Assembly (NCBI GenBank): GCA_044226015.1
Contig: JBGAHS010000003.1
Coordinates: 384,001 to 448,000 of the forward strand
Direction of reading: 5' to 3'
Length of the DNA stretch: 64,000 nucleotides
Source: Candidatus Obscuribacteraceae bacterium
GTDB taxonomy: Bacteria; Cyanobacteriota; Vampirovibrionia; Obscuribacterales; Obscuribacteraceae
In this document: piece after piece, positions 1 to 64,000 of the stretch
How positions within the stretch are numbered: the stretch's first letter is position 1
Layout: the number at the start of each line of letters is the position of its first letter
Position numbers and translations under genes: made by a program
The notes under the pieces: model-generated
Database searches by the model: none
The model's input: the letters and a program-made list of their open reading frames with translations, nothing else
What the model was told of the DNA's origin: nothing

Positions 1-2
1 TC

Positions 3-3000
3 GACACAAAGCCAATTTGGCGAGCCGCTATCGAGGCTAACGTCGCACTTCCCCCAGCTTATTCTTTGGAATATCTGGAAGACCTCAGTGTAATGCTGCC
101 AGACTCAGACCAAACAAGCATCGGAGAATTCGGACGCTCGACAGGTCTAATGGGCAAAGACCTGAACTCATATTACGAAATTGTGTTTTTGAAAGCAACA
201 AGAGAGTCCCAGGCAGAGCAGGCTCTCGATGGCTTGAGATTCGAAGTGCTCAGTGGCAAAAATCATGAATCACTAACTGTTTTGCAGGAGTTACTCTCAA
301 TACAGTTTGCAATAGACCTCGCCAATGCCAAGAAAGAGTCCGACTCGCAGAAAGAACTTGAATCTCTATGCAGACTCTGCTTCCTCGACAAGAAAACAAA
401 AACAGCGACGGAATTGGTTAAAGAGCGAAGAGACGACGAGGACTCCTTTGAGTTTCTTGAAACTGCGCAACTGTCCATGCGTCAACATTTCATTCAGGAC
501 AACATCGACGCCATCACCGCATATGGTGCGTTCTTGTCTCGCTCTGTTGACCTCATAAAAGAGCAAAAGCAGGCACAGCGGCTTTCTGCGATAAAAGTAA
601 TTGAAGACAGCGGTGCAAGATTACTCTCAGCAGTGGGACGAGATGATTTCATCCAACTTAGCAGAAAGCTGAGATCAATTTATGCCATTTTGTTTATCGA
701 AGAGACTGATTCTCCTCGTGCTGCTTCAGCTCAGGTTCGCAACCTGAGACAGCTCAATGAAATTGACAAGAATGCAGCAAACTATCTGGCACACATTGAC
801 AAACAAATTCAGGCGCAACCTGGAATCGGTCGTCTCTCCAGCATCGAAACTGACTTATCTCTTGGTGGAATGCAACCGCTCAAGCTTCTGCGTCAATGCA
901 TTCCGGACATCAGCGCTGAGCTTGACGCCTTGCGTCTCGAACAAATCAGAATGGAACTCAATACGGAGTCAAATTCGTTTGAGTTTGAAATTGCAAGCAA
1001 CAAACTTGAAGACGAGCTGCGCCACGCCAACGAAGCAGCCACAGCAGAACTGAAATGGACACGCACAGGCACCACCGTTAAGCGGCTGAGCGAGGCGATT
1101 AATTCCCGAAGCCTTTCAGACATGGAATCAGTCCGAAAAACAGCTGAGTCCATAAAAGGCGAAATGGATAGGTTGTGCCAACTTTTTTACTCAAACAATC
1201 CGCACGCACGAAACTCTCTGATAGCAATCATAATGTTTCTTGCAGAGCGAAAGGTGCAGCAACTGTGGCGTCAGGAGCAAGAGCTCTTACTGCCAGAGTT
1301 GCAACGGCTTTCAACGAAAGAGCTTTCCATACTCGCAGAGCATTCCGCACTGGTTCTAAATGAAGCCCAGAAAGCCAACCTCGACAGCTTTAAGCTCAGA
1401 GCCAGCGAAGCCCGAGGACTGATAAGCGCTCTAACTGCATGCAATATGCGCAGAGACACCCCTGTTGAGCAGGCTATTCTATCCATTTTCATGACAGGGT
1501 TTAAGGGACTCAGCCGTTCAAACCTGATTGATGCTTTGCTCTCAGGCGAAGTCTATTTGATGAGAGACAATGCTCTATTTGAAAGCCTCTTAAATGAGGC
1601 AGCCGTTGACGGATTCACCAGCTCACAAATGAAGCAGGTTGGAGCGCTAGCTAAACGATGCGTGCAATCAGCAATCGGCTTGCTCAGCTCGATAGTCAGC
1701 GGCGCTCTCGATGTGGGGCAAGCCGTAAGCGCCCTCGAACACTTACAGGACGCTGCAACACTCGAAGACAACCGACCAACAATCATCAAGTTACTCCTCG
1801 ATGAATATCATAAACATGGTGATAAAGCACAACTGCTCGCTATTTTAGGACAGATAGCATCAGCTGAGAATAGCGTTGACGATGCTGTTGTAGAAGCCAT
1901 TCGCCTGGCATTTGAGAAATCGGCAAAGAGTCCTTTTACAGCCCAATATAAAAGCGCTTCAAAAGGTTTCCTCAGTGTTGCAAAATTCTGGAAGGAGAAA
2001 GAGTTAGTTACACTCTGCGCCAACTTGCGATTGGACTTGCTGAAACCAATTGCTGACGTCGCCCCAAATCTATCACAAGAGGTCTGCGACGACTTACTGG
2101 CTAGACAACATGAAAGCCTGGTCCGAGGAAAAGCTGACGAGAGATTGATTGCGATTCAAATTATTGCTTCACTGCTGAAGTATGCTAGCCACTCGCGAGG
2201 AAGAGAGCTAGCAAGAGACCTTGAGTTCTTCCTCAGCCCGAGGGGAGAGTCAGAACTTCAGCGAATCGGCTTATTGACAGAAAAGCTGGGACGATTTTTA
2301 GAACTGGCAAACCTTGCGCTCAATGATTTGAGTAACGTAAAACAAGACCCCATACTCGCCCTCGAGGCTTCTACCAAGGCAATCGGCATTGTTCCATTTG
2401 AAGCAAGCAGAGCGTTAGACGAAGCGGCTACCAGTTCTGCTGATTCTTTGAATTCCACGAATCCAAACCATGCTGAAGTGCGACGCATGTACGAGAGCAA
2501 GTTGCAGCTGCGCTTCATGAACACTTCTGAGTTGAAGAAAGCATTGGCTCTTCCAATGGAAGACCGTAGCACAATGGAGTCGATGCTTATTGATGGAACA
2601 CTCAGTGCAGAATCGTTTTCATTTTTGATTGAACAAGAGCATTCAGTACTGGCAAATCTGTTTAGTGTTCCACCGCGAATCTGCTCGAACGTATTGCTTC
2701 CCGCTCTTTCGCAGCAGATTATCAACCCGTCTATTCTGGACAAAATTGTTCATCTGCCAGAACCACAGAGACAATCAACCTTAGATTTCGCCTCAAAAGC
2801 TCTCAGTGACTCGCGACGTTTTACGCAAGAGCACTTCACTTTATTTATGGCGCTTCCGCCGGCTGCGCAAATTGAGTTTTCAAAAGCTATCGAAAGCAGA
2901 GATGCAAATGACGCGGTACTCACGGCTGATGAGATAAGGGAAGTACTCTCAACTCCCTCAAGAATGGTTTCTGGACGTAGCGTAAGCGACGCAGGCGTCT

Positions 3001-6000
3001 TAATCAATTCTATTCAGAAGCGCATTCTGACGATAGAACAGGTTCATCAGTTCAATGAACTGGGGGACATGGCTCGCGCTGGGCTCTCAGGCATGTTAAA
3101 GGCTGAGATTCTCGATGGCGAGCTTACCTCGATAATTCTGCAACGTGTCAAAGCGGAACAGTGGACAGATTCAAATTTACGCGATTTAGGCGTCGCTGCG
3201 CTCTTGGGCTGGCTTCCACAGGGCTTTCTTAAGGAGTTTCTCCACGAAGATGTCACTCTGCAGACCGCTCTTTTTGAAAGACTGGCAAACGAAACACCCC
3301 AAGGCAAGCCAGGCGGGTTCTCCTTACAGGCTTTCCTGCGTCGACTCCGCAACATAAACGAATGGGTAAAGCATGGACTGCTCAATAAGGCAGGTATGAC
3401 ACTGTTGAGCAAAGCCCACGGCTCTGACCTCATTCTGATGAGCATATTGGAACACCAATCGCAAGAGCCGGCAGAAGAGAGAATAACTCCCGAAATTATT
3501 CTCCAGGTAATAATGCAGACCCGAGCAAACAAAATCGCACCCGACGTACTTGAAGCTTACCGTCTGTCACTCGAAAGAGGATTTCTAAATAAGCAGACAT
3601 TCAAATCTTTGCTTGGTCAGCTCGCTGAACAAAGAAAGGCTGGCGACCAGCTCTTGAAACTCACACCCGAAACGTTTGCTGATTTAGCACGCGACGGACG
3701 CTATCGCGATATGCCGAAACTTGTAGAACATATTCCAGTGCCGTCGAGAATGGTCTTTTCGGACACTTATGCAGTTGATGGAAAACTGGGAAGCCTCGAC
3801 CCTGAGGACTTCGCCGTTGAGACAAGAAGCATCATCAGCTCATTTGTAGAGCCCGTAAAAAATGGTGATACAGCCACAGCAATTCGCGATCTCGTAGCTC
3901 GCACTGAGTCACGCGAAGTGCAACGCGACTTGGGAATTATGTTAGGTATCGTCTGGCAAGATACGGAAATTGAATTCAGCAAGCTGAATGACATGGAATA
4001 TCTTGAGTCACTAAAACAGGAAATCATAGAACAAAACAAATTTGCCCACGAACACCAAAAACCCGAAGCAGAAGCAGTCTACGTTTCTGCTCTGGAGCCA
4101 ATTATCTGCATTCAAGACAAATACAAATTCAAGTTGCGAAACATAGACTCCATTTGGGAAGATGGACACTGGAGAGCCTGCAGCCCTCAAGAGCGTAATT
4201 ACCTTGAGAGTATCTCTCGCACCGAATCATGTTCTGCCTTATTTGCCAAAATAGGACTGCAACTCTGTCTTGATTGGTTGAGCAAAGAAGCTGAGCTAAA
4301 AGCAAAGGCTGCCGAAGACAGATCTCCAGTTAGCGTGAAGAATCTATCTGCACGCAATTTCAATTCAATTTTAGAATCAGGTCACTCGACTGTTTACTTC
4401 CCAAATGGCATGGCTGCTGAAATCAGCGTAAACCGCGAATCATTTGAAGCCCTTGAAAGTGCTTTCAACATGTACATGTCTTCATTGCGCAAAGCGAGCA
4501 AGAGTCGAGGGCGCAAACGCACAGCTGCAATGAACGAACTTCTGAATGAGTTTGAAAAGAAGGTGCCAGCATTGCTCGAGGCTTGTGGAGTCAAACTGCT
4601 AAGAACGACCAACACACCATATCTGATACCAATATACAAAATTGAACTTTCTCAGTATTACCTGCCGCCTGCTAGCAATTCACGAACACAACCCATAAAT
4701 CTCAACTTGCAGCAGGGTTTGCGAAGATTTCTGGCAGAGCACGCCAGCGGCAAATTCATATACGACGAGCTAGCCCGAGTCAAATTCAGTGGCATCACAC
4801 CTAAGTATGACCCGGTTCCGCCCGGAAGAAAACCAACTGCTATCAACCCAGCAGACCAACGAACATTGACCGAAAAGCAGAGAAGCGCAGTTGCAAACGC
4901 CATTCTCAACGACTTCTCCGGCTTATACCAGAATTGCTACACCGCGCCAGAAAATGACACTATAAGCGCCAAATTGGAAATGTGCATCCTAAAAATAGGA
5001 GCCGGTCGCAACAGTGCTGAAGAAGCATTTGATCGCGCTGAGCAGTGGTCGCATCTGATGTATTTCCTCAACGACTTCTCCCCTCTCTCTCAAGGCGGAC
5101 AAACGATCTCCGACCTTTATGATGCCGGCGAATTCAATGATATGCATTGCGATCGAGATACTTTGCTAATCGAGAATGATTACATTCAAATGATGCAAGA
5201 ATTCGGAATAGTGCCTGAACGCTGGCAATACGAAGTTCACGGGTTCTATCGTGATGAGGTCGATGCGCGACTCAAACGTGACCCATCCGAATATTTAGGC
5301 GAAGAAGGGCTGCTCGAAATCGCTGCCAATGATGTCGAAGAGCCGACTGAAACATTTGCCCGGGGCGAATCAGTTTTGTACAACGACGAGGACTATCGGG
5401 TCATCGCGCGCGTTGCTGGGAAGGTATTGTTGAAGTACGAAGGTCGCGCAAGAGAGCCATTGCAGGCGGCTCCGATGCAAGTTTCCAGCATGGAACTCGA
5501 AAGCAATTTCACAGCCGTGCAACCAGGCAATTCCATACACTTCCTGAGCAACAGCTCTAGTGACACAGCCATCTATGTATTGAGCAGTACTGATAAGGGT
5601 CAGAAACTTCTGCATACTGACTCAAGTTTGCGTTTTGTTCAAGCTGATTATGTTACTCCAGCCAACCCTAACGATAAGAACAAGAGGTCAAATCGCGAAC
5701 TCAGCTTTGCACCGGCACACTTAGCAAGAACCGCAAGAAAGCTCTTCGATTCCTTCAAAGAATACGGCATTATTGTCCAGGGAAAAGGCACAGCCCTAGC
5801 CGGTAAGCAGGAAATTCTCGGTAAGGGAGTCGATGCAAACATAAAGATTCAAGATGAGTCCGATCAGGTAAGTGATCGCCACCTGCAAATCGTAGTCACT
5901 ACAAAAGGCATCTCGGTTCAAGATTTGAATTCTGCAAGCGGAACATTCCTGAATTGGAAGAAAGTTCGCCCTTACGACACGCTACGGCTTCGCACATGCG

Positions 6001-7682
6001 ATCAGGTAAACATCGGCTCTTTCGATGGTCCTGAGCTTAAGCTTTTTTGCAAGCCGAGAGAAACTTCCACAGGTCGAAACTATAAGGTGGTGGTGGGCTC
6101 TAAAATACTCACACCCGACCGCGCACTGACTATCGGTAGAATTCCGACCGCAGATGTTTTCGTATCGTTTCCAACCATCAGCCGAATTCATGCCACCATT
6201 CGCATGGATGCCGAAGGGAAAGTTATTATCAAAGATGGTGCGGCACAAGTCCCTTCAAGCAGCGGCTTAGTCGTTAACGGAAAACAGCTCATTCCAGGCT
6301 CGGAAATAGAACTGCATCCGGGTGACGCAGTGACTACACGCACAGGAGTAGAGCTTCCTATCAAGTTCGTCGAGAAAACAAAAATTGCACTTGAGGATGA
6401 AAGCGGTAACATTCCTCGGCGTTTTCCGATCAAAAATAGCTCGCTGCGAGATATGTTTGCAGGCGTTGATTCGCGACATGGAGTGTACACGATGCGATTG
6501 CGTGTCATTCAGAACCTCACAGAAATCAGCAATCAGCTCAGCGAAAAGACGGTTGCAGAGCCAAGGAGAAGGCGCTTTACCGACGAGGAAGAGGAGAAGC
6601 CAGCGAAAAATTACAAGCTAAAACACCTCGACAAAAAGATGTTGTCAGAAATGCAGCGAATAAGCGAAAACAAGAGTAAGCTTCAGGAAATTCGCTCGAC
6701 AAAATCAATTTTGCTTGCACGTGGCTCACTGAGCGAAGCAGCTCTCGCCCAGAGCAATGCACACGCTGAAGCCGCTTCCATTACGGAGAAATTGGAAGAT
6801 GGATGGTGCAATGCCGGCAGGGGAGTTTTGTTTGACAAAACGGGGAAATTCTCAGCCGATGGCAGAATTGCCACCGCAGTCAATCGCGGTCAAGACCACG
6901 TTCTGCGTGGGGTAATAGATGACGCGAAGCGCCGTTTTGCGTCTCTGCTTCCGGAGGCGCGCTCACAAGCATTGATGGAATATGTTCGCGAGCTTTTGAC
7001 TCCTCGCGACATGACACCAGACCAGCTAGACCAGTGGTATGACCAGTTCTGCCAGGACCATGCAGGCATGCGTGTTTTGCTCGGTGAATTCATCAAAGAA
7101 GGCAAAGGAATAGCAGCTCAGCAAGCAGCACTTTTGAAGCTATTAGCCGATCAATTCGACGACCTGCAATGCAAATTGCTGCGAGGTATGCACGGCAATC
7201 ACAGCTGGACGACATTTACCTTCGATGGTGTCGAGTATATCCACGACCCCAGAGTAAGATTTATTAGCCCCATCGCGGGCGAAGAAGGCGCCGAAGCTAA
7301 AGCGAAGCACTGGATTCCCGATGCTGAAGAAGCATCAACGGCAAGCCCCGAGTTGCGGCTCGGCAGCCTTGTGACTTTTGATGGAACGAACGGTTGGAGA
7401 GTAGTAAGTATCGAAGTTGGCAGCGACGAAGTGACAATTGGCGCCACTGGAACTCGGCTAGTTAGCAGCGCCGACCTCGTACTAGCCAACCCGGGGCGCA
7501 CACTCGTTCTCGGCGACAGGTACAACATTCCTCGACCTGATGGCATGCTTGATCAGGGGCTGAACACGTGGATAATGCAATCAATTACTCGCGACGGAAA
7601 TCTGCGCATGATTAGACCAGCCTCTATTCAAATTCGGGTCAAGAAAAGCATGGTTCGCCCAATTAAGCGCTCAATTAAGTAA
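3..7682 (+). CDS. Giant (>2550 aa, 5'-truncated) protein with two C-terminal FHA domains and an EDR1/transglutaminase-like domain
   Basis: The frame is open from position 3, so the true start lies left of the window. FHA motifs ILGKG..VSDRH..DLNSASGTFLN (~5810-6040) and TIGR..ISRIH..SSGLVVNG (~6120-6360). EDR1-like GIAAQQAALLKLLAD..CKLLRG..HSW..DP (~7060-7260). Confidence 0.8.
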   Translation, partial: DTKPIWRAAIEANVALPPAYSLEYLEDLSVMLPDSDQTSIGEFGRSTGLMGKDLNSYYEIVFLKATRESQAEQALDGLRFEVLSGKNHESLTVLQELLSIQFAIDLANAKKESDSQKELESLCRLCFLDKKTKTATELVKERRDDEDSFEFLETAQLSMRQHFIQDNIDAITAYGAFLSRSVDLIKEQKQAQRLSAIKVIEDSGARLLSAVGRDDFIQLSRKLRSIYAILFIEETDSPRAASAQVRNLRQLNEIDKNAANYLAHIDKQIQAQPGIGRLSSIETDLSLGGMQPLKLLRQCIPDISAELDALRLEQIRMELNTESNSFEFEIASNKLEDELRHANEAATAELKWTRTGTTVKRLSEAINSRSLSDMESVRKTAESIKGEMDRLCQLFYSNNPHARNSLIAIIMFLAERKVQQLWRQEQELLLPELQRLSTKELSILAEHSALVLNEAQKANLDSFKLRASEARGLISALTACNMRRDTPVEQAILSIFMTGFKGLSRSNLIDALLSGEVYLMRDNALFESLLNEAAVDGFTSSQMKQVGALAKRCVQSAIGLLSSIVSGALDVGQAVSALEHLQDAATLEDNRPTIIKLLLDEYHKHGDKAQLLAILGQIASAENSVDDAVVEAIRLAFEKSAKSPFTAQYKSASKGFLSVAKFWKEKELVTLCANLRLDLLKPIADVAPNLSQEVCDDLLARQHESLVRGKADERLIAIQIIASLLKYASHSRGRELARDLEFFLSPRGESELQRIGLLTEKLGRFLELANLALNDLSNVKQDPILALEASTKAIGIVPFEASRALDEAATSSADSLNSTNPNHAEVRRMYESKLQLRFMNTSELKKALALPMEDRSTMESMLIDGTLSAESFSFLIEQEHSVLANLFSVPPRICSNVLLPALSQQIINPSILDKIVHLPEPQRQSTLDFASKALSDSRRFTQEHFTLFMALPPAAQIEFSKAIESRDANDAVLTADEIREVLSTPSRMVSGRSVSDAGVLINSIQKRILTIEQVHQFNELGDMARAGLSGMLKAEILDGELTSIILQRVKAEQWTDSNLRDLGVAALLGWLPQGFLKEFLHEDVTLQTALFERLANETPQGKPGGFSLQAFLRRLRNINEWVKHGLLNKAGMTLLSKAHGSDLILMSILEHQSQEPAEERITPEIILQVIMQTRANKIAPDVLEAYRLSLERGFLNKQTFKSLLGQLAEQRKAGDQLLKLTPETFADLARDGRYRDMPKLVEHIPVPSRMVFSDTYAVDGKLGSLDPEDFAVETRSIISSFVEPVKNGDTATAIRDLVARTESREVQRDLGIMLGIVWQDTEIEFSKLNDMEYLESLKQEIIEQNKFAHEHQKPEAEAVYVSALEPIICIQDKYKFKLRNIDSIWEDGHWRACSPQERNYLESISRTESCSALFAKIGLQLCLDWLSKEAELKAKAAEDRSPVSVKNLSARNFNSILESGHSTVYFPNGMAAEISVNRESFEALESAFNMYMSSLRKASKSRGRKRTAAMNELLNEFEKKVPALLEACGVKLLRTTNTPYLIPIYKIELSQYYLPPASNSRTQPINLNLQQGLRRFLAEHASGKFIYDELARVKFSGITPKYDPVPPGRKPTAINPADQRTLTEKQRSAVANAILNDFSGLYQNCYTAPENDTISAKLEMCILKIGAGRNSAEEAFDRAEQWSHLMYFLNDFSPLSQGGQTISDLYDAGEFNDMHCDRDTLLIENDYIQMMQEFGIVPERWQYEVHGFYRDEVDARLKRDPSEYLGEEGLLEIAANDVEEPTETFARGESVLYNDEDYRVIARVAGKVLLKYEGRAREPLQAAPMQVSSMELESNFTAVQPGNSIHFLSNSSSDTAIYVLSSTDKGQKLLHTDSSLRFVQADYVTPANPNDKNKRSNRELSFAPAHLARTARKLFDSFKEYGIIVQGKGTALAGKQEILGKGVDANIKIQDESDQVSDRHLQIVVTTKGISVQDLNSASGTFLNWKKVRPYDTLRLRTCDQVNIGSFDGPELKLFCKPRETSTGRNYKVVVGSKILTPDRALTIGRIPTADVFVSFPTISRIHATIRMDAEGKVIIKDGAAQVPSSSGLVVNGKQLIPGSEIELHPGDAVTTRTGVELPIKFVEKTKIALEDESGNIPRRFPIKNSSLRDMFAGVDSRHGVYTMRLRVIQNLTEISNQLSEKTVAEPRRRRFTDEEEEKPAKNYKLKHLDKKMLSEMQRISENKSKLQEIRSTKSILLARGSLSEAALAQSNAHAEAASITEKLEDGWCNAGRGVLFDKTGKFSADGRIATAVNRGQDHVLRGVIDDAKRRFASLLPEARSQALMEYVRELLTPRDMTPDQLDQWYDQFCQDHAGMRVLLGEFIKEGKGIAAQQAALLKLLADQFDDLQCKLLRGMHGNHSWTTFTFDGVEYIHDPRVRFISPIAGEEGAEAKAKHWIPDAEEASTASPELRLGSLVTFDGTNGWRVVSIEVGSDEVTIGATGTRLVSSADLVLANPGRTLVLGDRYNIPRPDGMLDQGLNTWIMQSITRDGNLRMIRPASIQIRVKKSMVRPIKRSIK

Positions 7683-7779
7683 TCATCAAACGAAAAGGGA
7701 CCGAATCACTTCGACCCCTTCTTAACTCAGCTCTACTTCTTACGCGATGTCTATATAAGAGATCGCAGCGCCTTAGAAA

Positions 7780-8097
7780 TTATGTTTCGCCGTAAGCGTG
7801 ATCATCACGATCAGAACTTTCAGCCGGCAACGGATCTAGACCGAGGAATGCTCGCCAGAAACTTCCGCCGCCACCAGTCTGCGCTGCCTGGGCTTTGCGC
7901 GCGGTGCTGGCAGTGTTGCTGCTAACTGAACGGTTCGTAACGGTGTTCGAAACTGTATTTTGAACAGGCTTCGGAGCTGACGGCGCCACGCCTTCCGGCT
8001 TACGCGTCATCTGCAATGCATAGCCACAAGTAGGACAAATTGACTTAACCATGGTCAGTCTAAATTTACATCTGGGACAAATCTGTTGTTGCTGCAT
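7780..8097 (-). CDS. Small zinc-ribbon protein
   Basis: N-terminal CPRC-x10-CPTC, low-complexity linker and a short conserved-looking C-terminus (FWRAFLG). Confidence 0.65.
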   Translation of the reverse strand: MQQQQICPRCKFRLTMVKSICPTCGYALQMTRKPEGVAPSAPKPVQNTVSNTVTNRSVSSNTASTARKAQAAQTGGGGSFWRAFLGLDPLPAESSDRDDHAYGET

Positions 8098-8198
8098 TGT
8101 GAATTCCCGGAGCGAGTTGTAAAGCTGTGAATCTACCAGATCACTATTCCCAATTCTGGCATATTAATGTTAGCCTCATGTTAACTTACTAGCAAATC

Positions 8199-8420
8199 AT
8201 GACAAGACACATACTAACCTTCGAAACCATATTCAAAGTGCTTTCAGCCGATAAGTACCTGCGAGAGCAAATAAAATGTCGTACTGTTCCAACGCCTAGT
8301 GGACTTTCCAGCTCAATCTGCGCGATTTCCGTGGAACTTCTCGACCCTTCTCAAGAGGACTCAGCTCTGCAAATATTGGCCGCACACAAAAATTCACCGC
8401 AAGGAATTCATCGAATTTAA
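8199..8420 (+). CDS. DUF3343-like small protein
   Basis: LTFETIFKVLSADKYL..VPTPSGLSSSICAISV resembles the DUF3343 pattern (TF.S...AL.AEK.L..P.P..I...CG). Confidence 0.65.
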   Translation: MTRHILTFETIFKVLSADKYLREQIKCRTVPTPSGLSSSICAISVELLDPSQEDSALQILAAHKNSPQGIHRI

Positions 8421-8485
8421 GTGTCTCAGAGTATCAAGTATATGTAACTTGAAATGTACTGGCACCATCTGTAGTGGCACGACCA

Positions 8486-9550
8486 CTACTTATTCAGCAA
8501 ATCAATACATTCCTGCGGCATCTTACTGAGCGGGTATGGCTTATACGGCTCCGATTCCGCTGCAGGTTTGCTGTTATAAGGCGGCTCTTTTGCCGTTTTT
8601 TTCATCCAATCGCTCAATTCCTCACCGCAACCATCGCCATCCGGCGGTGGGTCTTGCTCAACACAGGGTTCACCAGGAGGGCACTTCAGCCTCACGTGAA
8701 TATGATCATCGTGACCTTCCCAGGGCCGCAAGCGACGCAGCCAGACAGCGTCAGAACCATCTGCGCTCTTGCAACTACACAGGTACTTCTTTATCGCGGG
8801 AGTCACAAATATTCGTGCAACATTGTCATCTTGAGCCGCAGTGCGAACAAAATTCGCATGCGCCGGAGTCCAAATGCTCATATCCAGCTCTGCAGAATCA
8901 ATCTTTAGAACAGAGCCTGCACTCAGCGACTCTCGTTGCGCTTCGGTCAACTTATGTGCAGGAGCTTGCGTGAGCCAAATATCTACATCAGTTCCACGCT
9001 GATGACTTGCATGTCCGCTCGGCATAGGACCACCGCGCGGCATGCTCATGTCTCCCACCAAAAGTCCATTCCACCCAACTTTCGGAACACGTCGCCCTAG
9101 TTTTTCAACATATTCAACCATGGTCGGATGACCCCAAAATCGATTTCTCGATGGACGCATCACTTGCCACCCCGGTCCATCAGCTGGAAGTTTCACAGCA
9201 CCTCCAAGACAGCCGCAGGTCGCCTGGCCGATTGAACGCGGTGGACCAGCGCTTGCTGTCTTCTTATCTGCAAAAACCCTGCGCGCATCGGGCTCAGAAC
9301 CCTCAGAACTTGAGCCAACGCCTTCTGATTTATTTCCGTCGGGTGAAACAGGCGCTGATTCCTTTATTTGCGAGTCTGAATTTTGAGCCAGTTTTGTGCG
9401 TCTAAATTGAGCTGGCATCACCTCTGCTTGTTTTGGAGACGCCGCCTGTCCTGGAGACACTGCCTGTTTTGCTTCTGCAGCATTCGTTCCTGCATCAAAA
9501 ACAAAAAGGACTAACAAAAGAGCGCAAAAGAATTTCCCAGCTGAAAACAT
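8486..9550 (-). CDS. mepA: Penicillin-insensitive murein endopeptidase MepA family
   Basis: RPSRNRFWGHP, DMSMPRGG..GHASHQRGTDVDIW and HDDHIHVRL Zn motifs; signal-peptide-like N-terminus from ATG 9550. Confidence 0.9.
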   Translation of the reverse strand: MFSAGKFFCALLLVLFVFDAGTNAAEAKQAVSPGQAASPKQAEVMPAQFRRTKLAQNSDSQIKESAPVSPDGNKSEGVGSSSEGSEPDARRVFADKKTASAGPPRSIGQATCGCLGGAVKLPADGPGWQVMRPSRNRFWGHPTMVEYVEKLGRRVPKVGWNGLLVGDMSMPRGGPMPSGHASHQRGTDVDIWLTQAPAHKLTEAQRESLSAGSVLKIDSAELDMSIWTPAHANFVRTAAQDDNVARIFVTPAIKKYLCSCKSADGSDAVWLRRLRPWEGHDDHIHVRLKCPPGEPCVEQDPPPDGDGCGEELSDWMKKTAKEPPYNSKPAAESEPYKPYPLSKMPQECIDLLNK

Positions 9551-9950
9551 AAGACCCCTAATTAAACCGGCGCTGTGAGAGTATAAAGGATCTCGCCCGG
9601 CAAAAACGCAAGTAATCTTGATTTCATTACGCCAAATCAGCACAAGCATCAAAAGAATTCAGGTGCAAAGATACAAACTAAGTAGTCTCCTCACCTACAT
9701 GGCTGAGCCAAAAACACTACATGTGCTTCGACTAACTCGAAGCCCCAGAGCGACACCACAGGCAGTGGCACAATCACACCCCCTTCCTGGCGCTTATTTC
9801 GAGCTCTCGAAGCTAGCGAAATTGAGAGGTAGTCAATTGCTTGCAATTAGCCCTGTGCACCTGACGACCGAAGAGGTAGAATCAATATGGAACCTTTCGT
9901 TCCACTTACTACCCAAACCTGACTAGCGACCACTGGGAGCTTAGCTTCAT

Positions 9951-12191
9951 TTGCCCAAACAACTAAAAGCAATTCTTTTCGTCTGCTTCTTTCTCTCGGG
10001 ATTTTGCGGACTACTTTATCAGATAGTCTGGCTGCGTCTTGCTTACGCGTCATTCGGCATAGTCACGCCCGTTCTCTCTGTTGTGGTTTCAATGTTCATG
10101 GCTGGACTCTGCATCGGGTCAGTTATGGCAGGCAAGCTTTCTGTTTCCGCCAGCAAAAAAATACATGTTTCGGCGATTCAACTCTACGGCGTAACAGAGC
10201 TACTCATAGGTGTCGGCGGCATTGCCGTTCCTTATCTCTACAGTTTTTCAGAACAGCTACTTTTACACGCTGGTTCAAGCGACTCATTCTCATACCTGGC
10301 ATTATCGGCGGTCTGCGTCGCAATAAGCATCTTGCCCTGGTGCATACTTATGGGTTGCACTTATCCACTGATGCTTACATTTGCAAAACAACAAGAAACT
10401 GACTCATCCTTCTTCAGCTTCCTTTATTGGGCGAATGTAATGGGCGCCACAGCTGGGGTTTTGATAAGCGCATTCATCATGATTGAACTGCTGGGCTTCC
10501 GAAACTCGCTAGCGGTCGGCGCTTTCTTGAACGCCTCAGTCGCAGCACTAGCATTCTACGTCAGCAAGGCATTCCCGGTAGCAACGCTTGATGAAAAATG
10601 CGACGAAATTTCCGCGGAGCAATCAGCCAACAAAGCACAACCGATGCAACTCTTATTGCTATTCGTGGGCGGCTTCTGTTCCATGGCAATGGAGGTTGTC
10701 TGGTCGCGTGCATTCATGCCTGTGCTGGGAACAGCTATCTATTCTTTCGCCCTGCTCTTATTCGTCTATTTGCTCAGCACGGCGCTCGGAAGCCGACACT
10801 ATCTGCGGGACAAAGCCGCAGGAAAAGTTCGAACGATTGGATTTCTTCTTTCTACAACTGCCTTTTGCGCGTTCATGCCCGTTGTTCTGAACGGCTTTCA
10901 ACCGGAATCAATTTATATCAATCCGAATCTCGCAGAAATGGGTTTGCGCTCATTCCTCTCCCTCTTCAGCATTGCTCCATTTTGCTTCTTTCTGGGGTAT
11001 TTAACACCAAAGCTAATCGATGATATCTCGCATGGGCTGCCTGAATCAGCAGGCAACTCCTACGCCATCAATTCAATCGGATGTATAGTGGGCCCTCTCG
11101 TCGCATCATATTTCTTGCTGCCAAACCTGGGAGCGCGAGCCTCACATCTTGTTCTAAATCTGGTTCTAGTCCTTGTCGCCGCATGGTTTTTAAAGAGCGA
11201 AAAGAATCCTAAGTGGGCAATTCAGACAGCATGTATGATGGCGCTGCTAGGTGTCGGCGTATTTCTCTGTGGCTCATACGACGAACCAAAATTGCCAGAC
11301 GCAAAAATCTACAGAGACCACGTAGGAACCGTTCTCGCATATTCTCGTGACGGTGAAAAACAGCTCATGGTCAACGGTCGCAGCATGACTAATATCAGAG
11401 CTTTCTTGAAGATGATGGCTCACTATCCAATAGTATTGCATAAGGGACCGGTCAAGAAATCGCTCGTTATCTGCCTTGGTATGGGCACTACATTCAGGTC
11501 TTTGATGAGCTGGGGTCATGAGACAAAAGCTGTTGAATTAGTACCAGGCGTGAAAGCAGCTTTGACCAATTTCTATACTGACGTCAATGACAAAACGCAA
11601 AACATAATTGTGGACGATGGGCGCCGATTCCTAAAACGAAGCAACGAGAAATTCGACATCATCACACTCGACCCGCCACCACCAGTAGAGGCAGCTGGCT
11701 CTAGCTTGTTATACACAAAAGAATTCACACAAGTGCTGAAAGAGCATCTCAATCCAGATGGCATCTTGCAACAATGGTTTCCCAATGATGAAACCAAAGT
11801 GCTAAGCGCTGTTGGCGAAGCTCTAACAGAAAACTTCAAATATGTTCGGGTTTTCCAGAGTTCGGAAGGGTGGGGATACCATTTCATTTGCTCTGACACA
11901 CCAATTGAAATTCCTTCAATGGAAGAGATTAAAGCTAAACTTCCAGAACGTGCAATTGAAGACCTCAAGGAGGGCGCAGCTCCCTACGACAAAGAACATC
12001 CTATAGCGCCATTAGAACGCATAATAGAGTTTGAAATTCCGCTATCCGACATTCTCAAAGACAAAATGCCAGCAATTACAGATGACAGACCAATCAACGA
12101 ATATTGCGTCCTTAGACGCATTGCCACTGGCAAACCAGAAGAATGGCATTCTGTAAAAATTAGGAAGTCCAAGAAACAGCCGAGTAATTAA
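9951..12191 (+). CDS. Fused membrane domain / spermidine synthase-like SAM-dependent protein
   Basis: Multi-TM N-terminus (SGFCGLLYQIVW, SMAMEVVW) followed by LVICLGMGTT, VELVP, DDGRRFL and DIITLDPPPP. Confidence 0.85.
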   Translation: MPKQLKAILFVCFFLSGFCGLLYQIVWLRLAYASFGIVTPVLSVVVSMFMAGLCIGSVMAGKLSVSASKKIHVSAIQLYGVTELLIGVGGIAVPYLYSFSEQLLLHAGSSDSFSYLALSAVCVAISILPWCILMGCTYPLMLTFAKQQETDSSFFSFLYWANVMGATAGVLISAFIMIELLGFRNSLAVGAFLNASVAALAFYVSKAFPVATLDEKCDEISAEQSANKAQPMQLLLLFVGGFCSMAMEVVWSRAFMPVLGTAIYSFALLLFVYLLSTALGSRHYLRDKAAGKVRTIGFLLSTTAFCAFMPVVLNGFQPESIYINPNLAEMGLRSFLSLFSIAPFCFFLGYLTPKLIDDISHGLPESAGNSYAINSIGCIVGPLVASYFLLPNLGARASHLVLNLVLVLVAAWFLKSEKNPKWAIQTACMMALLGVGVFLCGSYDEPKLPDAKIYRDHVGTVLAYSRDGEKQLMVNGRSMTNIRAFLKMMAHYPIVLHKGPVKKSLVICLGMGTTFRSLMSWGHETKAVELVPGVKAALTNFYTDVNDKTQNIIVDDGRRFLKRSNEKFDIITLDPPPPVEAAGSSLLYTKEFTQVLKEHLNPDGILQQWFPNDETKVLSAVGEALTENFKYVRVFQSSEGWGYHFICSDTPIEIPSMEEIKAKLPERAIEDLKEGAAPYDKEHPIAPLERIIEFEIPLSDILKDKMPAITDDRPINEYCVLRRIATGKPEEWHSVKIRKSKKQPSN

Positions 12192-12195
12192 TGCA

Positions 12196-12243
12196 AAGCC
12201 ACAGAGTAAAAGACTCTACGAAGCCACAGAGTAAAAGATTCTA
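12196..12243 (+). repeat. 25-bp tandem duplication between convergent genes
   Basis: aagccacagagtaaaaga(c/t)tcta x2. Confidence 0.85.
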
Positions 12244-12268
12244 GTCCAAAAATACCAGCTTCTCGCAA

Positions 12269-13432
12269 TCAAAGCTCTTTTAAGCGCTGCAAAAATGCGG
12301 TCTGAGTTTGCTTCAAAGGAGCAAGAAGATGCTCATCGTGCGGGGCATCTATCTCAAACCAAAATGATAAAACACATCGGTTGGGCGACGGGTTCATTAT
12401 GCGCACATTCAATAGAACCATGTATTTACGTTGGTTCTGAGAAAATGAAAGCAACCAGTTTTTTGCAAGAATAGAATCGGCACCCGTCATTTCTGCAAGC
12501 ACAAGCTGCCAGTTTCTTCCAGCAAATGAGCTACCCTCAATTAGCTGCGAAATACTGGACATTGTCTCTTGCGCAGACCGCCCAGATATTCCCTTCAGTA
12601 CTGGATTAGCTCTGATCTGGTACACATCAATGTCTTCCGAAACATTTCTCCAGAATGGAATCGCAAGACAGACTGATGCAATTATCGCAAGCGCTCCAGA
12701 AACTGGACCCGGTTGAATATTCAGCAGCGGCAGGATGAAGGCTGAAAGCCACACAAACCCCAGAACAGGACCAAAATAAAACACAAGCCAGGCAAAAAAT
12801 GATGGTCCTTCTGCAGCCGAATTTTTCGAAATCATCAAATCATAAATATGAAGCTTTAGGCTTTTAGCAATCGGTTCAGGACCATAGAAATCTCGAGTCT
12901 TCGCAGAAGGATTGGAATTCTTAGATGCTGCCTGCTCATTCTCAGAAAACTGCCCAGCACGCCAGTATTCATAAGCACCTTCGTATGATTCTTTCGAATA
13001 CGAACGCTCAGCCCCTGGCGGCGGCGAACCTGGCTTCACATCAGGCTTGGGTGGTGGTGAGCTTGCCTTCTCGTGCGGTTTGGGCTCGGAACTAGGCTGC
13101 GGCTTGGGATGCGGCTTGGGATTCGGTTTAGGCTGCGGCGGCGGACTCGGGCGTGGCGTCGGACTCGGCTGGGGCGGAGGATGGGCAGCTGCTCCGGCAT
13201 TAAACCGAGTCGGTGGTGGACAATTCCTTGCACGCCACCAAGCGAGCAACTCATCGCGAGCAACATTGATTTCCTTCTGCTCGCGTTCGGCGCGCGCCTT
13301 CATTCGCTCATTGATGAAATTTGTGGGCGCCATTAGCGCAGCCCACTCCTTCCAGCTCTTCTGAATATCGTCTGGTCCCGCCCCCTTAGGCAAACGAAGA
13401 ACCTCGTAATACTTGTCGTAGTCCTTACTCAT
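12269..13432 (-). CDS. J-domain-like protein (no HPD) with Pro-rich linker and two TM helices
   Basis: YYEVLRLPKGA..IQKSWKEWAALMAPT..KEINVARDEL has a DnaJ-like pattern; PKP/PQP repeats; two hydrophobic segments. Confidence 0.7.
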   Translation of the reverse strand: MSKDYDKYYEVLRLPKGAGPDDIQKSWKEWAALMAPTNFINERMKARAEREQKEINVARDELLAWWRARNCPPPTRFNAGAAAHPPPQPSPTPRPSPPPQPKPNPKPHPKPQPSSEPKPHEKASSPPPKPDVKPGSPPPGAERSYSKESYEGAYEYWRAGQFSENEQAASKNSNPSAKTRDFYGPEPIAKSLKLHIYDLMISKNSAAEGPSFFAWLVFYFGPVLGFVWLSAFILPLLNIQPGPVSGALAIIASVCLAIPFWRNVSEDIDVYQIRANPVLKGISGRSAQETMSSISQLIEGSSFAGRNWQLVLAEMTGADSILAKNWLLSFSQNQRKYMVLLNVRIMNPSPNRCVLSFWFEIDAPHDEHLLAPLKQTQTAFLQRLKEL

Positions 13433-13818
13433 CGCCCCTCCACGAACGAAAGTTTACACCTATTCTCGGAAGGCAAGATTATTTTGGGAGGAAATTCACA
13501 TCAAAAGAAGTCTGGCAGCTCACTCTCCATTTTCGACTCAATCGTATGAAGCTGCCCCTAAGATGCCCGGTTTGATGGCAGATGCGCTCTACAAATCCGA
13601 AAGAAGAAAACGCAATGCCTGAGCCATTTCTAGCGTTGCCCAGCTCCATCTTCTTTGTGGATCTAGCTGCTTCGCTTGCCTTTTCCTTTTGCATGATTTG
13701 GCCACAGCTAACTCACGACATTTCGCCCTCCGAAAATGCAAATTATCTAAGCTCTACGGTGCTCACCGAATACCTACCAAGATTTCAATTTCTACTATAT
13801 GTATGACTAGTATCAATG

Positions 13819-13859
13819 TTTTTGAAAGAACCGCTTGCTTTGAGCGGTTCTTTCAAAAA
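13819..13859. terminator. Perfect 17-bp-stem hairpin with T/A tracts, probable bidirectional terminator
   Basis: tttttgaaagaaccgct-tgctttg-agcggttctttcaaaaa, located at the 3' end of the minus-strand gene run. Confidence 0.75.
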
Positions 13860-13939
13860 TGGAGCGCCTCGGGCGAGAACGCTCTCAATTAATTTAGCCG
13901 TGCCGTGAACGAGAGCAAGCTCACTGCGCTAGAAGCAGA

Positions 13940-14050
13940 TTAGCGCTTGCTCTCGGATATCGTGGTGCCTATATTGGCAATGATTGGAGTGCCGATAACA
14001 AAAGCCAAAACACCGACCACTATCAACATGTTCCACATAAAGTCAGTCAT
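13940..14050 (-). CDS. 36-aa single-TM micro-protein (not in ORF track)
   Basis: MTDFMWNMLIVVGVLAFVIGTPIIANIGTTISESKR; last unit of the co-oriented run, purine-rich upstream region. Confidence 0.45.
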   Translation of the reverse strand: MTDFMWNMLIVVGVLAFVIGTPIIANIGTTISESKR

Positions 14051-14160
14051 TGTGCTCAAACTCTTTCAATCGAAGACAAAAAACAAAAACTTACACCCAA
14101 GCAGGGAGGACACTCAATGAGCACCCTCCCTGCTACCAAACGAATCTTGCAGAATGCGAA

Positions 14161-14487
14161 TCAGCCCTTCATCTTGGAGTTGATGAACTTCAAGATTTGG
14201 GGGAGAAAGCGCATCGTCAGGAAGCCCGCAACAGCACAAGTAACGCCGCTGCCCAAGAAGGCATAGTCGCTACCAGCCAGAGCGTAGCTCATCGAGAGAG
14301 CCAGCACGATCTTGACGATCTGCACCGGCCAGAAGGTGAAGACCTGCACCAGCAAGACGAAGATGAAGATCTCCCAACCACCGGGCGAGCGGTTCTCGTC
14401 AGTGACGGTCTTGGCGCCGAGCAAGCTGCCCAGCATGCCGCAGAAGTAGGCGAACAGAGCGACACCGAGGAAAGACCAGATTGACAT
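14161..14487 (-). CDS. Small membrane protein (3 TM)
   Basis: Hydrophobic ORF with AGGAG RBS, flanked by hairpins. Confidence 0.7.
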   Translation of the reverse strand: MSIWSFLGVALFAYFCGMLGSLLGAKTVTDENRSPGGWEIFIFVLLVQVFTFWPVQIVKIVLALSMSYALAGSDYAFLGSGVTCAVAGFLTMRFLPQILKFINSKMKG

Positions 14488-14602
14488 AGCTGACTCCTGA
14501 TTGGTGATTGAAACGGAAAAGACGCATATGTAGAAAACCGGGGAGAACAGTAGGTACTGTTCTCCCCGGTCGTTAGCAAGGGAACGCGCGACTTCTATTG
14601 CC

Positions 14603-15571
14603 TTAGCCGCGCAGACCGTGACGGCGAAGCAAATCCTTGCCAGCGGAGCGCTTGCTCACGGCATAGACTTTGCTGCCCCACTCCACTTCGAAACAGTCCT
14701 TGCCGTCGTCGACGTAGCGCAGGGGCTTACGAACGTACGCCAGAACATCCAGGAAGATGTCCTTGGGCAGGCTCGCGTAGTCCTCGGCGCTGCGAGGTTC
14801 GGGTGCAGTAACGGGAGCGAATTCGACCACGTACCAGAGTCCGTCCACCTTCACCAGCTTGCTCAGGTCGCTGATATCAACCTGCTCAAAGCGGCGCTTC
14901 GGCTCGTCCTTCGGCTGCGGCTTCACCTGCTCGAGCGTACCGTGCTCGGGGTGCACGTAGAAGCGCCCGGCGATGAGCTGGTTGTAACTAGCAGATCTGG
15001 TGAAGTCGTGGACCGCGCCGTTTTCACCGAAGAAAACGGTCTCGCAGACCAGGCGCTCGAAGGTATCGAGCACGTGCTGGCGCGCAGCAAAACGCTGCGG
15101 CAAGCGACGAGCGAACTCTTCCTTGACGAAGGAAATGGGCTCGCCGAGGTGCTTGGTCAGGAAGCGAATCAGCGGACCGAAACCAACCAGACAGTTGCGC
15201 TCTTCGTAGCGGTTCATGCGACGCATGGACTCGCGCTGCGGCAAGAGCGAGGCGGCGTCGTCGCTGTCGCAAACAACCGAATCATCCAAGAAGGACTTCG
15301 GGCGAACGAGCAGCTTCAGAAGCACTGAATTGCCGCGGGCGGAAGCGCTGATGGTTTCCAGCACTTCGTAGTAGCTGAGCATCGAGTCGTCAGCGTAGAA
15401 TTCGAGAACGACCGGCTCGTCGCGGTCGGCTTCCACCGGCGAGCCGAAGTCTTCGTCACGCTGGATGTACTGGGTTTGGGGGTCGATGCTCTTCAGGAGC
15501 TGGAGAAACTTGGCTCGAGCGTAGCCACGGTGTTTACGAGGCATCGAGCGGGTGTTCAGCATAAGCGTCAT
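14603..15571 (-). CDS. Conserved-looking hypothetical protein
   Basis: ATG 15571 with AAGGA RBS; motifs PLIRFLTKHLGEP, FYVHPEHGTL, KVDGLWY, YAVSKR..LRRHGL. Confidence 0.7.
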   Translation of the reverse strand: MTLMLNTRSMPRKHRGYARAKFLQLLKSIDPQTQYIQRDEDFGSPVEADRDEPVVLEFYADDSMLSYYEVLETISASARGNSVLLKLLVRPKSFLDDSVVCDSDDAASLLPQRESMRRMNRYEERNCLVGFGPLIRFLTKHLGEPISFVKEEFARRLPQRFAARQHVLDTFERLVCETVFFGENGAVHDFTRSASYNQLIAGRFYVHPEHGTLEQVKPQPKDEPKRRFEQVDISDLSKLVKVDGLWYVVEFAPVTAPEPRSAEDYASLPKDIFLDVLAYVRKPLRYVDDGKDCFEVEWGSKVYAVSKRSAGKDLLRRHGLRG

Positions 15572-15767
15572 GCAAATTTCCTTGTTGAATTTTTTTGAAA
15601 AAAAACAATAGTGCACTTCGGCGCTCGCCGAAGTACTTGTGCCGCTGTACAGCAGCGGTTTCTGGTCACCGCCATCATAGATGGGGCTAGACAAAGCAAA
15701 GCGAACAGAGCCGCAACTCCATTCGCTTTGCCAGATCTGAACCAAGGTTCAGTTAAAAGTCCGAAAG

Positions 15768-16247
15768 TTACATCAGGCGTCGGTCATGCGGTTTCGGTTC
15801 GTCCGCTTTGCTTGAAGAGGGTTCCAGCTTCCAATCGCTTGCGTTTGCAAAATCAATTTCGCTGACAGAACCATTCTTGTCGTAGCGAATCACCGTTCCG
15901 TCTGTGTAGGACAGCACCCACTTTCCGTCGATGTAACCAATGCAAGGCTCAGACTCACCCGGGCGTGCCGCAAGAGATGTAGCACGCAGCGAACGAGGCA
16001 TCCACCAGAGCATCAGCTGAATACGACCGATTACTGCAGCGACGATTCCCACGCCGACCGCCATGGCGAAACCAAAGCTCTCCATCTTCAGCAGACACGC
16101 CAGTCCGAAGATAGCGAGCACAACGAACAGGTTCGTCCACAGTCCTTTGATGAGACTGCGCTCGAAAGTGGCGCCACGACCGAACTGGAAGCCGACCATG
16201 AGACCGAGACCAATACCAATCAACATAGCAATCCAAGGCATAGGCAA
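15768..16247 (-). CDS. Membrane protein (3 TM + small C-terminal domain)
   Basis: Hydrophobic N-terminal half; GGAG RBS upstream. Confidence 0.65.
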   Translation of the reverse strand: MPMPWIAMLIGIGLGLMVGFQFGRGATFERSLIKGLWTNLFVVLAIFGLACLLKMESFGFAMAVGVGIVAAVIGRIQLMLWWMPRSLRATSLAARPGESEPCIGYIDGKWVLSYTDGTVIRYDKNGSVSEIDFANASDWKLEPSSSKADEPKPHDRRLM

Positions 16248-16335
16248 ATTCTCCAGGAGTTAAAGTGAAACCGTTAAAACGGGGCAACTGCTTTCACCTG
16301 TAGGCAGCCGCTCCCACGAACTAGTGCAGACATCG

Positions 16336-16575
16336 TCAGCAATCAAGCTTGGCATTGCTCAAACAGCGACACACAAAGCCGACGACGGTTCCCACAAAGA
16401 AACAGCCTGCTGCAGCACCGCAATCGCCCGAACCAGTAGCAAAGAGTCCGATTGCGAAGACAGCCACGCCGACGAGCAATTGCCACCCAAATGAAGGCGT
16501 CTTGCTCGAAGAAATACAGCAAATAGCTACGCCGAAAACAAAAGCCACCGCGTTCATAACGTTCAACTCGTCCAT
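16336..16575 (-). CDS. Small Cys-containing membrane protein
   Basis: Three hydrophobic segments; co-oriented in the run after the 16618-16642 hairpin. Confidence 0.55.
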   Translation of the reverse strand: MDELNVMNAVAFVFGVAICCISSSKTPSFGWQLLVGVAVFAIGLFATGSGDCGAAAGCFFVGTVVGFVCRCLSNAKLDC

Positions 16576-16669
16576 CTTATTCCAAATCCCATATACAAGA
16601 AGATCTCAAACTAAGAGGGGCGACTGCGAAGTGCAGTCGCCCCAGGATTTCGGCTACTCAGGAAATCGC

Positions 16670-17626
16670 TTAAGAGCGATAACGTGGCAGCACTCCGATT
16701 GCCTCCTCGACCAGCTCGCCGAGGTTCGACAGTTCGGCTGGCGTCAAAAGCAAGCTGGCGTAGATGACTCGCTGACAGTACTGACTGACGAGCGTGAGGC
16801 TCATCAGGTCAGGACTTTCCGCATCAGCACGAGCCATCAAGTCTTGCACTGTCACTGCGTCGACGTTGAAGAGTCGGCGCATCAAGCCGTCCAGGGCACG
16901 CATGTGCTCAGGCTGTTCTTCACCAGCCTTGAGTTGCTCGACGATTTTGCGAACCTGCTTGATGGCTTTCTCCCACGCATCCGAGCCCGGAATCAGCTGC
17001 TCCTTCTTCTTGCGAAACTTGAGCACCGGACGCTTCAGCAGATACCAGAAGGAAGCGACCATCGCTGCGCAAGCAATGCTGGCAACAGCGATGTTCATTA
17101 GCCATCCGTAACTGCTGATGAACACGAACGGCGGGTCCTTCGGATGCTTACTGCGCTGGTCACCATCGAAGGTGCGACTGGTGGAGAACTCCAGGTCAGG
17201 AAGCTGGAAATCCTGACGCTTGCGTGAACCACCTACCGAGTACTCAATCTTCATGTTGGCAGAAACCTTCTGCTCGAACACGAGATTTTGCAGCTGCGCA
17301 TCCAGGCGCAGAACCTCCGAGCCGTCGGGGAAGGCACGCGACGCGACAGCCACATCGCGCACCTTGGTGTTGCCGTTGACGAGCAAGCTCTTGGTGTTGC
17401 ATTTGATACCAGCGGGCTGCCGGATGTAAATGCGCACCTTGATGATGTCGCCAGTGCGGTAGCCGAAGTCCGGCTCCAACTCGACCACGGCAGAGGGCTT
17501 GTCTTCAGCCGCGACCGGAAACTCCGGCACGGACATCGGACGACAGAGCTGCCGGTATGCACTGAAGCTGGCAGCAGCCAGCAGCGCCAGTGCCAGCGCT
17601 GCGTAAAAACATCGTTTCGCTTTCAT
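16670..17626 (-). CDS. MxaA/BatD-like periplasmic membrane-anchored protein
   Basis: Signal/TM, FGYRTGDII motif resembling the MxaA N-terminus, Ig-like region, second TM; TAATG overlap with upstream gene. Confidence 0.6.
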   Translation of the reverse strand: MKAKRCFYAALALALLAAASFSAYRQLCRPMSVPEFPVAAEDKPSAVVELEPDFGYRTGDIIKVRIYIRQPAGIKCNTKSLLVNGNTKVRDVAVASRAFPDGSEVLRLDAQLQNLVFEQKVSANMKIEYSVGGSRKRQDFQLPDLEFSTSRTFDGDQRSKHPKDPPFVFISSYGWLMNIAVASIACAAMVASFWYLLKRPVLKFRKKKEQLIPGSDAWEKAIKQVRKIVEQLKAGEEQPEHMRALDGLMRRLFNVDAVTVQDLMARADAESPDLMSLTLVSQYCQRVIYASLLLTPAELSNLGELVEEAIGVLPRYRS

Positions 17627-18705
17627 TAGCGAGTCTCCTGCTTTGAAGTTCTTGAAGAAAACAGAGCAGGGGCGAGCATACACAGCTGCCCCGCAAGAAT
17701 CGCCAGGAAGGCGAGTGTCGTCGGCACACGAAAGAGGTCTTCGGTGTTGCGTCGGGTTTGAGTTTCCAACGCGAAGTCCTCAGCGTAGAGCCGGAAATCA
17801 GCCAGCGAATCAATTTGGATGTACTGAGCATCCAACTTCTTCGCCATCTTGCGCAGCGACTCGTCATCGCGCGCGGTCATCTGCGTCTGCCCATCGAGCA
17901 CAAGCAGAGTCTTGCCGTTCATCTGCATCTGGTCTCGTTCACCAAGCTGAGCGACCGGAATCGCAACTGGCGCACGCCCACCCATGCCAACGAGAAGAAC
18001 GCGAACGTTCTTACGTGCAAGCTCGGTTTTCAGCTCGGCAAACTTCGGCGACTCATCATCAAAGCCGCCGTCAGAGAACAGCACGATGACACGCTGACGC
18101 CCGTCCCTGGCGTCAACATCCATGTAATGTAGCGCCATCGCAAGACCAGCCTCGACGTTGGCGCCCTCGCCGCGAGCCGAGCCAATGCGCATGCTGTTCT
18201 CAATGACATACGTCAGCGCCTTGTAGTCATCTCCCAGGTAAGCCTGGTCGAATGCCTCACCAGCGAAGCTGACGATGCCGATGCGGTTGCGCGCAAGCGT
18301 TGGAATCAACTTGTCGCGAATGATTTGCCGCACCATGTCCAGCCGAGTTCCACCAGCAAGCGCATCACGGCTGGTTTGACCGGCATAGTCCTGTGCTGCC
18401 ATACTGCGGCTCACGTCGGAGACGCAGACGACATCCAGGGTGCCCTGTGGGAACTGCACGCTCTCCGACAGACGCTTAGGTCGCGCAAGAGCGACTGCCC
18501 CAAAGAGCAGCCCGCAAAGCAGCAGTGCGCAGACCAGCACGTAGCGCTGGCTGCTGATGACGTTTGACGATGCTGCAATCAGCTGCGGGTCGCCGTAGGC
18601 TGATGTGCTCGCGCGATAGGTGTTCCAAGCCTGGCGCAGCATCAGCCCGGACAAGATCACCGCCGGTACGCTCAGGCAGAGCGACCAAAGATTTTCGAAG
18701 TACAT
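17626..18705 (-). CDS. VWA-domain membrane protein (BatB/MxaL-like)
   Basis: MIDAS DVSRS, TRLD, GIVSFAG, LFSDG; N-terminal TMs and C-terminal TM; GAGGAG RBS. Confidence 0.85.
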   Translation of the reverse strand: MYFENLWSLCLSVPAVILSGLMLRQAWNTYRASTSAYGDPQLIAASSNVISSQRYVLVCALLLCGLLFGAVALARPKRLSESVQFPQGTLDVVCVSDVSRSMAAQDYAGQTSRDALAGGTRLDMVRQIIRDKLIPTLARNRIGIVSFAGEAFDQAYLGDDYKALTYVIENSMRIGSARGEGANVEAGLAMALHYMDVDARDGRQRVIVLFSDGGFDDESPKFAELKTELARKNVRVLLVGMGGRAPVAIPVAQLGERDQMQMNGKTLLVLDGQTQMTARDDESLRKMAKKLDAQYIQIDSLADFRLYAEDFALETQTRRNTEDLFRVPTTLAFLAILAGQLCMLAPALFSSRTSKQETR

Positions 18706-18730
18706 AAGTCTCTCCTCCTCACGTTCGGGG

Positions 18731-19252
18731 TTATATCTTCTTTTTGGGCGCGCCAGATTTCTCCGACTTGCCTGAGCCACCTTCGCCACCGGACTTCTGC
18801 GAATCTTGCAGCTTTTCCAGGTTGTAGATGGTGTAGAGGTCACCTGGTACCAAACGCAAGCTCTCCTCGTAAGCAGCGACTGCGTCGTCGGTTTTGCCCA
18901 GATTGAACTGGCTGTTGCCGATGTAAAACTGGGCACGAGCAGCGAGTTCGCGTTGCGATTCGCGCACGGCACCGCTTCGGTCGACACAGCCGGCGTAGAC
19001 TTGCGTCATGACCTTCCGGCAGGTGTCATAGTCGTGGTCGCGATAGCAGCTGAGCGCGTGGTTGTACTGCGCCACCGGGCTGTCGACCAGGACTTCATTG
19101 CGCGTGGCGAGCTCGTAGTCGCCTCGCATCATCGGAAGGTCGAATTGCACCATCCGAAAACCGCAGTAGACGAGCACGCCGAGGCTGCTCAGCATCAGAA
19201 TCCAGGCGCCGGGAACCAGCGCCACGGGAAGGAACCGCTTGACGGTCTTCAT
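18731..19252 (-). CDS. TPR protein (BatC/MxaK-like)
   Basis: TM followed by AQYNHALSCY / AQFYIGNSQF..AYEESLRLVP..YNLE and a Gly/Lys tail. Confidence 0.75.
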   Translation of the reverse strand: MKTVKRFLPVALVPGAWILMLSSLGVLVYCGFRMVQFDLPMMRGDYELATRNEVLVDSPVAQYNHALSCYRDHDYDTCRKVMTQVYAGCVDRSGAVRESQRELAARAQFYIGNSQFNLGKTDDAVAAYEESLRLVPGDLYTIYNLEKLQDSQKSGGEGGSGKSEKSGAPKKKI

Positions 19253-19274
19253 GAGAGTCTCCTTGTTGTTAGGC

Positions 19275-20285
19275 TCAGAGCCCGAGTAGAGCTATGAGCG
19301 AGAAGGACCAGAGGAAAATCAGCAGGAATCCCGCGACAAGCGGGTACTGGTACAACTCTTGAAAGTTGTTGTAGGACGTGACGCTGACCGGACCGCGTTC
19401 GAGCTGGTCGATTGTCTGAAAGCATTTCTGCATGTCATCAGACTTCTCAACCAGGAAAACGCAATTCTCGCCACCGTCCATGTAATCGCGGGCCAGGCGC
19501 TTGATGTCCACTTCCTTTGTGGCAAGAGTCTGTCCGACGCCCACGACATAGAGCTTGACCTTGTGCTTTTTCAGCAGAACGCTGAGGCGCTGCAAGTGCT
19601 CGTCGCCAAGTTCGTCCTCACCGTCAGTGACGAGGATGAGCACTCGGGCAGGCGATTCTCCGAACTCACGCAGGTGAGCACAGGCCATGTCGATAGGACC
19701 AGGTCCCTTGGCACCGAAATTGGTACCACTTCCCAGCACCTTCTCTCCCAGCAAATTGCTCGGCAGGAAGTCAGTGCGATAGAAGATTTGTTTGAGGTCG
19801 CTGGTCAGCGGCCAGGCAAGCCGTGGGGAATCGTCGAATAGAACCAAACCGATGCGGTCACCGGTTTTCAGCTCGTGCCGATTCTGAGCAAAACTCAAGA
19901 TAGCATCTTGAGCCGCATCAATCCGGCGAGCAGGTTTGTTACCGTTGCGATGCAGCGGCGACTCATAGCCGGGCAGCGTCGCACCCATCGAGCCCGAGTA
20001 GTCTTCCGCGATGACGATGTCTCGCGCCATCACTTGCTCGGTAGACTCGGCTTTGAACACGCGTGGACCAGCGACGGCCACGGCAACGCAGATCAGCGCA
20101 AGGCTAGCCAGCGTCAACGGAAGGTACGGCATGAACAGCACGAGCTGAACCGCCTTATTGTCTTCGTTGAATCCGACGCCTGAGTGCCCCAGGTAGTTCA
20201 CAATGCGCCGCATGCGCAGTCGAACATACCAGAGGGTCGGTACCAGCGCGATGAGCGCCAGCCACCATGGTTGTGCAAAATGCAT
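19275..20285 (-). CDS. VWA-domain membrane protein (BatA/MxaC-like)
   Basis: MHFAQPWWL BatA-type start, DYSGS MIDAS, DRIGLVLF, PLTSD, LVTDGED. Confidence 0.9.
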   Translation of the reverse strand: MHFAQPWWLALIALVPTLWYVRLRMRRIVNYLGHSGVGFNEDNKAVQLVLFMPYLPLTLASLALICVAVAVAGPRVFKAESTEQVMARDIVIAEDYSGSMGATLPGYESPLHRNGNKPARRIDAAQDAILSFAQNRHELKTGDRIGLVLFDDSPRLAWPLTSDLKQIFYRTDFLPSNLLGEKVLGSGTNFGAKGPGPIDMACAHLREFGESPARVLILVTDGEDELGDEHLQRLSVLLKKHKVKLYVVGVGQTLATKEVDIKRLARDYMDGGENCVFLVEKSDDMQKCFQTIDQLERGPVSVTSYNNFQELYQYPLVAGFLLIFLWSFSLIALLGL

Positions 20286-20834
20286 GTTGTGCCTTTCAAG
20301 AAAGAGGTTGTTTCAGAAAAAGCTCTCACCGAAATGCTCCAATCCTGAGCAAATCAGCGAACAAGTTGTGTTGGTTGCGGAAACGAAATCAGTTTTTGGG
20401 TTTCTGCCCTTTCAATCTGGAGGTGGTTTTAGCGATATACCTCACCCTACGCCAGAGAGGGTTTTACGGCTCAATTAGCAATTTCTAACACTTTTTCACC
20501 CCCCGACACGGTGGCGCATTCACGCCAGGACCGGAGAGCACCTCAGAGCGAGAACTCCCAGGCTGATAGCTAGTGCCACATGAGCTGCTGCAACAGTGGG
20601 GCCACGGCGTCACAATGAGAAGCCTGCACAGCTCACGCGTGGTGCTATCACGCCACAGTGGGACAAACCGATCCCCCCCCTCAGGCGAGCAGCCCCAGCC
20701 CCGCTACATCAGGTGGGCGCAAGCAGGAATCACAAGCGGGCACGCATGCAGAGATTCACAACCAGGCACGCACAAGCAGGTGTGGGCACGCAAAATTCTC
20801 CACTTCGCAGAAGACTAAGAGGCTTTCGAGTACT

Positions 20835-22151
20835 TTATATCGCCCCTAGCGCCTCTTCAAAGATGCGCAGACCTTCATTTAGCTCTTCCTTGCTTACATT
20901 CAAAGGCGGCAAAAATCTGATGATGTGGTCATAAGAGCCGCAGTCGAGCAATAGCAATTTGCGCTTCATGCACTCATCGACCAGCTTGCCCAAACGCTCA
21001 CCATCTGGTTCACCATTCTCTTTGATGAGTTCAATTCCAACCATCAACCCGAGACCTCGAACATCACCGATAAAAGGAAATTTGAGCTGCATTTCTCGAA
21101 CTCGAGAGGTCAGATAGGCGCCAAGCGTTTTGGCATTTTCGACCAGCTTTTCTTCTTCGATGACTTTTATGCTAGCAAGCGCTGCGGCAGAGGCGACCGG
21201 ATTGCCACCATATGTGCTACCATGCTTCCCAGGCGGCCACTTCTTCATATGCTCAGATCTGGCGATAATTCCTGCCATAGGGAACCCAGATGCAATGCCT
21301 TTTGCAACAACCATAACATCTGGCACTACATTCCAGTGATTTACGGCAAACCATTCTCCAGTTCGCCCAAAGCCAGTTTGCACTTCATCCACAATCATCA
21401 ATATCCCGTGTTTGTCGCACACTTCACGCAGCCTTTGGAAATAAGGCGCTTTCTCACCTTTATACGAAGACCCTGCAACGGTGTAACCGCCCTCACCCAA
21501 TTGCGGTTCGATGATGATCGCGGCGACACTTTCAGGCTTGACGAAAAGCTTGAAAGCACGCTCAATAAGATCAAAACATTCCATCTCGCAAGCGCCTGGC
21601 TTTTGCGAAACAGGACAACGATAACAATAGGCATATGGTATGTGCTGAATGCCGCTCGGCAAAGGCTCATAGCCATCTCTATAGTGTGACTTTGAGGAGG
21701 TTAAGGCAGTGCCGAGTAATGTTCGACCGTGAAACGCACCGGCAAAAGAAATCACATTGCTGCGGCCAGTCACGTAACGCGCCATCTTTATGGCAGCATC
21801 AATCGCTTCTCCACCACTATTATTCAAGAAAACTGTGTCAAGATTGCCCGGAGCAATCTCGGCAATCTTCTCTGCCAGCTTGATTAAGGGCTCGTGTGTC
21901 ATCACCATAGAACAGTGAATCAACTTATCCATTTGTTCCTTTGCAGCGGCTGTAACTTTCGGATGGCAATGCCCAACATTGTTTACGGCAATACCTGAAG
22001 TAAAATCGAGGTATCTCTCACCATTAACATCCCAAACATAAGAGCCCTTTCCGTGGCTTGCAACAAGGTCAAAAGCTCTGGCATTCGTCGATGACACATG
22101 CTTTGCCGATCTTTCAAGCCATTCCTTGTTTTTATCTTGTACTGCGCTCAC
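20835..22151 (-). CDS. gabT: Class-III aminotransferase, 4-aminobutyrate aminotransferase-like
   Basis: DFTSGIAV, NSGGEAIDAAIK, FHGRT, EPQLGEGGY, DEVQTGFGRTG, PLP Lys in AKGIASG. Confidence 0.75.
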   Translation of the reverse strand: MSAVQDKNKEWLERSAKHVSSTNARAFDLVASHGKGSYVWDVNGERYLDFTSGIAVNNVGHCHPKVTAAAKEQMDKLIHCSMVMTHEPLIKLAEKIAEIAPGNLDTVFLNNSGGEAIDAAIKMARYVTGRSNVISFAGAFHGRTLLGTALTSSKSHYRDGYEPLPSGIQHIPYAYCYRCPVSQKPGACEMECFDLIERAFKLFVKPESVAAIIIEPQLGEGGYTVAGSSYKGEKAPYFQRLREVCDKHGILMIVDEVQTGFGRTGEWFAVNHWNVVPDVMVVAKGIASGFPMAGIIARSEHMKKWPPGKHGSTYGGNPVASAAALASIKVIEEEKLVENAKTLGAYLTSRVREMQLKFPFIGDVRGLGLMVGIELIKENGEPDGERLGKLVDECMKRKLLLLDCGSYDHIIRFLPPLNVSKEELNEGLRIFEEALGAI

Positions 22152-22161
22152 GACTTTCTCC

Positions 22162-23526
22162 TTACGACAATTTGGTCAATTTTGCTACGCCATTCGAGAT
22201 GCTCTTCACGGTTGAATTCAACTTACTTAGAAGCTCAAGCAACTCACTTTCCGTTATATTCAAAGGTGGTGCAATAATTACATGATCACCTTTAATTCCA
22301 TCAACCGATCCTGCGCCCGGATAGACCATTAAGCCAAGCCGCATAGCCTCTGCAGCAAAACGCTGAGACATTCTCAGTTCAGACGGAAATGGCATTTTAT
22401 TTTTTTGTTCTGAAACGAATTCCAGCCCCCAGAGGAAGCCACGTCCTCTGACATCACCAATGATACCATGTTCATAAAGCTCCGATAACCCCTTCGCAAG
22501 GGTACCTTCAAGGGTTTTCACATTTGCTAGAAGCTCTTCCCTTTGAACATATCTCATTACCGCAAGACCAGCAGCACAGGAAACCGGATGAGCACTGTAT
22601 GTAAATCCATGTTCAAATACTCCGTTTCCTCTTTGAAAAGCATCTACAATCGTTGCCGAAGCCAGCACCGCAGATAGTGGCATATAGCCAGCAGCGAGTC
22701 CCTTGCCGAGCACGACAATGTCAGCCTCTACACCAAAAGACGATAGAGAGTGATATTCACCTGTTCTGCCCAAACCTGTCATAACTTCATCAGCTATCAT
22801 CAAAACAGAATGCTTATCACAAACCTGCCGAACCAATTTGAAATAGCCAGGGTGCGGTTCCACAGCGCCAAGGGCAGCACCAACAATTGGTTCAGCTATG
22901 AAAGCAAGCACATTTTGCGCACCAATTGCTTCAATTCGCTGATCAAGCTCGACTGCCAGCTGTTTTGCGCATTCCTCCGAAGCACAAACACCATCAACCT
23001 GACACTTACATCTATAAGGATAGCTAGCCGACACATGATTGCTGTCAGCAAGTAAAGGCAAATAAGGCTTGCGCCTTGGAGAATGACCGGTTGCAGACAG
23101 CGCGCCAATGGTACTGCCGTGATAACTTCCTTTGCGAGAAATCACAATCCTCTTTTGATATTGGGTTGATTCAAAATAATAATCTCGCGCAAGCTTTATC
23201 GCAGTCTCTATTGCTTCTGAACCTCCAGATGCAAAATAAACCCTGCCATTTTTGAAGCGCCGAGGCGCTATTCCAATCAAAAGCTCTGCTAAAGCAAGAG
23301 CTGGCTCTGAAACAAACTGAGAGGTGTGGGCAAACGCAACTTTTTGGAGTTGTTCATTAATAGCTTCATTTATCTCAGCCACATTGTGTCCAATGTTTGC
23401 AGAAACAGCGCCGCTGCATCCGTCTAGATATTTCTTGCCGTTAGTATCGGTTAGCCAGACGCCATTCCCGGAAGAGATAGTTGGGTACTCTTTTTTCAGG
23501 TTTCTATAGAAGAATGATTTGCTCAT
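22162..23526 (-). CDS. Class-III aminotransferase (omega-amino acid/BioA-like)
   Basis: SGGSEAIETAIK, SYHGST, EPIVGA, DEVMTGLGRTG, GKGLAAGY, HGFTYSAHP. Confidence 0.9.
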   Translation of the reverse strand: MSKSFFYRNLKKEYPTISSGNGVWLTDTNGKKYLDGCSGAVSANIGHNVAEINEAINEQLQKVAFAHTSQFVSEPALALAELLIGIAPRRFKNGRVYFASGGSEAIETAIKLARDYYFESTQYQKRIVISRKGSYHGSTIGALSATGHSPRRKPYLPLLADSNHVSASYPYRCKCQVDGVCASEECAKQLAVELDQRIEAIGAQNVLAFIAEPIVGAALGAVEPHPGYFKLVRQVCDKHSVLMIADEVMTGLGRTGEYHSLSSFGVEADIVVLGKGLAAGYMPLSAVLASATIVDAFQRGNGVFEHGFTYSAHPVSCAAGLAVMRYVQREELLANVKTLEGTLAKGLSELYEHGIIGDVRGRGFLWGLEFVSEQKNKMPFPSELRMSQRFAAEAMRLGLMVYPGAGSVDGIKGDHVIIAPPLNITESELLELLSKLNSTVKSISNGVAKLTKLS

Positions 23527-23766
23527 TCAGATTAACTCCAGAGTCTGTAAGTCCCCTATTATGCCAATACCTAGCGCAACTGGCATTTATCGTTACTCAG
23601 CTTCCTTACGTGGAAACCGCAGAAAAAAAATATTGAGATCTCACAACTTTGTCAGTAATTCCCAATACCATTACTTGCAGGCTGGTACTTTTGACTTTCA
23701 ACAAAGCCAAAAAGTGGTAAAGACTTGGATTGACGGAGGTGACGAGATAATTCTCGTCAAGTATAA

Positions 23767-24678
23767 ATGTACCGCCATATAATTGAAGAACTACAAATAC
23801 AAACGGATCGTTATGAGTCCTGGCTAGCTGCAGAACAACTTTCTGCCCAAACTCGCCGCGCATATATCTCGCGTATCAAAGGATTCAAGGCATTTCTCGA
23901 AACTTGCGAAGTGCCACAGGTTGATGACAAAGCAAAAGCTTTACGTGAAATTGCACAAAAATATCATGACCATCTCGCTATGGCGAATGGTGCAAAACCC
24001 AGTTCCATCAATGCATCCATAACTGCAGTCTACAGCTATTACGCGTTCTTGGGTTACACAGTTCCTCCAGTGTTGAGAGACTGGGTACTCAAAACAGAGC
24101 CTCGCGTGCTATCTATAGAAGAGCAGGAACGATTGCTGCAAGCCATTTCAGCACAGTCTTCCATCAGAGACAAAGCGATGCTAACGCTGCTTCTCTATAC
24201 TGGAATTCGCATTGGCGAATGTCGTGAGCTAACCGTCGAGAATGTTGAAATCTCTGCCCATCAAGGCAGAATAATTGTCAGCTCTCGCGGACGCAGCCGC
24301 AAAATTCCATTGAACGAAGTGACACGCCAGTCAATTCTGCAATGGCTCATAGAACGCACTCGCAAATTTGGTGAAGGAGAGAAAACTCCGCTTTTTCCAA
24401 ATAAGACAGGCGAATTCATGACGCGCGCAGCTATTGATGAAGTCGTGCGCAAAGTCGGTCGCACAGCACATATGAACATTTGCGCTCAAGTTTTGCGAAA
24501 CACATTCTTAAGTGCCATGCTTGAAAAAGGTAGCGCAGTTGAGCTCGTCGCAGAACTAGGCGGACAGGCAAAACTTGAACATGTGCGCCGCTTCCGCAAG
24601 GAAAAATGCGAAAACATCGATGGTGGCATTTTCAGCCCCACTTGGAACACAACAGCGAACTTCTCTCTTGTTCCGTAA
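23767..24678 (+). CDS. XerC/D-like tyrosine recombinase homologue with degenerate active site
   Basis: SAM-like N-domain (LSAQTRRAY, KPSSIN), RDKAML..YTGIRIGE; HxxR reads QVLR, LGH reads GGQ, catalytic Tyr reads F. Confidence 0.8.
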   Translation: MYRHIIEELQIQTDRYESWLAAEQLSAQTRRAYISRIKGFKAFLETCEVPQVDDKAKALREIAQKYHDHLAMANGAKPSSINASITAVYSYYAFLGYTVPPVLRDWVLKTEPRVLSIEEQERLLQAISAQSSIRDKAMLTLLLYTGIRIGECRELTVENVEISAHQGRIIVSSRGRSRKIPLNEVTRQSILQWLIERTRKFGEGEKTPLFPNKTGEFMTRAAIDEVVRKVGRTAHMNICAQVLRNTFLSAMLEKGSAVELVAELGGQAKLEHVRRFRKEKCENIDGGIFSPTWNTTANFSLVP

Positions 24679-24701
24679 GAAATAAAACACCGTGCAAGGG
24701 T

Positions 24702-25211
24702 TCAGACAATAGAACCTGTCTTCTGCGCTTGCCTGATTTGCCAGCGCTCGCGCAGAAGATAAAGCACCATGCCATTCGGCGTAATGCTTTGATTTGAATT
24801 TCGAAACGCCACTCGGTCTAATTCGAAGGCTTCACAGGCAAAACTTACTATAGCTCCGCTTCGCGAAACTCCTGCCACACAGTTAGCGTACAAGGTTTCC
24901 GGCTCTGGTCGAGCATGACAGAGTTCAAGAAACTGAATAATTTTGTCCGCCAATTTTTCATCGAAACTGACAATCGGTCGACCCAGTTCTTCTTGCAGAC
25001 GCGGCAAAATCGCCATATGTTCGGGACGCACATCTTCGAAGTATGTAGATAACCAGCGCTCAGAATCGCTCGGCCAGGAAAGGTCGGGGTCTTCATGGCG
25101 CAAACTCTCTGGCGTAACACTGATGAAGCAATTTTCTCGCAACAAATCATCTCTGTGGCAGAGAAGCGACTTCATCTCTCGAAAGCTCATTGCTTTGGCA
25201 GAAGTTATCAC
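24702..25211 (-). CDS. Protein-tyrosine/dual-specificity phosphatase-like protein
   Basis: CX5R loop NCVAGVSRSG, FED acid loop, C-terminal PN motif. Confidence 0.8.
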   Translation of the reverse strand: MITSAKAMSFREMKSLLCHRDDLLRENCFISVTPESLRHEDPDLSWPSDSERWLSTYFEDVRPEHMAILPRLQEELGRPIVSFDEKLADKIIQFLELCHARPEPETLYANCVAGVSRSGAIVSFACEAFELDRVAFRNSNQSITPNGMVLYLLRERWQIRQAQKTGSIV

Positions 25212-25560
25212 GTTTCATTCCTCGCTTTCCGCATTATAACTTTTGCCAGCTAAGCACACCTGAAATATTCTTCCCAGAACTTAGCGGCATCGTGAGTTCA
25301 TTCAGCCCGCGAGTTTAGATACTCGCACAGATATCGCTAGTGAAGCGAAGCAGCCCCAGGGTGGCACTACCACTCCCACCCCGGGGCGTTCATTGACTGC
25401 AGGCGCCTGCAGCAACGTAGGGTGGGGGCAGTTCCGATTTTTCTCACCCCCTAACCAGACCCGCCAAAACCTAACAAGCAACACGCAAATTCCAAGCATT
25501 TCCTTCTTCTCGTTGAAGACAGGGAAACACCATTTTTCACAATTTCCGAAAGGGAGAACC

Positions 25561-26337
25561 ATGCGATTTTTAAAGAACCTGCCGTACCTGACTTTCAGTC
25601 TGGTGCTGGTGAACTTTGCTGTTTTCTTTATGCAACCTGGTCTGAATACGACACCGGACTCGCCCGCTGACCTGGCTCTGCGACTCATCTGGCCTCTGCC
25701 CATCGATGTGCTGGAACGACTCTTTTCGGGCTCGCTCATCGGCACGGCGCTAGTCATACCAGGCATGGTCATACCACTGTTCATGCACGCCAACCTCGAG
25801 CACATCGTCAGCAACATGGTCGGACTTCTCGTCTTCGGCTCGTTGCTCGAGCGCGCAGTGGGAAGGAAGCGCATGTTCACGATTTACATGGTTACAGGAC
25901 TCTGTGGCCAGCTCCTGACGGTGCTTCTTAACATTCGCGGACTCGGCGCCAGCGGCGCAATCTGCGGAGTAATGGGCGCCTACCTCACGATGGTCGCCTG
26001 GCCTCCTACCATCTGGCGAGATCTCTGCAAACGCAAGTTTGTACTTGCGTTCTTCCGAGGGCTCGTCGGCTATGCATTGATTCACTTGACGCTAGGCCTG
26101 GCGCTTCAAGTGATGAGCGGCACTACCAGCGAACAAATCGAGGTTGACGGACAGGTATTCGGCGTTGGCGACGTGGTTCACCTGCTGGGCTTGCTGGCAG
26201 GCATGAGCATGACCGCCTGCGCGGCAATCCGAGATGAACGCACACGCTGGCAGCAACGCCGCAGCGAAGAAACCGTCAATCTCTCAGCTCCAACTCAAGA
26301 CCCTGAATCTACTCCCCCAACAACCGACGCGCAGTAG
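25561..26337 (+). CDS. Rhomboid intramembrane serine protease
   Basis: HANLEHIVSNM, LER, GASGA catalytic Ser, VHLLGLLAG catalytic His; GGAG RBS. Confidence 0.9.
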   Translation: MRFLKNLPYLTFSLVLVNFAVFFMQPGLNTTPDSPADLALRLIWPLPIDVLERLFSGSLIGTALVIPGMVIPLFMHANLEHIVSNMVGLLVFGSLLERAVGRKRMFTIYMVTGLCGQLLTVLLNIRGLGASGAICGVMGAYLTMVAWPPTIWRDLCKRKFVLAFFRGLVGYALIHLTLGLALQVMSGTTSEQIEVDGQVFGVGDVVHLLGLLAGMSMTACAAIRDERTRWQQRRSEETVNLSAPTQDPESTPPTTDAQ

Positions 26338-26404
26338 TCGGTTGCAAACCAGGTGGCTTCGTGCTGCCTGGTGCTTCTTCTGCACATTATTCACGAGGTG
26401 GATC

Positions 26405-26893
26405 ATGCGATCATTCGCTACAGATCTGCGTCGCCGCCACATCGAAGAGAAAGAACGCTCATGGCTGCGAGCCGACATTCCGCAAATCGCTGAGTTGATG
26501 GAACAACTCTCGGCCGAGTATGACTCTGATTCGCAGCACGACGTCAGCGAATCTCGACGAATCAAATGGCTGCACAAAACGTTCAACGACGCGTGGCATT
26601 ACGTCCACGTTATCCGCGTGGCAGAGAAAATCGAAGCTATCGCTTGCCTCGCACGTTCGCATCTGCCCGAACTCAACGGGCTGGTTCATAGTGTTTACGT
26701 AACGCCAGAATTCCGTGACTACGGCTTCGGGCGGCGCGTCACTACGGGCGTGATCGACTACGCTCGGTCTGTGCATATGCACAGCCTGGAAATGCCAGTC
26801 AGCAAAAATCCCATCGCCAGAAAGCTCTACGAATCGCTGGGCTTCGAATACTGCGATTACGAAGGCGTTCTCTTGATGGTGAAAATTCTCTAG
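26405..26893 (+). CDS. GNAT acetyltransferase
   Basis: VYVTPEFRDYGFGR and NPIARKLYESLGF; GAGG RBS. Confidence 0.85.
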   Translation: MRSFATDLRRRHIEEKERSWLRADIPQIAELMEQLSAEYDSDSQHDVSESRRIKWLHKTFNDAWHYVHVIRVAEKIEAIACLARSHLPELNGLVHSVYVTPEFRDYGFGRRVTTGVIDYARSVHMHSLEMPVSKNPIARKLYESLGFEYCDYEGVLLMVKIL

Positions 26894-26978
26894 CAGAGCA
26901 AGTAAAACCAGCACTATCACGGCGATAGTGCTGGTTGCTCTGCTTTCGAAACCTCCGCCGTGATAGGACACCGAAATC

Positions 26979-28037
26979 ATGACTTTGACAAAGGAGCTGG
27001 CCACCAAGATTGAAGCTCTCGTGGCTATGGAATCTGCACGCAATCACCTCTACTCAATCGCTGGCGGCAGCCTCGATTCGGGTGACGTGCATGCAGCGAG
27101 CTTGAGCACCTCACAACGCATCGATTTCTTCCGAAGCACCGAATTTCGAGCTTGGGTCGCAAAGGAAAACGCAGCAGGAAGGCAAGTTTTCTGGCTGAAA
27201 GATGTCGATAAGACTCAGGCAGCCGGAGACATATTCACGTTCTTTTTCGACTGGCGAGCTGACAACGGTGCCTTCACCGGAAAACAGCTCAGCGTCATCC
27301 GCAAGTTCTTGCTCAGTCATGGGGTGGACGTAGCACTTCAAGACGGTCCGCAAGAAGTCTTGCGCCTCTGGCAACAGAAGGAAGAAGGAGGCGAAGGCAT
27401 CGAAATCGTCGACTTCTGGACGCAAGTTTACTGGCCAAGCCAAATCGGGGTCAGTCGGCGCGAAAAGGAAGAACAAGTCAAAGCCTTTGCCAGCTATTAC
27501 CAGTCACGGGTTTACCCTCATGTGCCTGATGAAAACAGGCTCTTGGAAGAACTCGGCGTACATGTGGTCATCGTCTCCAACGGCGACCAGGAACTGGCAA
27601 TCAGCGCCGGCAGCGTGCTGGGCATCAAAGCAGAAAACGTCGTAGGCTCAAACCTGCTCTACGACGAAAACGGCATGTCTACTGGGGTTAATCACTCTTA
27701 CGAACTCTTCGAAAAGTTTTGGAGTGATAAGCCGCAACCAGGAAAGCAATTCAGCTTTCACTTCTGGCTGCACAAAAATCGCGCGCGCTGGGGCTGGAAT
27801 CGCATCAGCGAGCAGAAATTTGTCATCGCCGGTCGCGACGGCGACTCAGCATCAGCCGATGGTGGCATGATGATTCTCGGTCAAACCGTGGCAATGGGCA
27901 ACTTCATGGTCGACACCCCGAATGAACCCGCTCGACTGGCGAAGTTTCAGAAGGTTGCAGACAAATATGGCTGGACTCCCGGCCAGTTCTTCACCTTGAA
28001 ACAGTCGCCATCAAGCTGCGGCAACATGCCCTGTTGA
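26979..28037 (+). CDS. HAD-superfamily hydrolase (phosphoserine phosphatase-like)
   Basis: Motif I DVDKT, II IVSNG, III PGK, IV GDS..DGGM. Confidence 0.75.
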   Translation: MTLTKELATKIEALVAMESARNHLYSIAGGSLDSGDVHAASLSTSQRIDFFRSTEFRAWVAKENAAGRQVFWLKDVDKTQAAGDIFTFFFDWRADNGAFTGKQLSVIRKFLLSHGVDVALQDGPQEVLRLWQQKEEGGEGIEIVDFWTQVYWPSQIGVSRREKEEQVKAFASYYQSRVYPHVPDENRLLEELGVHVVIVSNGDQELAISAGSVLGIKAENVVGSNLLYDENGMSTGVNHSYELFEKFWSDKPQPGKQFSFHFWLHKNRARWGWNRISEQKFVIAGRDGDSASADGGMMILGQTVAMGNFMVDTPNEPARLAKFQKVADKYGWTPGQFFTLKQSPSSCGNMPC

Positions 28038-28050
28038 TTGAAACGAAAGT

Positions 28051-28079
28051 GGACAGAGCCCCTCCGGCTCTGTCCCTTT
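28051..28079 (+). terminator. Intrinsic terminator-like hairpin
   Basis: ggacagagcc-cctcc-ggctctgtcc-cttt. Confidence 0.6.
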
Positions 28080-28250
28080 CGTCATTTAAATAGAGCTACT
28101 ATCCGCAATAGTTTATAGAGCTAAAAAAATTCATTCAGCAAACAACTTACCGCCTCAAAAGACCGCGTCAGCCTTAGTTCCCGGAACTGGTTAAGCACTC
28201 AGCTCGTAGCGCCGACTAAAGTGCTATCCTAAGAAACAAAGGAAGCAAAA

Positions 28251-29363
28251 ATGGCAGAGAGCACTCAGCTTGCAAAAATAAAAGAGAATCCAAAATTATG
28301 GGCAAGCACTATTTTCACGCTTTCCATGCTCGTAGGCGTCCAACTAGCATTTTTTGCGCTGACACTATCTGCATTTCTTTCCGGTGACATTGGTTTCGGA
28401 ATTGGTTATTTAGTCGGTGCTCTTTTCTATCTGTGGACCTCGGGATCTCTCTACATCGCGCTGCCCTTAAATCTTTATTTCCACTCAAAGTACAGGACAG
28501 ACTCTAACTACTCAAAAATTGACCTGGTTCATCGCAAAGCTCTGAAACTACTCAAAAGGCTTCCTTTCAGACGACATCTCTCAATAGCAGTTTCAATTTC
28601 GAATCTCGGCATTTTGCGCCTCTGCCAGGGGCATTACGAAAGTGCAGAGGAACTGTTTACCGAATCAACTTCCTATTTGCAAACGACAAAGGGCGTCTGG
28701 CGAAACATGGCAATGATTGTGTTCTACAACAACCTTGCTGTTGCAGAACTTCGTCAAGAAAAATTCATTGAGGCAGAACTCACAGCAACCAAAGCTCTTG
28801 AGGTTGCAGAACTTCCGGACATGCAGAAAAAATACAAGAAGCTCATGGGTCCACCTTTAAGCGTCATGGCTGCGGTTCGCTTGCACCTTGGAGAGCTTGA
28901 AAGCTCCCGTGAATACGGAGAGAAAGCACTTGCATGCTACAAAATATCGACCAATCCGCCTGGCTATAACAACTCAACTTTCAATCAGGCTCAGATATTT
29001 TGCTTACTTGGACTTGCGCTTGTAGAGGTAAAGCTCAACCGAGACGCCAAAAGCCTTGAGTACTGCAGTCAAGCTCTGGCACTGATTCAAGACAATTACA
29101 CAGGGCTGACAACTCTCTCGCTGGAATGGTTGAATTTGTTAGCCAACGAATATTTGAACAAGAAGTATTTTGAACAGGCAAACGCTTTGCTTGATGTGGC
29201 CTACCTTGTTGGGCGTGAAAACCCATTCCATCCTGATGCAAAAAAATTGCTCAGCTACTACGAAAAATTGCTTTTGCTTACTGATAAACAGAATGAGGTC
29301 TCAGACATGCGAGCATGGCTAAGGCACATAGAAAGCAAGAAAGCGTTGAGCACTACTAAGTAA
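28251..29363 (+). CDS. Membrane-anchored TPR protein
   Basis: Two N-terminal TMs; SNLGILRLCQGHYESAEELF and NNLAVAELRQEKFIEAE TPR motifs. Confidence 0.8.
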   Translation: MAESTQLAKIKENPKLWASTIFTLSMLVGVQLAFFALTLSAFLSGDIGFGIGYLVGALFYLWTSGSLYIALPLNLYFHSKYRTDSNYSKIDLVHRKALKLLKRLPFRRHLSIAVSISNLGILRLCQGHYESAEELFTESTSYLQTTKGVWRNMAMIVFYNNLAVAELRQEKFIEAELTATKALEVAELPDMQKKYKKLMGPPLSVMAAVRLHLGELESSREYGEKALACYKISTNPPGYNNSTFNQAQIFCLLGLALVEVKLNRDAKSLEYCSQALALIQDNYTGLTTLSLEWLNLLANEYLNKKYFEQANALLDVAYLVGRENPFHPDAKKLLSYYEKLLLLTDKQNEVSDMRAWLRHIESKKALSTTK

Positions 29364-29806
29364 GAGCGGCGTTCGGGGCTGGTACCATTCCACGCACCAG
29401 AGCGCCCACGGCGCCACCACAAGCAACACCATACGCACCACCAGGCGCGCCACAGTTGCCACCAGATGCGCCACCACAAAGCCCGCATTTCTTTAGACCC
29501 GATGGGTGGGTCTTCCAATCAGCTACCAAAATCCGGCCGGATTTGAAACTGTTCTTCTAGCGGACCTGAGCTTCGCGAAGGGGGGCTGCCATCCCCGACA
29601 CAAACCGCACAAGGCGGTCCTTGTCGACCCTCGCTCTCAGACCCGCACTTTTGGCATGGTCCGCCGAAAAGATCCCTTCAGCATTGAGCTCCACTGAAGT
29701 AATCCTTGATACCAAGAATGCCATACCTATGTACGTATGTCAATACCCTAGGGCATATTTTTTCCACAAGAAAATGATCTCTTCAAAATCTCGAAAGAGA
29801 ATCCAA

Positions 29807-30130
29807 AGCAGACAGCTCCAAGCAGACAGCTCCAAGCAGACAGCTCCAAGCAGACAGCTCCAAGCAGACAGCTCCAAGCAGCTTCCCAAAGATACAGAGA
29901 ACAGTAAAAGAACAGCTCCACACAGCTCAAAAAGATCCAAAAAGCTCAGAGAAACTTCAGAAAAAGTTCCAAAAAGATCCAATTGGCTCAGAGAAACTTC
30001 AGAAAAGGCTCCAAAAAGACCAGAAAATCTCAGAAAAACGTCAGAAAAAGCTCCAAAAAGCTCCAAAAAGCTCGAAGAGAAAAGTGCGAAGAGAAAAGTG
30101 CGAAGAGAAAAAAGTGCGAAGAGAAAAAAA
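29807..30130 (+). repeat. A-rich tandem repeat tract (14-bp x5, ~42-bp x3.5, 14-bp x3)
   Basis: agcagacagctcca x5 (29807-29876); caaaaagatcc..cagagaaacttcagaaaa..c units; gaagagaaaagtgc units. Confidence 0.85.
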
Positions 30131-30195
30131 TCCAGCCAGAGGGACGCTTCATGTGTTTTTCAACACACTGGGCAATCCGCTCTGGCTGGATTTGA

Positions 30196-30549
30196 CTACA
30201 TGATGTCTCTGACGGTGAAAGGCAACCGCACAGAATGCACTGAAGGTGAGCAGCCGTCGCGCGACTGGAACTTAATCCAGATATCGCCACAGCCAGCAGC
30301 ATTCGTCAGCGCAAGAGCCGCGATATAGGAGTTGGGAGGCTGTCCCGGAATGTTCATTCCGTAGTCAACCTTACCAGCAACTACAAAGCAGGCGGGCGGC
30401 ATCTCGATGCTGTTGAGCAAAGCGTTGCCCGTAGCAGCGAATGCCCGCACGAAGATGAGGTTCTGCCCCACTATCAGACTCAGGGAATCCGGCAACGTGT
30501 CGACATCAACAAACACGTTGCGCACGTCTGCTTTGATTGTTCTTGTCAT
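30196..30549 (-). CDS. Hypothetical beta-rich protein
   Basis: AGGAG RBS; co-oriented run. Confidence 0.6.
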   Translation of the reverse strand: MTRTIKADVRNVFVDVDTLPDSLSLIVGQNLIFVRAFAATGNALLNSIEMPPACFVVAGKVDYGMNIPGQPPNSYIAALALTNAAGCGDIWIKFQSRDGCSPSVHSVRLPFTVRDIM

Positions 30550-30611
30550 ACGCACACTCCTACCGCCATGAGGCAGAGAAGAGGGATGCGCGAACGCATC
30601 CCCTTCGCAGA

Positions 30612-30929
30612 TCAGGCGGCGTAAGCCAAGGCAGCAGGCGTGGTGTCAGACGCGTCAGCTTCCTTCGCAGGGGCTTCGTCGTCGGGCACTTGCGCAGCGC
30701 AACAGGCGGCAGCGCGAGTCAGGCGGATCGGCTCGACACCGCACGCCTTCAGCGGATTGATGCCCTTCAGGACGGCGCAGCTCGTGCAGTAGCCGCCCAG
30801 AAGCATCGGGGTCTTGCGCCCGCACTCGCTGTTCTTGCAGTGCGAGGTGACGTGGCCGAAACCAGTGACAGCCGTGCCACAGTGCATGGCATCGCCGGTC
30901 GGCAATTGAACTCCGAAAAGATTGATCAT
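30612..30929 (-). CDS. Small Cys-rich (putative Zn-binding) protein
   Basis: HC..HCKNSEC..YCTSC..C..CC; GGAG RBS. Confidence 0.6.
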   Translation of the reverse strand: MINLFGVQLPTGDAMHCGTAVTGFGHVTSHCKNSECGRKTPMLLGGYCTSCAVLKGINPLKACGVEPIRLTRAAACCAAQVPDDEAPAKEADASDTTPAALAYAA

Positions 30930-30998
30930 CGGTTTTCTCCAGACGCATAGCGTCATAAGGGTTAATGGAAAGCTCGCCTGAGAAAGGCGAGCTCAGAA

Positions 30999-31529
30999 TC
31001 AGCCGAGGGAGATCTTGTTCTTCCCGTCATCGGGCTGAACGAGTTCCTCCACACCGGACGAACGCTCAGCGAGCAGGTCATCGACCTGAACGCCGGGCAA
31101 CAGCGATTCCGCGCTGCGCGGCAGACGAGAACGGCGACTTCCCGCCGGAACCGTCTTGACGAAGAGGATGTGGTCGATAGACTCGGAGAGTCCCGACTTG
31201 GCGCTTTCGGTGGTGCCGATGATGATGCCGCCAGAGCTGCGCACATCTTCGGGACCGTCCGCACCAATCTTCTTCGGTTTCATGATGGCGAGCTTGAGGG
31301 CTTCGTCGCCATTGCTCACCAGGTCGGCAAACTTGAGCAAGCGCTCATCCGCGGTCAGCTTGTTGCCGAGCGCAGTGCGAACGCCGAGGGTCTCGGTGAT
31401 CTCAACGACAGTGTAGAGCTTGCCGTCGAACTCGTAGTTACGACCCTCAACAGGAACTCCGCAGGGGAAGTCATCGGGTTCCAGGCTGTAAATCTCACCA
31501 CCGACCGCTACAAGAATCAGAGTTTTCAT
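30999..31529 (-). CDS. Hypothetical protein
   Basis: AAGGAG RBS; codon bias like neighbouring genes. Confidence 0.65.
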   Translation of the reverse strand: MKTLILVAVGGEIYSLEPDDFPCGVPVEGRNYEFDGKLYTVVEITETLGVRTALGNKLTADERLLKFADLVSNGDEALKLAIMKPKKIGADGPEDVRSSGGIIIGTTESAKSGLSESIDHILFVKTVPAGSRRSRLPRSAESLLPGVQVDDLLAERSSGVEELVQPDDGKNKISLG

Positions 31530-31956
31530 AGAGTCTCCTTGTGTTCCGTTAGCAGAGAGATAAGTGGCCCAGGCATCACCAAATCAGCAAGCAGAAACAA
31601 CTCCACCCATCACTCCGAAGAATGTTGGCTTGGAACTGCTGTAGTGCGCGAATGTTTGTTGTTACGTGTTGCTGTGCTGGAATGGGTGAAAACTAGGACG
31701 CCAACAACCTAGTACACAGGGACACCAAGAATCAGAATTCGTAATTAAAAATCCCCACAGAACCGGAATATTAGCAAAAGAGAAAGTTCGCCCAATGCGC
31801 TGTCAAGATAAGCAATTGCAGCCGCTAACGAAGCCTATATGAGCGCTAGCTAAATCACACAGCTTAAGACAGTTCGCCTAGCGCAGCTTTGCATAACGGT
31901 TTGAAGGTATTGCGTTGAGATATACTGTACTGCCTATCACAGCTCAGGGAGTAGCC

Positions 31957-33405
31957 ATGCAGACCACGACACAAGAGGAAGAAAAGGGAAAAGACGCAGA
32001 ACGCGCAAAATGGTACACCGACACCATTCAGCAAAGTGAACTGGCGGATTACTCTCCAGTGAAAGGGTGCATGGTGATTCGACCTTACGGCTACGCGCTC
32101 TGGGAAAATATTCAGCGCCCGCTCGACCAGATGATCAAAGACACAGGTCATCAAAACGCCTATTTCCCGCTCTTCATCCCTGAGTCGTTTTTGCAAAAGG
32201 AAAAAGAGCACGTAGAAGGCTTCGCTCCCGAATGCGCAGTGGTCACGCACGGTGGCGGCAAAAAGCTCGAGGAGCCACTCATCGTTCGCCCGACTTCAGA
32301 AACGATTATCAACTACATGTTCGCAAAATGGGTTCAATCCTGGCGCGATCTTCCTCTTCTCATCAACCAGTGGGCAAATGTTGTTCGCTGGGAAATGAGA
32401 ACACGCTTATTTCTGCGCACAACAGAATTTCTCTGGCAAGAAGGACACACAGCTCACGCAACCGAAAAAGAGGCTGAGGAAGAAGCCGCAAAAATGCTCG
32501 AAGTTTACCGCGACCTGGCCGAAAACTGGCTTGCACTGCCTGTTGTAACCGGGCAAAAAACTGATAACGAGCGCTTCCGCGGTGCAGTCCGCACCTACTG
32601 TATCGAAGCTATGATGCGCGATGGCAAAGCGCTTCAGGCGGGCACCTCCCATTACCTCGGTCAGAATTTCGCCAAAGCGTTTAATATTCAATTCCAAAAC
32701 CCCGCCGGTGAGCTGGAATACGCCTACCAGACCAGCTGGGGCGTTTCGACAAGGCTTGTCGGCGCAGTCGTGATGGGACATGGCGACGATAAAGGTCTAA
32801 TTCTGCCACCAAAAATTGCTCCAATTCAGGTCGTCATAGTACCAATCTTCAAGAAAGACGAAGAGAAAGCCAAAGTGCTTGAGCGCTGCAACCAGATCTT
32901 CGCTGAACTTAAAGGCAGCGGCGTTCGTGTTCATCTCGATGATCGCGAACAACACACACCAGGCTTTAAATTCAATCACTGGGAAGTCCGCGGCGTTCCT
33001 GTCAGATTGAACATTGGACCAAAAGACGTGGACAAAAACGTTGTGGAAGTGGTGCGCAGAGACAACGGCGAAAAGATGCGCGATGTCACTCAGGAAGGAC
33101 TCTCTGGCACAATCTCTGATTTGTTGAAAACCGTTCAGCAGAGCATTTTTGATCGCGCACTTGCGCTTCGGCAAGCCAATACGACCACAGTTTCCAGCTA
33201 CGACGAGTTCAAATCAGTTCTCAAAGAAAAGAACTGTTTTATCGAAGTTTTCTTCGCCGGAAGCAGTGAAGACGAGCTGAAAATCAAAGAAGAAACGAAA
33301 GCGACTGTTAGAGCAATTCCTTTCAAGCAGGAAGGAAGCGAAGGCAAGTGCTTCTACACCGGACAAGCAACGAACACTAAAGTGCTTTTTGCCATCGCCT
33401 ACTAG
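31957..33405 (+). CDS. proS: Prolyl-tRNA synthetase (archaeal/eukaryotic-type, no INS domain)
   Basis: RPTSET, QWANVVRWEMRTRLFLRTTEFLWQEGHT, LQAGTSHYLGQNF, SWGVSTR, C-terminal ..AY. Confidence 0.97.
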   Translation: MQTTTQEEEKGKDAERAKWYTDTIQQSELADYSPVKGCMVIRPYGYALWENIQRPLDQMIKDTGHQNAYFPLFIPESFLQKEKEHVEGFAPECAVVTHGGGKKLEEPLIVRPTSETIINYMFAKWVQSWRDLPLLINQWANVVRWEMRTRLFLRTTEFLWQEGHTAHATEKEAEEEAAKMLEVYRDLAENWLALPVVTGQKTDNERFRGAVRTYCIEAMMRDGKALQAGTSHYLGQNFAKAFNIQFQNPAGELEYAYQTSWGVSTRLVGAVVMGHGDDKGLILPPKIAPIQVVIVPIFKKDEEKAKVLERCNQIFAELKGSGVRVHLDDREQHTPGFKFNHWEVRGVPVRLNIGPKDVDKNVVEVVRRDNGEKMRDVTQEGLSGTISDLLKTVQQSIFDRALALRQANTTTVSSYDEFKSVLKEKNCFIEVFFAGSSEDELKIKEETKATVRAIPFKQEGSEGKCFYTGQATNTKVLFAIAY

Positions 33406-33502
33406 GGTCAGAGAGTCCGCACAATACGCAGAAGGGCTTTATGGTGCTTAGTAGCACCGGCTGGGACAGGTTTGCTGGTCCTTGCAGATTGTGATGTTAA
33501 AT

Positions 33503-33900
33503 CGATACCGGTACCGTTTGAGTTCTTCAGCGAAAATCTTCGCTGTAATTGAAAACTCCACCGGTACCGATGGAGTTCCACGGTTTTTCTGCCAGCCAAG
33601 TGGACGAAGTTTTTTCCGAAAACTCCAGCAGCGGAGTTTTCATGTTTTTCTGCGCAATGGAACGCAATGATTTTCCTCAAAACTGAAGCGGTACCGGTGG
33701 GGTTCTCAGTTTTTTCTGCGCGCTGGGATGCGAAGATTTTCCTCAAAACTGAAGCGGTACCGGTGGGGTTCTCAGTTTTTTCTGCGCGCTGGGATGCGAA
33801 GATTTTCCTCAAAACTGAAGCGGTACCGGTGGAGTTCTCAGTTTTTTCTGCGCAGTGGGACGCGAAGATTTTCCTCAAAACTGAAGCGGTACCGGTATCG
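33503..33900. repeat. MITE/BIME-like element: imperfect ~40-bp terminal inverted repeats enclosing 66-bp tandem palindromic repeats
   Basis: Left end cgataccggtaccg..gaaaatcttcgc; right end gcgaagattttc..cggtaccggtatcg; 66-bp units start at 33669, 33735, 33801 and 33867. Confidence 0.8.
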
Positions 33901-34429
33901 CAAGATTCCAGTCTGAGATGCACTGCCCATCAGCTTGCGATATCGCACGGAAATATCTCAAGGTCGGCTTGTGTTGAGAACTCGCGTGAGCCTGCGGATG
34001 AATTAAACCGCTAAGTTAGCGAAAGCCAGTCGTGTGATTAACCCCTACTAAGCTTCACCTTCAGCTTTGCTTAAGGTGCAAATGCCTTGCGGCACAATGA
34101 CTTTCTCAGGGCTTGTGCGAGTCCCTGACTACCACCTTCATCACCCCTCACCCACAGACCTTGAAAACCAACAAGCCCAGGGAGTACTGTCTGGTGTCGC
34201 CGTTCACCCCCACCAGAACCCCAGGTCACCCTCCCAAGCCCATCCCTGGAAGAAACTTCAACTTAACTTACCTGCGCGTTGCAGGCCGGTTTGGTCTGGT
34301 ACTGGTGAACGAGTAGTTCTTCTTTCGTAAAACACTAAGACTCGACCTCTGCTTCTGCAACAGGAACTTCGGACCCGCGACATCCGAGGACATCCTGCGC
34401 AGCTGCATTGGAAGAAAGGAAAACACTGT

Positions 34430-36415
34430 ATGAATAACAGCAATGATTCTGTTTGGCTGCGCGCTTTGAAGGCGCTCGGCAACGGGGTTCTGACGCTTAT
34501 CGTCACGCCCTTCATGCTCTTGAATGAGCTTCGCCGCGAACTGAACAACACGGTTTATCAGAAAAACGACGGCTGGTTCCGCGCGATCATCGGCGGCATC
34601 CTCGCCTTCCTCGCGGCAGGCTACACTGGCTACCACCTCGGCTGGGTCTCGAACTGGTCCGCCTGGACCTGGGTTCCGTCCGGTGTCGGGGCTTGGTTCG
34701 CGACTTACTGTTACCTCTGGCCGCTCTTCTACCTCTTCCCCGTCAAACCAGCATTCAAGCTGGCTTCTCTGGGCTGGGACGGGCTCGAACGGGTGACCAA
34801 ACCTTATGCCGAACGCTTCTTCGGAGGCATCGTCAGCGCGCTGGGCAAAGTTCTGCCTGGCTCTGGCAACGCCTGGAAGAAGGTCAACGACAAAAAGGAG
34901 AATTGGGTCACCAAGATTGTCGGCGTCCTCTCGTACTTCGGCAGCGGCGCCACCGGCGTCTACGCTGGCTACAAGGTCTACGCCGTCATCGCTGCAGCCA
35001 GCAGCTCAGTGGTCTTTGGCACCACGGCTGGTGTCTTCTGCGGACTGCTTACCGCTCTGCTGTCCATCTCACTGTTCTGGCAGTGCATTGAGTACGGCAA
35101 GCTGAATTTCATCGCCATCGGGCTTGCAACGGGGCTTGACCTGATTTACCAACAGAAGGTGCTGGCTCTGGCTTCGCTGCTTCACGTCGAAGGCGCCTAT
35201 GTCTATGCACTGAATGCGGCGCTGCTGCTGACCTTCGTTGCCTATGTCTTCCCGCTTGCGCACCTCGCCCTGAGTGGAGGCTTCATCAAGTGGGTCATCG
35301 AGCAACTCAAGCCTATCAACAAAGAAACGTATGATGACCACGAGAAGGACTACGCCAAGTTCTTCCATAACGTCATGACCTTGTCCTTGACTGCTGTGGC
35401 TCTGTTCTACGCTGTCGGCTGGCTTGTTTCTGTGGGCATGCCTATCTGGGCGTTTACCGCGATGGCTGCTGTTCTGCTGCTTGTGTCGTATCTCTGGATC
35501 TATGAACTGCTCGACAATGGCGGCGGCAACTTCTTCCTGGGTGCAGGCATCTCTGTGTACGCTGGTTACAAGCTGGGCGCTTGCTACGTCGCCCTCGGTC
35601 TCACCGGTGGCTTGTGGATCGCCATCCCGCTGGGCATCGTCTCGGCTCTGCTCTTCGGTTACACGGCATTCCCCATCGCCTACGTCTTGCTCAAGCGCAC
35701 CAGCCTCAAAACTGGTCTGACTAAGACTGGCGTTGCGCTGGAGAAATTCCACACCAGCGTTGAGGAAAAGGCGAAGAAGGTCGCGGAAAAACTCTGGACG
35801 GTCTATGACAATAGCTACCGCGACCGCAGCGGCTATCAGGTCTGGTTCTGGCATGCTACCAACATCGCCATTGCCGTGCTGCTCGCCCTCAGCCTTCCCG
35901 TGCTCGGTGCTAAGGTACACATCGCCTGGCTCGCAACAGTGCTCTGCTCCATCACCGCACAAGTGGTGACTGGGCTGCTGTCCTACCTGCTGGTCGGAAA
36001 GTTCCTGCAGAAGAGCAACATCGGCAACGAGTTCCTCGGTGGCGTCAGCTCACTCGCGCTCGCGGTCTGGTTCTGCTCTGTGGCTGTGGCGACCGGCTCG
36101 TCCACTCTGGTGACAGTCCTCATCGGCTGCCTGGCTTGGGTAGTTGGCGTCGGGCTGCTCTTCCCCGCAGTGTACATTGCTTTCCGCTATCCCGCAAAGT
36201 ACGTGCTCGCCAGCTGGAGCACGAAGTTACTCGTCACTGTCTATGACTTCGCGTGGAGCTTGTTCTCAGTGGTTTGGGAACAAGTGCTTCGAGTCTACCG
36301 CGTCGTCGACAAAGCGCTGTTCGTTCCCTTGCGTGATGCCTTCATGGCAGCTATGCGGCGGGTGAATGACGCTTACAACTGGGTGCGCGACCGCATCATC
36401 GGTCGTCACGGCTAA
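34430..36415 (+). CDS. Large polytopic membrane protein with internal repeats
   Basis: Many TM segments; recurring YLWPLFY / YVFPLAH / TAFPIAY / LLFPAVY motif; AAGGA RBS. Confidence 0.8.
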   Translation: MNNSNDSVWLRALKALGNGVLTLIVTPFMLLNELRRELNNTVYQKNDGWFRAIIGGILAFLAAGYTGYHLGWVSNWSAWTWVPSGVGAWFATYCYLWPLFYLFPVKPAFKLASLGWDGLERVTKPYAERFFGGIVSALGKVLPGSGNAWKKVNDKKENWVTKIVGVLSYFGSGATGVYAGYKVYAVIAAASSSVVFGTTAGVFCGLLTALLSISLFWQCIEYGKLNFIAIGLATGLDLIYQQKVLALASLLHVEGAYVYALNAALLLTFVAYVFPLAHLALSGGFIKWVIEQLKPINKETYDDHEKDYAKFFHNVMTLSLTAVALFYAVGWLVSVGMPIWAFTAMAAVLLLVSYLWIYELLDNGGGNFFLGAGISVYAGYKLGACYVALGLTGGLWIAIPLGIVSALLFGYTAFPIAYVLLKRTSLKTGLTKTGVALEKFHTSVEEKAKKVAEKLWTVYDNSYRDRSGYQVWFWHATNIAIAVLLALSLPVLGAKVHIAWLATVLCSITAQVVTGLLSYLLVGKFLQKSNIGNEFLGGVSSLALAVWFCSVAVATGSSTLVTVLIGCLAWVVGVGLLFPAVYIAFRYPAKYVLASWSTKLLVTVYDFAWSLFSVVWEQVLRVYRVVDKALFVPLRDAFMAAMRRVNDAYNWVRDRIIGRHG

Positions 36416-36551
36416 GCAGTTGAATTGGATGGGCAGTGCGCAAGCACTGCCCGTCCAGGGCTAATGTATCTAGCAACAACGAAAGAGAGCGCAGCGCGTG
36501 CTGCGCTCTCACTCTGTTTTTCCACGAAGAATCTCCAATGGAGGAACTTGA

Positions 36552-37613
36552 ATGTACGATCGTTTGCTTACATATCCGCGCTTGCTCAAAACGAGCATCG
36601 CTCTGGCGCAAATCGCGCTTCTGGTGCTGAGCTACCGACTCTTCACTAACGGCTTCCACCTTGCCGAAGCAGGCACCGCCATCGGTATCAGTGTCTTCTG
36701 GCTGGGGCTGACCTGGGTGCGATTGAACGGACTGCTGCGCACCTATTACGACCACCTCTCTCGCATGCAAGTGGTCGTGCCAACGACCTGTGGCATCGCG
36801 CTTACGCTGGTGACGGCGTTTGCAGCATGCAAGCTTGAGATGCTTGGACTTGGATCTTTCGCCGCAGTTGTCTTTACCGGCTGGATGCTTGTTATTTACC
36901 GTTATCTCCAGAACAAGGCACTGTACAAGAAGCAAGGTCACGGTCCTGTACCGAAAGAAACCTGGGTCAATCCGGAGGCTGATGCTCTCCAGCCTGGCGA
37001 CCTGATTCTCACCAGCGGGCGCATGGCGGGTCGCCTGCACGACACTGTCGGACATGCCGAACTCGTGATCGCCGACGACAAGACCGGACATCTCCACACC
37101 ATAACCTCCTACATGGAGACCGGTGCGCGGATAAACCGACTCGACGTGGTGCTGCGGAAGTTGAAGCAGAAAGATGTTCACTACATCGCTCTTCGGCTGA
37201 AGACTCCGCTTACACCTGAGCAGAATTCACTCGCGGTAAAACTGGCTCAGCAGTATGTAGCAGCGAATGCAGCCTGGCGTGACCGAGCCAACGCCCGGCG
37301 TCAGCGCATCATCGCTTGCTTGCCGTTGCCTCGTGCTGCCAAAAACTGGCTGAGCAAGAAAACCCATGCCACCGGCTACGACTGGATGGGTTTGTTCATC
37401 GGTACCCGCGTGAAGAACCGCTGGACATGCATTGCCATCTGCATCGCCTGCCTGAAAGAGATAGGCGTACGCGTCAGCGACTACGGCACCGGCATGCTGG
37501 GCCTGGGCACCGGACTGCTCGACCCGATACAACCAGTGCGCCTGCTCGGTGACAAAGCATATCGACTCATCTCGCTCGACGACAAAGCGCGTTTTGAGAC
37601 GAAAAAGGACTGA
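36552..37613 (+). CDS. Membrane-anchored permuted NlpC/P60 (YiiX/YebB-like papain-fold) enzyme
   Basis: 4 TMs followed by LQPGDLIL, GHAELV (His), YDW, RWTCIAI (Cys after His, i.e. permuted order); GGAGG RBS. Confidence 0.7.
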   Translation: MYDRLLTYPRLLKTSIALAQIALLVLSYRLFTNGFHLAEAGTAIGISVFWLGLTWVRLNGLLRTYYDHLSRMQVVVPTTCGIALTLVTAFAACKLEMLGLGSFAAVVFTGWMLVIYRYLQNKALYKKQGHGPVPKETWVNPEADALQPGDLILTSGRMAGRLHDTVGHAELVIADDKTGHLHTITSYMETGARINRLDVVLRKLKQKDVHYIALRLKTPLTPEQNSLAVKLAQQYVAANAAWRDRANARRQRIIACLPLPRAAKNWLSKKTHATGYDWMGLFIGTRVKNRWTCIAICIACLKEIGVRVSDYGTGMLGLGTGLLDPIQPVRLLGDKAYRLISLDDKARFETKKD

Positions 37614-37703
37614 GCAACAAAACCCACAGGCGGGGTCCTCTTTCGAGGACTCCGCCGCCCTGTTTCTCAAGTTCACTTAACTCAATTCAAAGGAAATTAT
37701 TCT

Positions 37704-37949
37704 ATGACTGGTCACGAAGGAAACGTCTCCCCAATCTGGCTCTTTCTTCTCATTGGCGTCGGCATTCTCGGCGTCTGGGGACCGAAGAACACCACTTTGC
37801 GCTTCTGCTGCCTCGCCGCAGTCGGATTCATCACGCTGTTCACCACCGCCAGCGCTGGCGCCGCGACTGGCTCATTCGGAGCCTTCATCATCGCCGCCTG
37901 CTTCTTCGGCTACGTTGGCTACCTCCTCTTCCGCAGCCGGAAGAGCTAA
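37704..37949 (+). CDS. Small membrane protein
   Basis: 3 hydrophobic segments, AAGGA RBS. Confidence 0.65.
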   Translation: MTGHEGNVSPIWLFLLIGVGILGVWGPKNTTLRFCCLAAVGFITLFTTASAGAATGSFGAFIIAACFFGYVGYLLFRSRKS

Positions 37950-38167
37950 GCCCCCAGAAGGAAAAGCGAAAGCGGGCGGAGTTCTCTTTTGAGAGCTCCG
38001 TCCGCTGGGCTGGGCTTCATCAGCATGAGCAGCGAGTTCGCACAAGGGCACTGAGCAACAAACGTCCCCGAATGAGGGATAGCTGTGAAATGGAACTACA
38101 GCCGTTCCACGCGGAAAACTCCGCAGCAAGGCTGGAAAACTGAACAGCACCTCTCAGGGATTTGTTC

Positions 38168-38458
38168 ATGGAACAGTTCATCATCGGTATCTTTTTGGGC
38201 TTACTCATCACAGCGCTGACCACAGACTGGGCTCGCAACGAAACAAACGCTCGCTTCGAACACCGTGTTCTGGGCGAACTTGCCATCGTAACAGTCACAA
38301 TGTGGATGCTTCTGCTGGCTGATGTACTGCTGCCGGTGTACATGCTCTACGCGAGCTACATTCTGGTGCGAGCTGTCGCACTACAAGTCGAATCGATTTG
38401 GCGAAATAAGAAGCTTGAGGGCTGCCATCTCCATGCGATTCATCGCCGTTTGGGCTGA
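38168..38458 (+). CDS. Small membrane protein
   Basis: Hydrophobic ORF, AGGGA upstream. Confidence 0.55.
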   Translation: MEQFIIGIFLGLLITALTTDWARNETNARFEHRVLGELAIVTVTMWMLLLADVLLPVYMLYASYILVRAVALQVESIWRNKKLEGCHLHAIHRRLG

Positions 38459-38532
38459 AGGTAAGTGGCTAAAGAAGCAGTAACTCTGTCGACTTCATCC
38501 TCTCTACTTTCACACAAACAAGGAGAACAACC

Positions 38533-38628
38533 ATGTTAGGGGCAGCCATCCTGGGCCTGCTGCTTGCGATCATCCTCATCAAAAGCGATAAGCCGGGCAA
38601 TAACAACGACGATATCTACACCTTCTAG
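38533..38628 (+). CDS. 31-aa single-TM micro-protein (not in ORF track)
   Basis: AAGGAG RBS then MLGAAILGLLLAIILIKSDKPGNNNDDIYTF. Confidence 0.6.
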   Translation: MLGAAILGLLLAIILIKSDKPGNNNDDIYTF

Positions 38629-38724
38629 GTTGTAGGAACTCCAAACCTGAATTACATGCAGCATCAAAGAAGCGCGGTTTAGCGCTCGCTGCTTCAGACA
38701 TTTCAATTAACTCGGAGAACTAGA

Positions 38725-39222
38725 ATGAAACGCATTCTTTCCGTTGCGGCTCTTCTGCTCGTAAGCTACTTCGGCAGCTCTACCGTCCAAGCCGCGCCTC
38801 CCCATCACGGAGCTGGCGCTGGTGCGGGTGTCGCTGTCGGTCACAAGCACGTCGGGGCTGGCGTAGGTGTCGGCGTCGGTCACAAGCACGTCGGGGCTGG
38901 CGTCGGTGTCGGCGTCGGTCACAACCACGGTGCCGTGAACCTCGGCATCGGCTTCGGCATTGCCCGCGGTGGCATCAACCTGACGGTCGGCTCTGTCGGA
39001 TTCAATCAGCGTTACGTGATGGCCGGTCAAGCCTGGGTCAACGCGCCGTACATCTGGTACCAGTACGTGCCAGATCCGTTCACCGGCCGTGTTGTTCCCG
39101 TGCAACGCATCGGTTACACCCGCCGACTGGTCGTTCTGTACTACGACACCTGGCAAGGTGGCTACGGCTACTTTGACCAGTTCGGCAACCCGGTTCCATA
39201 CAACAACCGCTTGCCCTGGTAG
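38725..39222 (+). CDS. Secreted Gly/Val/His-repeat protein
   Basis: Signal peptide ending VQA; three GAG(V/A)GV(G/A)VGH(K/N)H units; aromatic-rich C-terminus; GGAG RBS. Confidence 0.75.
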   Translation: MKRILSVAALLLVSYFGSSTVQAAPPHHGAGAGAGVAVGHKHVGAGVGVGVGHKHVGAGVGVGVGHNHGAVNLGIGFGIARGGINLTVGSVGFNQRYVMAGQAWVNAPYIWYQYVPDPFTGRVVPVQRIGYTRRLVVLYYDTWQGGYGYFDQFGNPVPYNNRLPW

Positions 39223-39303
39223 TTGGTAGACAATGGCAAACTCACCTCAAACACACGCATATGACCGTTCGTTGTAGAGTTTGCTATTGCCAATCGCATT
39301 GCG

Positions 39304-39341
39304 GCGAAGGAGTCGGTTTAATACCGACTCCTTCGCTTTTT
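39304..39341 (+). terminator. Intrinsic terminator ending the 34.4-39.2 kb run
   Basis: gcgaaggagtcggt-ttaat-accgactccttcgc-ttttt. Confidence 0.8.
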
Positions 39342-39535
39342 CGATTCGCCCAGCTTCATTTTCCCACTCCTTTTGACCTTTTTGACCTTTTTTTGATCAC
39401 AAAAGCACCACCGGCAGTACCACGCCAAGCACCATATAGAATCAAAGTGCGGCAGCTACAATAACCATTGCTTACTTAAACTTAGAAATCAGCTTTTTGA
39501 CGTCTTGGCTCAATCATCAAGACAAAAATACACGC

Positions 39536-40660
39536 TCAATTCTCCAGAGAAGCCAAGCTGTAAGCCATTTTCTCCTTCCGTAATTCCCGATCGGGACTGC
39601 TCACATCATCATCAAATTTCGAACCACTCAAGAATATTTTGAGAACTCGCTTTCCCAAATCCAGATCACCAGCAGAAAGTACATCCTCGATAAACATGGC
39701 CGCAGCTCGTGAACATGCGACATGCGAAGGATGCTTCGCAAACGACTTCTTCAAAAACCTGAGCTTTATTTCCAATCCCCTTTTCCTATTTTCCTTGAAA
39801 TCAATCCATGCAAGAAAAAGACTTGCGTACTGTTTCCAAAGACTGAAGCTACTATACTGCTTAGCTAACAGACTTAATCGTTGAGCAAAAACACGAGACT
39901 CCTTTAGATGTCCATATTGGATTGCGTGGGGAATCAGAAGGCAAAGTGCACCCACTCGTTCACCAAGATGATCACGCCCCTTCAATGAGAACTCAATTTC
40001 ACTGACAGCAAGCTTAATGAACATTGACTCAGTCACAGGGTCTTTGGAGTTCAGAGCTTTGTTCAAGTAAATCCGGGAAAGCTTCCTAGAAGCTGCCCCC
40101 AGAGAAGGATTGAACCTTCTTGCCTGCCGAATTAGCGACTCACTATATGCTGCATCAAACCGCGCAAAGAACCCTGCAGCATTCATCAGAATTACATAGT
40201 TTGTTGAATCAGCATCTATTATCTCTTTCCATTTTTGAGTTATGACATTTACTCGAATATCATTCCAAGAAAACTTTCTGGCATGCCATTCATTTCCCAG
40301 TTGACCGCAGCATGGACTGTAAGGATAGTTCTCGATAAACCAAAGCATCTGCTCAAAGTAAAGACTCGCAAACTGCTCTCTAGAGCCATAATATCCCATG
40401 AGCAACAGACGCAGATTCTTATTGGAAGATTCACCATGCAAACGTTGAATAGCCTCTTCTGCCTCAGCAGAGCTTATGTTTTGCCCCTGCAACAACAAGA
40501 GCATATCATCAGCACAATCGACCCTAGAATTGGCTCTCATCAGTGGGCTCCAACTGAACATGCCAGTCAATACTAACATCACGAATATAACTAGCAACAA
40601 AAACTCAAAACACACTCCCGCCAACACTGGGAGGAACACCAGGACCACTACCAATATCAA
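39536..40660 (-). CDS. Membrane-anchored helical-repeat hypothetical protein
   Basis: N-terminal hydrophobic segment, TPR-like helices; start codon uncertain. Confidence 0.6.
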   Translation of the reverse strand: MILVVVLVFLPVLAGVCFEFLLLVIFVMLVLTGMFSWSPLMRANSRVDCADDMLLLLQGQNISSAEAEEAIQRLHGESSNKNLRLLLMGYYGSREQFASLYFEQMLWFIENYPYSPCCGQLGNEWHARKFSWNDIRVNVITQKWKEIIDADSTNYVILMNAAGFFARFDAAYSESLIRQARRFNPSLGAASRKLSRIYLNKALNSKDPVTESMFIKLAVSEIEFSLKGRDHLGERVGALCLLIPHAIQYGHLKESRVFAQRLSLLAKQYSSFSLWKQYASLFLAWIDFKENRKRGLEIKLRFLKKSFAKHPSHVACSRAAAMFIEDVLSAGDLDLGKRVLKIFLSGSKFDDDVSSPDRELRKEKMAYSLASLEN

Positions 40661-40723
40661 CAGGCTAACAACCTTATAAGCCGCAACAGCACTTCAAATT
40701 TTCACAGCTTCGACTGGCTAACA

Positions 40724-41560
40724 TTAAACCGGCAAATCAAAATGCTTCAGTACGTTTAACAACAAATCTCGATGATCGAATGCTAGCGCATCGGGCTGAA
40801 GCAACTCAGAAACTGGCTTCAAATGAGCTTTACTGGCATCATCTCCGGCTTTCAATTGCTGCATTATTTCAAGCTTTCGTTCGTCACTCACCATCAATGC
40901 ATAACCCACATCAATTATGTGCGCACGCGGGTCACGCGATGGCGCAGACCGCACATCAATACAGACGAGCTCACCTGGATGCAAGCGTATAGAGCACTCC
41001 TCTTCCAATTCTCGATATGCTGCGTCTTCCATAGATTCAACCATGACTCTCAAAAAGCCACCAGGAAAAGCTTCTCGCCCAGCAAAGGGGTAGTGCAAAC
41101 GCTCGATTACGAGAGCTTGCGTTCCACTGTCAAACAATAAACAGACCGTCGAAGTGCAATCAGGTTTAGCGTAGGGGTAGATATGATAGCGTCCACTCCT
41201 GATGGAACCTACTACAGCTGGAGTTCGCGCCAATTGAAAAAGGTCGCTTTCAAGCTTGTTGAACTCAGCCAGCAGATCGCCAGCGTTGTAAAACGCATCG
41301 ACCATTACGAGAGGCCAGACTTTACGCTCAACAAGTGCTACGCAAATTTCTCGCAGGCGCTCTGGGGTGCAAGAGCCAGCAAGCACCGCAAAATGCTCAC
41401 TGCTAAGTTCTGCGGGCAAAGCTTCACCCGGCAAAATCTTGAATTGCTTATGCTTCGGCACTGTGCCTCGAAGAGCCCTCAGGTTCTCCTCAACATGAGG
41501 ATTTAGATCTGCAAGAGCAGTATCAGATTCTAAGTTCAGAAAACAAAATTGAGTCTCCAT
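40724..41560 (-). CDS. NUDIX hydrolase with N-terminal extension
   Basis: Nudix box PGGF..ESMEDAAYRELEEE, RDPR, AGDDA, LAFDH. Confidence 0.9.
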   Translation of the reverse strand: METQFCFLNLESDTALADLNPHVEENLRALRGTVPKHKQFKILPGEALPAELSSEHFAVLAGSCTPERLREICVALVERKVWPLVMVDAFYNAGDLLAEFNKLESDLFQLARTPAVVGSIRSGRYHIYPYAKPDCTSTVCLLFDSGTQALVIERLHYPFAGREAFPGGFLRVMVESMEDAAYRELEEECSIRLHPGELVCIDVRSAPSRDPRAHIIDVGYALMVSDERKLEIMQQLKAGDDASKAHLKPVSELLQPDALAFDHRDLLLNVLKHFDLPV

Positions 41561-41567
41561 GCTAACC

Positions 41568-42917
41568 TCAGAATGTGGTAACTGAGCTGAAATTGAAATT
41601 GTCTACAAGCATTGCCGGAACGACCTGAGCAAAGCCTTCCTCGCCTCCCGCTACCCGTTGTGCAGGGCTCATTGACACTACATTATTGAGCAAATCAATA
41701 AGACTCTGATTGAAACGCAAGTTCTTCAATGCGCTAACTATCTTGCCGTTTTCTATAAGAAAGCTACCATCCCGTGTCATTCCTGTCACGATCTTCAAAG
41801 TCGGGTCCACTTCACGAATGTACCAGACTCGCGTCAAGAGAATAGCCTTATCTTGCGACGCAATCATTTCATCGAGACTTTGTTCGCCGCCGGCAAGCAC
41901 AAGATTTACCGGAATCTCTCCTTCAGCATTGGGCTCAGCTAGTCCATGACCACTGGGCTTGATGCCCATCTTCTCAGCACTTCTTCTACTGCTAACAAGA
42001 TTTTTCAAAACGCCATTCTCAACGAGCGAAACTTTCGATCGAGGCATTCCTTCACCGTCAAACGCAGCACCTGATTGCAGAGGATGAGTGCAATCATCAA
42101 CTATGGATATATTGTCGCCAAAAACCCTTTCGCCCAGCTTACCTACAAAACATGACAGTTTGTCCAGGTGGCTCGTCGCAGCGAAATCCCAACAGAGATA
42201 ACTAAGCAGGTCTAGCACCGCAGATGGTTCTAAAATTACGCGATATTTTCCGGGCGCAATACTAATTGGGTTATTGTTTGCAAGGGCTTTCTCAGCTGCA
42301 CGCTTGGCCAGCCCCTTATAATCGAGATTGGAAAAATCAATCTCCTCATGTTTAACCCACCCAGTCTCCCCATCTTTGTTCATAGTTATTGAGCATTGCG
42401 CATATGATTCACGGTGAGCAGCATAAAGCCCTTTCGAATTCCCAATGGCGGTAAGAGCTCCACCACTGGAGATAATACCGGCAGCATCCAAGCCGTTAGA
42501 TTCAGCAATTTTCACAATCTCTTTAACCGCCTTGGCTCGGTCAGCCGGACTTAACTCCGCTGTGTCTTTGTCAAAACGATTCACCTTAGCATATCCGCTT
42601 CGCGGCATCGCCGGTAGTGGCAAAATTGTCTCATCTTTGCCCAGGTATTTTAATATCTCAACAGCATCGTCTACCAGTTTGTGCAGAGAGGATGCTGAAA
42701 GGTCATCGCAGCTCAGACGCGCTTGCTTCCCCGATTTGAGAACCCTAACCGAAACAGTAGTTCGATCCTGTGCCTGATTTTGCGTCATGCTGTTGTTAGC
42801 AAAACGAGAGGTATTCAGATCTGAACTGTTAATCGTAACCTCCGTCCCCTGTGCCTTTCCTCGAGCATAGTCGAGGATTTCATTGATGATATTCTGAGCC
42901 TTTTGCGATGTAATCAT
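41568..42917 (-). CDS. tldE: TldE/PmbA family protein
   Basis: RFANNSMTQN, PGKYRVILEPSAV, FDGEG, TGMTRDG; directly downstream of tldD. Confidence 0.85.
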   Translation of the reverse strand: MITSQKAQNIINEILDYARGKAQGTEVTINSSDLNTSRFANNSMTQNQAQDRTTVSVRVLKSGKQARLSCDDLSASSLHKLVDDAVEILKYLGKDETILPLPAMPRSGYAKVNRFDKDTAELSPADRAKAVKEIVKIAESNGLDAAGIISSGGALTAIGNSKGLYAAHRESYAQCSITMNKDGETGWVKHEEIDFSNLDYKGLAKRAAEKALANNNPISIAPGKYRVILEPSAVLDLLSYLCWDFAATSHLDKLSCFVGKLGERVFGDNISIVDDCTHPLQSGAAFDGEGMPRSKVSLVENGVLKNLVSSRRSAEKMGIKPSGHGLAEPNAEGEIPVNLVLAGGEQSLDEMIASQDKAILLTRVWYIREVDPTLKIVTGMTRDGSFLIENGKIVSALKNLRFNQSLIDLLNNVVSMSPAQRVAGGEEGFAQVVPAMLVDNFNFSSVTTF

Positions 42918-42931
42918 CTTCTATTTCTCCA

Positions 42932-44386
42932 CTAAGCTTTGTGCGCCATGCCAACGTCCACACTGCGAAACCTGGCAGGTGGCGCCCCGTGCCCCGTCCA
43001 CATTGTCTGCATCGGTTGACCTTTGCCACAATTTGGCACTCCCCAGTCGACGTAATCGACTGTGCCACCAATGGCAACACAAGAGTTCCAAAACAAAGGT
43101 GTTATGCCTCCATAGCTGCAGTTTTTAAGCAACTTAACACGTCGTCCGTTTTTGATTAACCAGCCAGCTTCAGTGGAGAATTGAAAATTATAACGAAGTT
43201 GATCGATAGACCAACTCCTGTTCGTTTCCATCAAAATTCCTTCATTCGTTTCCGAGACAATATCTTCCAGGCTTCCTGCGCCGCCCGGCAAAAGGGATAT
43301 GTTGGTCATTCGAATAATGGGTGCGAAGTTCCAAGACTCCGCACGCATCATTCCACCAGAGCGACTCAAACCGATTGAGCCTGCGGTGTCTCTCGAGCTT
43401 AGATAGCCTTCGAACATGCCATCTCTCACCAGATAAACATTTTGTGCCTGCACCCCTTCATCATCAAAACCAAAGCTACCCAGAGCACCAGATTTAGTGG
43501 CATCAGCAACAAGGTTTACGATACTAGAACCATACTGCAATCGTCCCAGCTTTTCTGGCGTCAAGAACGAAGCTCCAGCGAAATTGAGTTCTTGCCCCAG
43601 AGCTCGGTCAAGCTCACTCGGGTGCCCCATGCTTTCATGAATTTGCAAAGCCAGCTGAGACGATCCAATAATGAGATCAGTTGTTCCGGCAGGACAAGCA
43701 TCTGCCGAAAGTAAAGCTACAGCCTCTTCGGCAGTCTCTTGCGCGTGCCCCTTAAGGTCCCACTTCTCGATCATTTCCCAGCCTGCAAGTTCGTGCTGCC
43801 CTCCGAAAGATGTCGGGTACGAACGTTTCTGACGGTCAGCCTCATTACTGGCATAAGCTTCGATGCCACAGCTTGAACGAATGAAGCGTTGCTCTATTCT
43901 GCTTCCTTCAGACGAGTAGAACAGCTTTCTTTCCTTGATAAAGGTCATATAACCCTGCGTCAGCGTTATCCCCTTTACCTTCTGCATCAGCCTGGAAGCT
44001 TCAAATAAAACACTTAACTTTGTTTCAATGCTGACGGTGAATGGATCAATCAGATGTGGAGAAACCCAAATAGCATGATATGCCGGTTCATGCGCAAGCT
44101 TCACCGGCGGCTTGACACAAGCTGCACTCGCTTTAGCTACATCAATGGCCTTTCTAACAGCCTTCTCAATTCCTGCTTTCTTCTGCTCTTGCGTAGATGC
44201 AAAACCCCAGCCACCTTTGTAGAGAACGCGAATCCCAAAACCCTGGCTTGAGCTGAGATTCAGCCTCGAAACTTGTTCGTCTTTGGTGGCGATATCCTCG
44301 CTCTGCTGTTCGATGGCTCGAACATCAGCGTATGTTGCACCCAGACTCTTTGCACAATCAAGCGCATAAAGGGCAAGTGACTCCAT
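42932..44386 (-). CDS. tldD: TldD metalloprotease
   Basis: YADVR, HESMGHPSELDR (HExxGHxxE), FDDEG, RMTN, CGKGQP. Confidence 0.92.
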   Translation of the reverse strand: MESLALYALDCAKSLGATYADVRAIEQQSEDIATKDEQVSRLNLSSSQGFGIRVLYKGGWGFASTQEQKKAGIEKAVRKAIDVAKASAACVKPPVKLAHEPAYHAIWVSPHLIDPFTVSIETKLSVLFEASRLMQKVKGITLTQGYMTFIKERKLFYSSEGSRIEQRFIRSSCGIEAYASNEADRQKRSYPTSFGGQHELAGWEMIEKWDLKGHAQETAEEAVALLSADACPAGTTDLIIGSSQLALQIHESMGHPSELDRALGQELNFAGASFLTPEKLGRLQYGSSIVNLVADATKSGALGSFGFDDEGVQAQNVYLVRDGMFEGYLSSRDTAGSIGLSRSGGMMRAESWNFAPIIRMTNISLLPGGAGSLEDIVSETNEGILMETNRSWSIDQLRYNFQFSTEAGWLIKNGRRVKLLKNCSYGGITPLFWNSCVAIGGTVDYVDWGVPNCGKGQPMQTMWTGHGAPPARFRSVDVGMAHKA

Positions 44387-44540
44387 TTTTGGTCGACCTC
44401 TATAGTGACTCTAACGCTCTCGTTGTCAGCAGTTGCAAACATTGAGAGCACCTATTGAAGCACGTTTTTGCCTTGATTGCCTAGCCAGAATCAGCCAAAG
44501 CCCGATGGCAATCCATCAAAACATGCGACCCCAGGAAGGA

Positions 44541-45779
44541 TTAATCGACTTTTTCAGACTCGCTATGCAGTGGCACATTACGGAAACTGGCAAAAATCGC
44601 AACATCGTAAAAGGTCTTTAGCCCACCAGCAATCTGAAACGACAGGCTTGCGCACGCGTTGGAAAGAAACCATCCAGACACTAAAGGTGCAGCGCATTGC
44701 CCAAATGAACGTGCAGCAGCTGTCATTCCAGCAACGGCCGTTCTATCTTCCCTGGGCACCAGAACCATTGAGAATGCCTGCCTTGCTGGAATATCCATTG
44801 AAGAAAACAAGGATCTGAGGACAAGAATCATGCCGGCTAAAAACGCATCAGGCATCAGTGGTATCAAACATAGTGCCATGCTGCAAGGCAAATGAGTAAA
44901 CACCATGGTGTTCAAGAGCCCAAAACGCCTGCAAACATAAGGAGAAATAAGGAAAGACACAGCAGCAAGGGCATAAGTCGCCGCAAAAACCTGCCCACTA
45001 AACTCAGGACCCACATGGTACCTTTCGAAAAACCAGAAAGAAATCAGCGTCATCGGAATGAAACCACCAGCAAATGCATCGAGCCCCTGCAGCGAAATGA
45101 GCTTCCAAACAAGCGGAGACCTAATAGCTCTAGACCTCTCAGTACCCGACTCAGAAGATTGGGCACGCAAGGGTCCTAGAATAGAGTAGAGAATTAGGAG
45201 AAGAATTCCACCAAGCGCATACGCGATAAAAATGGATTGATACGCAAACGCAGCAGAGTGCTGATTGCTGAGTAGAGGATAAACAATACCAGCCAGAGAA
45301 GAACCAATTGCAGAGCCAGCAAAGGCGATGAGGTTATATACCGAGAATTCATGTGCAAGCTTTGTCGACTCAGCATTTTCGGAAATCACTGCTTGTTCAA
45401 CAGCTCCAAACGGTCCACCTTCATACCCTGCAGGACTGATGATTCCAAAAACAGCCGCCAACAAGATAGCCCATCGCTCAGTCGCAAATGCAAAAACGGC
45501 ACCCGATGCGCTAAGAACAAGGCTGGCTATCAGCAAAAGATTTCTTAACCCAATTCGATCAGAAAGAACAGACACCAAAGCAGTTAAGACCGCATCTTCG
45601 ATGAGCGTTGCAGACACAATCATGCCGATTTCGAGCGCGCCAAAATTTCGCGAAAGCAAAAACAATGCAAACACAACAGAAACAGACGAGAAGCACAATG
45701 CACGAACGAAACGGGCAACATAGATCAGAACAAGCTTTCGGCTTTGTCCTCCAGGGCTGAACTCTGTCGATTCAATCAC
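44541..45779 (-). CDS. MFS transporter
   Basis: ~12 TMs, SDRIGLR motif A, GPFGAVEQA, SMDIPARQA; starts 2 nt after the GCS2 stop. Confidence 0.9.
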   Translation of the reverse strand: MIESTEFSPGGQSRKLVLIYVARFVRALCFSSVSVVFALFLLSRNFGALEIGMIVSATLIEDAVLTALVSVLSDRIGLRNLLLIASLVLSASGAVFAFATERWAILLAAVFGIISPAGYEGGPFGAVEQAVISENAESTKLAHEFSVYNLIAFAGSAIGSSLAGIVYPLLSNQHSAAFAYQSIFIAYALGGILLLILYSILGPLRAQSSESGTERSRAIRSPLVWKLISLQGLDAFAGGFIPMTLISFWFFERYHVGPEFSGQVFAATYALAAVSFLISPYVCRRFGLLNTMVFTHLPCSMALCLIPLMPDAFLAGMILVLRSLFSSMDIPARQAFSMVLVPREDRTAVAGMTAAARSFGQCAAPLVSGWFLSNACASLSFQIAGGLKTFYDVAIFASFRNVPLHSESEKVD

Positions 45780-45781
45780 CG

Positions 45782-46891
45782 TCAGCCGACTTCTGTGACA
45801 CTCTTACTCAAGACAAGATCTTCCTTTGCAGAGTACAAACCAATCAAATGTGACAGCGTCTTTTCAATGTTTTTTTCCTTTTGGAAAAGGTCGATTAAGT
45901 CATCTGCGGGCAACCTGCGAGAGCGCAGCCTGGACCAGAATTCATCCAGGCACTCGCGAGACAGTCCTAATTTTCGTGCCGTGTGCTCGGCGGCTTCGAG
46001 CACACGAGCTGCGGTTTCGCAAACATGACGAGAATTCAATCCATCTAATGCAATATTGCCCAGGTCGTAAATTCTGGTCTCATCGGTAGCCTGATCTTTC
46101 AGTTCGTCATCAAGCAAAATAGCAAGAGAAAGCAGGAAGAAGGCGTTGTAATCTTCAATACAACGAGACATTTCAAAGCCCTTAAACTCAAAGCGCAACG
46201 AAGGCTTTTCATGCACGTAAAAAAGCGGCGCCCAAATACTTCTTCTATAGGTTCTTATTGATTTGCCGATCTGTCCGCGCCATTTCCACAAACCACCCTC
46301 TGTGAGCGGCGAAGCAAGGGTTAGCGCCACTGCCGCCGGCATGAAGAAATTGATTTTTGCTGCAAGCTCAGATATGTCAATGCGCTTCGAGAGCTCTTCC
46401 GGCAAACTGATATTTATGTCGGGTCCAAAAGTGGTAGCAGCAGTCAAGGCCCATTGCCAGTAATCATGCCTTTTGTAGTTGGGTGCCGCATTGAATTTCG
46501 ATTCAGTAGGATGGTGCGAAATTACCGCAAGGTCAAACCCCTCTTTAAGCACCCGCCGCCTTAAGAGATCAAATAATTTTTGCAACGACACTAATTGCTC
46601 GTCAATGGTATCTGTCATTGGAGTCCGAATTTCTATGCCTTTCGGCAGCAAAGACACCGGATTCATATTTGTATCGGTCAGGTAATAACCTTCCACCAGA
46701 TATGGTGTCGGCTTGCTGTGCAGCGGCTTTATATTGAAACCGCGCTCACTAAACTCGGAGGTATCAATTGAATTGATCAGCCGAGAAAGAAACTCAAAAT
46801 TCAAGTCTTTGTGACCCAGAGGAACGAAACTGTCTTTTCGCACCATCAGAAATTCTGTTTCTATCCCAAACCCGAATCCCGAATTCTGCAT
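45782..46891 (-). CDS. Glutamate-cysteine ligase family 2 (GCS2)-like carboxylate-amine ligase
   Basis: FGIETEF, IEIRTP, GPDINIS, SP..GG, SIR and RFEFK line up with GCS2/YbdK motifs; start ATG 46891. Confidence 0.7.
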   Translation of the reverse strand: MQNSGFGFGIETEFLMVRKDSFVPLGHKDLNFEFLSRLINSIDTSEFSERGFNIKPLHSKPTPYLVEGYYLTDTNMNPVSLLPKGIEIRTPMTDTIDEQLVSLQKLFDLLRRRVLKEGFDLAVISHHPTESKFNAAPNYKRHDYWQWALTAATTFGPDINISLPEELSKRIDISELAAKINFFMPAAVALTLASPLTEGGLWKWRGQIGKSIRTYRRSIWAPLFYVHEKPSLRFEFKGFEMSRCIEDYNAFFLLSLAILLDDELKDQATDETRIYDLGNIALDGLNSRHVCETAARVLEAAEHTARKLGLSRECLDEFWSRLRSRRLPADDLIDLFQKEKNIEKTLSHLIGLYSAKEDLVLSKSVTEVG

Positions 46892-46949
46892 AAAAAACCC
46901 GACACCTTCATTCCTTCTATCTATTTTATAGCTCTTTAGCCTTGCTGCA

Positions 46950-47141
46950 TTAACGCAGGCTGCAATATCCACGAAATCGATACTGAACGAAATCTTCATC
47001 GCCATCGAACTCGCTGACATAGACGTACCCTACACCGATACAAGACAGAGGCAAGATGAAGTGACGCGGCACCTTTTTTGAAATCGAATCAAGAACCAAA
47101 CCGTCAACGGGTCCCCCGAGCAACTCAATCAACATTTGCAT
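46950..47141 (-). CDS. Small GGPxDG-motif hypothetical protein
   Basis: IELLGGPVDG..YRFRG; overlaps the end of the Fur-like gene. Confidence 0.55.
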   Translation of the reverse strand: MQMLIELLGGPVDGLVLDSISKKVPRHFILPLSCIGVGYVYVSEFDGDEDFVQYRFRGYCSLR

Positions 47142-47715
47142 TCTCCCTTACAGCCCAACAATCAGTGCAGACCGAGCGAAGCACTAACTCGATGCGCTGA
47201 AATTCGTAACCCGAGTCTTCGCACAACGCCTTCGCCCTCTCATCAAGATCTTCTTGTTTAAACTCAATTGTTTTATTGCATTGAACGCAAGTCAAAAATC
47301 CTTGCTGGACACCCCTTCGCCATTGGTAGTAAGTTTGGCGCCCCCGCCGAATCGTTTGAATCAAAGCACTTGAGTTCAATCGCTCAAGCACTCTGTAGAT
47401 GGTAGACTTATGCAATTTCTCGCCAAGAGTAGCCAATCTTTCCATGATAGATCGAACTGTCAAAAGCTCACCAGCAGCCTCATTCTCCATGATAGTTGAC
47501 ACAACTCTCAGACACCGAACTTCGCTGCCAATAATGCTGTCATTCTCTTTGAAGCTTGCAATTGCCCTGTAAGCCGAACTCCGTGTCAAATTAACCCCGT
47601 AGTCAGCCATTCTATCCATTAACTCCTGCGCATGCATCCCAGGCTCTTTCTCTAAAATCCTGAAAATAAGCACCTTTCTTTGAAGCCTCTCCGCCCCGCC
47701 TTTTTTACTCTTCAT
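47125..47715 (-). CDS. Fur-family regulator, atypical (duplicated wHTH, no His cluster)
   Basis: LTRSSAYRAI and LHKSTIYRVL helices; CVQC..IEF..CTDC Zn site; HHH position reads QQG. Confidence 0.8.
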   Translation of the reverse strand: MKSKKGGAERLQRKVLIFRILEKEPGMHAQELMDRMADYGVNLTRSSAYRAIASFKENDSIIGSEVRCLRVVSTIMENEAAGELLTVRSIMERLATLGEKLHKSTIYRVLERLNSSALIQTIRRGRQTYYQWRRGVQQGFLTCVQCNKTIEFKQEDLDERAKALCEDSGYEFQRIELVLRSVCTDCWAVRENANVD

Positions 47716-47800
47716 TGATTCCAAAACGCAACCTGCGCCCCCTGCTGTTCGCCACCATTCGTGTGCGAATTAGCCCCCTTCATTGACAAGATCAATACAA

Positions 47801-48181
47801 CTACAAGACCCCTCCCTCACGACACTGCGGTCTACTAGCGCGATTGCATGCGTGCCTTGGACCATTCAAAGCTCGATGCACTCCCGTTACTTCATCAATC
47901 GATTCATGCATTTGCAGCATGTATTCGTTAATGCGCTCAACTTGAATGGCTGACCCCACTTGCTCAGCCTGCATGCGCTTAATCAACAAGCCAGTAATCA
48001 TTCGACCTATACTTCGTATATTCGAGTCGTAAAGTGAGAAGGCGATAGTCAAAACGACATGCTTGGCACTGCCCGTACTTTCATTTATCCTACGCAAACG
48101 CTCTAATGACTCAACAGGCATCTTCTCCAACCATTCGGTAAGACTACTCCTGGTATTCAAATTGTATTCAGAAAAATGCAT
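47801..48181 (-). CDS. Hypothetical protein, first gene of the left arm
   Basis: ATG 48181 with GAGAAAG upstream. Confidence 0.5.
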   Translation of the reverse strand: MHFSEYNLNTRSSLTEWLEKMPVESLERLRRINESTGSAKHVVLTIAFSLYDSNIRSIGRMITGLLIKRMQAEQVGSAIQVERINEYMLQMHESIDEVTGVHRALNGPRHACNRASRPQCREGGVL

Positions 48182-48350
48182 ATGATTATCTTTCTCAACT
48201 ACACTCAAGAAACGCACACCAAAACAAAACACGCGTATCCGCTGCAAACAATTTGCAGAAACAAGATTTGCGGTTTCAAAAAATGCGACTATCAGATTTG
48301 ATAACTGCTTTGGCATTTTTCAGTTTATACAGCTTACTTTACACTAGAAA

Positions 48351-48380
48351 AAATTATTTGAGAACCATTCTCAATAATTT
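48351..48380. promoter_or_regulatory. Fur-box-like palindrome
   Basis: aaattatttgagaa-cca-ttctcaataattt; core TGAGAAC-C-ATTCTCA fits the 7-1-7 TGATAAT-N-ATTATCA pattern. Confidence 0.75.
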
Positions 48381-48492
48381 GACGATCACATAATCAACGA
48401 GCCTTCTGTGAACTCGGGCAATTCCAGCAAGAATAAAATCTTCACATGAGAAAAGGTCGCCTTATTTGACATTTCAACTGTAACGAGAGTTA

Positions 48493-48549
48493 TTGACATG
48501 CCCCTCTCCTCGCCCCTAAACTCCAGAGATTAATTGAGAATGATTGCCA
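48493..48549 (+). promoter_or_regulatory. Sigma70-type promoter followed by a second Fur-box-like site
   Basis: TTGACA(48493)-18 nt-TAAACT(48517); TGAGAAT-G-ATTGCCA at 48535-48549. Confidence 0.65.
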
Positions 48550-48633
48550 TGTCGCAAAATTAGCGACAAGCAAACAAAAAAACCACACAATGCCAGGCGA
48601 GCGCCTACAAATGTTCGAAAAGAGGGGAATTGC

Positions 48634-51312
48634 ATGCACGACCTATCAAAACAGACAGCTGGCGCGATGAGTTCGTCCACGCACACAACGAGAGTTCAAA
48701 CTTATTCAATCGGGCAATTCAGGAACACCGCCGATGAATTAGCCGAAGAGCTCCGCGAACTAGAGTTTCTCTCTGACAGTTATCTCTTCGGATTAAGCAA
48801 CGATACCGGCGAAACCAACTGGCTTTTGTCCAGCCTGGTCAAAGAAGTCAAATTACTGCGCTCTACAATTCGGTCCCGCCTTCACCAGCTTGAGCGAGCA
48901 AGACGCTGGAGCAGCAGCGACGAACTAAAATTGCTCACGCAACAATGTCATTTTGAAATCGGAAATCACAAAGAAGCACTGCGAAAACTATACTCGGCAC
49001 GCGGTAAAGCCTTATGCGCTGGGGACTGGCAAAGTCCAATTTATGCCTCTTCTTACAGTTCAAGCAGAAACAGACAACAAGATGGAATCAGAGAACACAT
49101 TCTAGATTACAAACGAGATGGACACCTCGAAGCAAAGTCTTACGAACAATCCTTTATGAAGGAGTATGCCTCACACCTGGGCTCTAGCTCGATCGAAGCC
49201 TACCTGACCAATAACGGCATGGCCGCTTTCAGTTCCGCTCTTCACTGGATTACACAGGAAGCAAAATTCATGGGGAAGGCACTAGCTGTAGTGCCCATGT
49301 ACTTCGAGAACCTTCATCTAGCAGAGGCATTTATCCCCCAGCTAGAGCAGTTTAACGCGGAGGACAACACCGTCACCCTCTTAGAAAAGCTGCAAAAGGA
49401 AGGTCCTACGATAGTTATTTGCGACACTGTTTCAAATTGCGGAAAAGTTCTGGTTCAGCCTTACAAAGAAATTTTCCAATGGGCAAAAAAAGAAGAGGGA
49501 CGCCCAATCGCGATCGTTCTCGATGCTACTTGTTCTCCTGCATTCTTACTGGAAGACAACTTGCTTCAAGAGCTTCCGGACAGCGTGAGCGTCTTCATCA
49601 TCGAAAGCCTGGCAAAATATCATCAATACGGCATGGACCTAGTAACTGGCGGCATAGCGCTTGTTCATAGCTCAAGCAAAAACCAGGTAAGCTTTAATCG
49701 CACAAGAGCCAGATTCGGTGCAAACATAGTAGATAGCAGCGTCGGCTCTCTGCCTGTTCCTAGCAAATTGGTTCTGGAAAAGCGCCTCAGAAGACACTCT
49801 CGCAACGTCCAATTCTTCAGTGAACAATTGGAAAGAATCATTCAAGTAAAACCCGGACTAATAGAATCAGTCGAGTGGCAATCGCGTGAACTCACCGAAG
49901 AAAACAACTGGTTCAGAAGCTCTTGCCTGACTCTTCGGTTTCGACCTGCGTGCTCATCTATTCAAGCATACAAGGAATTCGAAGAAGAAATTTTGAGATT
50001 AGCCAAACTCAGGAACCAGCCAATCGCCTTGAGCACCAGCTTCGGCTTCGACGTTACTCGATTTTATGTCACTGCACCAGCCTCAGCCTACGAGTCCCCA
50101 TTTCTACGAGTGGCCATCGGCACAGAAAGCCTCTCTCAGATAAAAAAATTGATTTCCCTGGTCGAAGAATGCAGCGCTAAGCTTGCGCTCCAGTGGAAGG
50201 ATCTCAGCGTGGCAGCACCAAAAGCAACCCAGCCAGCTAGCACAAAATTGGAAAACCTTTCAGGGACAAAAGCAGCATTCAAGAACACTGTATACATGGG
50301 CGAAGATGCACTTCACCGTTATCTTTCTCCAGAAAACTTTGCCGTCACGCCACTAGTGGAACTGCCAGCAGACCTCAACCCCTTCAATAATGATGGGGTG
50401 CGCATTCTTGCAAAAATGGTGCCGCTTGTTCCACTAATGAACATCAAATCAATTCCAGCCTTCTCAATGTTACGCAAAGCAGCTCAGAGAGGCGAATTAA
50501 ACGGCGTCAAAAACATCATTGAAAGTTCATCGTCCAATACCGTGCTGTCCTTGAGTGTAATCTCAAAGCTGTTTGGCGTGGACAATACTTGTGCGATCGT
50601 GGACCACTCGATAGCACCAGGACTGGTGCGCATGCTTCGTTTGTTTGGAATCGAAATATATAAACACCCAGCGCCTGGCCATGAACTCTTCGGAAAAACG
50701 GAAGCACGCAGCTTGCGAGCCGCAAATATGGGCAAGCAAGATGGTTGGTACAACCCGAATCAATATGCAAACCCTGACAATCCAGAAGGTTTTGCACGCT
50801 GGCTAGCACCTGAACTATGGGCTCAAACGCAGGGCAAACTGGATGTGTTAAGCTGCGCCTTGGGCACTTGTGGCACCATGGTCGGTGTCAGTCGCGAACT
50901 GCGCAGTCGCAAGCAAGAAATGAGCGTAGTAGCTTGTTGTCCGGCAAGAGGTGAAGCAGTACCCGGACCGCGAGAAAAAATGCTTCTAGGAGATGTTGCA
51001 TTCCCATGGCAAGAAATTGCAGATTCGCGCATGGAAATGGGAGCCGAAGAGAGTTTTGCAGCAAGCATCAAACTCCTCAGAAGAGGAATACTGGGCGGTC
51101 CAAGTTCAGGAATGAACTATGCAGGACTTCTAAAGTACCTTGGCGAATTAAGAGACTCTGGACAGCTTGAAGAAGCCATCACAAAGCAAGGTACACTTAA
51201 CGCTGTCTTCCTCTGCTGTGACTCACCACTTCCGCACATCGACGAGTACTTCGATGCGCTGGGCGAAAAATACTTTCCAGACGTCCATGAAGTTCCCGAG
51301 CTTAGCAAATAA
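48634..51312 (+). CDS. Fused PLP enzyme: Cys/Met-metabolism (fold I) domain + cysteine synthase/CBS-like (fold II) domain
   Basis: N half: YKRDG, NGMAA, DTVSN, LDAT, ESLAKY, LRVAIG. C half: TPLVEL, NIKSIPA, IESSSSNT, NQYANPDN, LGTCGT, GPSSG. GAGGGG RBS. Confidence 0.85.
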   Translation: MHDLSKQTAGAMSSSTHTTRVQTYSIGQFRNTADELAEELRELEFLSDSYLFGLSNDTGETNWLLSSLVKEVKLLRSTIRSRLHQLERARRWSSSDELKLLTQQCHFEIGNHKEALRKLYSARGKALCAGDWQSPIYASSYSSSRNRQQDGIREHILDYKRDGHLEAKSYEQSFMKEYASHLGSSSIEAYLTNNGMAAFSSALHWITQEAKFMGKALAVVPMYFENLHLAEAFIPQLEQFNAEDNTVTLLEKLQKEGPTIVICDTVSNCGKVLVQPYKEIFQWAKKEEGRPIAIVLDATCSPAFLLEDNLLQELPDSVSVFIIESLAKYHQYGMDLVTGGIALVHSSSKNQVSFNRTRARFGANIVDSSVGSLPVPSKLVLEKRLRRHSRNVQFFSEQLERIIQVKPGLIESVEWQSRELTEENNWFRSSCLTLRFRPACSSIQAYKEFEEEILRLAKLRNQPIALSTSFGFDVTRFYVTAPASAYESPFLRVAIGTESLSQIKKLISLVEECSAKLALQWKDLSVAAPKATQPASTKLENLSGTKAAFKNTVYMGEDALHRYLSPENFAVTPLVELPADLNPFNNDGVRILAKMVPLVPLMNIKSIPAFSMLRKAAQRGELNGVKNIIESSSSNTVLSLSVISKLFGVDNTCAIVDHSIAPGLVRMLRLFGIEIYKHPAPGHELFGKTEARSLRAANMGKQDGWYNPNQYANPDNPEGFARWLAPELWAQTQGKLDVLSCALGTCGTMVGVSRELRSRKQEMSVVACCPARGEAVPGPREKMLLGDVAFPWQEIADSRMEMGAEESFAASIKLLRRGILGGPSSGMNYAGLLKYLGELRDSGQLEEAITKQGTLNAVFLCCDSPLPHIDEYFDALGEKYFPDVHEVPELSK

Positions 51313-52748
51313 TGAATGTGAAAACGAAAGTGTCCTTCAAAGCAACTAGTCCCCCAAAAACAGACTGCGCACCAATTCTCGAAGCAAAGACGGCCGATTG
51401 GATGCGCGCCCTGCTTGAAGAAAAGCAGCTGATCAAAAAATGGGTCAGCGAATTCGGCTCACCGCTCCACGTCGTTGTGAAAGACGAATTCTATAAAAAT
51501 GTGGATTGCTTGTTAAAACCACTACAAGAGCGAACCATTGAAGGAAACCTCTTTTTTGCTCGTAAAGCAAACAAGCTAAGCTTCTTTGTGGAAACGGCAA
51601 AGCAAGCTGGCATCGGCGTGGATACAGCCAGCATTACGGAGCTCAAGGAGACAATTCAGCTCGGACTGCATCCGGAGAAAATAATTCTGACAGCAATTGG
51701 CAAAGACGAAACCCTCCTCAGAACCGCCATGGATCATGATTGCCTCATAATTATTGAAAATGAAGATGAGCTCGCTCTGGTAAAACAACTCGCAGCTTCC
51801 CAAAGCAAAGCAATCAAGATCGGATTGCGCTTCGCCGGATTTGAAATAGATGAACGCCTCATTTACAGCCGCTTTGGACTCAACTTTAAAGAACACCGCG
51901 CGATCATAGATGGAATTAGCAATAGCAATCTAAATATCAAATTGCTCCATGCACACATAGATAGGTATGACACCACAGAACGAGCAATGGCAGCTCGACA
52001 GCTTATCATCGCTAGCAGGCACGCCAAAAGCCTGGGGCACGAATGCGACGCTATAGACCTTGGCGGTGGCATTTTGATGCGCTATCTCGAACATGAAGAA
52101 CACTGGATCAACTTTCAGAACGAACTCATAGCGGCAGTAAAAGGCGAGAGAAAACCGTTTACCTTCAAGGGCGACGGACTGGGCTACTTTCTGGCAGCAG
52201 GAAAACTCGCAGGACATGCCGATTTCTACCCTGCCTGGAACTCGCTCTACAAAGAGAATTTCATAGCAGCAATTCTAGATCACAAGCACAAAAACAGCCT
52301 ACTTCACGAAGAGATAAAGGCAGCAAAGTTACGCCTATATTTCGAGCCGGGACGCGCGCTTCTGGATAATTGTGGTATCACATTTGCCAATGTTGCATTT
52401 AGAAAGAAGGACACTCTAAATCAAAAGCTCATCGGACTGAGAATGAATCGTATGAACCTTCGTCCCTTCAGAGCAGAGTTTTGCAGCGACCCAGTCATCC
52501 TTTGCTTCGGCGCAAGGGAAAAGGCGCAAGAAGGCGCCTATCTTGTGGGCTGTTTGTGCTCCGAGAGCGATACGATATTCCGACGGAAATTCTTTTTCGA
52601 CGAAGTGCCCGAACCCGGCGACATCTTCGCGTTTATCAACAGCGCAGGCTACCTTGCCCACCACATGGAAATCGGGACGCACGGTGACGCTGTTCCAACA
52701 AACATTCTGATCGAGCCCGGAAGCTGGATGATTCAAGGACAAGCATAA
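51312..52748 (+). CDS. Y4yA-type fold-III PLP decarboxylase (DAP/ornithine decarboxylase-like)
   Basis: FGSPL, FFARKANK, DTAS..E, SRFG, HAH, DLGGG, FEPGRAL, GCLCSESD, NSAGY; TAATG coupling. Confidence 0.85.
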   Translation: MNVKTKVSFKATSPPKTDCAPILEAKTADWMRALLEEKQLIKKWVSEFGSPLHVVVKDEFYKNVDCLLKPLQERTIEGNLFFARKANKLSFFVETAKQAGIGVDTASITELKETIQLGLHPEKIILTAIGKDETLLRTAMDHDCLIIIENEDELALVKQLAASQSKAIKIGLRFAGFEIDERLIYSRFGLNFKEHRAIIDGISNSNLNIKLLHAHIDRYDTTERAMAARQLIIASRHAKSLGHECDAIDLGGGILMRYLEHEEHWINFQNELIAAVKGERKPFTFKGDGLGYFLAAGKLAGHADFYPAWNSLYKENFIAAILDHKHKNSLLHEEIKAAKLRLYFEPGRALLDNCGITFANVAFRKKDTLNQKLIGLRMNRMNLRPFRAEFCSDPVILCFGAREKAQEGAYLVGCLCSESDTIFRRKFFFDEVPEPGDIFAFINSAGYLAHHMEIGTHGDAVPTNILIEPGSWMIQGQA

Positions 52749-53479
52749 TGAGCACTGAATCAACACAGACACAGCAGAGCTGCAATAAAGTTGCGCTAGT
52801 AACAGGAGCAGGACAAGGAATAGGACGAGCCCTTACCGAAGCGCTAGCGCAGAGAAATTACATCGTACTTGCCCTTGTTCGCAGCTTGAAGGATCTTGAC
52901 GAGCTGGCTCAAATCCCGATGGTGCAAGCAGTCTGCTCTGATGTCACCGAAGACTCCAGCGAGAGAATATTGCGCGAATTCGCCGAAAGCAAAGTAGACA
53001 AAATCGATTTACTCATCAATAACGCTGGATATGGGGCATCTGCCTATGGCATCGAAGGACTAAAGCTTGAAGAACTAAATCGAGTGCTGGCGGTGCATTG
53101 CCACGGACCGATTCGCTGCATAAAAGCCTGCCTGCCACTACTCAGACGCTCAAACGATGCAGCAATCCTAAACATATCATCACGCTTTGCCTCAATTGAA
53201 TGGGTTGCAAGAAAGATGGTGCCGCCAGAGCAGGCTACCTACGCCTATCGCATTGCCAAAGCAGCGATGAACATGCTCAGCGCCTGCCTTGCCGTCGAGC
53301 TGGAGGGCAGCAATATCCGCGTCTTAGCAATAGACCCAGGCAAAGTGAAGACACGATTCGGACCTGTGGATGCTGACACTGAAGCAGCAGAGGCAGCTTT
53401 ATCAATTCTGCAACTTGCAGAAACAAGAAAAGAAACAGGAAAATTCATACACGCATCAGGAGAAGAATTGCCATGGTAG
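52748..53479 (+). CDS. Short-chain dehydrogenase/reductase (CsgA-like)
   Basis: TGAGQGIG, NNAG, NISS, YRIAK, DPGKVKT; TAATG coupling. Confidence 0.9.
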   Translation: MSTESTQTQQSCNKVALVTGAGQGIGRALTEALAQRNYIVLALVRSLKDLDELAQIPMVQAVCSDVTEDSSERILREFAESKVDKIDLLINNAGYGASAYGIEGLKLEELNRVLAVHCHGPIRCIKACLPLLRRSNDAAILNISSRFASIEWVARKMVPPEQATYAYRIAKAAMNMLSACLAVELEGSNIRVLAIDPGKVKTRFGPVDADTEAAEAALSILQLAETRKETGKFIHASGEELPW

Positions 53480-54606
53480 ATCGTCATTGGGCAGTCAAAG
53501 ACAGAAATGAGCCCTTCGTTGTTCCATCATTTGAAACGATAAGCTTTTCAATGCCATCCATGACAAATTGGGAGTCGCTTCTCAAAGGCGAACAAGATGG
53601 CTGGGTTTATCTCAGCGATGGGAATCCGACCCTTGCCGCACTAGAAAATTTGCTTGCTCGCATTCAAGGAACAGAAGCCTGCTGGGTAACCAGCACAGGA
53701 AAATCGGCTATCGCTGCGGCTTTACTGGCGCTGCTTAAAGCAGGCGATCACTTCATTCTTCTTCGAGAAGGCTATAAGTCAACTCGCCTCTTTGCTGAGG
53801 GAATACTCAAGAAGTACGGGGTCGAGCTCAGCCTCATCGAAGTCGACCAACTAAATGAGCTGCAAAGGTTTATCAAGCCGAATACAAAAGCGTTGGTTCT
53901 CGAAGCGCCCACAAATCCTATGACCCGCGTTCCAGACCTATTTGAATGCTGCAAGATTGCCAGAGACGCAGAAGTAATTACATTGCTAGACAACTCACTT
54001 GCTGGATTTCATCAACATGGAAATGTTCCAGTTGACGTAATACTTCACAGCCTTTCAAAATTTGCCTCGGGCGTGGGCGATGTAATGGGAGGCGCAGTTC
54101 TCGGCACGAAGGACATAGTGAAGCAGATCAAAAATGCCAACGTCTGGAATACTGACGCATTGAGCAGCCACTCAGCAGTTGAACTCTGGAAAGGCATGCA
54201 AACATACGATCTCCGCATCCAGCGCCAATCTTCAAACGCACTGGCAATAGCCAGGTTTCTTGAGAAACACCCCAATGTAGAAAGAGTACTCTACCCCGGA
54301 CTTGAAAGCCATCCAGACCACGGAATCGCAAAGAGGCAAATGAAAGACTTTGGCTCTGTGCTAGCGTTTGACACTAAGACACCAGAAAAAATGAGAGAAG
54401 CATTGGATAAAATGTCCGTCTTCCGCATCGCATTTGGAACCGGCTTCACCCAATCAATAGCAAACCCCGCCTGGCTATTTTATGCGCGGTCCTTCCCCGA
54501 ACCTCAAACCGGACCATCAGCGATTACAGACTGCACCATCAGACTATCTGTAGGAATAGAGGAACCCTCTCTGCTGATTTCGGATCTCGAAGCTGCGCTG
54601 GCATAG
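53473..54606 (+). CDS. Cystathionine gamma-synthase/lyase-family PLP enzyme
   Basis: GNPT, EAPTNP, DNS, HSLSKF, YPGLESHP, IRLSVGIE. Confidence 0.9.
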   Translation: MVDRHWAVKDRNEPFVVPSFETISFSMPSMTNWESLLKGEQDGWVYLSDGNPTLAALENLLARIQGTEACWVTSTGKSAIAAALLALLKAGDHFILLREGYKSTRLFAEGILKKYGVELSLIEVDQLNELQRFIKPNTKALVLEAPTNPMTRVPDLFECCKIARDAEVITLLDNSLAGFHQHGNVPVDVILHSLSKFASGVGDVMGGAVLGTKDIVKQIKNANVWNTDALSSHSAVELWKGMQTYDLRIQRQSSNALAIARFLEKHPNVERVLYPGLESHPDHGIAKRQMKDFGSVLAFDTKTPEKMREALDKMSVFRIAFGTGFTQSIANPAWLFYARSFPEPQTGPSAITDCTIRLSVGIEEPSLLISDLEAALA

Positions 54607-54625
54607 CGACTAATGGTAAGCAAAA

Positions 54626-55852
54626 ATGACTGAGCACCTTTCCGGCAACGATATCGACTCAGAAATTATCATCCTCGGCGCAGGAATAGCAGGCATCACT
54701 TGTGGTATCACCATGCAATGCCTGGGTTTTAGAACTGCAATTGTGTCCGAGAAGTTCCCCCTTTTGGAAGAACACGATAATTCTGACAAAGAGATTGCTA
54801 CGATCTATGCAATGGCATCGGCATATCCTCACTTCCTCAAGATTGAGAATCTGGAAAGAGTCAGCGACGATTCACAAGCCATTCTCTGCGAATTATTCAC
54901 TACAAAAGACTCAGGCATAGAGAAGCAGCGGATTTTCGAAGTCTTTGAATTTGAGCCGCCCTCCAACGCGGCAGCACTGTCTGATCGTCGAATGCGCTTC
55001 ATGAGTTTCGACGGCAAATCAGAACAGCTAAAAAAAACAATCGATCCGCCCGCACGAGGACAGGCGAACCAACTCTGGGGCTGGAGCTTCGAATCATATT
55101 TTGCAGACATGCCAGCATACGTTCGATATCTATGGGCATTCTACCGGGAGTTGGGTGGCAAGAGCATTCGCGCAAAAGTTCACACCCTGAAAGAGCTTGA
55201 ATCGCTGAGCAACCGCATCTTCATCAACTGCTGCGGACTTGGCGCCATAGCGTTGTGCACTGATGAATCGGAAGCTATAGTTCTGCGCGGAAAGCAAGTT
55301 TTGATTAACGAGCCAGGAATCTTCGACAAAGACGGCTTGCGCCTGGCTTACAACTACACACCTACTGCCGACGTTTTTTCTCGAGCCGATGGCACCCCAG
55401 AATATGTACATTTCTTCTCTCGCTCAAACGAGTGGCTGCTCGGGCAAACAAGAGAACGAGGAAAGCTGATAGATGGCAGATGGCAGGGCATGATTTCCGG
55501 CAAAAGCGAACTGACAGTTGATGGCGTAATGATTCCACAGGAAATACTGCAGCTAAACGAGGACATCTTGAACAATTGGAAGCAAAGAACATTTTCAAAA
55601 ATCGGAATGAAAGCGCGTGAAGCTTATCGATATTACAGAGACCCAGAAAACAGTGGAGTCCGATTAGAGAAGGAGGATCTTGGAGCTAACAGAATCTTTC
55701 ACAATTATGGGCTCGCAGGCTCAGGTGTAACCATGTCCTGGGGGTGCGCTATAGAATGCGCTCACATGGCGCTTGATTCAAGCAATCCTGGACAAATCAA
55801 TAATCAGAGCAGCTTAGCTAACAAAATTCGATCTCGAATCGCTGCTAGCTAG
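54626..55852 (+). CDS. D-amino acid oxidase-like FAD oxidoreductase
   Basis: LGAGIAG, INCCGLGA, RGK, HNYGLAGSGVTMSWGCA. Confidence 0.85.
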   Translation: MTEHLSGNDIDSEIIILGAGIAGITCGITMQCLGFRTAIVSEKFPLLEEHDNSDKEIATIYAMASAYPHFLKIENLERVSDDSQAILCELFTTKDSGIEKQRIFEVFEFEPPSNAAALSDRRMRFMSFDGKSEQLKKTIDPPARGQANQLWGWSFESYFADMPAYVRYLWAFYRELGGKSIRAKVHTLKELESLSNRIFINCCGLGAIALCTDESEAIVLRGKQVLINEPGIFDKDGLRLAYNYTPTADVFSRADGTPEYVHFFSRSNEWLLGQTRERGKLIDGRWQGMISGKSELTVDGVMIPQEILQLNEDILNNWKQRTFSKIGMKAREAYRYYRDPENSGVRLEKEDLGANRIFHNYGLAGSGVTMSWGCAIECAHMALDSSNPGQINNQSSLANKIRSRIAAS

Positions 55853-57143
55853 CCCCAGATTCGTCATGAGCAGCCAGCACCGATGCTCTAAACTTGCAAG
55901 CTAGCGGAATCAGCATCAGCGAGATGGACGGCGCCAGACTTGCTAAAACCACCAGACTTTTGTAGTCCTCATGAACTACGTTTTGGAAAAGCTGACCGCC
56001 AACAAAAGTGGCTGATGATGTGGCGATGTTTCTCACCGCAACCAGCCAGGCCATCACTGACACTTCAATGCGACGCGGACAAACGTCAGCTGCAAAACCG
56101 TAAAGAGAAAGTATCGCTGTAAGGTTGGCAAAACCATGAAAGAACTCCAGAAAAGAAGCAGACGCCGGCGTGGAAATCATGCGAAAAGAGATTGTACTCA
56201 CAATCACTAGCACTGTAGTTGCAATCAATTGTCCTTTCAAACTCAAGAAGCGAAGAAGAAGCGGATACGCAAAAGACGCCAATAACATTCCGGCGGAGTT
56301 CCAGGCGGCCAACTGCCCTATTGCACTCTGCGAAAAGCCTAATGTTTTGCTCTCGTAAAAATAAAGCGGCACACCGAATGATGGCAAAAAGCTCCACAGA
56401 AACGAGAATATGACCACAAGCCATAGTGCAGGCGAGCGAAGCCCATCCTTCAACGAACGCATGGTATCGCCCATGGCGGCACGATTCAAAAAGGACCTTT
56501 CCTCAAAAACCAATTTAAAAGTAAGAAAAGAAATTAGCAAGAGAGGTGCAACCGCAAGCAGAGCAGCAATGTGAAGCGCCCCCAATGGCGTCAAATTTTG
56601 ACAAAGGATACCTCCAAAAATGACCGCCGCGATATTAGCACTGTAGTATGCAATTTCCTGAATTATGAACAGAGTTCTGGCATTTGTACCTGCTCGTCCC
56701 TCTTCCACTGCCAACCCAACCATTAAAACAGTAGCCACAGCCATACTCAGAGCAGTTAGCATCAAACACACAAGAATTAGGCTTAGCGAATTTGCGCAAA
56801 ACATCACAAGAAATGCCAAAGCAGCAAAAGCATTTGCAAAGATAAGATAGCTCTTGCGACGATATCCAAATAAAGGAACGAAGTCAGAAAGCAGCCCATA
56901 GAAGGGCTTAAGCATCCACGGCAACATTAGCAATGACATATTGGCTGATATTTGCGCCGCATCAAAGCCCAGTCCGCGCATCATGAAAAACTGTATGGGC
57001 TGGGCAATTACACCAAACTGAGCGCAAGAGATTCCCTGAGAAAGATAGGCCAACAGGAAATAGATTCCAATCTTGTTTAACGTATCGCGGGAATCAGGAG
57101 ATTCCGAATTTCGCGAATGAGTGTCGCCTTTAATCATAGTCAC
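55845..57143 (-). CDS. BT1 (folate-biopterin)-type MFS transporter
   Basis: PWMLKPFYGLLSDFVPLFGYRRKSY signature; ~12 TMs. Confidence 0.85.
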   Translation of the reverse strand: MTMIKGDTHSRNSESPDSRDTLNKIGIYFLLAYLSQGISCAQFGVIAQPIQFFMMRGLGFDAAQISANMSLLMLPWMLKPFYGLLSDFVPLFGYRRKSYLIFANAFAALAFLVMFCANSLSLILVCLMLTALSMAVATVLMVGLAVEEGRAGTNARTLFIIQEIAYYSANIAAVIFGGILCQNLTPLGALHIAALLAVAPLLLISFLTFKLVFEERSFLNRAAMGDTMRSLKDGLRSPALWLVVIFSFLWSFLPSFGVPLYFYESKTLGFSQSAIGQLAAWNSAGMLLASFAYPLLLRFLSLKGQLIATTVLVIVSTISFRMISTPASASFLEFFHGFANLTAILSLYGFAADVCPRRIEVSVMAWLVAVRNIATSSATFVGGQLFQNVVHEDYKSLVVLASLAPSISLMLIPLACKFRASVLAAHDESGAS

Positions 57144-57644
57144 AGCCAGCGGTTCAAGCTTTGAGAGTTAGCGCTACCACGATACTAGATAAGGCGATTA
57201 AACCGCTGCTGATGCTAGCTAACTCAACAGAAAAACCTGGCTAAATCTAGCTAATTTGCGTTTTTTGGGATTCGCACTTATGCGGAAAGACTTCACTAGC
57301 AAGCCTTTCCAAGCGAAGACAAATCTTTCGCCAGGCAACTCCGACTAGCCTTATTCGAACGAAAACAATTAGAGTAATCACGTCAGTTATTTCTCCCCCC
57401 TCCTCGCAACCGCTACCAGAACAAGCATTCCAGCCACAAACATCAAACAGCCCTGCCTATCAGCCGGTAACCGAATGATACTTCATGCGGTGTCAAAAAA
57501 AATGCGACCCTGGGTCCGGGATGCGGAGAGCTAGCGCGAGCATTCGCATAGCTGACAAAAGCTTTCAAACAATCTCAACAATCGAAGAGTAGATGTGTCG
57601 CAGATTTTGACACATCCAGCTCGCAATGAAAGAACGGAGAAACT

Positions 57645-58607
57645 ATGAGCGAACGAAACGTTCTCATCATCGGCTCGGGCGTCAGCGGACTCAGCGTGGC
57701 ACACAAACTGCTTCTTGCTGGGCATCGAGTGCAGATCTGGACCAAAGACGCAGCTGACAGCTCACCAACCACTTCCGCTTCGGCCTACGGCATGTGGGTT
57801 CCAGTGAAGATCGACGCCGACCCCAGAGTCGAACGTTGGGCGCAGGAAACCTACGCCGAGCTGGTCGGACTGGCAGCAAGGGGGAAGGCGGGCGTTACGC
57901 TGCGTAAGATCTACCAGCTCAAGGGTGAGCACAGTGAGCCCTGGTATGCGTCCAGCGTTCCCGGTGTCCGCCATGCCACCTCCGGCGAAATCAGCGCTGA
58001 CTACGCTGACGCTCATGTCATCGAGGCTGCTCCCATCGTTGACCCCGAGACCTACCTGAGCTACCTGCGCGGCGAAATTCGTCTGCTCGGCGGCAGCATC
58101 GTGACTCGCACCGTGACTGACCTGTCTGAGTGCGCCGACTTCGATGCCGTCGTCAACTGTAGCGGTCTCGGTGCAAGGCGGCTCTGCAACGACAGCTCGC
58201 TCTTCCCCGAGCGAGTGCAGGTCGTTCGCATCAAGCCCAACGGCTTCCAGCATGTCGTCGTGGACGACGAAGGTCCGCACAAGCGCGCCTGCATCGTGCC
58301 ACACAGCGACTACATTCAGCTCGGCGCCGTCTTCGACACGGGCAGCGAGTCGCTTGATGTCGACGCGACACTGACGGCTGACATCATCTCACGCTGCAAG
58401 CGCATGGTCCCCGGGTTCAAGGTCGACCCTGAGGACATCATCAGCGTCCACCGCGCCCTTCGCCCGGAACGCCCGCTCACCCGGGTGGAACTGGAACGCA
58501 AGGACGAAGGTCCCCACATCATCCACAACTACGGTCATGATGGCATGGGCTACCTGCTGTCCTGTGGCATTGCCAACGAAATCGCTGGCTACGTGGGCGC
58601 GCTCTAA
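57645..58607 (+). CDS. D-amino acid oxidase
   Basis: IIGSGVSG, VNCSGLGA, ALRPER, HNYGHDGMG; GGAG RBS. Confidence 0.88.
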   Translation: MSERNVLIIGSGVSGLSVAHKLLLAGHRVQIWTKDAADSSPTTSASAYGMWVPVKIDADPRVERWAQETYAELVGLAARGKAGVTLRKIYQLKGEHSEPWYASSVPGVRHATSGEISADYADAHVIEAAPIVDPETYLSYLRGEIRLLGGSIVTRTVTDLSECADFDAVVNCSGLGARRLCNDSSLFPERVQVVRIKPNGFQHVVVDDEGPHKRACIVPHSDYIQLGAVFDTGSESLDVDATLTADIISRCKRMVPGFKVDPEDIISVHRALRPERPLTRVELERKDEGPHIIHNYGHDGMGYLLSCGIANEIAGYVGAL

Positions 58608-58757
58608 ACGGCAAGTTGCGGACGAGAGCAAGTGCTCTCGTCCGTCTTAGCTGTTGTTTCTAGCGAGCTATCGCTTTTACTTCGGCTGAGAAGCCGTTTT
58701 CACAGCGTCCTGCGGCAAAAACGTGGGACCTTTTCGAACCTCATGAGGTATTTCATC

Positions 58758-60368
58758 ATGGACATCTCGATTAGCGACCTGGTTTTACCAGTCAACCCAA
58801 CATTCTGCGTGCTTGCAGGCATCAGCGGACTGGCACTGGCATGGGTCATTGCTCGCCTTCGTGCGGGTAAGTGCCCCTTCCACTTCTCCAGCATCCAACA
58901 AACTGAGCCTCTAAACATGCAGAACCGCGCCACCACCAACGGTGCCGCACCTCCAATGGACAAACCACTGCGTGCTTCCGACCCGACCCACCGAGAGTTC
59001 CTTGCTGACCTGCAAGGCAACATTCTCAGCGGGCACGGGCGAGACCACGCCGCACACATCTTCGTCCAGTTCAAACCTGACGAAGCTGCAGCAGCGAAAA
59101 AATGGCTGGCAGCCTTTGCCCGCACGCACATCGTCTCGGCTGAGCAACAATTGCACGGCTCTCGACAGTTCCGCCTGCACGGCATCGATGCCGGACTTTT
59201 CGCTCACCTGGCTATCTCAGCGTCCGGCTACAAAGCCCTCGGTTTCAGCACACAAGAGACCCCTCAAGGGCTGAACCCGCGCAATCACGACGACAGCAAG
59301 GGCTACGACGAAGTCTATTGCAAAGGGCTAAAAGCACGGCAAGAAATCCTCAACGACCCAGCTCTGTCAGACTGGGAAGAAGCCTACAAAAACGACCTGC
59401 ACATGCTTGTGATGCTGGCAGCGGATGACGACGCACAACTCGATGACGCAACACAAAGTGTCTTGGGCTCGCTCAAGGCGATCAGCTCGAAACTGCACGT
59501 AGAACGCGGGCTCGGACTGACAAAACAGCTAAACCCGAGCGACCCGACAACTACAGCGCATGTGGAACACTTCGGCTATGTCGACGGTCGAAGCCAGCCT
59601 CTCATGCTCGAAGAACAAATCGAGCTTGAGCGCAAAAGGGGCAGTAAAAAATGGGACGCTTCAGCGCCACTAAATCTGGTGCTAGCACCAGATCCAAACG
59701 GCAAAAGCGGGCTGAGCTACGGCAGCTTCCTTGTATTCAGAAAACTTGAGCAGAACGTTCGCGGCTTCCACAAAGCCGTGAACGAACTTGCTGCAAAGCT
59801 AGGCGTCAGCCCCGAACTGGCTCAAGCCATGGTTATGGGTCGCTTCAAGGACGGAACGCCAGTCTCGCATCGCGACAACGGTGGGACTTCTGACGTTAGC
59901 AACGACTTCGACTTCAGCGATGATACGGACGGTTCACGCTGCCCGTTCCAAGCGCACATCCGCAAGTCAAATCCGCGCCTTTCGTCCACGGGCAAATCCG
60001 AACTTCGACATCGCATCGCTCGACGCGGTATTCCCTACGGTGGCACGCTCATTGAAAGCGAACGACTGGAAGACCTGCCCGAAAACGGCAGAGGACTTCT
60101 TTTCATGTGCTACCAGGCGGATATCTTCGAGCAGTTTGAGTTCATCCAGCGAACCTGGTCGAACTTCTCAAATTTCCCCCGGGCAAATACTGGTCTAGAC
60201 CCAGTCATCGGCCAGGACAACGCCTACGCACCCGCGAAAGCACAAAACTGGCCGACACAGTGGGGGAAAGAGGAACGCTGCCCGATTAGCTTTGCCGGAC
60301 ACGTCCGCATGAAAGGTGGTGAGTACTTCTTCTCACCCAGCCTGAGCTTCCTCAAAAGCCTGGGCTAA
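58758..60368 (+). CDS. Dyp-type heme peroxidase with N-terminal TM segment
   Basis: DLQGNIL, EHFGYVDGRSQP (GxxDG), GSFLVFRKLEQNV, AHIRKSNPR, RRGIPY, QFEFIQ, GGEYFFSPS; GAGG RBS. Confidence 0.92.
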   Translation: MDISISDLVLPVNPTFCVLAGISGLALAWVIARLRAGKCPFHFSSIQQTEPLNMQNRATTNGAAPPMDKPLRASDPTHREFLADLQGNILSGHGRDHAAHIFVQFKPDEAAAAKKWLAAFARTHIVSAEQQLHGSRQFRLHGIDAGLFAHLAISASGYKALGFSTQETPQGLNPRNHDDSKGYDEVYCKGLKARQEILNDPALSDWEEAYKNDLHMLVMLAADDDAQLDDATQSVLGSLKAISSKLHVERGLGLTKQLNPSDPTTTAHVEHFGYVDGRSQPLMLEEQIELERKRGSKKWDASAPLNLVLAPDPNGKSGLSYGSFLVFRKLEQNVRGFHKAVNELAAKLGVSPELAQAMVMGRFKDGTPVSHRDNGGTSDVSNDFDFSDDTDGSRCPFQAHIRKSNPRLSSTGKSELRHRIARRGIPYGGTLIESERLEDLPENGRGLLFMCYQADIFEQFEFIQRTWSNFSNFPRANTGLDPVIGQDNAYAPAKAQNWPTQWGKEERCPISFAGHVRMKGGEYFFSPSLSFLKSLG

Positions 60369-60432
60369 GAGCCGGGAGCTCTGCGCGGCAGAGCTCCCTT
60401 ATTTTTCAACTCTAGCGATCCAGGAGGATCCT

Positions 60433-61149
60433 ATGACTTACGCACTCCTGTCACAGCTTGTGACGAATGTGACGGCAGAGTTGGACACAATCAAGAAAAG
60501 CAGGAAGGCACTGGAAATTGCCGTCATGCGAGTCCAACCGCTTCTCAATAAGTACATCACCGAAGGTCACACCAAGTCTGACACTGAATTCAAGGTCTGC
60601 ACCCTCGGTCCTAGCTGCTGCAAGCGCGGCGGCATCGAGCTTCTGGCAGACATGAAGAAGATGGCAGAAGAGCAGCCCGAAGCTCGAGTAGTCGAGTCGG
60701 AATGCCTGCGTCGCTGCGGACGCGGTCCCAACGTCGAAGTCGGCGGCATCGTCTACACCCAGATGAATGCCGAGCGCGCCCGCGAACTCTTCGAGTCGCA
60801 ACTGAAGAAGCAAGCACTCAACGTCGACCTGCTGGTCAACGACGAGTTCGCTGCCGAGTCAGTAAACTGCGAGGAGAAGCGCTGCCGACTCGACCTCGAA
60901 ATCGGCAAAGCCAAGTCTACCCTGGCATCGCTTGGAGCCCAGATTCAGGCACTCGACGCCAACCTTTCGCATGAACCGCAACAGAAGGTGCTCGACCAGG
61001 TTTTGCTCATTCTGGCGATGAAATCGCATAGCGCGCTTCGTCCAGAAATCGAGGAAGCCGAACAGCTTCTGAAGCAGGTTCTGCCTCTCAACGCCTTCGT
61101 CGAGCGCATCTACGCACTCGAAAAGAATGAATGGGAGAAAAGACGCTGA
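60433..61149 (+). CDS. Thioredoxin-like [2Fe-2S] ferredoxin domain embedded in coiled-coil
   Basis: VCTLGPSCCKRGG..ECLRRCGRGPNV; helical flanks; AGGAGG RBS. Confidence 0.75.
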   Translation: MTYALLSQLVTNVTAELDTIKKSRKALEIAVMRVQPLLNKYITEGHTKSDTEFKVCTLGPSCCKRGGIELLADMKKMAEEQPEARVVESECLRRCGRGPNVEVGGIVYTQMNAERARELFESQLKKQALNVDLLVNDEFAAESVNCEEKRCRLDLEIGKAKSTLASLGAQIQALDANLSHEPQQKVLDQVLLILAMKSHSALRPEIEEAEQLLKQVLPLNAFVERIYALEKNEWEKRR

Positions 61150-61360
61150 GAAGAAGAAGGAGGAGGGGAGAATGAGCTTGTGCTCTATCTCCCCTCCTCT
61201 AATTTTCAGGACAGCTACTACCGCCCCTCGTAGTAAATACCACAGGACGCAAGACTCTTGTCGGACTCAGACAGATACCACAATCCACCGAAAAGACAAA
61301 AGAAACTACACAGACTGTTTGCATGAGATATGATCTTCTCCTCGACCCAGAGGAGTCATC

Positions 61361-62014
61361 GTGAATCAGGAACTCATCTCAGAGCTGCAAAATTCAGTTG
61401 AAAAATCATTCAGTGCCAACAAGAAAAATCGTTTTGTGCTGGGAATTTGCGGAGCACCAGGTGTCGGCAAGAGCACACTTGCAGATTGGATTGTCAGCAC
61501 ATGGAACAGCATTAGACCTAACTCTGCCGTGCTTTTACCTATGGATGGCTACCATCGTTCAAACAAAGAGCTAGAGCAAATGGGACTTCTGCCACTAAAA
61601 GGCATTCCCGCTAGCTTTAACTCGGAAGCGTTTTTGGCTAAGCTAAAGAATGTTCATTCAGCTCCAGCAGAGGTGCATCTCTGTCCAAAATTCGACCGCA
61701 GCATTGAAGCCTCAATCGACGATGCTATAGCAATCAAGCCCCATCATGAGCTGGTTGTCGTGGAAGGCAACTATCTGTTGTTAAATCAACCGCCATGGAA
61801 CGAAGTATGCCAGTTTCTTGATGAATCCTGGTTCTTGGACTGTAACGAAGACTTGATTCTTCCAAGACTGATAAGCAGGCACGAGTCCGCAGGAAAAACC
61901 GAACAACAAGCTAGAGCGAAAGTAGAGTCCACCGACCTACCCAATGCCAGACTTGTTCACGAGAGCCGAACAAACGCGTCCAAACTGATATCTGCGAAAC
62001 TTCTCTCAAACTAG
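61361..62014 (+). CDS. P-loop nucleoside/pantothenate-kinase-like protein (YggC/FrcK-like)
   Basis: GAPGVGKST, PMDGYH, KGIPASF, EGNYLL. Confidence 0.85.
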   Translation: MNQELISELQNSVEKSFSANKKNRFVLGICGAPGVGKSTLADWIVSTWNSIRPNSAVLLPMDGYHRSNKELEQMGLLPLKGIPASFNSEAFLAKLKNVHSAPAEVHLCPKFDRSIEASIDDAIAIKPHHELVVVEGNYLLLNQPPWNEVCQFLDESWFLDCNEDLILPRLISRHESAGKTEQQARAKVESTDLPNARLVHESRTNASKLISAKLLSN

Positions 62015-62140
62015 TCGATGAACACAAGCTGTTCAACAAATGAATACAGACTATATTTAAGGCAACAATGACTTGTCATTCGTTGATCATTTGCATCTGG
62101 ATTTCTAAACTTCATGCAGTAATCAAAGTAGGTCTCAGTC

Positions 62141-63136
62141 ATGAAGTCAAAAGCCGATAAGCAAATAAAAGAGAAAGAAAAGAGCAAAATCGAAGAAGAA
62201 GGCGGCAAAGAAAAAGACCACAAAGACAAAAATAAGGACAAAAAGAGCGAGAAGAACGAGAAGAGCGAGAAAAAGCACAAGAAGAAATTAAAGCACTTCA
62301 AAGTAACAACGGTTGAAAGCACTTCTTCAAACAGTTCTCAGTCCCAGCAGGGTTACGCCTTGTCACACACCATTTCATCACCAATATTTCGCGCGCCTGC
62401 ATTTGGCGGTGAATCAGAGACGAAAAACAAAAATGGCAGAGACCTTGCACTAACGCAACAACTTTTCTCCGCTCTGTTCAGCCAGCATCCCTGGCATGGT
62501 GCGTCTCCGGGCGAGGAAGTCCCACAAAAGGTAAGCGCTTACATCGAAATAGTTCCAACCGACAGCGTCAAATATGAGTTGGATAAGAACTCAGGACTTC
62601 TAAAAATTGACCGACCACATCGATTCTCAAGCACCTGCCCATCGCTCTATGGATTCATTCCACAGACTTATTGTGGAAAGCATGTAGCGGAACGCTGCAG
62701 TGAACACACTGGAAAAGATGATATCGTGGGTGATGGCGATCCACTCGATATTTGCGTTCTCACCAGCAAGCCTATTACACATGGAGACATTCTCGTTCAC
62801 TGCATTCCAATCGGCGGATTCAGAATGTTAGATGGCAATGAAGCAGATGACAAAATCATCGCAGTTCTCGAAAACGACCCGGTATACGGAGAGTACAGAG
62901 AGCTGAAAGATTGCCCCAAACAGCTTATAGATCCGCTCAGGCACTATTTTTTGACCTACAAACAAATTCCAGTTCGCGAAGAAAATGCAACAGTAGAAAT
63001 ATCCGAACTTTACGATCGCAAAGAAGCACACGAGATTATCGAACGAAGCATCAAAGATTACATCGAAGGCTTCGGCGAACCCAACGAACGAATCGAACAG
63101 TTATCCAGGATCCTAGCCCCTCATATAGTGAGTTGA
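62141..63136 (+). CDS. ppa: Inorganic pyrophosphatase (family I) with Lys/Glu-rich N-terminal tail
   Basis: HPWHG, KYELDK, YGFIPQT, DGDPLD, EADDKIIAV, HYFLTYK; exact start uncertain. Confidence 0.9.
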   Translation: MKSKADKQIKEKEKSKIEEEGGKEKDHKDKNKDKKSEKNEKSEKKHKKKLKHFKVTTVESTSSNSSQSQQGYALSHTISSPIFRAPAFGGESETKNKNGRDLALTQQLFSALFSQHPWHGASPGEEVPQKVSAYIEIVPTDSVKYELDKNSGLLKIDRPHRFSSTCPSLYGFIPQTYCGKHVAERCSEHTGKDDIVGDGDPLDICVLTSKPITHGDILVHCIPIGGFRMLDGNEADDKIIAVLENDPVYGEYRELKDCPKQLIDPLRHYFLTYKQIPVREENATVEISELYDRKEAHEIIERSIKDYIEGFGEPNERIEQLSRILAPHIVS

Positions 63137-63139
63137 ATT

Positions 63140-63682
63140 ATGCCTAACGCAAAAAAAATACTCACACTGTCAACAACTAGAGAGCCACACATTGAGCCTC
63201 CGAAGTTCCTCGAAGTCGCTACTGCAGATTTGCCTATCTATCGTAAATTGATAGATGCAGCAAAAACAGCTAGCAAGGACGCATACCAACCGTACTCGAA
63301 GTACAGCGTAGGAGCGGCAGTACTTAGCTTTGACGGAGAAATCTATTCGGGCTTCAACATTGAAAATTGTGGTTATTCTCAGACGATTCATGCCGAAGAG
63401 TCCGCAGTGACCAACGCACTGGCAAACGGGCTGATGAAGAGAGCCGCAGAAGCCGGGGTGAGTCAGTTTGATGCAATTCTTGCAGTCGCAGTGCATACGC
63501 CAGCTGGAAGCGACCCATGGCCGTGCTGCAATTGCCGTCAATTTCTCGGTGAGTTCGGTTACAAGATGCACATCATAGGCGAAGATGATAATGACGAGAT
63601 TCTCTGCCTAACTCTGGGCCAGCTAGTTCCCTTCGCCTTTCCGATCGAAGTGGTGCTTGCTAGTGTCCGGGGAAAGAACTGA
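63140..63682 (+). CDS. cdd: Cytidine deaminase
   Basis: AYQPYSKYSVGAA, NIEN, HAE, PCCNCRQ. Confidence 0.88.
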   Translation: MPNAKKILTLSTTREPHIEPPKFLEVATADLPIYRKLIDAAKTASKDAYQPYSKYSVGAAVLSFDGEIYSGFNIENCGYSQTIHAEESAVTNALANGLMKRAAEAGVSQFDAILAVAVHTPAGSDPWPCCNCRQFLGEFGYKMHIIGEDDNDEILCLTLGQLVPFAFPIEVVLASVRGKN

Positions 63683-63841
63683 TTCTTACCAATTCGTAAG
63701 CCAAGATGACGCTGGGCCAACCGTTTCTAGTAAACTTGCCTATTTCAGAATTAACTGCGGGGCTTACGTAGGCGACTCTTTCCAAACAGAAGAAGCTGTG
63801 TAAGATAGTCTACACGGTTGGAATTTGCTGGAGCCTTAATC

Positions 63842-64000
63842 ATGGGCTTTGATTTAGAGAACTCAGTGGAGCGTTTACTCGCCCCTGCAGACATAACGCA
63901 TAGCTGGCTAGACGAGCCAATAGCTTTTCGTAGCTTGCAAGTTTCCTCAGATAACTTGCACGGACTGCAATTGCCAATTCTCAAACTTGACCGAAATGAC
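63842..64000 (+). CDS. 5' part of a gene running off the window
   Basis: GGAG RBS then MGFDLENSVERLL.. open to the window end. Confidence 0.5.
   Translation, partial: MGFDLENSVERLLAPADITHSWLDEPIAFRSLQVSSDNLHGLQLPILKLDRND

Follow-up and report, generated by a model that had tools for sequence, protein, structure and literature searches.

Several small metal chelators derived from amino acids are made under Fur-family control. Staphylopine and pseudopaline, produced by cnt genes, are small nicotianamine-like chelators with Fur/Zur control and an exporter. CntL takes a 3-amino-3-carboxypropyl unit from SAM, and a γ-replacement with an amine would give the identical unit. The aes genes for EDDS (ethylenediamine-disuccinate) include SbnA-like and DAP-decarboxylase-like enzymes, and we know of no γ-family PLP enzyme or PLP–PLP fusion among the EDDS genes. 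In Amycolatopsis japonicum, EDDS production is described as Zur-controlled, with Zur as the repressor (PMC9252823). Fda4 of Fusarium poae, a PALP+rhodanese protein, is described as condensing OPS with the amine of L-Ala, and the FAD enzyme Fda3 as oxidizing the conjugate to L-2,3-diaminopropionate (L-Dap) and pyruvate (PMC12751119). The same reaction type as that of Fda4 is given for SbnA, CmnB, AMA synthase, and Tln5, with SbnA joining OPS and Glu to N-(2-amino-2-carboxyethyl)-glutamate and AMA synthase joining OPS and L-Asp to the Zn-binding aminopolycarboxylate aspergillomarasmine A (AMA) (bioRxiv 10.1101/2025.10.30.685158). AMA is presented as a natural Zn metallophore (PMC8829947).

The locus compared here with these systems lies in a window of 64,000 nucleotides, the whole stretch of DNA that was analyzed. 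The DNA comes from a Candidatus Obscuribacterales bacterium (Melainabacteria) whose genome measures 8.19 Mb and is 92% complete; Obscuribacterales are uncultured, non-photosynthetic relatives of cyanobacteria. In the window, an operon stands behind the same palindromic box as the ferrous-iron transporter gene, and it therefore likely yields an exported, unusual amino-acid-derived compound when iron is short. The explanation favored here, though only tentatively, is that the predicted product of this Fur-boxed operon, assembled and exported under iron limitation, is a non-proteinogenic acid of the diamino or aminopolycarboxylate type that would serve as a small metallophore; if true, it might represent a new type of metal chelator.

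Table 1. Features of the locus, in window coordinates.
Feature	Position	Strand	Basis or remark
Fusion enzyme, probably 892 aa	48634..51312	+	ORF open from 48544 (922 aa); PF00291 and fold-I N-domain
Fold-III (Orn/DAP/Arg-type) PLP decarboxylase	51312..52748	+	PF02784, 86 bits; TAATG coupling to fusion
SDR	52748..53479	+	PF00106, 114 bits; TAATG-coupled
Second γ-family PLP enzyme (CGS/MGL/OSHS-like; Cys/Met-PLP)	53473..54606	+	PF01053, 291 bits
First, divergent DAO-family FAD oxidase (DAAO/D-aspartate-oxidase-like)	54626..55852	+	PF01266, 42 bits
BT1-family MFS transporter, convergent with operon	55845..57143	-	PF03092, 100 bits
Second DAAO/D-aspartate-oxidase-like flavoenzyme	57645..58607	+	PF01266, 108 bits
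Orphan helical protein, probably 126 aa	47801..48181	-	Orthologue alignment; ORF open to 48316
Atypical Fur-family protein	47125..47724	-	PF01475, 65 bits, residues 75-182
63-aa protein, left module	46950..47141	-	59-60% identical copies in genomes G007 and G004
GCS2/YbdK-like carboxylate-amine ligase	45782..46891	-	PF04107, 27 bits, partial; ORF open to 47020
MFS_1 transporter, after ligase gene	44541..45779	-	PF07690, 101 bits; synteny
Metalloprotease pair, TldD-like (42932-44386) and PmbA-like (41568-42917)	41568..44386	-	Pfam
Central box, perfect palindrome TTGAGAAccaTTCTCAA	48358..48374	.	Only perfect genome copy
Weaker box TTGAGAATGATTGCCAT, 3 mismatches, just downstream of promoter-like site	48534..48550	.	
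Weaker box ATGATTATCTTTCTCAA, 3 mismatches, abuts probable orphan-gene start	48182..48198	.	
Sigma-70-like promoter match TTGACA-18-TAAACT, 10/12	48493..48522	+	Consensus match only

All open reading frames named in an earlier sequence-only reading are present, and the Pfam and NCBIfam assignments agree with it. Translational coupling can be read directly from TAATG at 51310-51314 and 52746-52750 and from ATGGTAG at 53473-53479. The tabulated starts of the fusion, orphan, and GCS2-like genes are probable ones: the first is an ATG with a GAGGGG Shine-Dalgarno sequence ahead of it and is also the start used in the database, and the second accords with orthologues of 116-127 aa. The cluster limits first drawn (44541..57143) hold for the named genes but leave out the conserved second DAAO-like gene.

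The fusion enzyme joins a fold-I to a fold-II PLP domain, as originally proposed. Its N-domain is a divergent γ-family fold-I domain that keeps the lysine in SLAKYHQYG (nt 49606); the predicted model (pLDDT 89.9) matches the structures of cystathionine γ-lyase, cystathionine γ-synthase, and methionine γ-lyase at E ~1e-18 (Foldseek), and PF01053 is precomputed on many fusion orthologues. The C-domain is cysteine-synthase/SbnA-like (PF00291, residues 601-872), with the lysine in MNIKS (nt 50437). It matches PDB 8H4H/8H4Q at E 2e-68, while the best cysteine synthase reaches 84 bits; a literature search found no paper naming either entry. The SbnA family model gives 110 bits against the window protein, below its cut-off of 350. 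Beyond the lineage, the named proteins nearest to the C-domain are fungal ones of the PALP+rhodanese kind (36-39% identity), which from their domain architecture may be orthologues of Fda4 or AMA synthase; unnamed non-lineage metagenomic relatives reach 41-45%. A rhodanese domain is common in the nearest relatives, and a Pfam search found none in the fusion protein itself.

The other operon enzymes carry the expected motifs, and the lysines of all four anticipated PLP active sites were located. The decarboxylase has ARKANK, DLGGG, EPGRA, and CSESD; in the PDB it matches DAP decarboxylases best (E 3e-17), and it scores 120 bits against lysA TIGR01048, under the cut-off of 297.9. The SDR, with TGAGQGIG, NISS, and YRIAK, is encoded in 19 of 20 related loci. 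No other protein of the operon is as conserved as the second γ-family enzyme (lysine in SLSKFASG), which shows 69-77% identity across loci; methionine γ-lyases are its best PDB matches (E 8e-67), and its NCBIfam equivalog scores are all under cut-off. Against the D-aspartate oxidase of PDB 6rkf, the first DAO-family oxidase gives E 1e-10 and the second DAAO-like enzyme E 3e-31. In the atlas, the first has DAO-family clusters of bacterial and ascomycete origin as neighbors, and its gene is kept in 16 of the 17 loci reaching that point. Where a locus has enough flank, the second oxidase gene is always present (13/13), and the BT1 transporter adjoins the operon in 9/13, as do MOSC proteins. Since all enzymes score under every curated equivalog cut-off, their substrates are guesses.

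Among 41 compared genomes (this one, 24 other members of its family, and 16 from outside), the full-length fusion gene occurs in nine, all of one family: eight of the 24 besides the present genome, and none of the 16. A single conserved peptide pattern, run against 185,579 species genomes, gave 20 related loci, titled Obscuribacterales or Melainabacteria in 18 cases and Planktothrix sp. and an Oculatellaceae cyanobacterium in one case each. The order fusion, decarboxylase, SDR, second γ-family enzyme, FAD oxidase recurs in every sufficiently long locus except L035, and the right arm is a co-conserved operon, collinear between the window and the 20 related loci, as had been anticipated. As part of the same tentative explanation, this arm, the BT1 gene, and the second DAAO-like oxidase gene would form a lineage-specific operon of Candidatus Obscuribacterales.

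The same enzymes could instead constitute an iron-regulated sulfur-amino-acid pathway, which is unlikely. Its C–S chemistry, performed by the cysteine-synthase-like domain and the two γ-family PLP enzymes, would be transsulfuration-like, form a lanthionine/cystathionine-type thioether, or release persulfide/H2S. Tailoring by the decarboxylase, oxidases, and SDR would give a product used inside the cell (thiol/Fe–S supply, redox buffer) rather than for chelation. For three of the four PLP sites, the textbook enzymes of the family form or cleave C–S bonds, but ordinary CysK/CysM-like paralogues are encoded elsewhere in the genome, and the patchy distribution of the operon (8/24 family genomes) argues that it is not housekeeping. 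The sulfurtransferase domain rhodanese is frequent on the nearest relatives of the C-domain; the fusion, however, does not carry it, and Fda4, the only PALP+rhodanese member with a tested function encountered in the literature consulted, is described as making a C–N bond (PMC12751119). The adjacency of MOSC proteins, whose family is associated with sulfur/Moco chemistry, and iron-type boxes, also compatible with an Fe–S-related need, have to be set against the co-conservation of a dedicated membrane transporter.

The palindromes reported in the divergon are real, conserved across species, and of the Fur-type 7-1-7 form, and a variant precedes feoB. Both weaker boxes lie exactly 176 bp from the central one. 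In the 8.19-Mb genome, the perfect 17-mer occurs once versus 0.04 expected, with three one-mismatch copies (1.7 expected) and 63 two-mismatch copies (32 expected); near matches that flank Tad-pilus and unknown genes do not exceed chance. Boxes with up to three mismatches are not above chance in the window (5 versus 5.6 expected), and promoter matches of the TTGACA-18-TAAACT type number 3 versus 2.5 expected in the region. Across species, TTGAGAA-N3-TTCTCAA stands upstream of the fusion gene in 17/20 loci, and boxes with up to two mismatches number 25 in 15,259 bp upstream of that gene versus 10 in the other 331,770 bp. The spacer between the BT1 and DAO genes has a box in three loci (L017, L019, L023); none was found in that of the window. 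In this genome, feoB has two boxes, 30 and 60 bp upstream. TTGATAwNNNTTTCTCAA-type boxes precede feoB in 13 of 15 relatives (17 in 8,294 bp upstream versus 5 in 61,821 bp elsewhere), which makes iron/Fur control likely. As judged from these sites, the operon is likely switched on under iron limitation. A gene for flavodoxin, the low-iron substitute for ferredoxin, lies inside the divergon in five loci.

The Fur-like protein encoded beside the operon has an extra N-terminal region of ~70 aa and keeps both CxxC pairs. Alignment to Fur structures and orthologues shows that it lacks the canonical regulatory His/Glu ligands, with VQQGF versus HHDH in Fur. Its gene adjoins the operon in only 3/20 related loci, and long-form orthologues occur in only two of the eight other cluster-bearing genomes searched; a canonical Fur, encoded elsewhere in the genome, is as good a candidate regulator. 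An adjacent Fur-like protein without iron-site ligands, together with a box that in this genome is almost confined to the cluster (a single perfect copy, with the near matches beside Tad-pilus and unknown genes at chance), would suit a pathway-specific Fur-family regulator that answers a non-iron signal. The same enzymes would then make an antimetabolite or signaling amino acid (vinylglycine, ether, or diamino type), and the resemblance to the feoB box would stem solely from an architecture common to the Fur family. Toxin pathways do contain γ-family PLP enzymes and PLP–PLP fusions, for example RtxA in the case of rhizobitoxine. This account is nevertheless quite improbable: of the 17 related loci in which no Fur-like gene is adjacent, 14 still have the box (the exceptions are L025, L029, and L033), a TTCTCAA half-site also stands ahead of feoB in genomes in which no long-form Fur-like gene was found (such as G003, G006, and G007), and flavodoxin and PepSY_TM neighbors point to iron.

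The left arm requires separate treatment. Its GCS2-like gene is a weak match to PF04107 (cut-off 21 bits) and reaches 30 bits, under cut-off, against TIGR02050. Among the 41 genomes, nine carry the fusion, nine the GCS2 gene, and only three both, and the two genes are adjacent in this genome only. In genomes without the PLP operon, GCS2 modules have the same box 36-58 bp upstream, with two perfect copies. Judged by this distribution, the left arm, which encodes the orphan and small proteins, the GCS2-like ligase, and the MFS, is a separate module with the same box. The co-conservation proposed for fusion, putative Y4yA-type decarboxylase, GCS2 ligase, and MFS is borne out for the right arm, but the GCS2-MFS arm is separable. 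One joint pathway is not supported because each module is found without the other, and the suggestion that the ligase forms an amide on the right-arm product was not upheld, since the independence of the GCS2 arm leaves shared regulation as the only tie.

The GCS2-MFS pair occurs in six of eight GCS2 loci, the remaining two (L045, L047) stopping at a contig end. The 63-aa protein has no Pfam/NCBIfam family match, and its copies in G007 and G004 stand before the GCS2 gene. Membership of the TldD/PmbA pair in the module is uncertain: the order MFS-TldD-PmbA-NUDIX is shared with G007 only, and a PepSY_TM gene takes the place of the pair in L044, L046, L048, and L049. A PepSY_TM gene also adjoins the PLP operon in G012. 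The orphan gene heads both module types in several genomes, adjoining the PLP operon in 7/20 loci and the GCS2 module in 3/8. Out of 5.8 billion proteins, 53 belong to its family. The orthologue alignment shows His43, His94, and Cys114 to be invariant, and the protein has no Pfam domain and no fold match in a structure search.

Neither IucA/IucC nor an NRPS condensation domain was found in the whole 92%-complete genome, family searches found no SbnB-type (ornithine-cyclodeaminase-like) gene in the window, and no uptake receptor was found there, all in agreement with the sequence-only reading. A genome-wide search revealed no TonB-dependent receptor barrel, and with no uptake system in the window, a classical siderophore cycle is not visible. 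Our best guess for the product, the predicted diamino- or aminopolycarboxylate-type metallophore, would be made without NRPS or NIS enzymes. In the metallophore pathway, the C-domain would perform β-replacement on O-phospho- or O-acetyl-serine with an amino-acid amine as nucleophile, giving an N-(2-amino-2-carboxyethyl) “pseudo-dipeptide” as do SbnA, CmnB, AMA synthase, Tln5, and Fda4. A DAAO-like flavoenzyme would then oxidize an amine, either freeing 2,3-diaminopropionate and a keto acid (cf. Fda3) or supplying an imino/keto acid; by analogy with Fda3 and Fda4 in Fusarium, a DAO-family enzyme may fill the missing SbnB role. The fold-III decarboxylase would remove one carboxylate, the two γ-family enzymes would attach or swap a four-carbon amino-acid unit through γ-replacement, forming a C–N or C–S bond, and the SDR would reduce an imine or ketone. 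C–S chemistry of the cystathionine/lanthionine type fits the two γ-family enzymes and the cysteine-synthase-like domain as well as C–N chemistry does. The analysis neither favored nor contradicted the thioether product suggested in the sequence-only reading. Finally, the BT1 MFS would transport the product, free or metal-complexed, through the inner membrane. Characterized BT1-family members are importers, so this transporter may take something up. The least probable explanation is uptake and breakdown, in which BT1 imports an exogenous amino-acid conjugate or foreign aminopolycarboxylate–metal complex that the two DAAO-like oxidases, lyase-type PLP enzymes, and the decarboxylase dismantle to free metal and nitrogen; two D-amino-acid/D-aspartate-type oxidases with lyase-like PLP enzymes are typical catabolic tools, and the genome yielded neither TonB-dependent receptor nor classical siderophore synthetase, but SbnA, Fda4, AMA synthase, and Tln5, the relatives of the fold-II domain, are described as synthetic β-replacement enzymes, five enzymes, an SDR among them, are coupled in translation so tightly that they resemble an assembly line, and neither a binding protein nor a hydrolase turned up in the window.

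Set beside the known systems, the predicted metallophore pathway resembles the opine-type metallophores in logic only: its chemistry would be PLP-based, and family searches of the window gave no match to nicotianamine-synthase-like or opine-dehydrogenase families. With [S,S]-EDDS it would share a small aminopolycarboxylate chelator, independence from NRPS/NIS enzymes, and a Fur-family metal regulator, all predicted on the window side, whereas the metal signal there is zinc and the host an actinomycete. The likeness to staphyloferrin B synthesis in Staphylococcus aureus (SbnA, SbnB, SbnH) lies in a cysteine-synthase-like β-replacement enzyme, accompanied by a PLP decarboxylase of fold III and an MFS transporter, and in control of the Fur type, which is likely for the operon here; the window, however, has no SbnB-type gene and the genome no IucA/IucC synthetase that could be found, and in their stead stand two γ-family PLP enzymes and two DAAO-like oxidases. 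Compared by architecture, Fda4/Fda3 and the window system both pair a cysteine-synthase-like PALP enzyme with an FAD-dependent oxidoreductase. Unlike Fda4/Fda3 and AMA synthase, the window system is bacterial, is free of rhodanese domain and NRPS, has its PALP domain fused to a γ-family PLP domain, and adds a fold-III decarboxylase, an SDR, a second γ-family PLP enzyme, and Fur-type boxes.

The PLP operon of the right arm (forward strand, 48634-55852) encodes a fusion protein, a fold-III decarboxylase, an SDR, a CGS-like enzyme and a DAO-family flavoenzyme. This order is constant across the related loci, with the sole exception of that of genome G019 (L035), in which the flavoenzyme is missing and a class-I/II aminotransferase lies nearby. 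The full-length fusion gene is present in 9 of the 41 related genomes compared (the source genome G000 and G003, G004, G010, G012, G013, G015, G019, and G021), all from one family, and in none of 16 genomes outside that family. An alignment-based scan across 185,579 species genomes yielded 20 loci; it used one peptide pattern, so that more distant forms could be missed, and an earlier scan with a single protein gave no relative. By label, 18 of these loci belong to Obscuribacterales or Melainabacteria, one to a Planktothrix sp., and one to an Oculatellaceae cyanobacterium. With some of the 20 loci cut by contig ends, the decarboxylase and the SDR are each found in 19, the CGS-like gene in 17 of the 18 loci reaching that point, and the DAO-family gene in 16 of 17. 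In the 13 loci whose flanks are long enough, a second DAAO/D-aspartate-oxidase-like gene is present in all, the BT1 transporter in nine, and a MOSC protein, which does not occur in the window, also in nine. Upstream or divergent genes are the orphan protein (7/20 loci), a flavodoxin (5/20), and the Fur-like gene (3/20).

Two loci, L028 (1-5077) and L029 (3964-8084), carry, upstream of the PLP operon and only a few kb from it, a second amino-acid-type operon encoding a fold-III decarboxylase, a 449-aa PALP+rhodanese protein, and a class-V aminotransferase. It continues in L028 with GNAT and Fur-family genes and adjoins a copper-type P-type ATPase (L029) or MerC (L028). It may represent another metal-linked metabolite pathway.

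All open reading frames of the sequence-only reading are present at the coordinates it gave in the source genome (8.19 Mb, 92% complete), and their Pfam/NCBIfam families agree with those it had named.

Features of the two arms and their immediate flank (window coordinates)
Feature	Coordinates	Strand	Remarks
MFS_1	44541-45779	-	Pfam/NCBIfam
GCS2/YbdK-like ligase	45782-47020	-	weak, partial match; probable start 46891
63-aa ORF	46950-47141	-	
Fur-family protein	47125-47724	-	PF01475
Hypothetical (orphan) protein	47801-48316	-	probable start 48181, 126 aa
Long ORF (fusion)	48544-51312	+	C-terminal PALP domain (Pfam)
Fold-III decarboxylase	51312-52748	+	right arm, after fusion
SDR		+	right arm, after fusion
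Cys/Met-PLP (CGS-like) enzyme	53473-54606	+	right arm, after fusion
DAO-family flavoenzyme		+	right arm, after fusion
BT1 MFS			convergent with right arm
Second DAAO/D-aspartate-oxidase-like gene	57645-58607		conserved set

The fusion probably starts at ATG 48634, behind GAGGGG, and the resulting 892-aa form is that of the protein-database entry. The proposed translational couplings can be read in the sequence as TAATG at 51310-51314 and 52746-52750 and ATGGTAG at 53473-53479. All four Schiff-base lysine motifs expected of four PLP active sites were located, as were the decarboxylase, SDR, and FAD motifs of the right-arm proteins. No RNA family with E ≤ 0.1 was found by an Rfam search of 41000-61500. 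Seven DNA datasets, from bioreactor and activated-sludge metagenomes, are listed as containing the window stretch, one of them possibly its source, and no RNA run is listed.

Other features of the window include two genes that follow the second oxidase (58632-61149), one for a DyP-type peroxidase of 578 aa whose N-terminal extension is long, the other thioredoxin-like [2Fe-2S] ferredoxin-like; this order is also seen in G003, a genome of the same genus. A 2538-aa ORF (66-7682) has FHA domains and, near its C-terminal quarter, a YscD-like cytoplasmic domain, with no family match beyond these. Two neighboring class-III aminotransferase genes (20835-22151 and 22162-23526, reverse strand) adjoin a phage-integrase-family gene (23767-24678, forward strand).

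The fusion joins a fold-I N-domain to a cysteine-synthase-like C-domain, and neither half falls into a curated functional family. Against the SbnA model TIGR03945 (2,3-diaminopropionate biosynthesis protein), the C-domain scores 109.8 bits over residues 613-871, far from the equivalog cut-off of 349.95, which places it outside the SbnA family by sequence; it is likewise below the cut-offs of the cysKM, CysM, CysK, and CBS models. Its best solved relative by far is PDB 8H4H/8H4Q, a "rhodanese domain-containing protein" (E 2e-68, 234 bits, vs 84 bits for the best cysteine synthase); no paper giving either PDB code was found in the open-access literature. The nearest relatives beyond the lineage are PALP+rhodanese proteins (PF00291+PF00581) of metagenomic (41-45% identity) and fungal (36-39%) origin. 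The C-domain shows close homology to members of the PALP(+rhodanese) clade, which has the architecture of Fda4. The fusion itself has no PF00581 match and ends about 50 residues past the PALP domain.

The N-domain of the window copy has no Pfam match; PF01053 is precomputed on many fusion orthologues, and a standalone N-domain paralogue in G019 matches it. A structural model built on 45 sequences (pLDDT 89.9) is closest to CGL, CGS, and MGL (Foldseek E ~1e-18, TM 0.6-0.7, 15-19% identity). The lysine and aspartate expected of fold-type I, K226 and D195 in the numbering of alignment A4, do not vary among these 45 sequences. With a Schiff-base lysine and a pyridine-N-binding aspartate in the model, the N-domain is a predicted gamma-family (PF01053) fold-type I domain. 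Its clade has 480 representatives at E ≤ 1e-3 among 1.84 billion cluster representatives, mostly standalone proteins of ~500 aa, and four of ten clusters looked up are named "PLP-dependent transferase" or "cystathionine beta-lyase/gamma-synthase". In G019 (L016:10373-13060 and L016:7394-8902, on the same contig as L035), the fusion N-domain has Gln for the PLP lysine (ERLEQHHHFG), and the operon carries the standalone paralogue, lysine retained, in place of the CGS-like gene. This arrangement looks like domain decay with compensation.

The two remaining PLP enzymes likewise match no curated equivalog. The CGS-like enzyme matches PF01053 with 291 bits (cut-off 27) and has the lysine motif SLSKFASG, while the NCBIfam equivalogs OSHS, MGL, CGS, and CBL all fall below cut-off. 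The fold-III enzyme scores 120 bits against LysA TIGR01048 (equivalog cut-off 297.9); since the fold-III catalytic motifs were found, it is a predicted decarboxylase of the superfamily and not a curated LysA.

The sequence-only reading had treated both arms (44541-57143) as one cluster, which comparative genomics does not bear out. Nine of the 41 genomes have the GCS2-like gene (G000, G002, G003, G004, G005, G007, G018, G023, and G024). It meets the PLP fusion in only three of them, G000, G003, and G004, and is adjacent to it only in G000, the two genes being on separate contigs in G003 and G004. As the arms are rarely inherited together, co-inheritance lends no support to the proposal that the right-arm product is the substrate of the ligase. 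The left arm has its own conserved order, (orphan protein)-(Fur-like)-(63-aa protein)-ligase-MFS; next comes a PepSY_TM gene in four genomes, and TldD-PmbA-NUDIX in G007 and G000. What does link the arms is the palindrome TTGAGAA-N3-TTCTCAA (the box), which also precedes ligase modules elsewhere. A RiPP reading of the left arm, suggested by its small protein, ligase, and TldD/PmbA, was dropped, as only one other genome has the two proteases next to the module and the 63-aa protein has no precursor-like features among those checkable.

The orphan protein is helical with invariant His, His, and Cys residues (47801-48181), and its family counts 53 members among 5.8 billion proteins, those named all being "hypothetical". 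It has no Pfam match, no usable Atlas match, and no PDB match at E ≤ 0.001 (Foldseek); the best hit of a VIA-align wide search (Z 5.7) was set aside as within noise for helical proteins. Standing at the head of both the PLP operon and the ligase module, it may act in regulation or bind metal.

The only perfect copy of the box in G000 is TTGAGAAccaTTCTCAA at 48358-48374; copies at zero, one, and two mismatches number 1, 3, and 63, vs expected values of 0.04, 1.7, and 32. Near-box matches elsewhere in G000, at Tad-pilus, DUF, kinase, glyoxalase, and unknown genes, occur at chance frequency and were not taken as a regulon. Two weaker boxes flank the central copy, each exactly 176 bp off, and the right-hand box follows shortly after a promoter-like TTGACA-18-TAAACT site (consensus match only). 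Across loci, boxes with ≤ 2 mismatches are concentrated in the 15.3 kb upstream of fusion genes (25 boxes, 17/20 loci) vs 10 in the other 332 kb, several of the latter in the BT1-DAO spacer; the spacer in the window has none. In genomes lacking the PLP operon, the ligase gene is preceded at 36-58 bp by the same box, twice in perfect form; a site with ≤ 2 mismatches is present at six of eight ligase loci, one of them doubtful at ~800 bp off. The spacing of boxes is regular, 176 bp in the window (48182-48550) and 177-179 or 89-90 bp upstream of other loci (L017-L036), which points to phased operators or to repetition of a promoter unit.

When N3 is T-N-A, the box reads TGAGAAT-N-ATTCTCA, which is the 7-1-7 form of Fur-family operators. 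Two boxes lie 30 and 60 bp upstream of feoB in G000, and relatives carry a TTGATAw-N3-TTTCTCAA box 40-140 bp before this gene (13 of 15 at ≤ 3 mismatches, 8 of 15 at ≤ 2), with 17 boxes in 8.3 kb upstream of feoB vs 5 in 61.8 kb elsewhere. The box before feoB ties this operator type to iron uptake, and its conservation across species points, at the sequence level, to an iron-Fur regulon. Classical consensus boxes for Fur, PerR, and Zur are not enriched in G000, and neither canonical Fur-family gene of the genome is preceded by a box.

The left-arm Fur-like protein had been called atypical, and aptly so. It has a clear Fur domain (PF01475, 64.9 bits vs a cut-off of 23.1), about 70 extra N-terminal residues, and the structural Cys4 site (CVQC at residue 146, CTDC at residue 186). 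The regulatory metal site, taken as an HHDH-type His cluster, a Glu ahead of the first CxxC, and a His ahead of the second, is replaced by VQQGF for HHDH, YQW for YEx (Gln at the conserved Glu position), and QRIEL for NHSLY. The orthologues of G004 and G013 retain HxGH. The Fur-box proposal is supported as regards the palindromes, which are conserved and feoB-linked, and is weakened as regards the adjacent protein, which lacks regulatory metal ligands. G000 also encodes two canonical Fur paralogues (on C11, at about 746.5 kb, and on C4; motifs HEHDH and HQH); because the feoB box is also present in genomes from which no long-form Fur-like gene was recovered, a canonical Fur would suffice as candidate regulator of the box.

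Cysteine-synthase-like enzymes that use an amino-acid amine offer analogues for the C-domain. One source (bioRxiv 10.1101/2025.10.30.685158) describes such β-substitutions: OPS and Glu for SbnA and CmnB, OPS and Asp followed by toxin A and OPS for AMA synthase, and OPS and D-Ala for Tln5. In another (PMC12751119), Fda4, which is PLP-dependent and has a rhodanese-like domain, joins OPS and L-Ala, and its FAD oxidoreductase partner Fda3 yields L-Dap and pyruvate. By analogy, the operon could act in six steps: (i) the C-domain would form an N-(2-amino-2-carboxyethyl) conjugate, (ii) the DAAO-like flavoenzyme would oxidize the conjugate or supply an imino or keto acid, (iii) the fold-III enzyme would decarboxylate, (iv) the two gamma-family enzymes would add a C4 amino-acid unit, (v) the SDR would reduce an imine or ketone, and (vi) the BT1 MFS would carry the product or its complex. 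Known members of the BT1 family are importers, which counts against the scheme. The aminotransferase found in G019, where the flavoenzyme is missing, weakly supports a role of the latter in amino-acid to keto-acid conversion.

One tentative, low-confidence reading is that these non-photosynthetic relatives of cyanobacteria make a small metallophore, an aminopolycarboxylate or polyamino acid resembling EDDS, aspergillomarasmine, or nicotianamine. Its all-PLP route would comprise β-replacement, γ-replacement, decarboxylation, flavin oxidation, and SDR reduction, without NRPS, NIS, or nicotianamine synthase; it would be switched on through a lineage-specific Fur box, and the metal complex would be recovered by MFS transporters and a PepSY_TM reductase without a TonB-dependent receptor. 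The absence of classical synthetases, claimed from the window, extends to the genome (92% complete): neither PF04183 (IucA/IucC) nor the NRPS condensation domain PF00668 is matched in G000, while control genomes are. Carbon-sulfur chemistry fits the enzyme families equally well and counts against the metallophore. So does the lack of an uptake route: no receptor (as had been observed) and no other uptake system was found in the window, and no TonB-dependent receptor barrel (PF00593) was found in the 8.2-Mb, 92% complete genome, control genomes again matching. The single PepSY_TM gene of G000 (C11:174811-175884) has no box nearby. A concrete version leading to an EDDS/AMA-like acid, in which Asp and OPS would give toxin A, decarboxylation would then give N-(2-aminoethyl)aspartate, and a reductive coupling with oxaloacetate would come last, is improbable and leaves the gamma-family enzymes unexplained.

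The cluster is a putative metal-regulated small-molecule cluster. Should its product prove to be a chelator, bacteria would have a third enzymatic route to metallophores in addition to NRPS and NIS. It would come from Obscuribacterales of activated sludge and bioreactors, a deep branch of Cyanobacteriota that is uncultured, and from a genome that yielded neither a classical siderophore synthetase nor a TonB-dependent receptor. A product that is no chelator would still leave two co-regulated modules through which the iron response of Melainabacteria can first be approached. The box supplies a Fur-type operator that can be tested in a lineage lacking genetics. Two kinds of PLP enzyme here have no curated equivalog: the fusion of gamma-family and fold-II domains, and an orphan gamma-family clade with only ~480 representatives among 1.84 billion. 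Both are of interest as biocatalysts for making C-N-linked pseudo-dipeptides and aminopolycarboxylates. This compound class includes AMA, a metallo-β-lactamase inhibitor, and EDDS, a biodegradable substitute for EDTA.

The open-access texts searched contain no description of the cluster, and among the papers listed for siderophores, gene clusters, or iron in Obscuribacter none names that genus, a result that does not show absence. By analogy, the cluster appears closest in its working to the SbnA/SbnB/SbnH precursor branch of staphyloferrin B and to fungal Fda4/Fda3 and AMA-synthase chemistry. Unlike the SbnA family and the NIS and NRPS systems, of which it is not a member, it has a PLP-PLP fusion of its own and a second gamma-family enzyme.

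Follow-up and report, generated by a model that had tools for sequence, protein, structure and literature searches.

The window (the whole stretch of 64,000 nucleotides analysed here) carries on its plus strand a single stop-free frame of 892 amino acids (48634..51312), in which, judging from the frame itself, its homologues and structure matches, a fold-I PLP domain of the gamma family is fused to a fold-II PLP domain of the aspergillomarasmine A (AMA) synthase type. Its ATG is preceded by a GAGGGG ribosome site; a start at TTG 48544 was ruled out, as this codon lies inside the operator, while the ATG has the ribosome site. An earlier note on this DNA had claimed such a fusion with both Schiff-base lysines intact, and in this it was right: 78 further fusions were found beyond the window's own protein (79 in all), and K328 (motif ESLAKY, codon 49615-49617) and K605 (NIKSIPA, codon 50446-50448) are both present, being kept in 73 of the 78 fusions that cover the first site and in 79/79 at the second. 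The domains are joined by a flexible, variable linker (50200..50289, plus strand; model pLDDT <50), which spans 45-132 residues among the 79 fusions. The linker is crossed by one contig (17.3 kb) from run X1, which may be that of the source sample, and a contig of run X3, from another study and less than 90% alike, bridges it with 82 bases in place of 85 and the frame kept. These contigs, together with the 78 other fusions, led us to reject an assembly artefact. Our literature search, which covered titles and abstract openings, with most subscription journals outside its coverage and no query worded for a CBS/CGL fusion, returned no published description of the fusion or its cluster.

The fold-I half begins with a three-helix extension (residues 26-131; 48709..49026, plus strand), which in the predicted structure lies in the dimer interface. 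A helical extension of about 120 residues had been noticed before and is confirmed by these three long helices, but it is not specific to the fusion, as stand-alone relatives of about 500 residues bear an N-terminal extension of similar length. It is followed by an N-terminal arm (49027..49125, plus strand) with WQSP and Tyr159-x-Arg161, a motif invariant in 75/75 proteins, which probably completes the active site of the neighbouring subunit. The Cys/Met-metabolism (gamma-family) PLP domain with K328 occupies 49126..50199 (plus strand) and matches CGL, CGS and OAHS at VIA Z 27-29; all of the top 11 rows (27.3-29.3) belong to the Cys/Met-metabolism gamma family, and other fold-I families reach 22.7 at most. 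When the active site was mapped by motif, guided by PMC10053738, the Tyr-x-Arg arm, Gly-Met, the stacking Tyr, Asn, Asp, Ser, Lys, Ser and Arg were each found in 71-77 of 75-79 fusions, and the PLP-site Lys and Arg in 137/137 stand-alone fold-I proteins. By the same motif mapping, Thr468 occupies the position at which CGL has a Glu to hold the cysteinyl end (E359 in TgCGL). The fold-I half, whose active site is thus mapped as complete, is assigned to an uncharacterised gamma-family group of 327 clusters at E 1e-30. This assignment rests on structure, profile and homologues, which uphold the fold-I part of the PF01053 plus PF00291 architecture proposed in the note; Pfam itself did not call PF01053 on the fusion protein at E 0.01, and stand-alone relatives score 30, 62.8 and 70.7 bits with this model (cut-off 27). 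The same fold-I gamma family includes CGS, CndF, Fub7, AnkD and Mur24, listed as gamma-substitution enzymes in bioRxiv 2023.03.21.533663, but these share 13-18% identity with the fold-I half, and neither the three-helix extension nor the fusion was seen in those matches. CndF (Z 27.7) is tied with CGL, CGS and OAHS at 27-29, and these matches assign no reaction to the fold-I half.

The fold-II half (50290..51285, plus strand) is placed by profile, sequence, structure and tree as a PALP domain of the AMA-synthase clade, with K605 and R780; Pfam found no rhodanese domain (PF00581) in the fusion. Its closest solved relative is the fungal AMA synthetase (E 1.7e-67, against about 1e-22 to 3.3e-22 for the next family, CysK/M), which also takes Foldseek ranks 1-4; the match to AMA synthase (8H4H/8H4Q) has 36% identity and an rmsd of 2.5 Å over 337 columns. 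In a quick tree with long outgroup branches and with P0080 and P0167 in place of 8H4Q, the half joins the fungal relatives in a clade of 95 rows separate from CBS (SH-aLRT 99). The AMA synthase of Aspergillus oryzae, which makes toxin A and AMA from O-phospho-L-serine (OPS) and L-Asp, has the N-terminal insert, PGPR Arg and CCD motif in common with it, but is fungal, ends in a rhodanese domain, has no fold-I partner and belongs to a two-gene cluster. R780, which the alignment places at the PGPR Arg of 8H4Q, occurs in 78/78 fusions and 79/80 stand-alone clade members, while this PG-x-R Arg is missing from the genome's own CBS; by analogy with CysM, it would bind the phosphate of OPS. The substrate loop reads ESSSSNT in the window's fusion and SSSNT in 71/79 fusions, compared with SSGST in AMA synthase, a difference that speaks against the chelator function considered below. 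HMM scores are far below the cut-offs: 76.2 against 510.25 for cystathionine beta-synthase (TIGR01137), 110.9 against 344.15 for CysK/CysM (TIGR01136), whose TSGNT loop is replaced by SSSNT, and 110 against 349.95 for SbnA (TIGR03945). The SbnA-like affinity formerly suggested for this half is not borne out, its SbnA score being the same as that for CysK/M and its nearest solved relative being AMA synthetase. According to PMC12751119, fungal AMA synthase and Fda4 make C-N bonds from OPS. The literature search found no characterised bacterial member of either half's family. Short proteins with 58-72% identity to the fold-II half also occur and may be fragments or fissions.

The fusion heads a conserved operon, which, like its Fur-type control, had gone unmentioned in the note. 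The start of the next gene, for a Y4yA-like fold-III PLP decarboxylase (51312..52748, plus strand; PF02784), overlaps the fusion stop. It is followed on the same strand by a short-chain dehydrogenase/reductase (SDR; 52748..53479; PF00106; 18/21 loci), an atypical MetB-like fold-I enzyme (53473..54606), in which the arm Arg is changed to Ser/Thr and Gly-Met to Gly-Lys and which may act as a racemase, and two D-amino-acid/D-aspartate-oxidase-like flavoenzymes recognised by profile and homologues (54626..55852 and 57645..58607). Between the latter, on the minus strand, lies a BT1-family MFS transporter (55845..57143; PF03092; 11/21 loci), which in several relatives has its own Fur-type box. Divergent from the fusion, on the minus strand, are an accessory Fur-family regulator (47125..47724; PF01475, 64.9 bits; 5/21 loci) and a small conserved protein of unknown family (47801..48316; 7/21 loci), which had no Atlas match; its relatives are about 119 residues long, so a later true start is probable. 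A protein with a thioredoxin-like 2Fe-2S ferredoxin domain (60433..61149, plus strand; weak PF01257) is possibly accessory, a similar domain being found near the cluster in 3 relatives; the flavodoxin, PepSY-TM and ferredoxin neighbours of the cluster are consistent with iron limitation. An aminotransferase considered as a stand-in for the MetB-like enzyme and oxidase 1 in genome G298, which lacks these two genes, was dropped, because G304 has both genes plus a similar aminotransferase nearby.

Upstream of the fusion, a sigma-70-like promoter (TTGACA, 18 nt, TAAACT; 48493..48522, plus strand), whose TTGAC is conserved in relatives, is accompanied by two copies of a Fur-type palindrome, one at 48356..48376 (27.0 bits, the top site of its own genome) and one at 48532..48552 (13.9 bits), just after the -10 box in a repressor-type position. 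The scoring matrix was trained on relatives only (19 loci), and the presence of a box of at least 12 bits upstream of the fusion in 20/20 loci is consequently circular for the 19 training loci and independent for the window. In 14/20 loci the palindrome lies 38-42 nt after TTGAC(A/G). The same palindrome precedes feoB in 8/10 genomes, including 4/5 without the cluster, and none of five COG0523 (zinc-chaperone) loci. By sequence comparison, then, the fusion operon carries the same control motif as the family's iron-uptake gene feoB. Against an iron-Fur interpretation stand one feoB per relative test without the box, a score of 15.2 bits at one zinc-type locus (TonB, two Fur/Zur genes, COG0523) and the fact that, of 20 further high-scoring genome regions inspected, no more than 3 lie before metal-related genes; the genome-wide regulon drawn from the matrix was set aside as mostly uninformative.

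Within the family, 23 of the 104 genomes contain the fusion. The cognate form of the fold-III decarboxylase and the MetB-like enzyme each occur in 22/23 fusion genomes and 0/81 others, a co-occurrence which does not count as independent evidence, because all 23 genomes are kin. Homologues of the fusion cluster carry Obscuribacterales labels. Neighbouring separate genes for the two halves were not found in other phyla; two stand-alone loci in another phylum have unrelated neighbours, and their genomes have no AMA-type match. In an insensitive search of 301 genomes of that phylum at E 1e-35, both halves occurred together in none and one half in 5.

In a lineage that includes genome G298, the fold-I domain of the fusion has lost its lysine and kept the Tyr-x-Arg arm, whereas a separate fold-I copy retains the lysine and has lost the arm; the two are paired in 3/3 arm-less clusters (pairing by contigs of equal size). 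Their predicted complex scored 0.85 versus 0.00 for the best control, above a mark reached by 116/157 solved complexes and 2/215 mismatched pairs; at least 87% of contacts are common to the runs, and partner pLDDT is at least 82. The passing score of this model may reflect likeness to solved CGL dimers alone. The complementarity of the two copies suggests that fold-I activity and the tether have both been selected.

Taken together, these data lead us to a tentative reading, to which we give somewhat less than an even chance, that the fusion carries out the central bond-forming steps of a pathway which, under iron starvation, assembles a small metal chelator of the aminopolycarboxylate type by PLP replacement reactions. 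It is based on the intact PLP domains with a complete fold-I site, the first rank of AMA synthetase by sequence and structure, the conserved R780, the operon and its co-occurring partners, the box shared with feoB, the absence of a ligase or NRPS from the conserved neighbours, and the detection of IucA/IucC synthetases in 0/104 family genomes (positive controls recovered). By homology, the fold-II half would eliminate phosphate from OPS and add an amino-acid amine (C-N beta-replacement), as in AMA synthase, Fda4 and Tln5; the fold-I half, completed by the arm of the neighbouring subunit, would by its fold and family chemistry perform gamma-replacement on an activated homoserine and thereby furnish this amine scaffold with a 3-amino-3-carboxypropyl arm. 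More speculatively, the fold-III enzyme might decarboxylate the diaminopropionate unit, the MetB-like enzyme racemise the amino-acid end, an oxidase convert this end to a keto acid, the SDR reduce it to an alpha-hydroxy acid, such as is found in plant mugineic acids, and BT1 move the product. OPS beta-replacement combined with fold-III decarboxylation in a metal-regulated chelator pathway is familiar from SbnA/SbnB/SbnH (staphyloferrin B) and AesA-C (EDDS), from which the present system differs in its score below the SbnA cut-off and in the lack of SbnB, IucA/IucC and the fumarate-adding lyase; no SbnB (ornithine-cyclodeaminase-like) partner was seen among the conserved neighbours. Nicotianamine, mugineic acid and staphylopine are likewise aminopolycarboxylates with aminocarboxypropyl arms and a final oxidation or reduction step, made with SAM-dependent nicotianamine synthase, which is absent from the conserved neighbours of the fusion. 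A TonB-receptor barrel (PF00593) was not found in the window's own genome, 92% complete, which counts against a chelator.

Sulfur chemistry is an unlikely alternative: the halves may make or break C-S bonds (thioethers resembling lanthionine or cystathionine, or sulfide release) in an iron-regulated route to a thioether metabolite or for sulfur salvage. Both folds natively handle thiols, many members of the fold-II clade are rhodanese fusions, which hints at sulfur chemistry and weakens the chelator reading, and a paralogous cluster in the family sets a PALP-rhodanese protein beside a SufS-like enzyme; yet the fusion lacks rhodanese, the conserved cluster includes no sulfur carrier, Thr468 replaces the CGL Glu, and D-amino-acid oxidases and an SDR fit such a route poorly. 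It also seems rather improbable that the cluster supplies diaminopropionate or a diamine, with a flavin oxidase freeing L-Dap from the OPS-amino-acid conjugate and the decarboxylase yielding a diamine for another Fur-controlled pathway. The logic would be that of Fda4/Fda3 or SbnA/SbnB, and the two oxidase genes and the decarboxylase agree with it. As described in PMC12751119, in Fusarium poae the PALP enzyme Fda4, which joins OPS and an amino acid, is accompanied by an FAD oxidoreductase and an MFS transporter, and Fda4 and the oxidoreductase yield L-Dap (the Fda3 step was not demonstrated in vitro there); this rhodanese-fused module feeds an NRPS and lacks decarboxylase, SDR and gamma-family enzymes. 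The racemase and OPS beta-replacement pair Tln1/Tln5 of Micromonospora echinospora offers a further precedent, although these are separate proteins of a polyketide-alkaloid cluster (bioRxiv 2025.10.30.685158); both systems are likened here by description, not by sequence. Against a supply role, no ligase or NRPS is found among the conserved neighbours, nor IucA/IucC in the family, to take Dap, and such a role accounts neither for the SDR nor for the tethering of a fold-I domain.

Less probable still is the scheme of the earlier note, channelled beta-replacement followed by fold-I elimination. A non-standard amino acid made by beta-replacement remains a likely product, both sites are intact, the tether persists also in fusions with a dead fold-I site, and elimination is common in CGL-type folds, but it would undo the new bond unless the scissile bond differs, and gamma-replacement is at least as likely. 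Channelling finds no support, the linker being flexible and variable in length, with the inter-domain pose unfixed in the predicted structure (pTM 0.59). A plain cystathionine beta-synthase/gamma-lyase fusion for reverse trans-sulfuration, in line with the fold classes and automatic JGI labels, is largely refuted and was rejected in view of the sub-cut-off TIGR01137 score, the ordinary adjacent CBS and CGS/CGL pair elsewhere in the genome (543 vs 510; 559.5 vs 513) and the patchy occurrence of the fusion in a dedicated operon.

Known bacterial iron chelators are mostly made via NRPS, IucA/IucC or nicotianamine-synthase routes, at which genome-mining tools are aimed, and a cluster without these enzymes yet with an iron-uptake operator points to a class missed by mining. 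We consider it possible, at lower confidence than the chelator reading itself, that the cluster represents a new class of siderophore pathway, independent of NRPS, IucA/IucC synthetase and nicotianamine synthase, in which one polypeptide with beta- and gamma-replacement activities builds a phytosiderophore-like aminopolycarboxylate. All cluster enzymes look soluble and hence testable in E. coli; AMA-type C-N-forming PLP enzymes are wanted as biocatalysts, and AMA inhibits metallo-beta-lactamases. For the family itself, the proposal, if true, would give a large uncharacterised gamma-family group its first reaction, and a single PLP active site would be shared in nature by two subunits, one tethered and dead, the other free and catalytic, so that the pairing of dead domain and arm-less copy would be a clear-cut natural example of active-site complementation.

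The frame at 48634-51312 (+) is stop-free and encodes 892 aa, and both Schiff-base lysines and the ESSSSNT loop, read from the DNA in the earlier note, are present in its translation. The linker between the fold-I and fold-II halves, flagged there as a possible assembly junction, is spanned with the frame kept by a contig from another study. Besides the query itself, the homologue search gave 78 further fusions, of which a few are truncated, and two proteins with the fold-II domain only; several of these 81 sequences are labelled Candidatus Obscuribacterales. Outside the window's own genome, the fusion turned up in 20 of the 96 searched genomes of the same family and in none of 204 genomes from ten other families of the class; the family-wide search found it in 23 of 104 genomes. 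The fusion is real and non-housekeeping.

The aligned upstream regions share a conserved TTGACA and a 7-1-7 palindrome, which is repeated up to three times at a spacing of about 89 nt. Counted in relatives with a consensus chosen by eye, palindrome sites number 37 per 12,081 upstream nt versus 6 per 42,631 coding nt. Under a matrix trained on these 37 sites, the window being excluded, the site at 48356 ranked first in its own genome (27.0 bits). At 14 of 20 loci the last copy lies 38-42 nt past TTGAC(A/G), which is a repressor position. The box also precedes feoB in 8 of 10 genomes (14.1-22.5 bits: its own genome, 3/4 with the cluster and 4/5 without) as well as the relocated BT1 transporter and oxidase-2 genes; under the same matrix the 99th percentile of random windows is 11.5 bits, and five COG0523 loci scored 4.6 at best. 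The palindrome presumably resembles known Fur boxes, and its designation as a Fur-type box rests on this likeness and on the feoB result. A clean iron reading is, however, opposed by one zinc-type locus scoring 15.2 bits, by metal-related genes lying downstream in only 3 of the 20 other fetched regions of the top 70 sites, and by the fact that a TonB-receptor barrel was not found in the genome.

The zinc-type locus L093:2046-6000 and following (C12:49045-55569 of the same genome) encodes TonB, a plug-domain receptor-like protein, two Fur/Zur proteins, a COG0523 GTPase and an L33-like protein, and carries a TGAAA-type box. The matrix box also stands ahead of a Flp/Tad pilin operon at L075:3468 (C9:379967 of this genome, 23 bits) and at L106:1500 in genome G178, which suggests that Tad pili may be under iron control. 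At L126:13021-14389 (genome G304) a gene for a PepSY-associated transmembrane protein with its own box diverges from the fusion gene; such proteins are iron-regulated components of siderophore uptake or reduction.

In the model of the whole protein, the N-half has three long helices (26-131), followed by an arm of low confidence (132-163) and then the fold-I core. Modelled alone (pTM 0.86), it matches the trans-sulfuration gamma family (Z 27-29; the gamma-substitution enzyme CndF is among these matches), with other fold-I families at Z 22.7 or less; CGS, CndF, Fub7, AnkD and Mur24 are listed as gamma-substitution enzymes in bioRxiv 2023.03.21.533663. Sulfur chemistry as the business of the cluster is unlikely. 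The fusion alignment shows a complete set of PLP-site residues, and Y159-x-R161, invariant in 75/75 fusions, was equated by motif with Y78/R80 of the TgCGL arm, which bind the phosphate group of PLP in the complementary monomer; E359, called CGL-specific in the same source (PMC10053738), is replaced by Thr, again as mapped by motif. A profile search gave 901 clusters at an E-value of 0.001, of which 327 also pass 1e-30, and most of the best 150 are stand-alone proteins some 500 aa long; among these, all 137 relatives of 430 aa or more keep the lysine and arginine, and none of three checked reached an NCBIfam cut-off. The N-half is a member of a large uncharacterised family, and its sequence does not reveal the reaction. 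Two stand-alone genes (L001:7704-9242 and L002:7734-9299) each lie head-to-head with an AstE/AspA-like deacylase gene, in genomes of 1.6-1.7 Mb labelled Gammaproteobacteria, the size and gene content of which are Patescibacteria-like.

Neighbours were counted at the window's locus and at those of 20 relatives, 21 in all, several of them ending at contig edges: a fold-III decarboxylase (20), an SDR and a MetB-like protein (18 each), DAO-like oxidases (17), BT1 (11), MOSC (9), a small protein (7), and Fur-like and flavodoxin genes (5 each). The cognate decarboxylase occurs in 22 of 23 fusion genomes (the exception breaks off at a contig edge) and in 0/81 others, as does the MetB-like gene (22/23 and 0/81), although these genomes are kin and the counts are not an independent test. 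Conservation of the MetB-like protein is unusually high (69-77%); it retains the lysine and terminal Arg, its arm, Gly-Met and substrate-loop motifs being altered. At a guess it might be a racemase; precedents for racemase activity in related enzymes are PDB 9iz5 and those reported in bioRxiv 2025.10.30.685158. Both oxidases best match D-aspartate and D-amino-acid oxidases. No ligase or NRPS was present among the conserved neighbours of the 21 loci, and IucA/IucC was found in 0/104 family genomes. That the cluster, decarboxylase included, is a module supplying diaminopropionate or a diamine seems rather unlikely.

In the window, the Fur-like gene is followed by genes for a GCS2-like carboxylate-amine ligase and an MFS protein (44541-47020, -), which have no counterpart in the 20 related loci; at 41568-44386 (-) lies an ordinary-looking TldD/PmbA (TldE) metalloprotease pair with a Nudix hydrolase gene after it. 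A Dyp-type peroxidase directly 3' of oxidase 2 (58632-60368, +), not conserved in relatives, could clear any peroxide that the oxidases may form, and a peroxiredoxin-like gene lies inside the cluster of genome G298. A second, more widespread cluster of the family, not found in the window's genome, contains a distant fold-III paralogue (27-33% identity) that occurs in about 75 of 104 genomes; in G224 and G286 (L049:3912-8029, L049:15691-19799, L050:10055-15000) the paralogue is accompanied by a PALP-rhodanese protein, a class-V enzyme resembling SufS, and GNAT and Fur proteins, with CopA and ZIP transporter genes nearby.

In five of 79 fusions (P0066, P0067, P0068, P0071, P0072) the fold-I domain has lost its lysine, its stacking Tyr and further residues of the site but retains the YKRDGH arm. 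In G298 such a dead fusion is accompanied two genes downstream by a stand-alone copy having the lysine and lacking the arm, a motif lost wholesale in 3/137 stand-alone proteins (two more deviate at Arg alone). Each arm-less cluster was matched to a dead-fused one by contigs of equal size (168,242 and 18,716; 1,995,985; 40,869, the last pair with accessions two apart), so that linkage on the same contigs is direct in G298 and indirect elsewhere. In a quick tree of the post-arm region (49 rows), dead copies form one clade and arm-less copies another (SH-aLRT 95), hence a single event. The predicted G298 complex scored 0.85 against 0.00 for the best control, the mark for such scores being reached by 116/157 solved complexes and 2/215 mismatched pairs; the runs have 87% or more of contacts in common, with a partner pLDDT of 82 or higher, and the arm meets the partner at its Ser-Gly-Met loop and at residues next to its lysine, though the score may stem from the model's memory of similar solved CGL dimers. 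Since the dead fused domain keeps the arm and the arm-less copy keeps the lysine, we infer that fold-I activity is required, likewise its tether to the fold-II domain. Channelling between the halves, which the earlier note had proposed, finds no support in the linker, which varies from 45 to 132 residues, or in the full-length model (pTM 0.59); the note's scheme of replacement followed by elimination is improbable. The MetB-like and oxidase-1 genes were not found in G298 (85% complete); a MetB-like match there lies within a 986-aa open frame (C49:478131-479135) adjoining a second MetB-like gene, possibly another fusion.

PALP (residues 571-842) is the sole Pfam domain detected in the whole fusion, and the C-half stays below the NCBIfam cut-offs for CysK/M (110.9 vs 344), SbnA (110 vs 350) and CBS (76 vs 510). 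The fusion's genome also encodes CBS and CGS/CGL as ordinary neighbouring genes, both above cut-offs, and a plain CBS/CGL fusion is very improbable. The best solved match is 8H4Q/8H4H (E 1.7e-67; next family 3.3e-22), entries titled aspergillomarasmine A synthetase that also hold Foldseek ranks 1-4. Among shorter proteins 107 relatives were found, many rhodanese-fused and some labelled Patescibacteria, archaea or fungi. In a quick tree (108 rows; 14/79 fusions used, P0082-P0094 and short matches left out, outgroup branches long), the fused C-domains nest in a 95-row clade with two fungal proteins (SH-aLRT 99), outside which the genome's own CBS falls. R780, aligned with the PGPR Arg of 8H4Q, is kept in 78/78 fusions and 79/80 stand-alone members, and presumably binds phosphate as in CysM.

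The cluster works much as we take the EDDS and nicotianamine pathways to do, yet by our tests belongs to neither; the same holds for the pathway of aspergillomarasmine A (AMA), described in PMC10853765, PMC11672702 and PMC9533460 as a chelator inhibiting metallo-beta-lactamases. Given iron control, an AMA-type C-N-forming enzyme and a second replacement-type PLP domain, together with a decarboxylase, redox tailoring enzymes and a transporter and the absence of a ligase, the simplest reading, which we hold tentatively, is that the cluster may make a small aminopolycarboxylate chelator.
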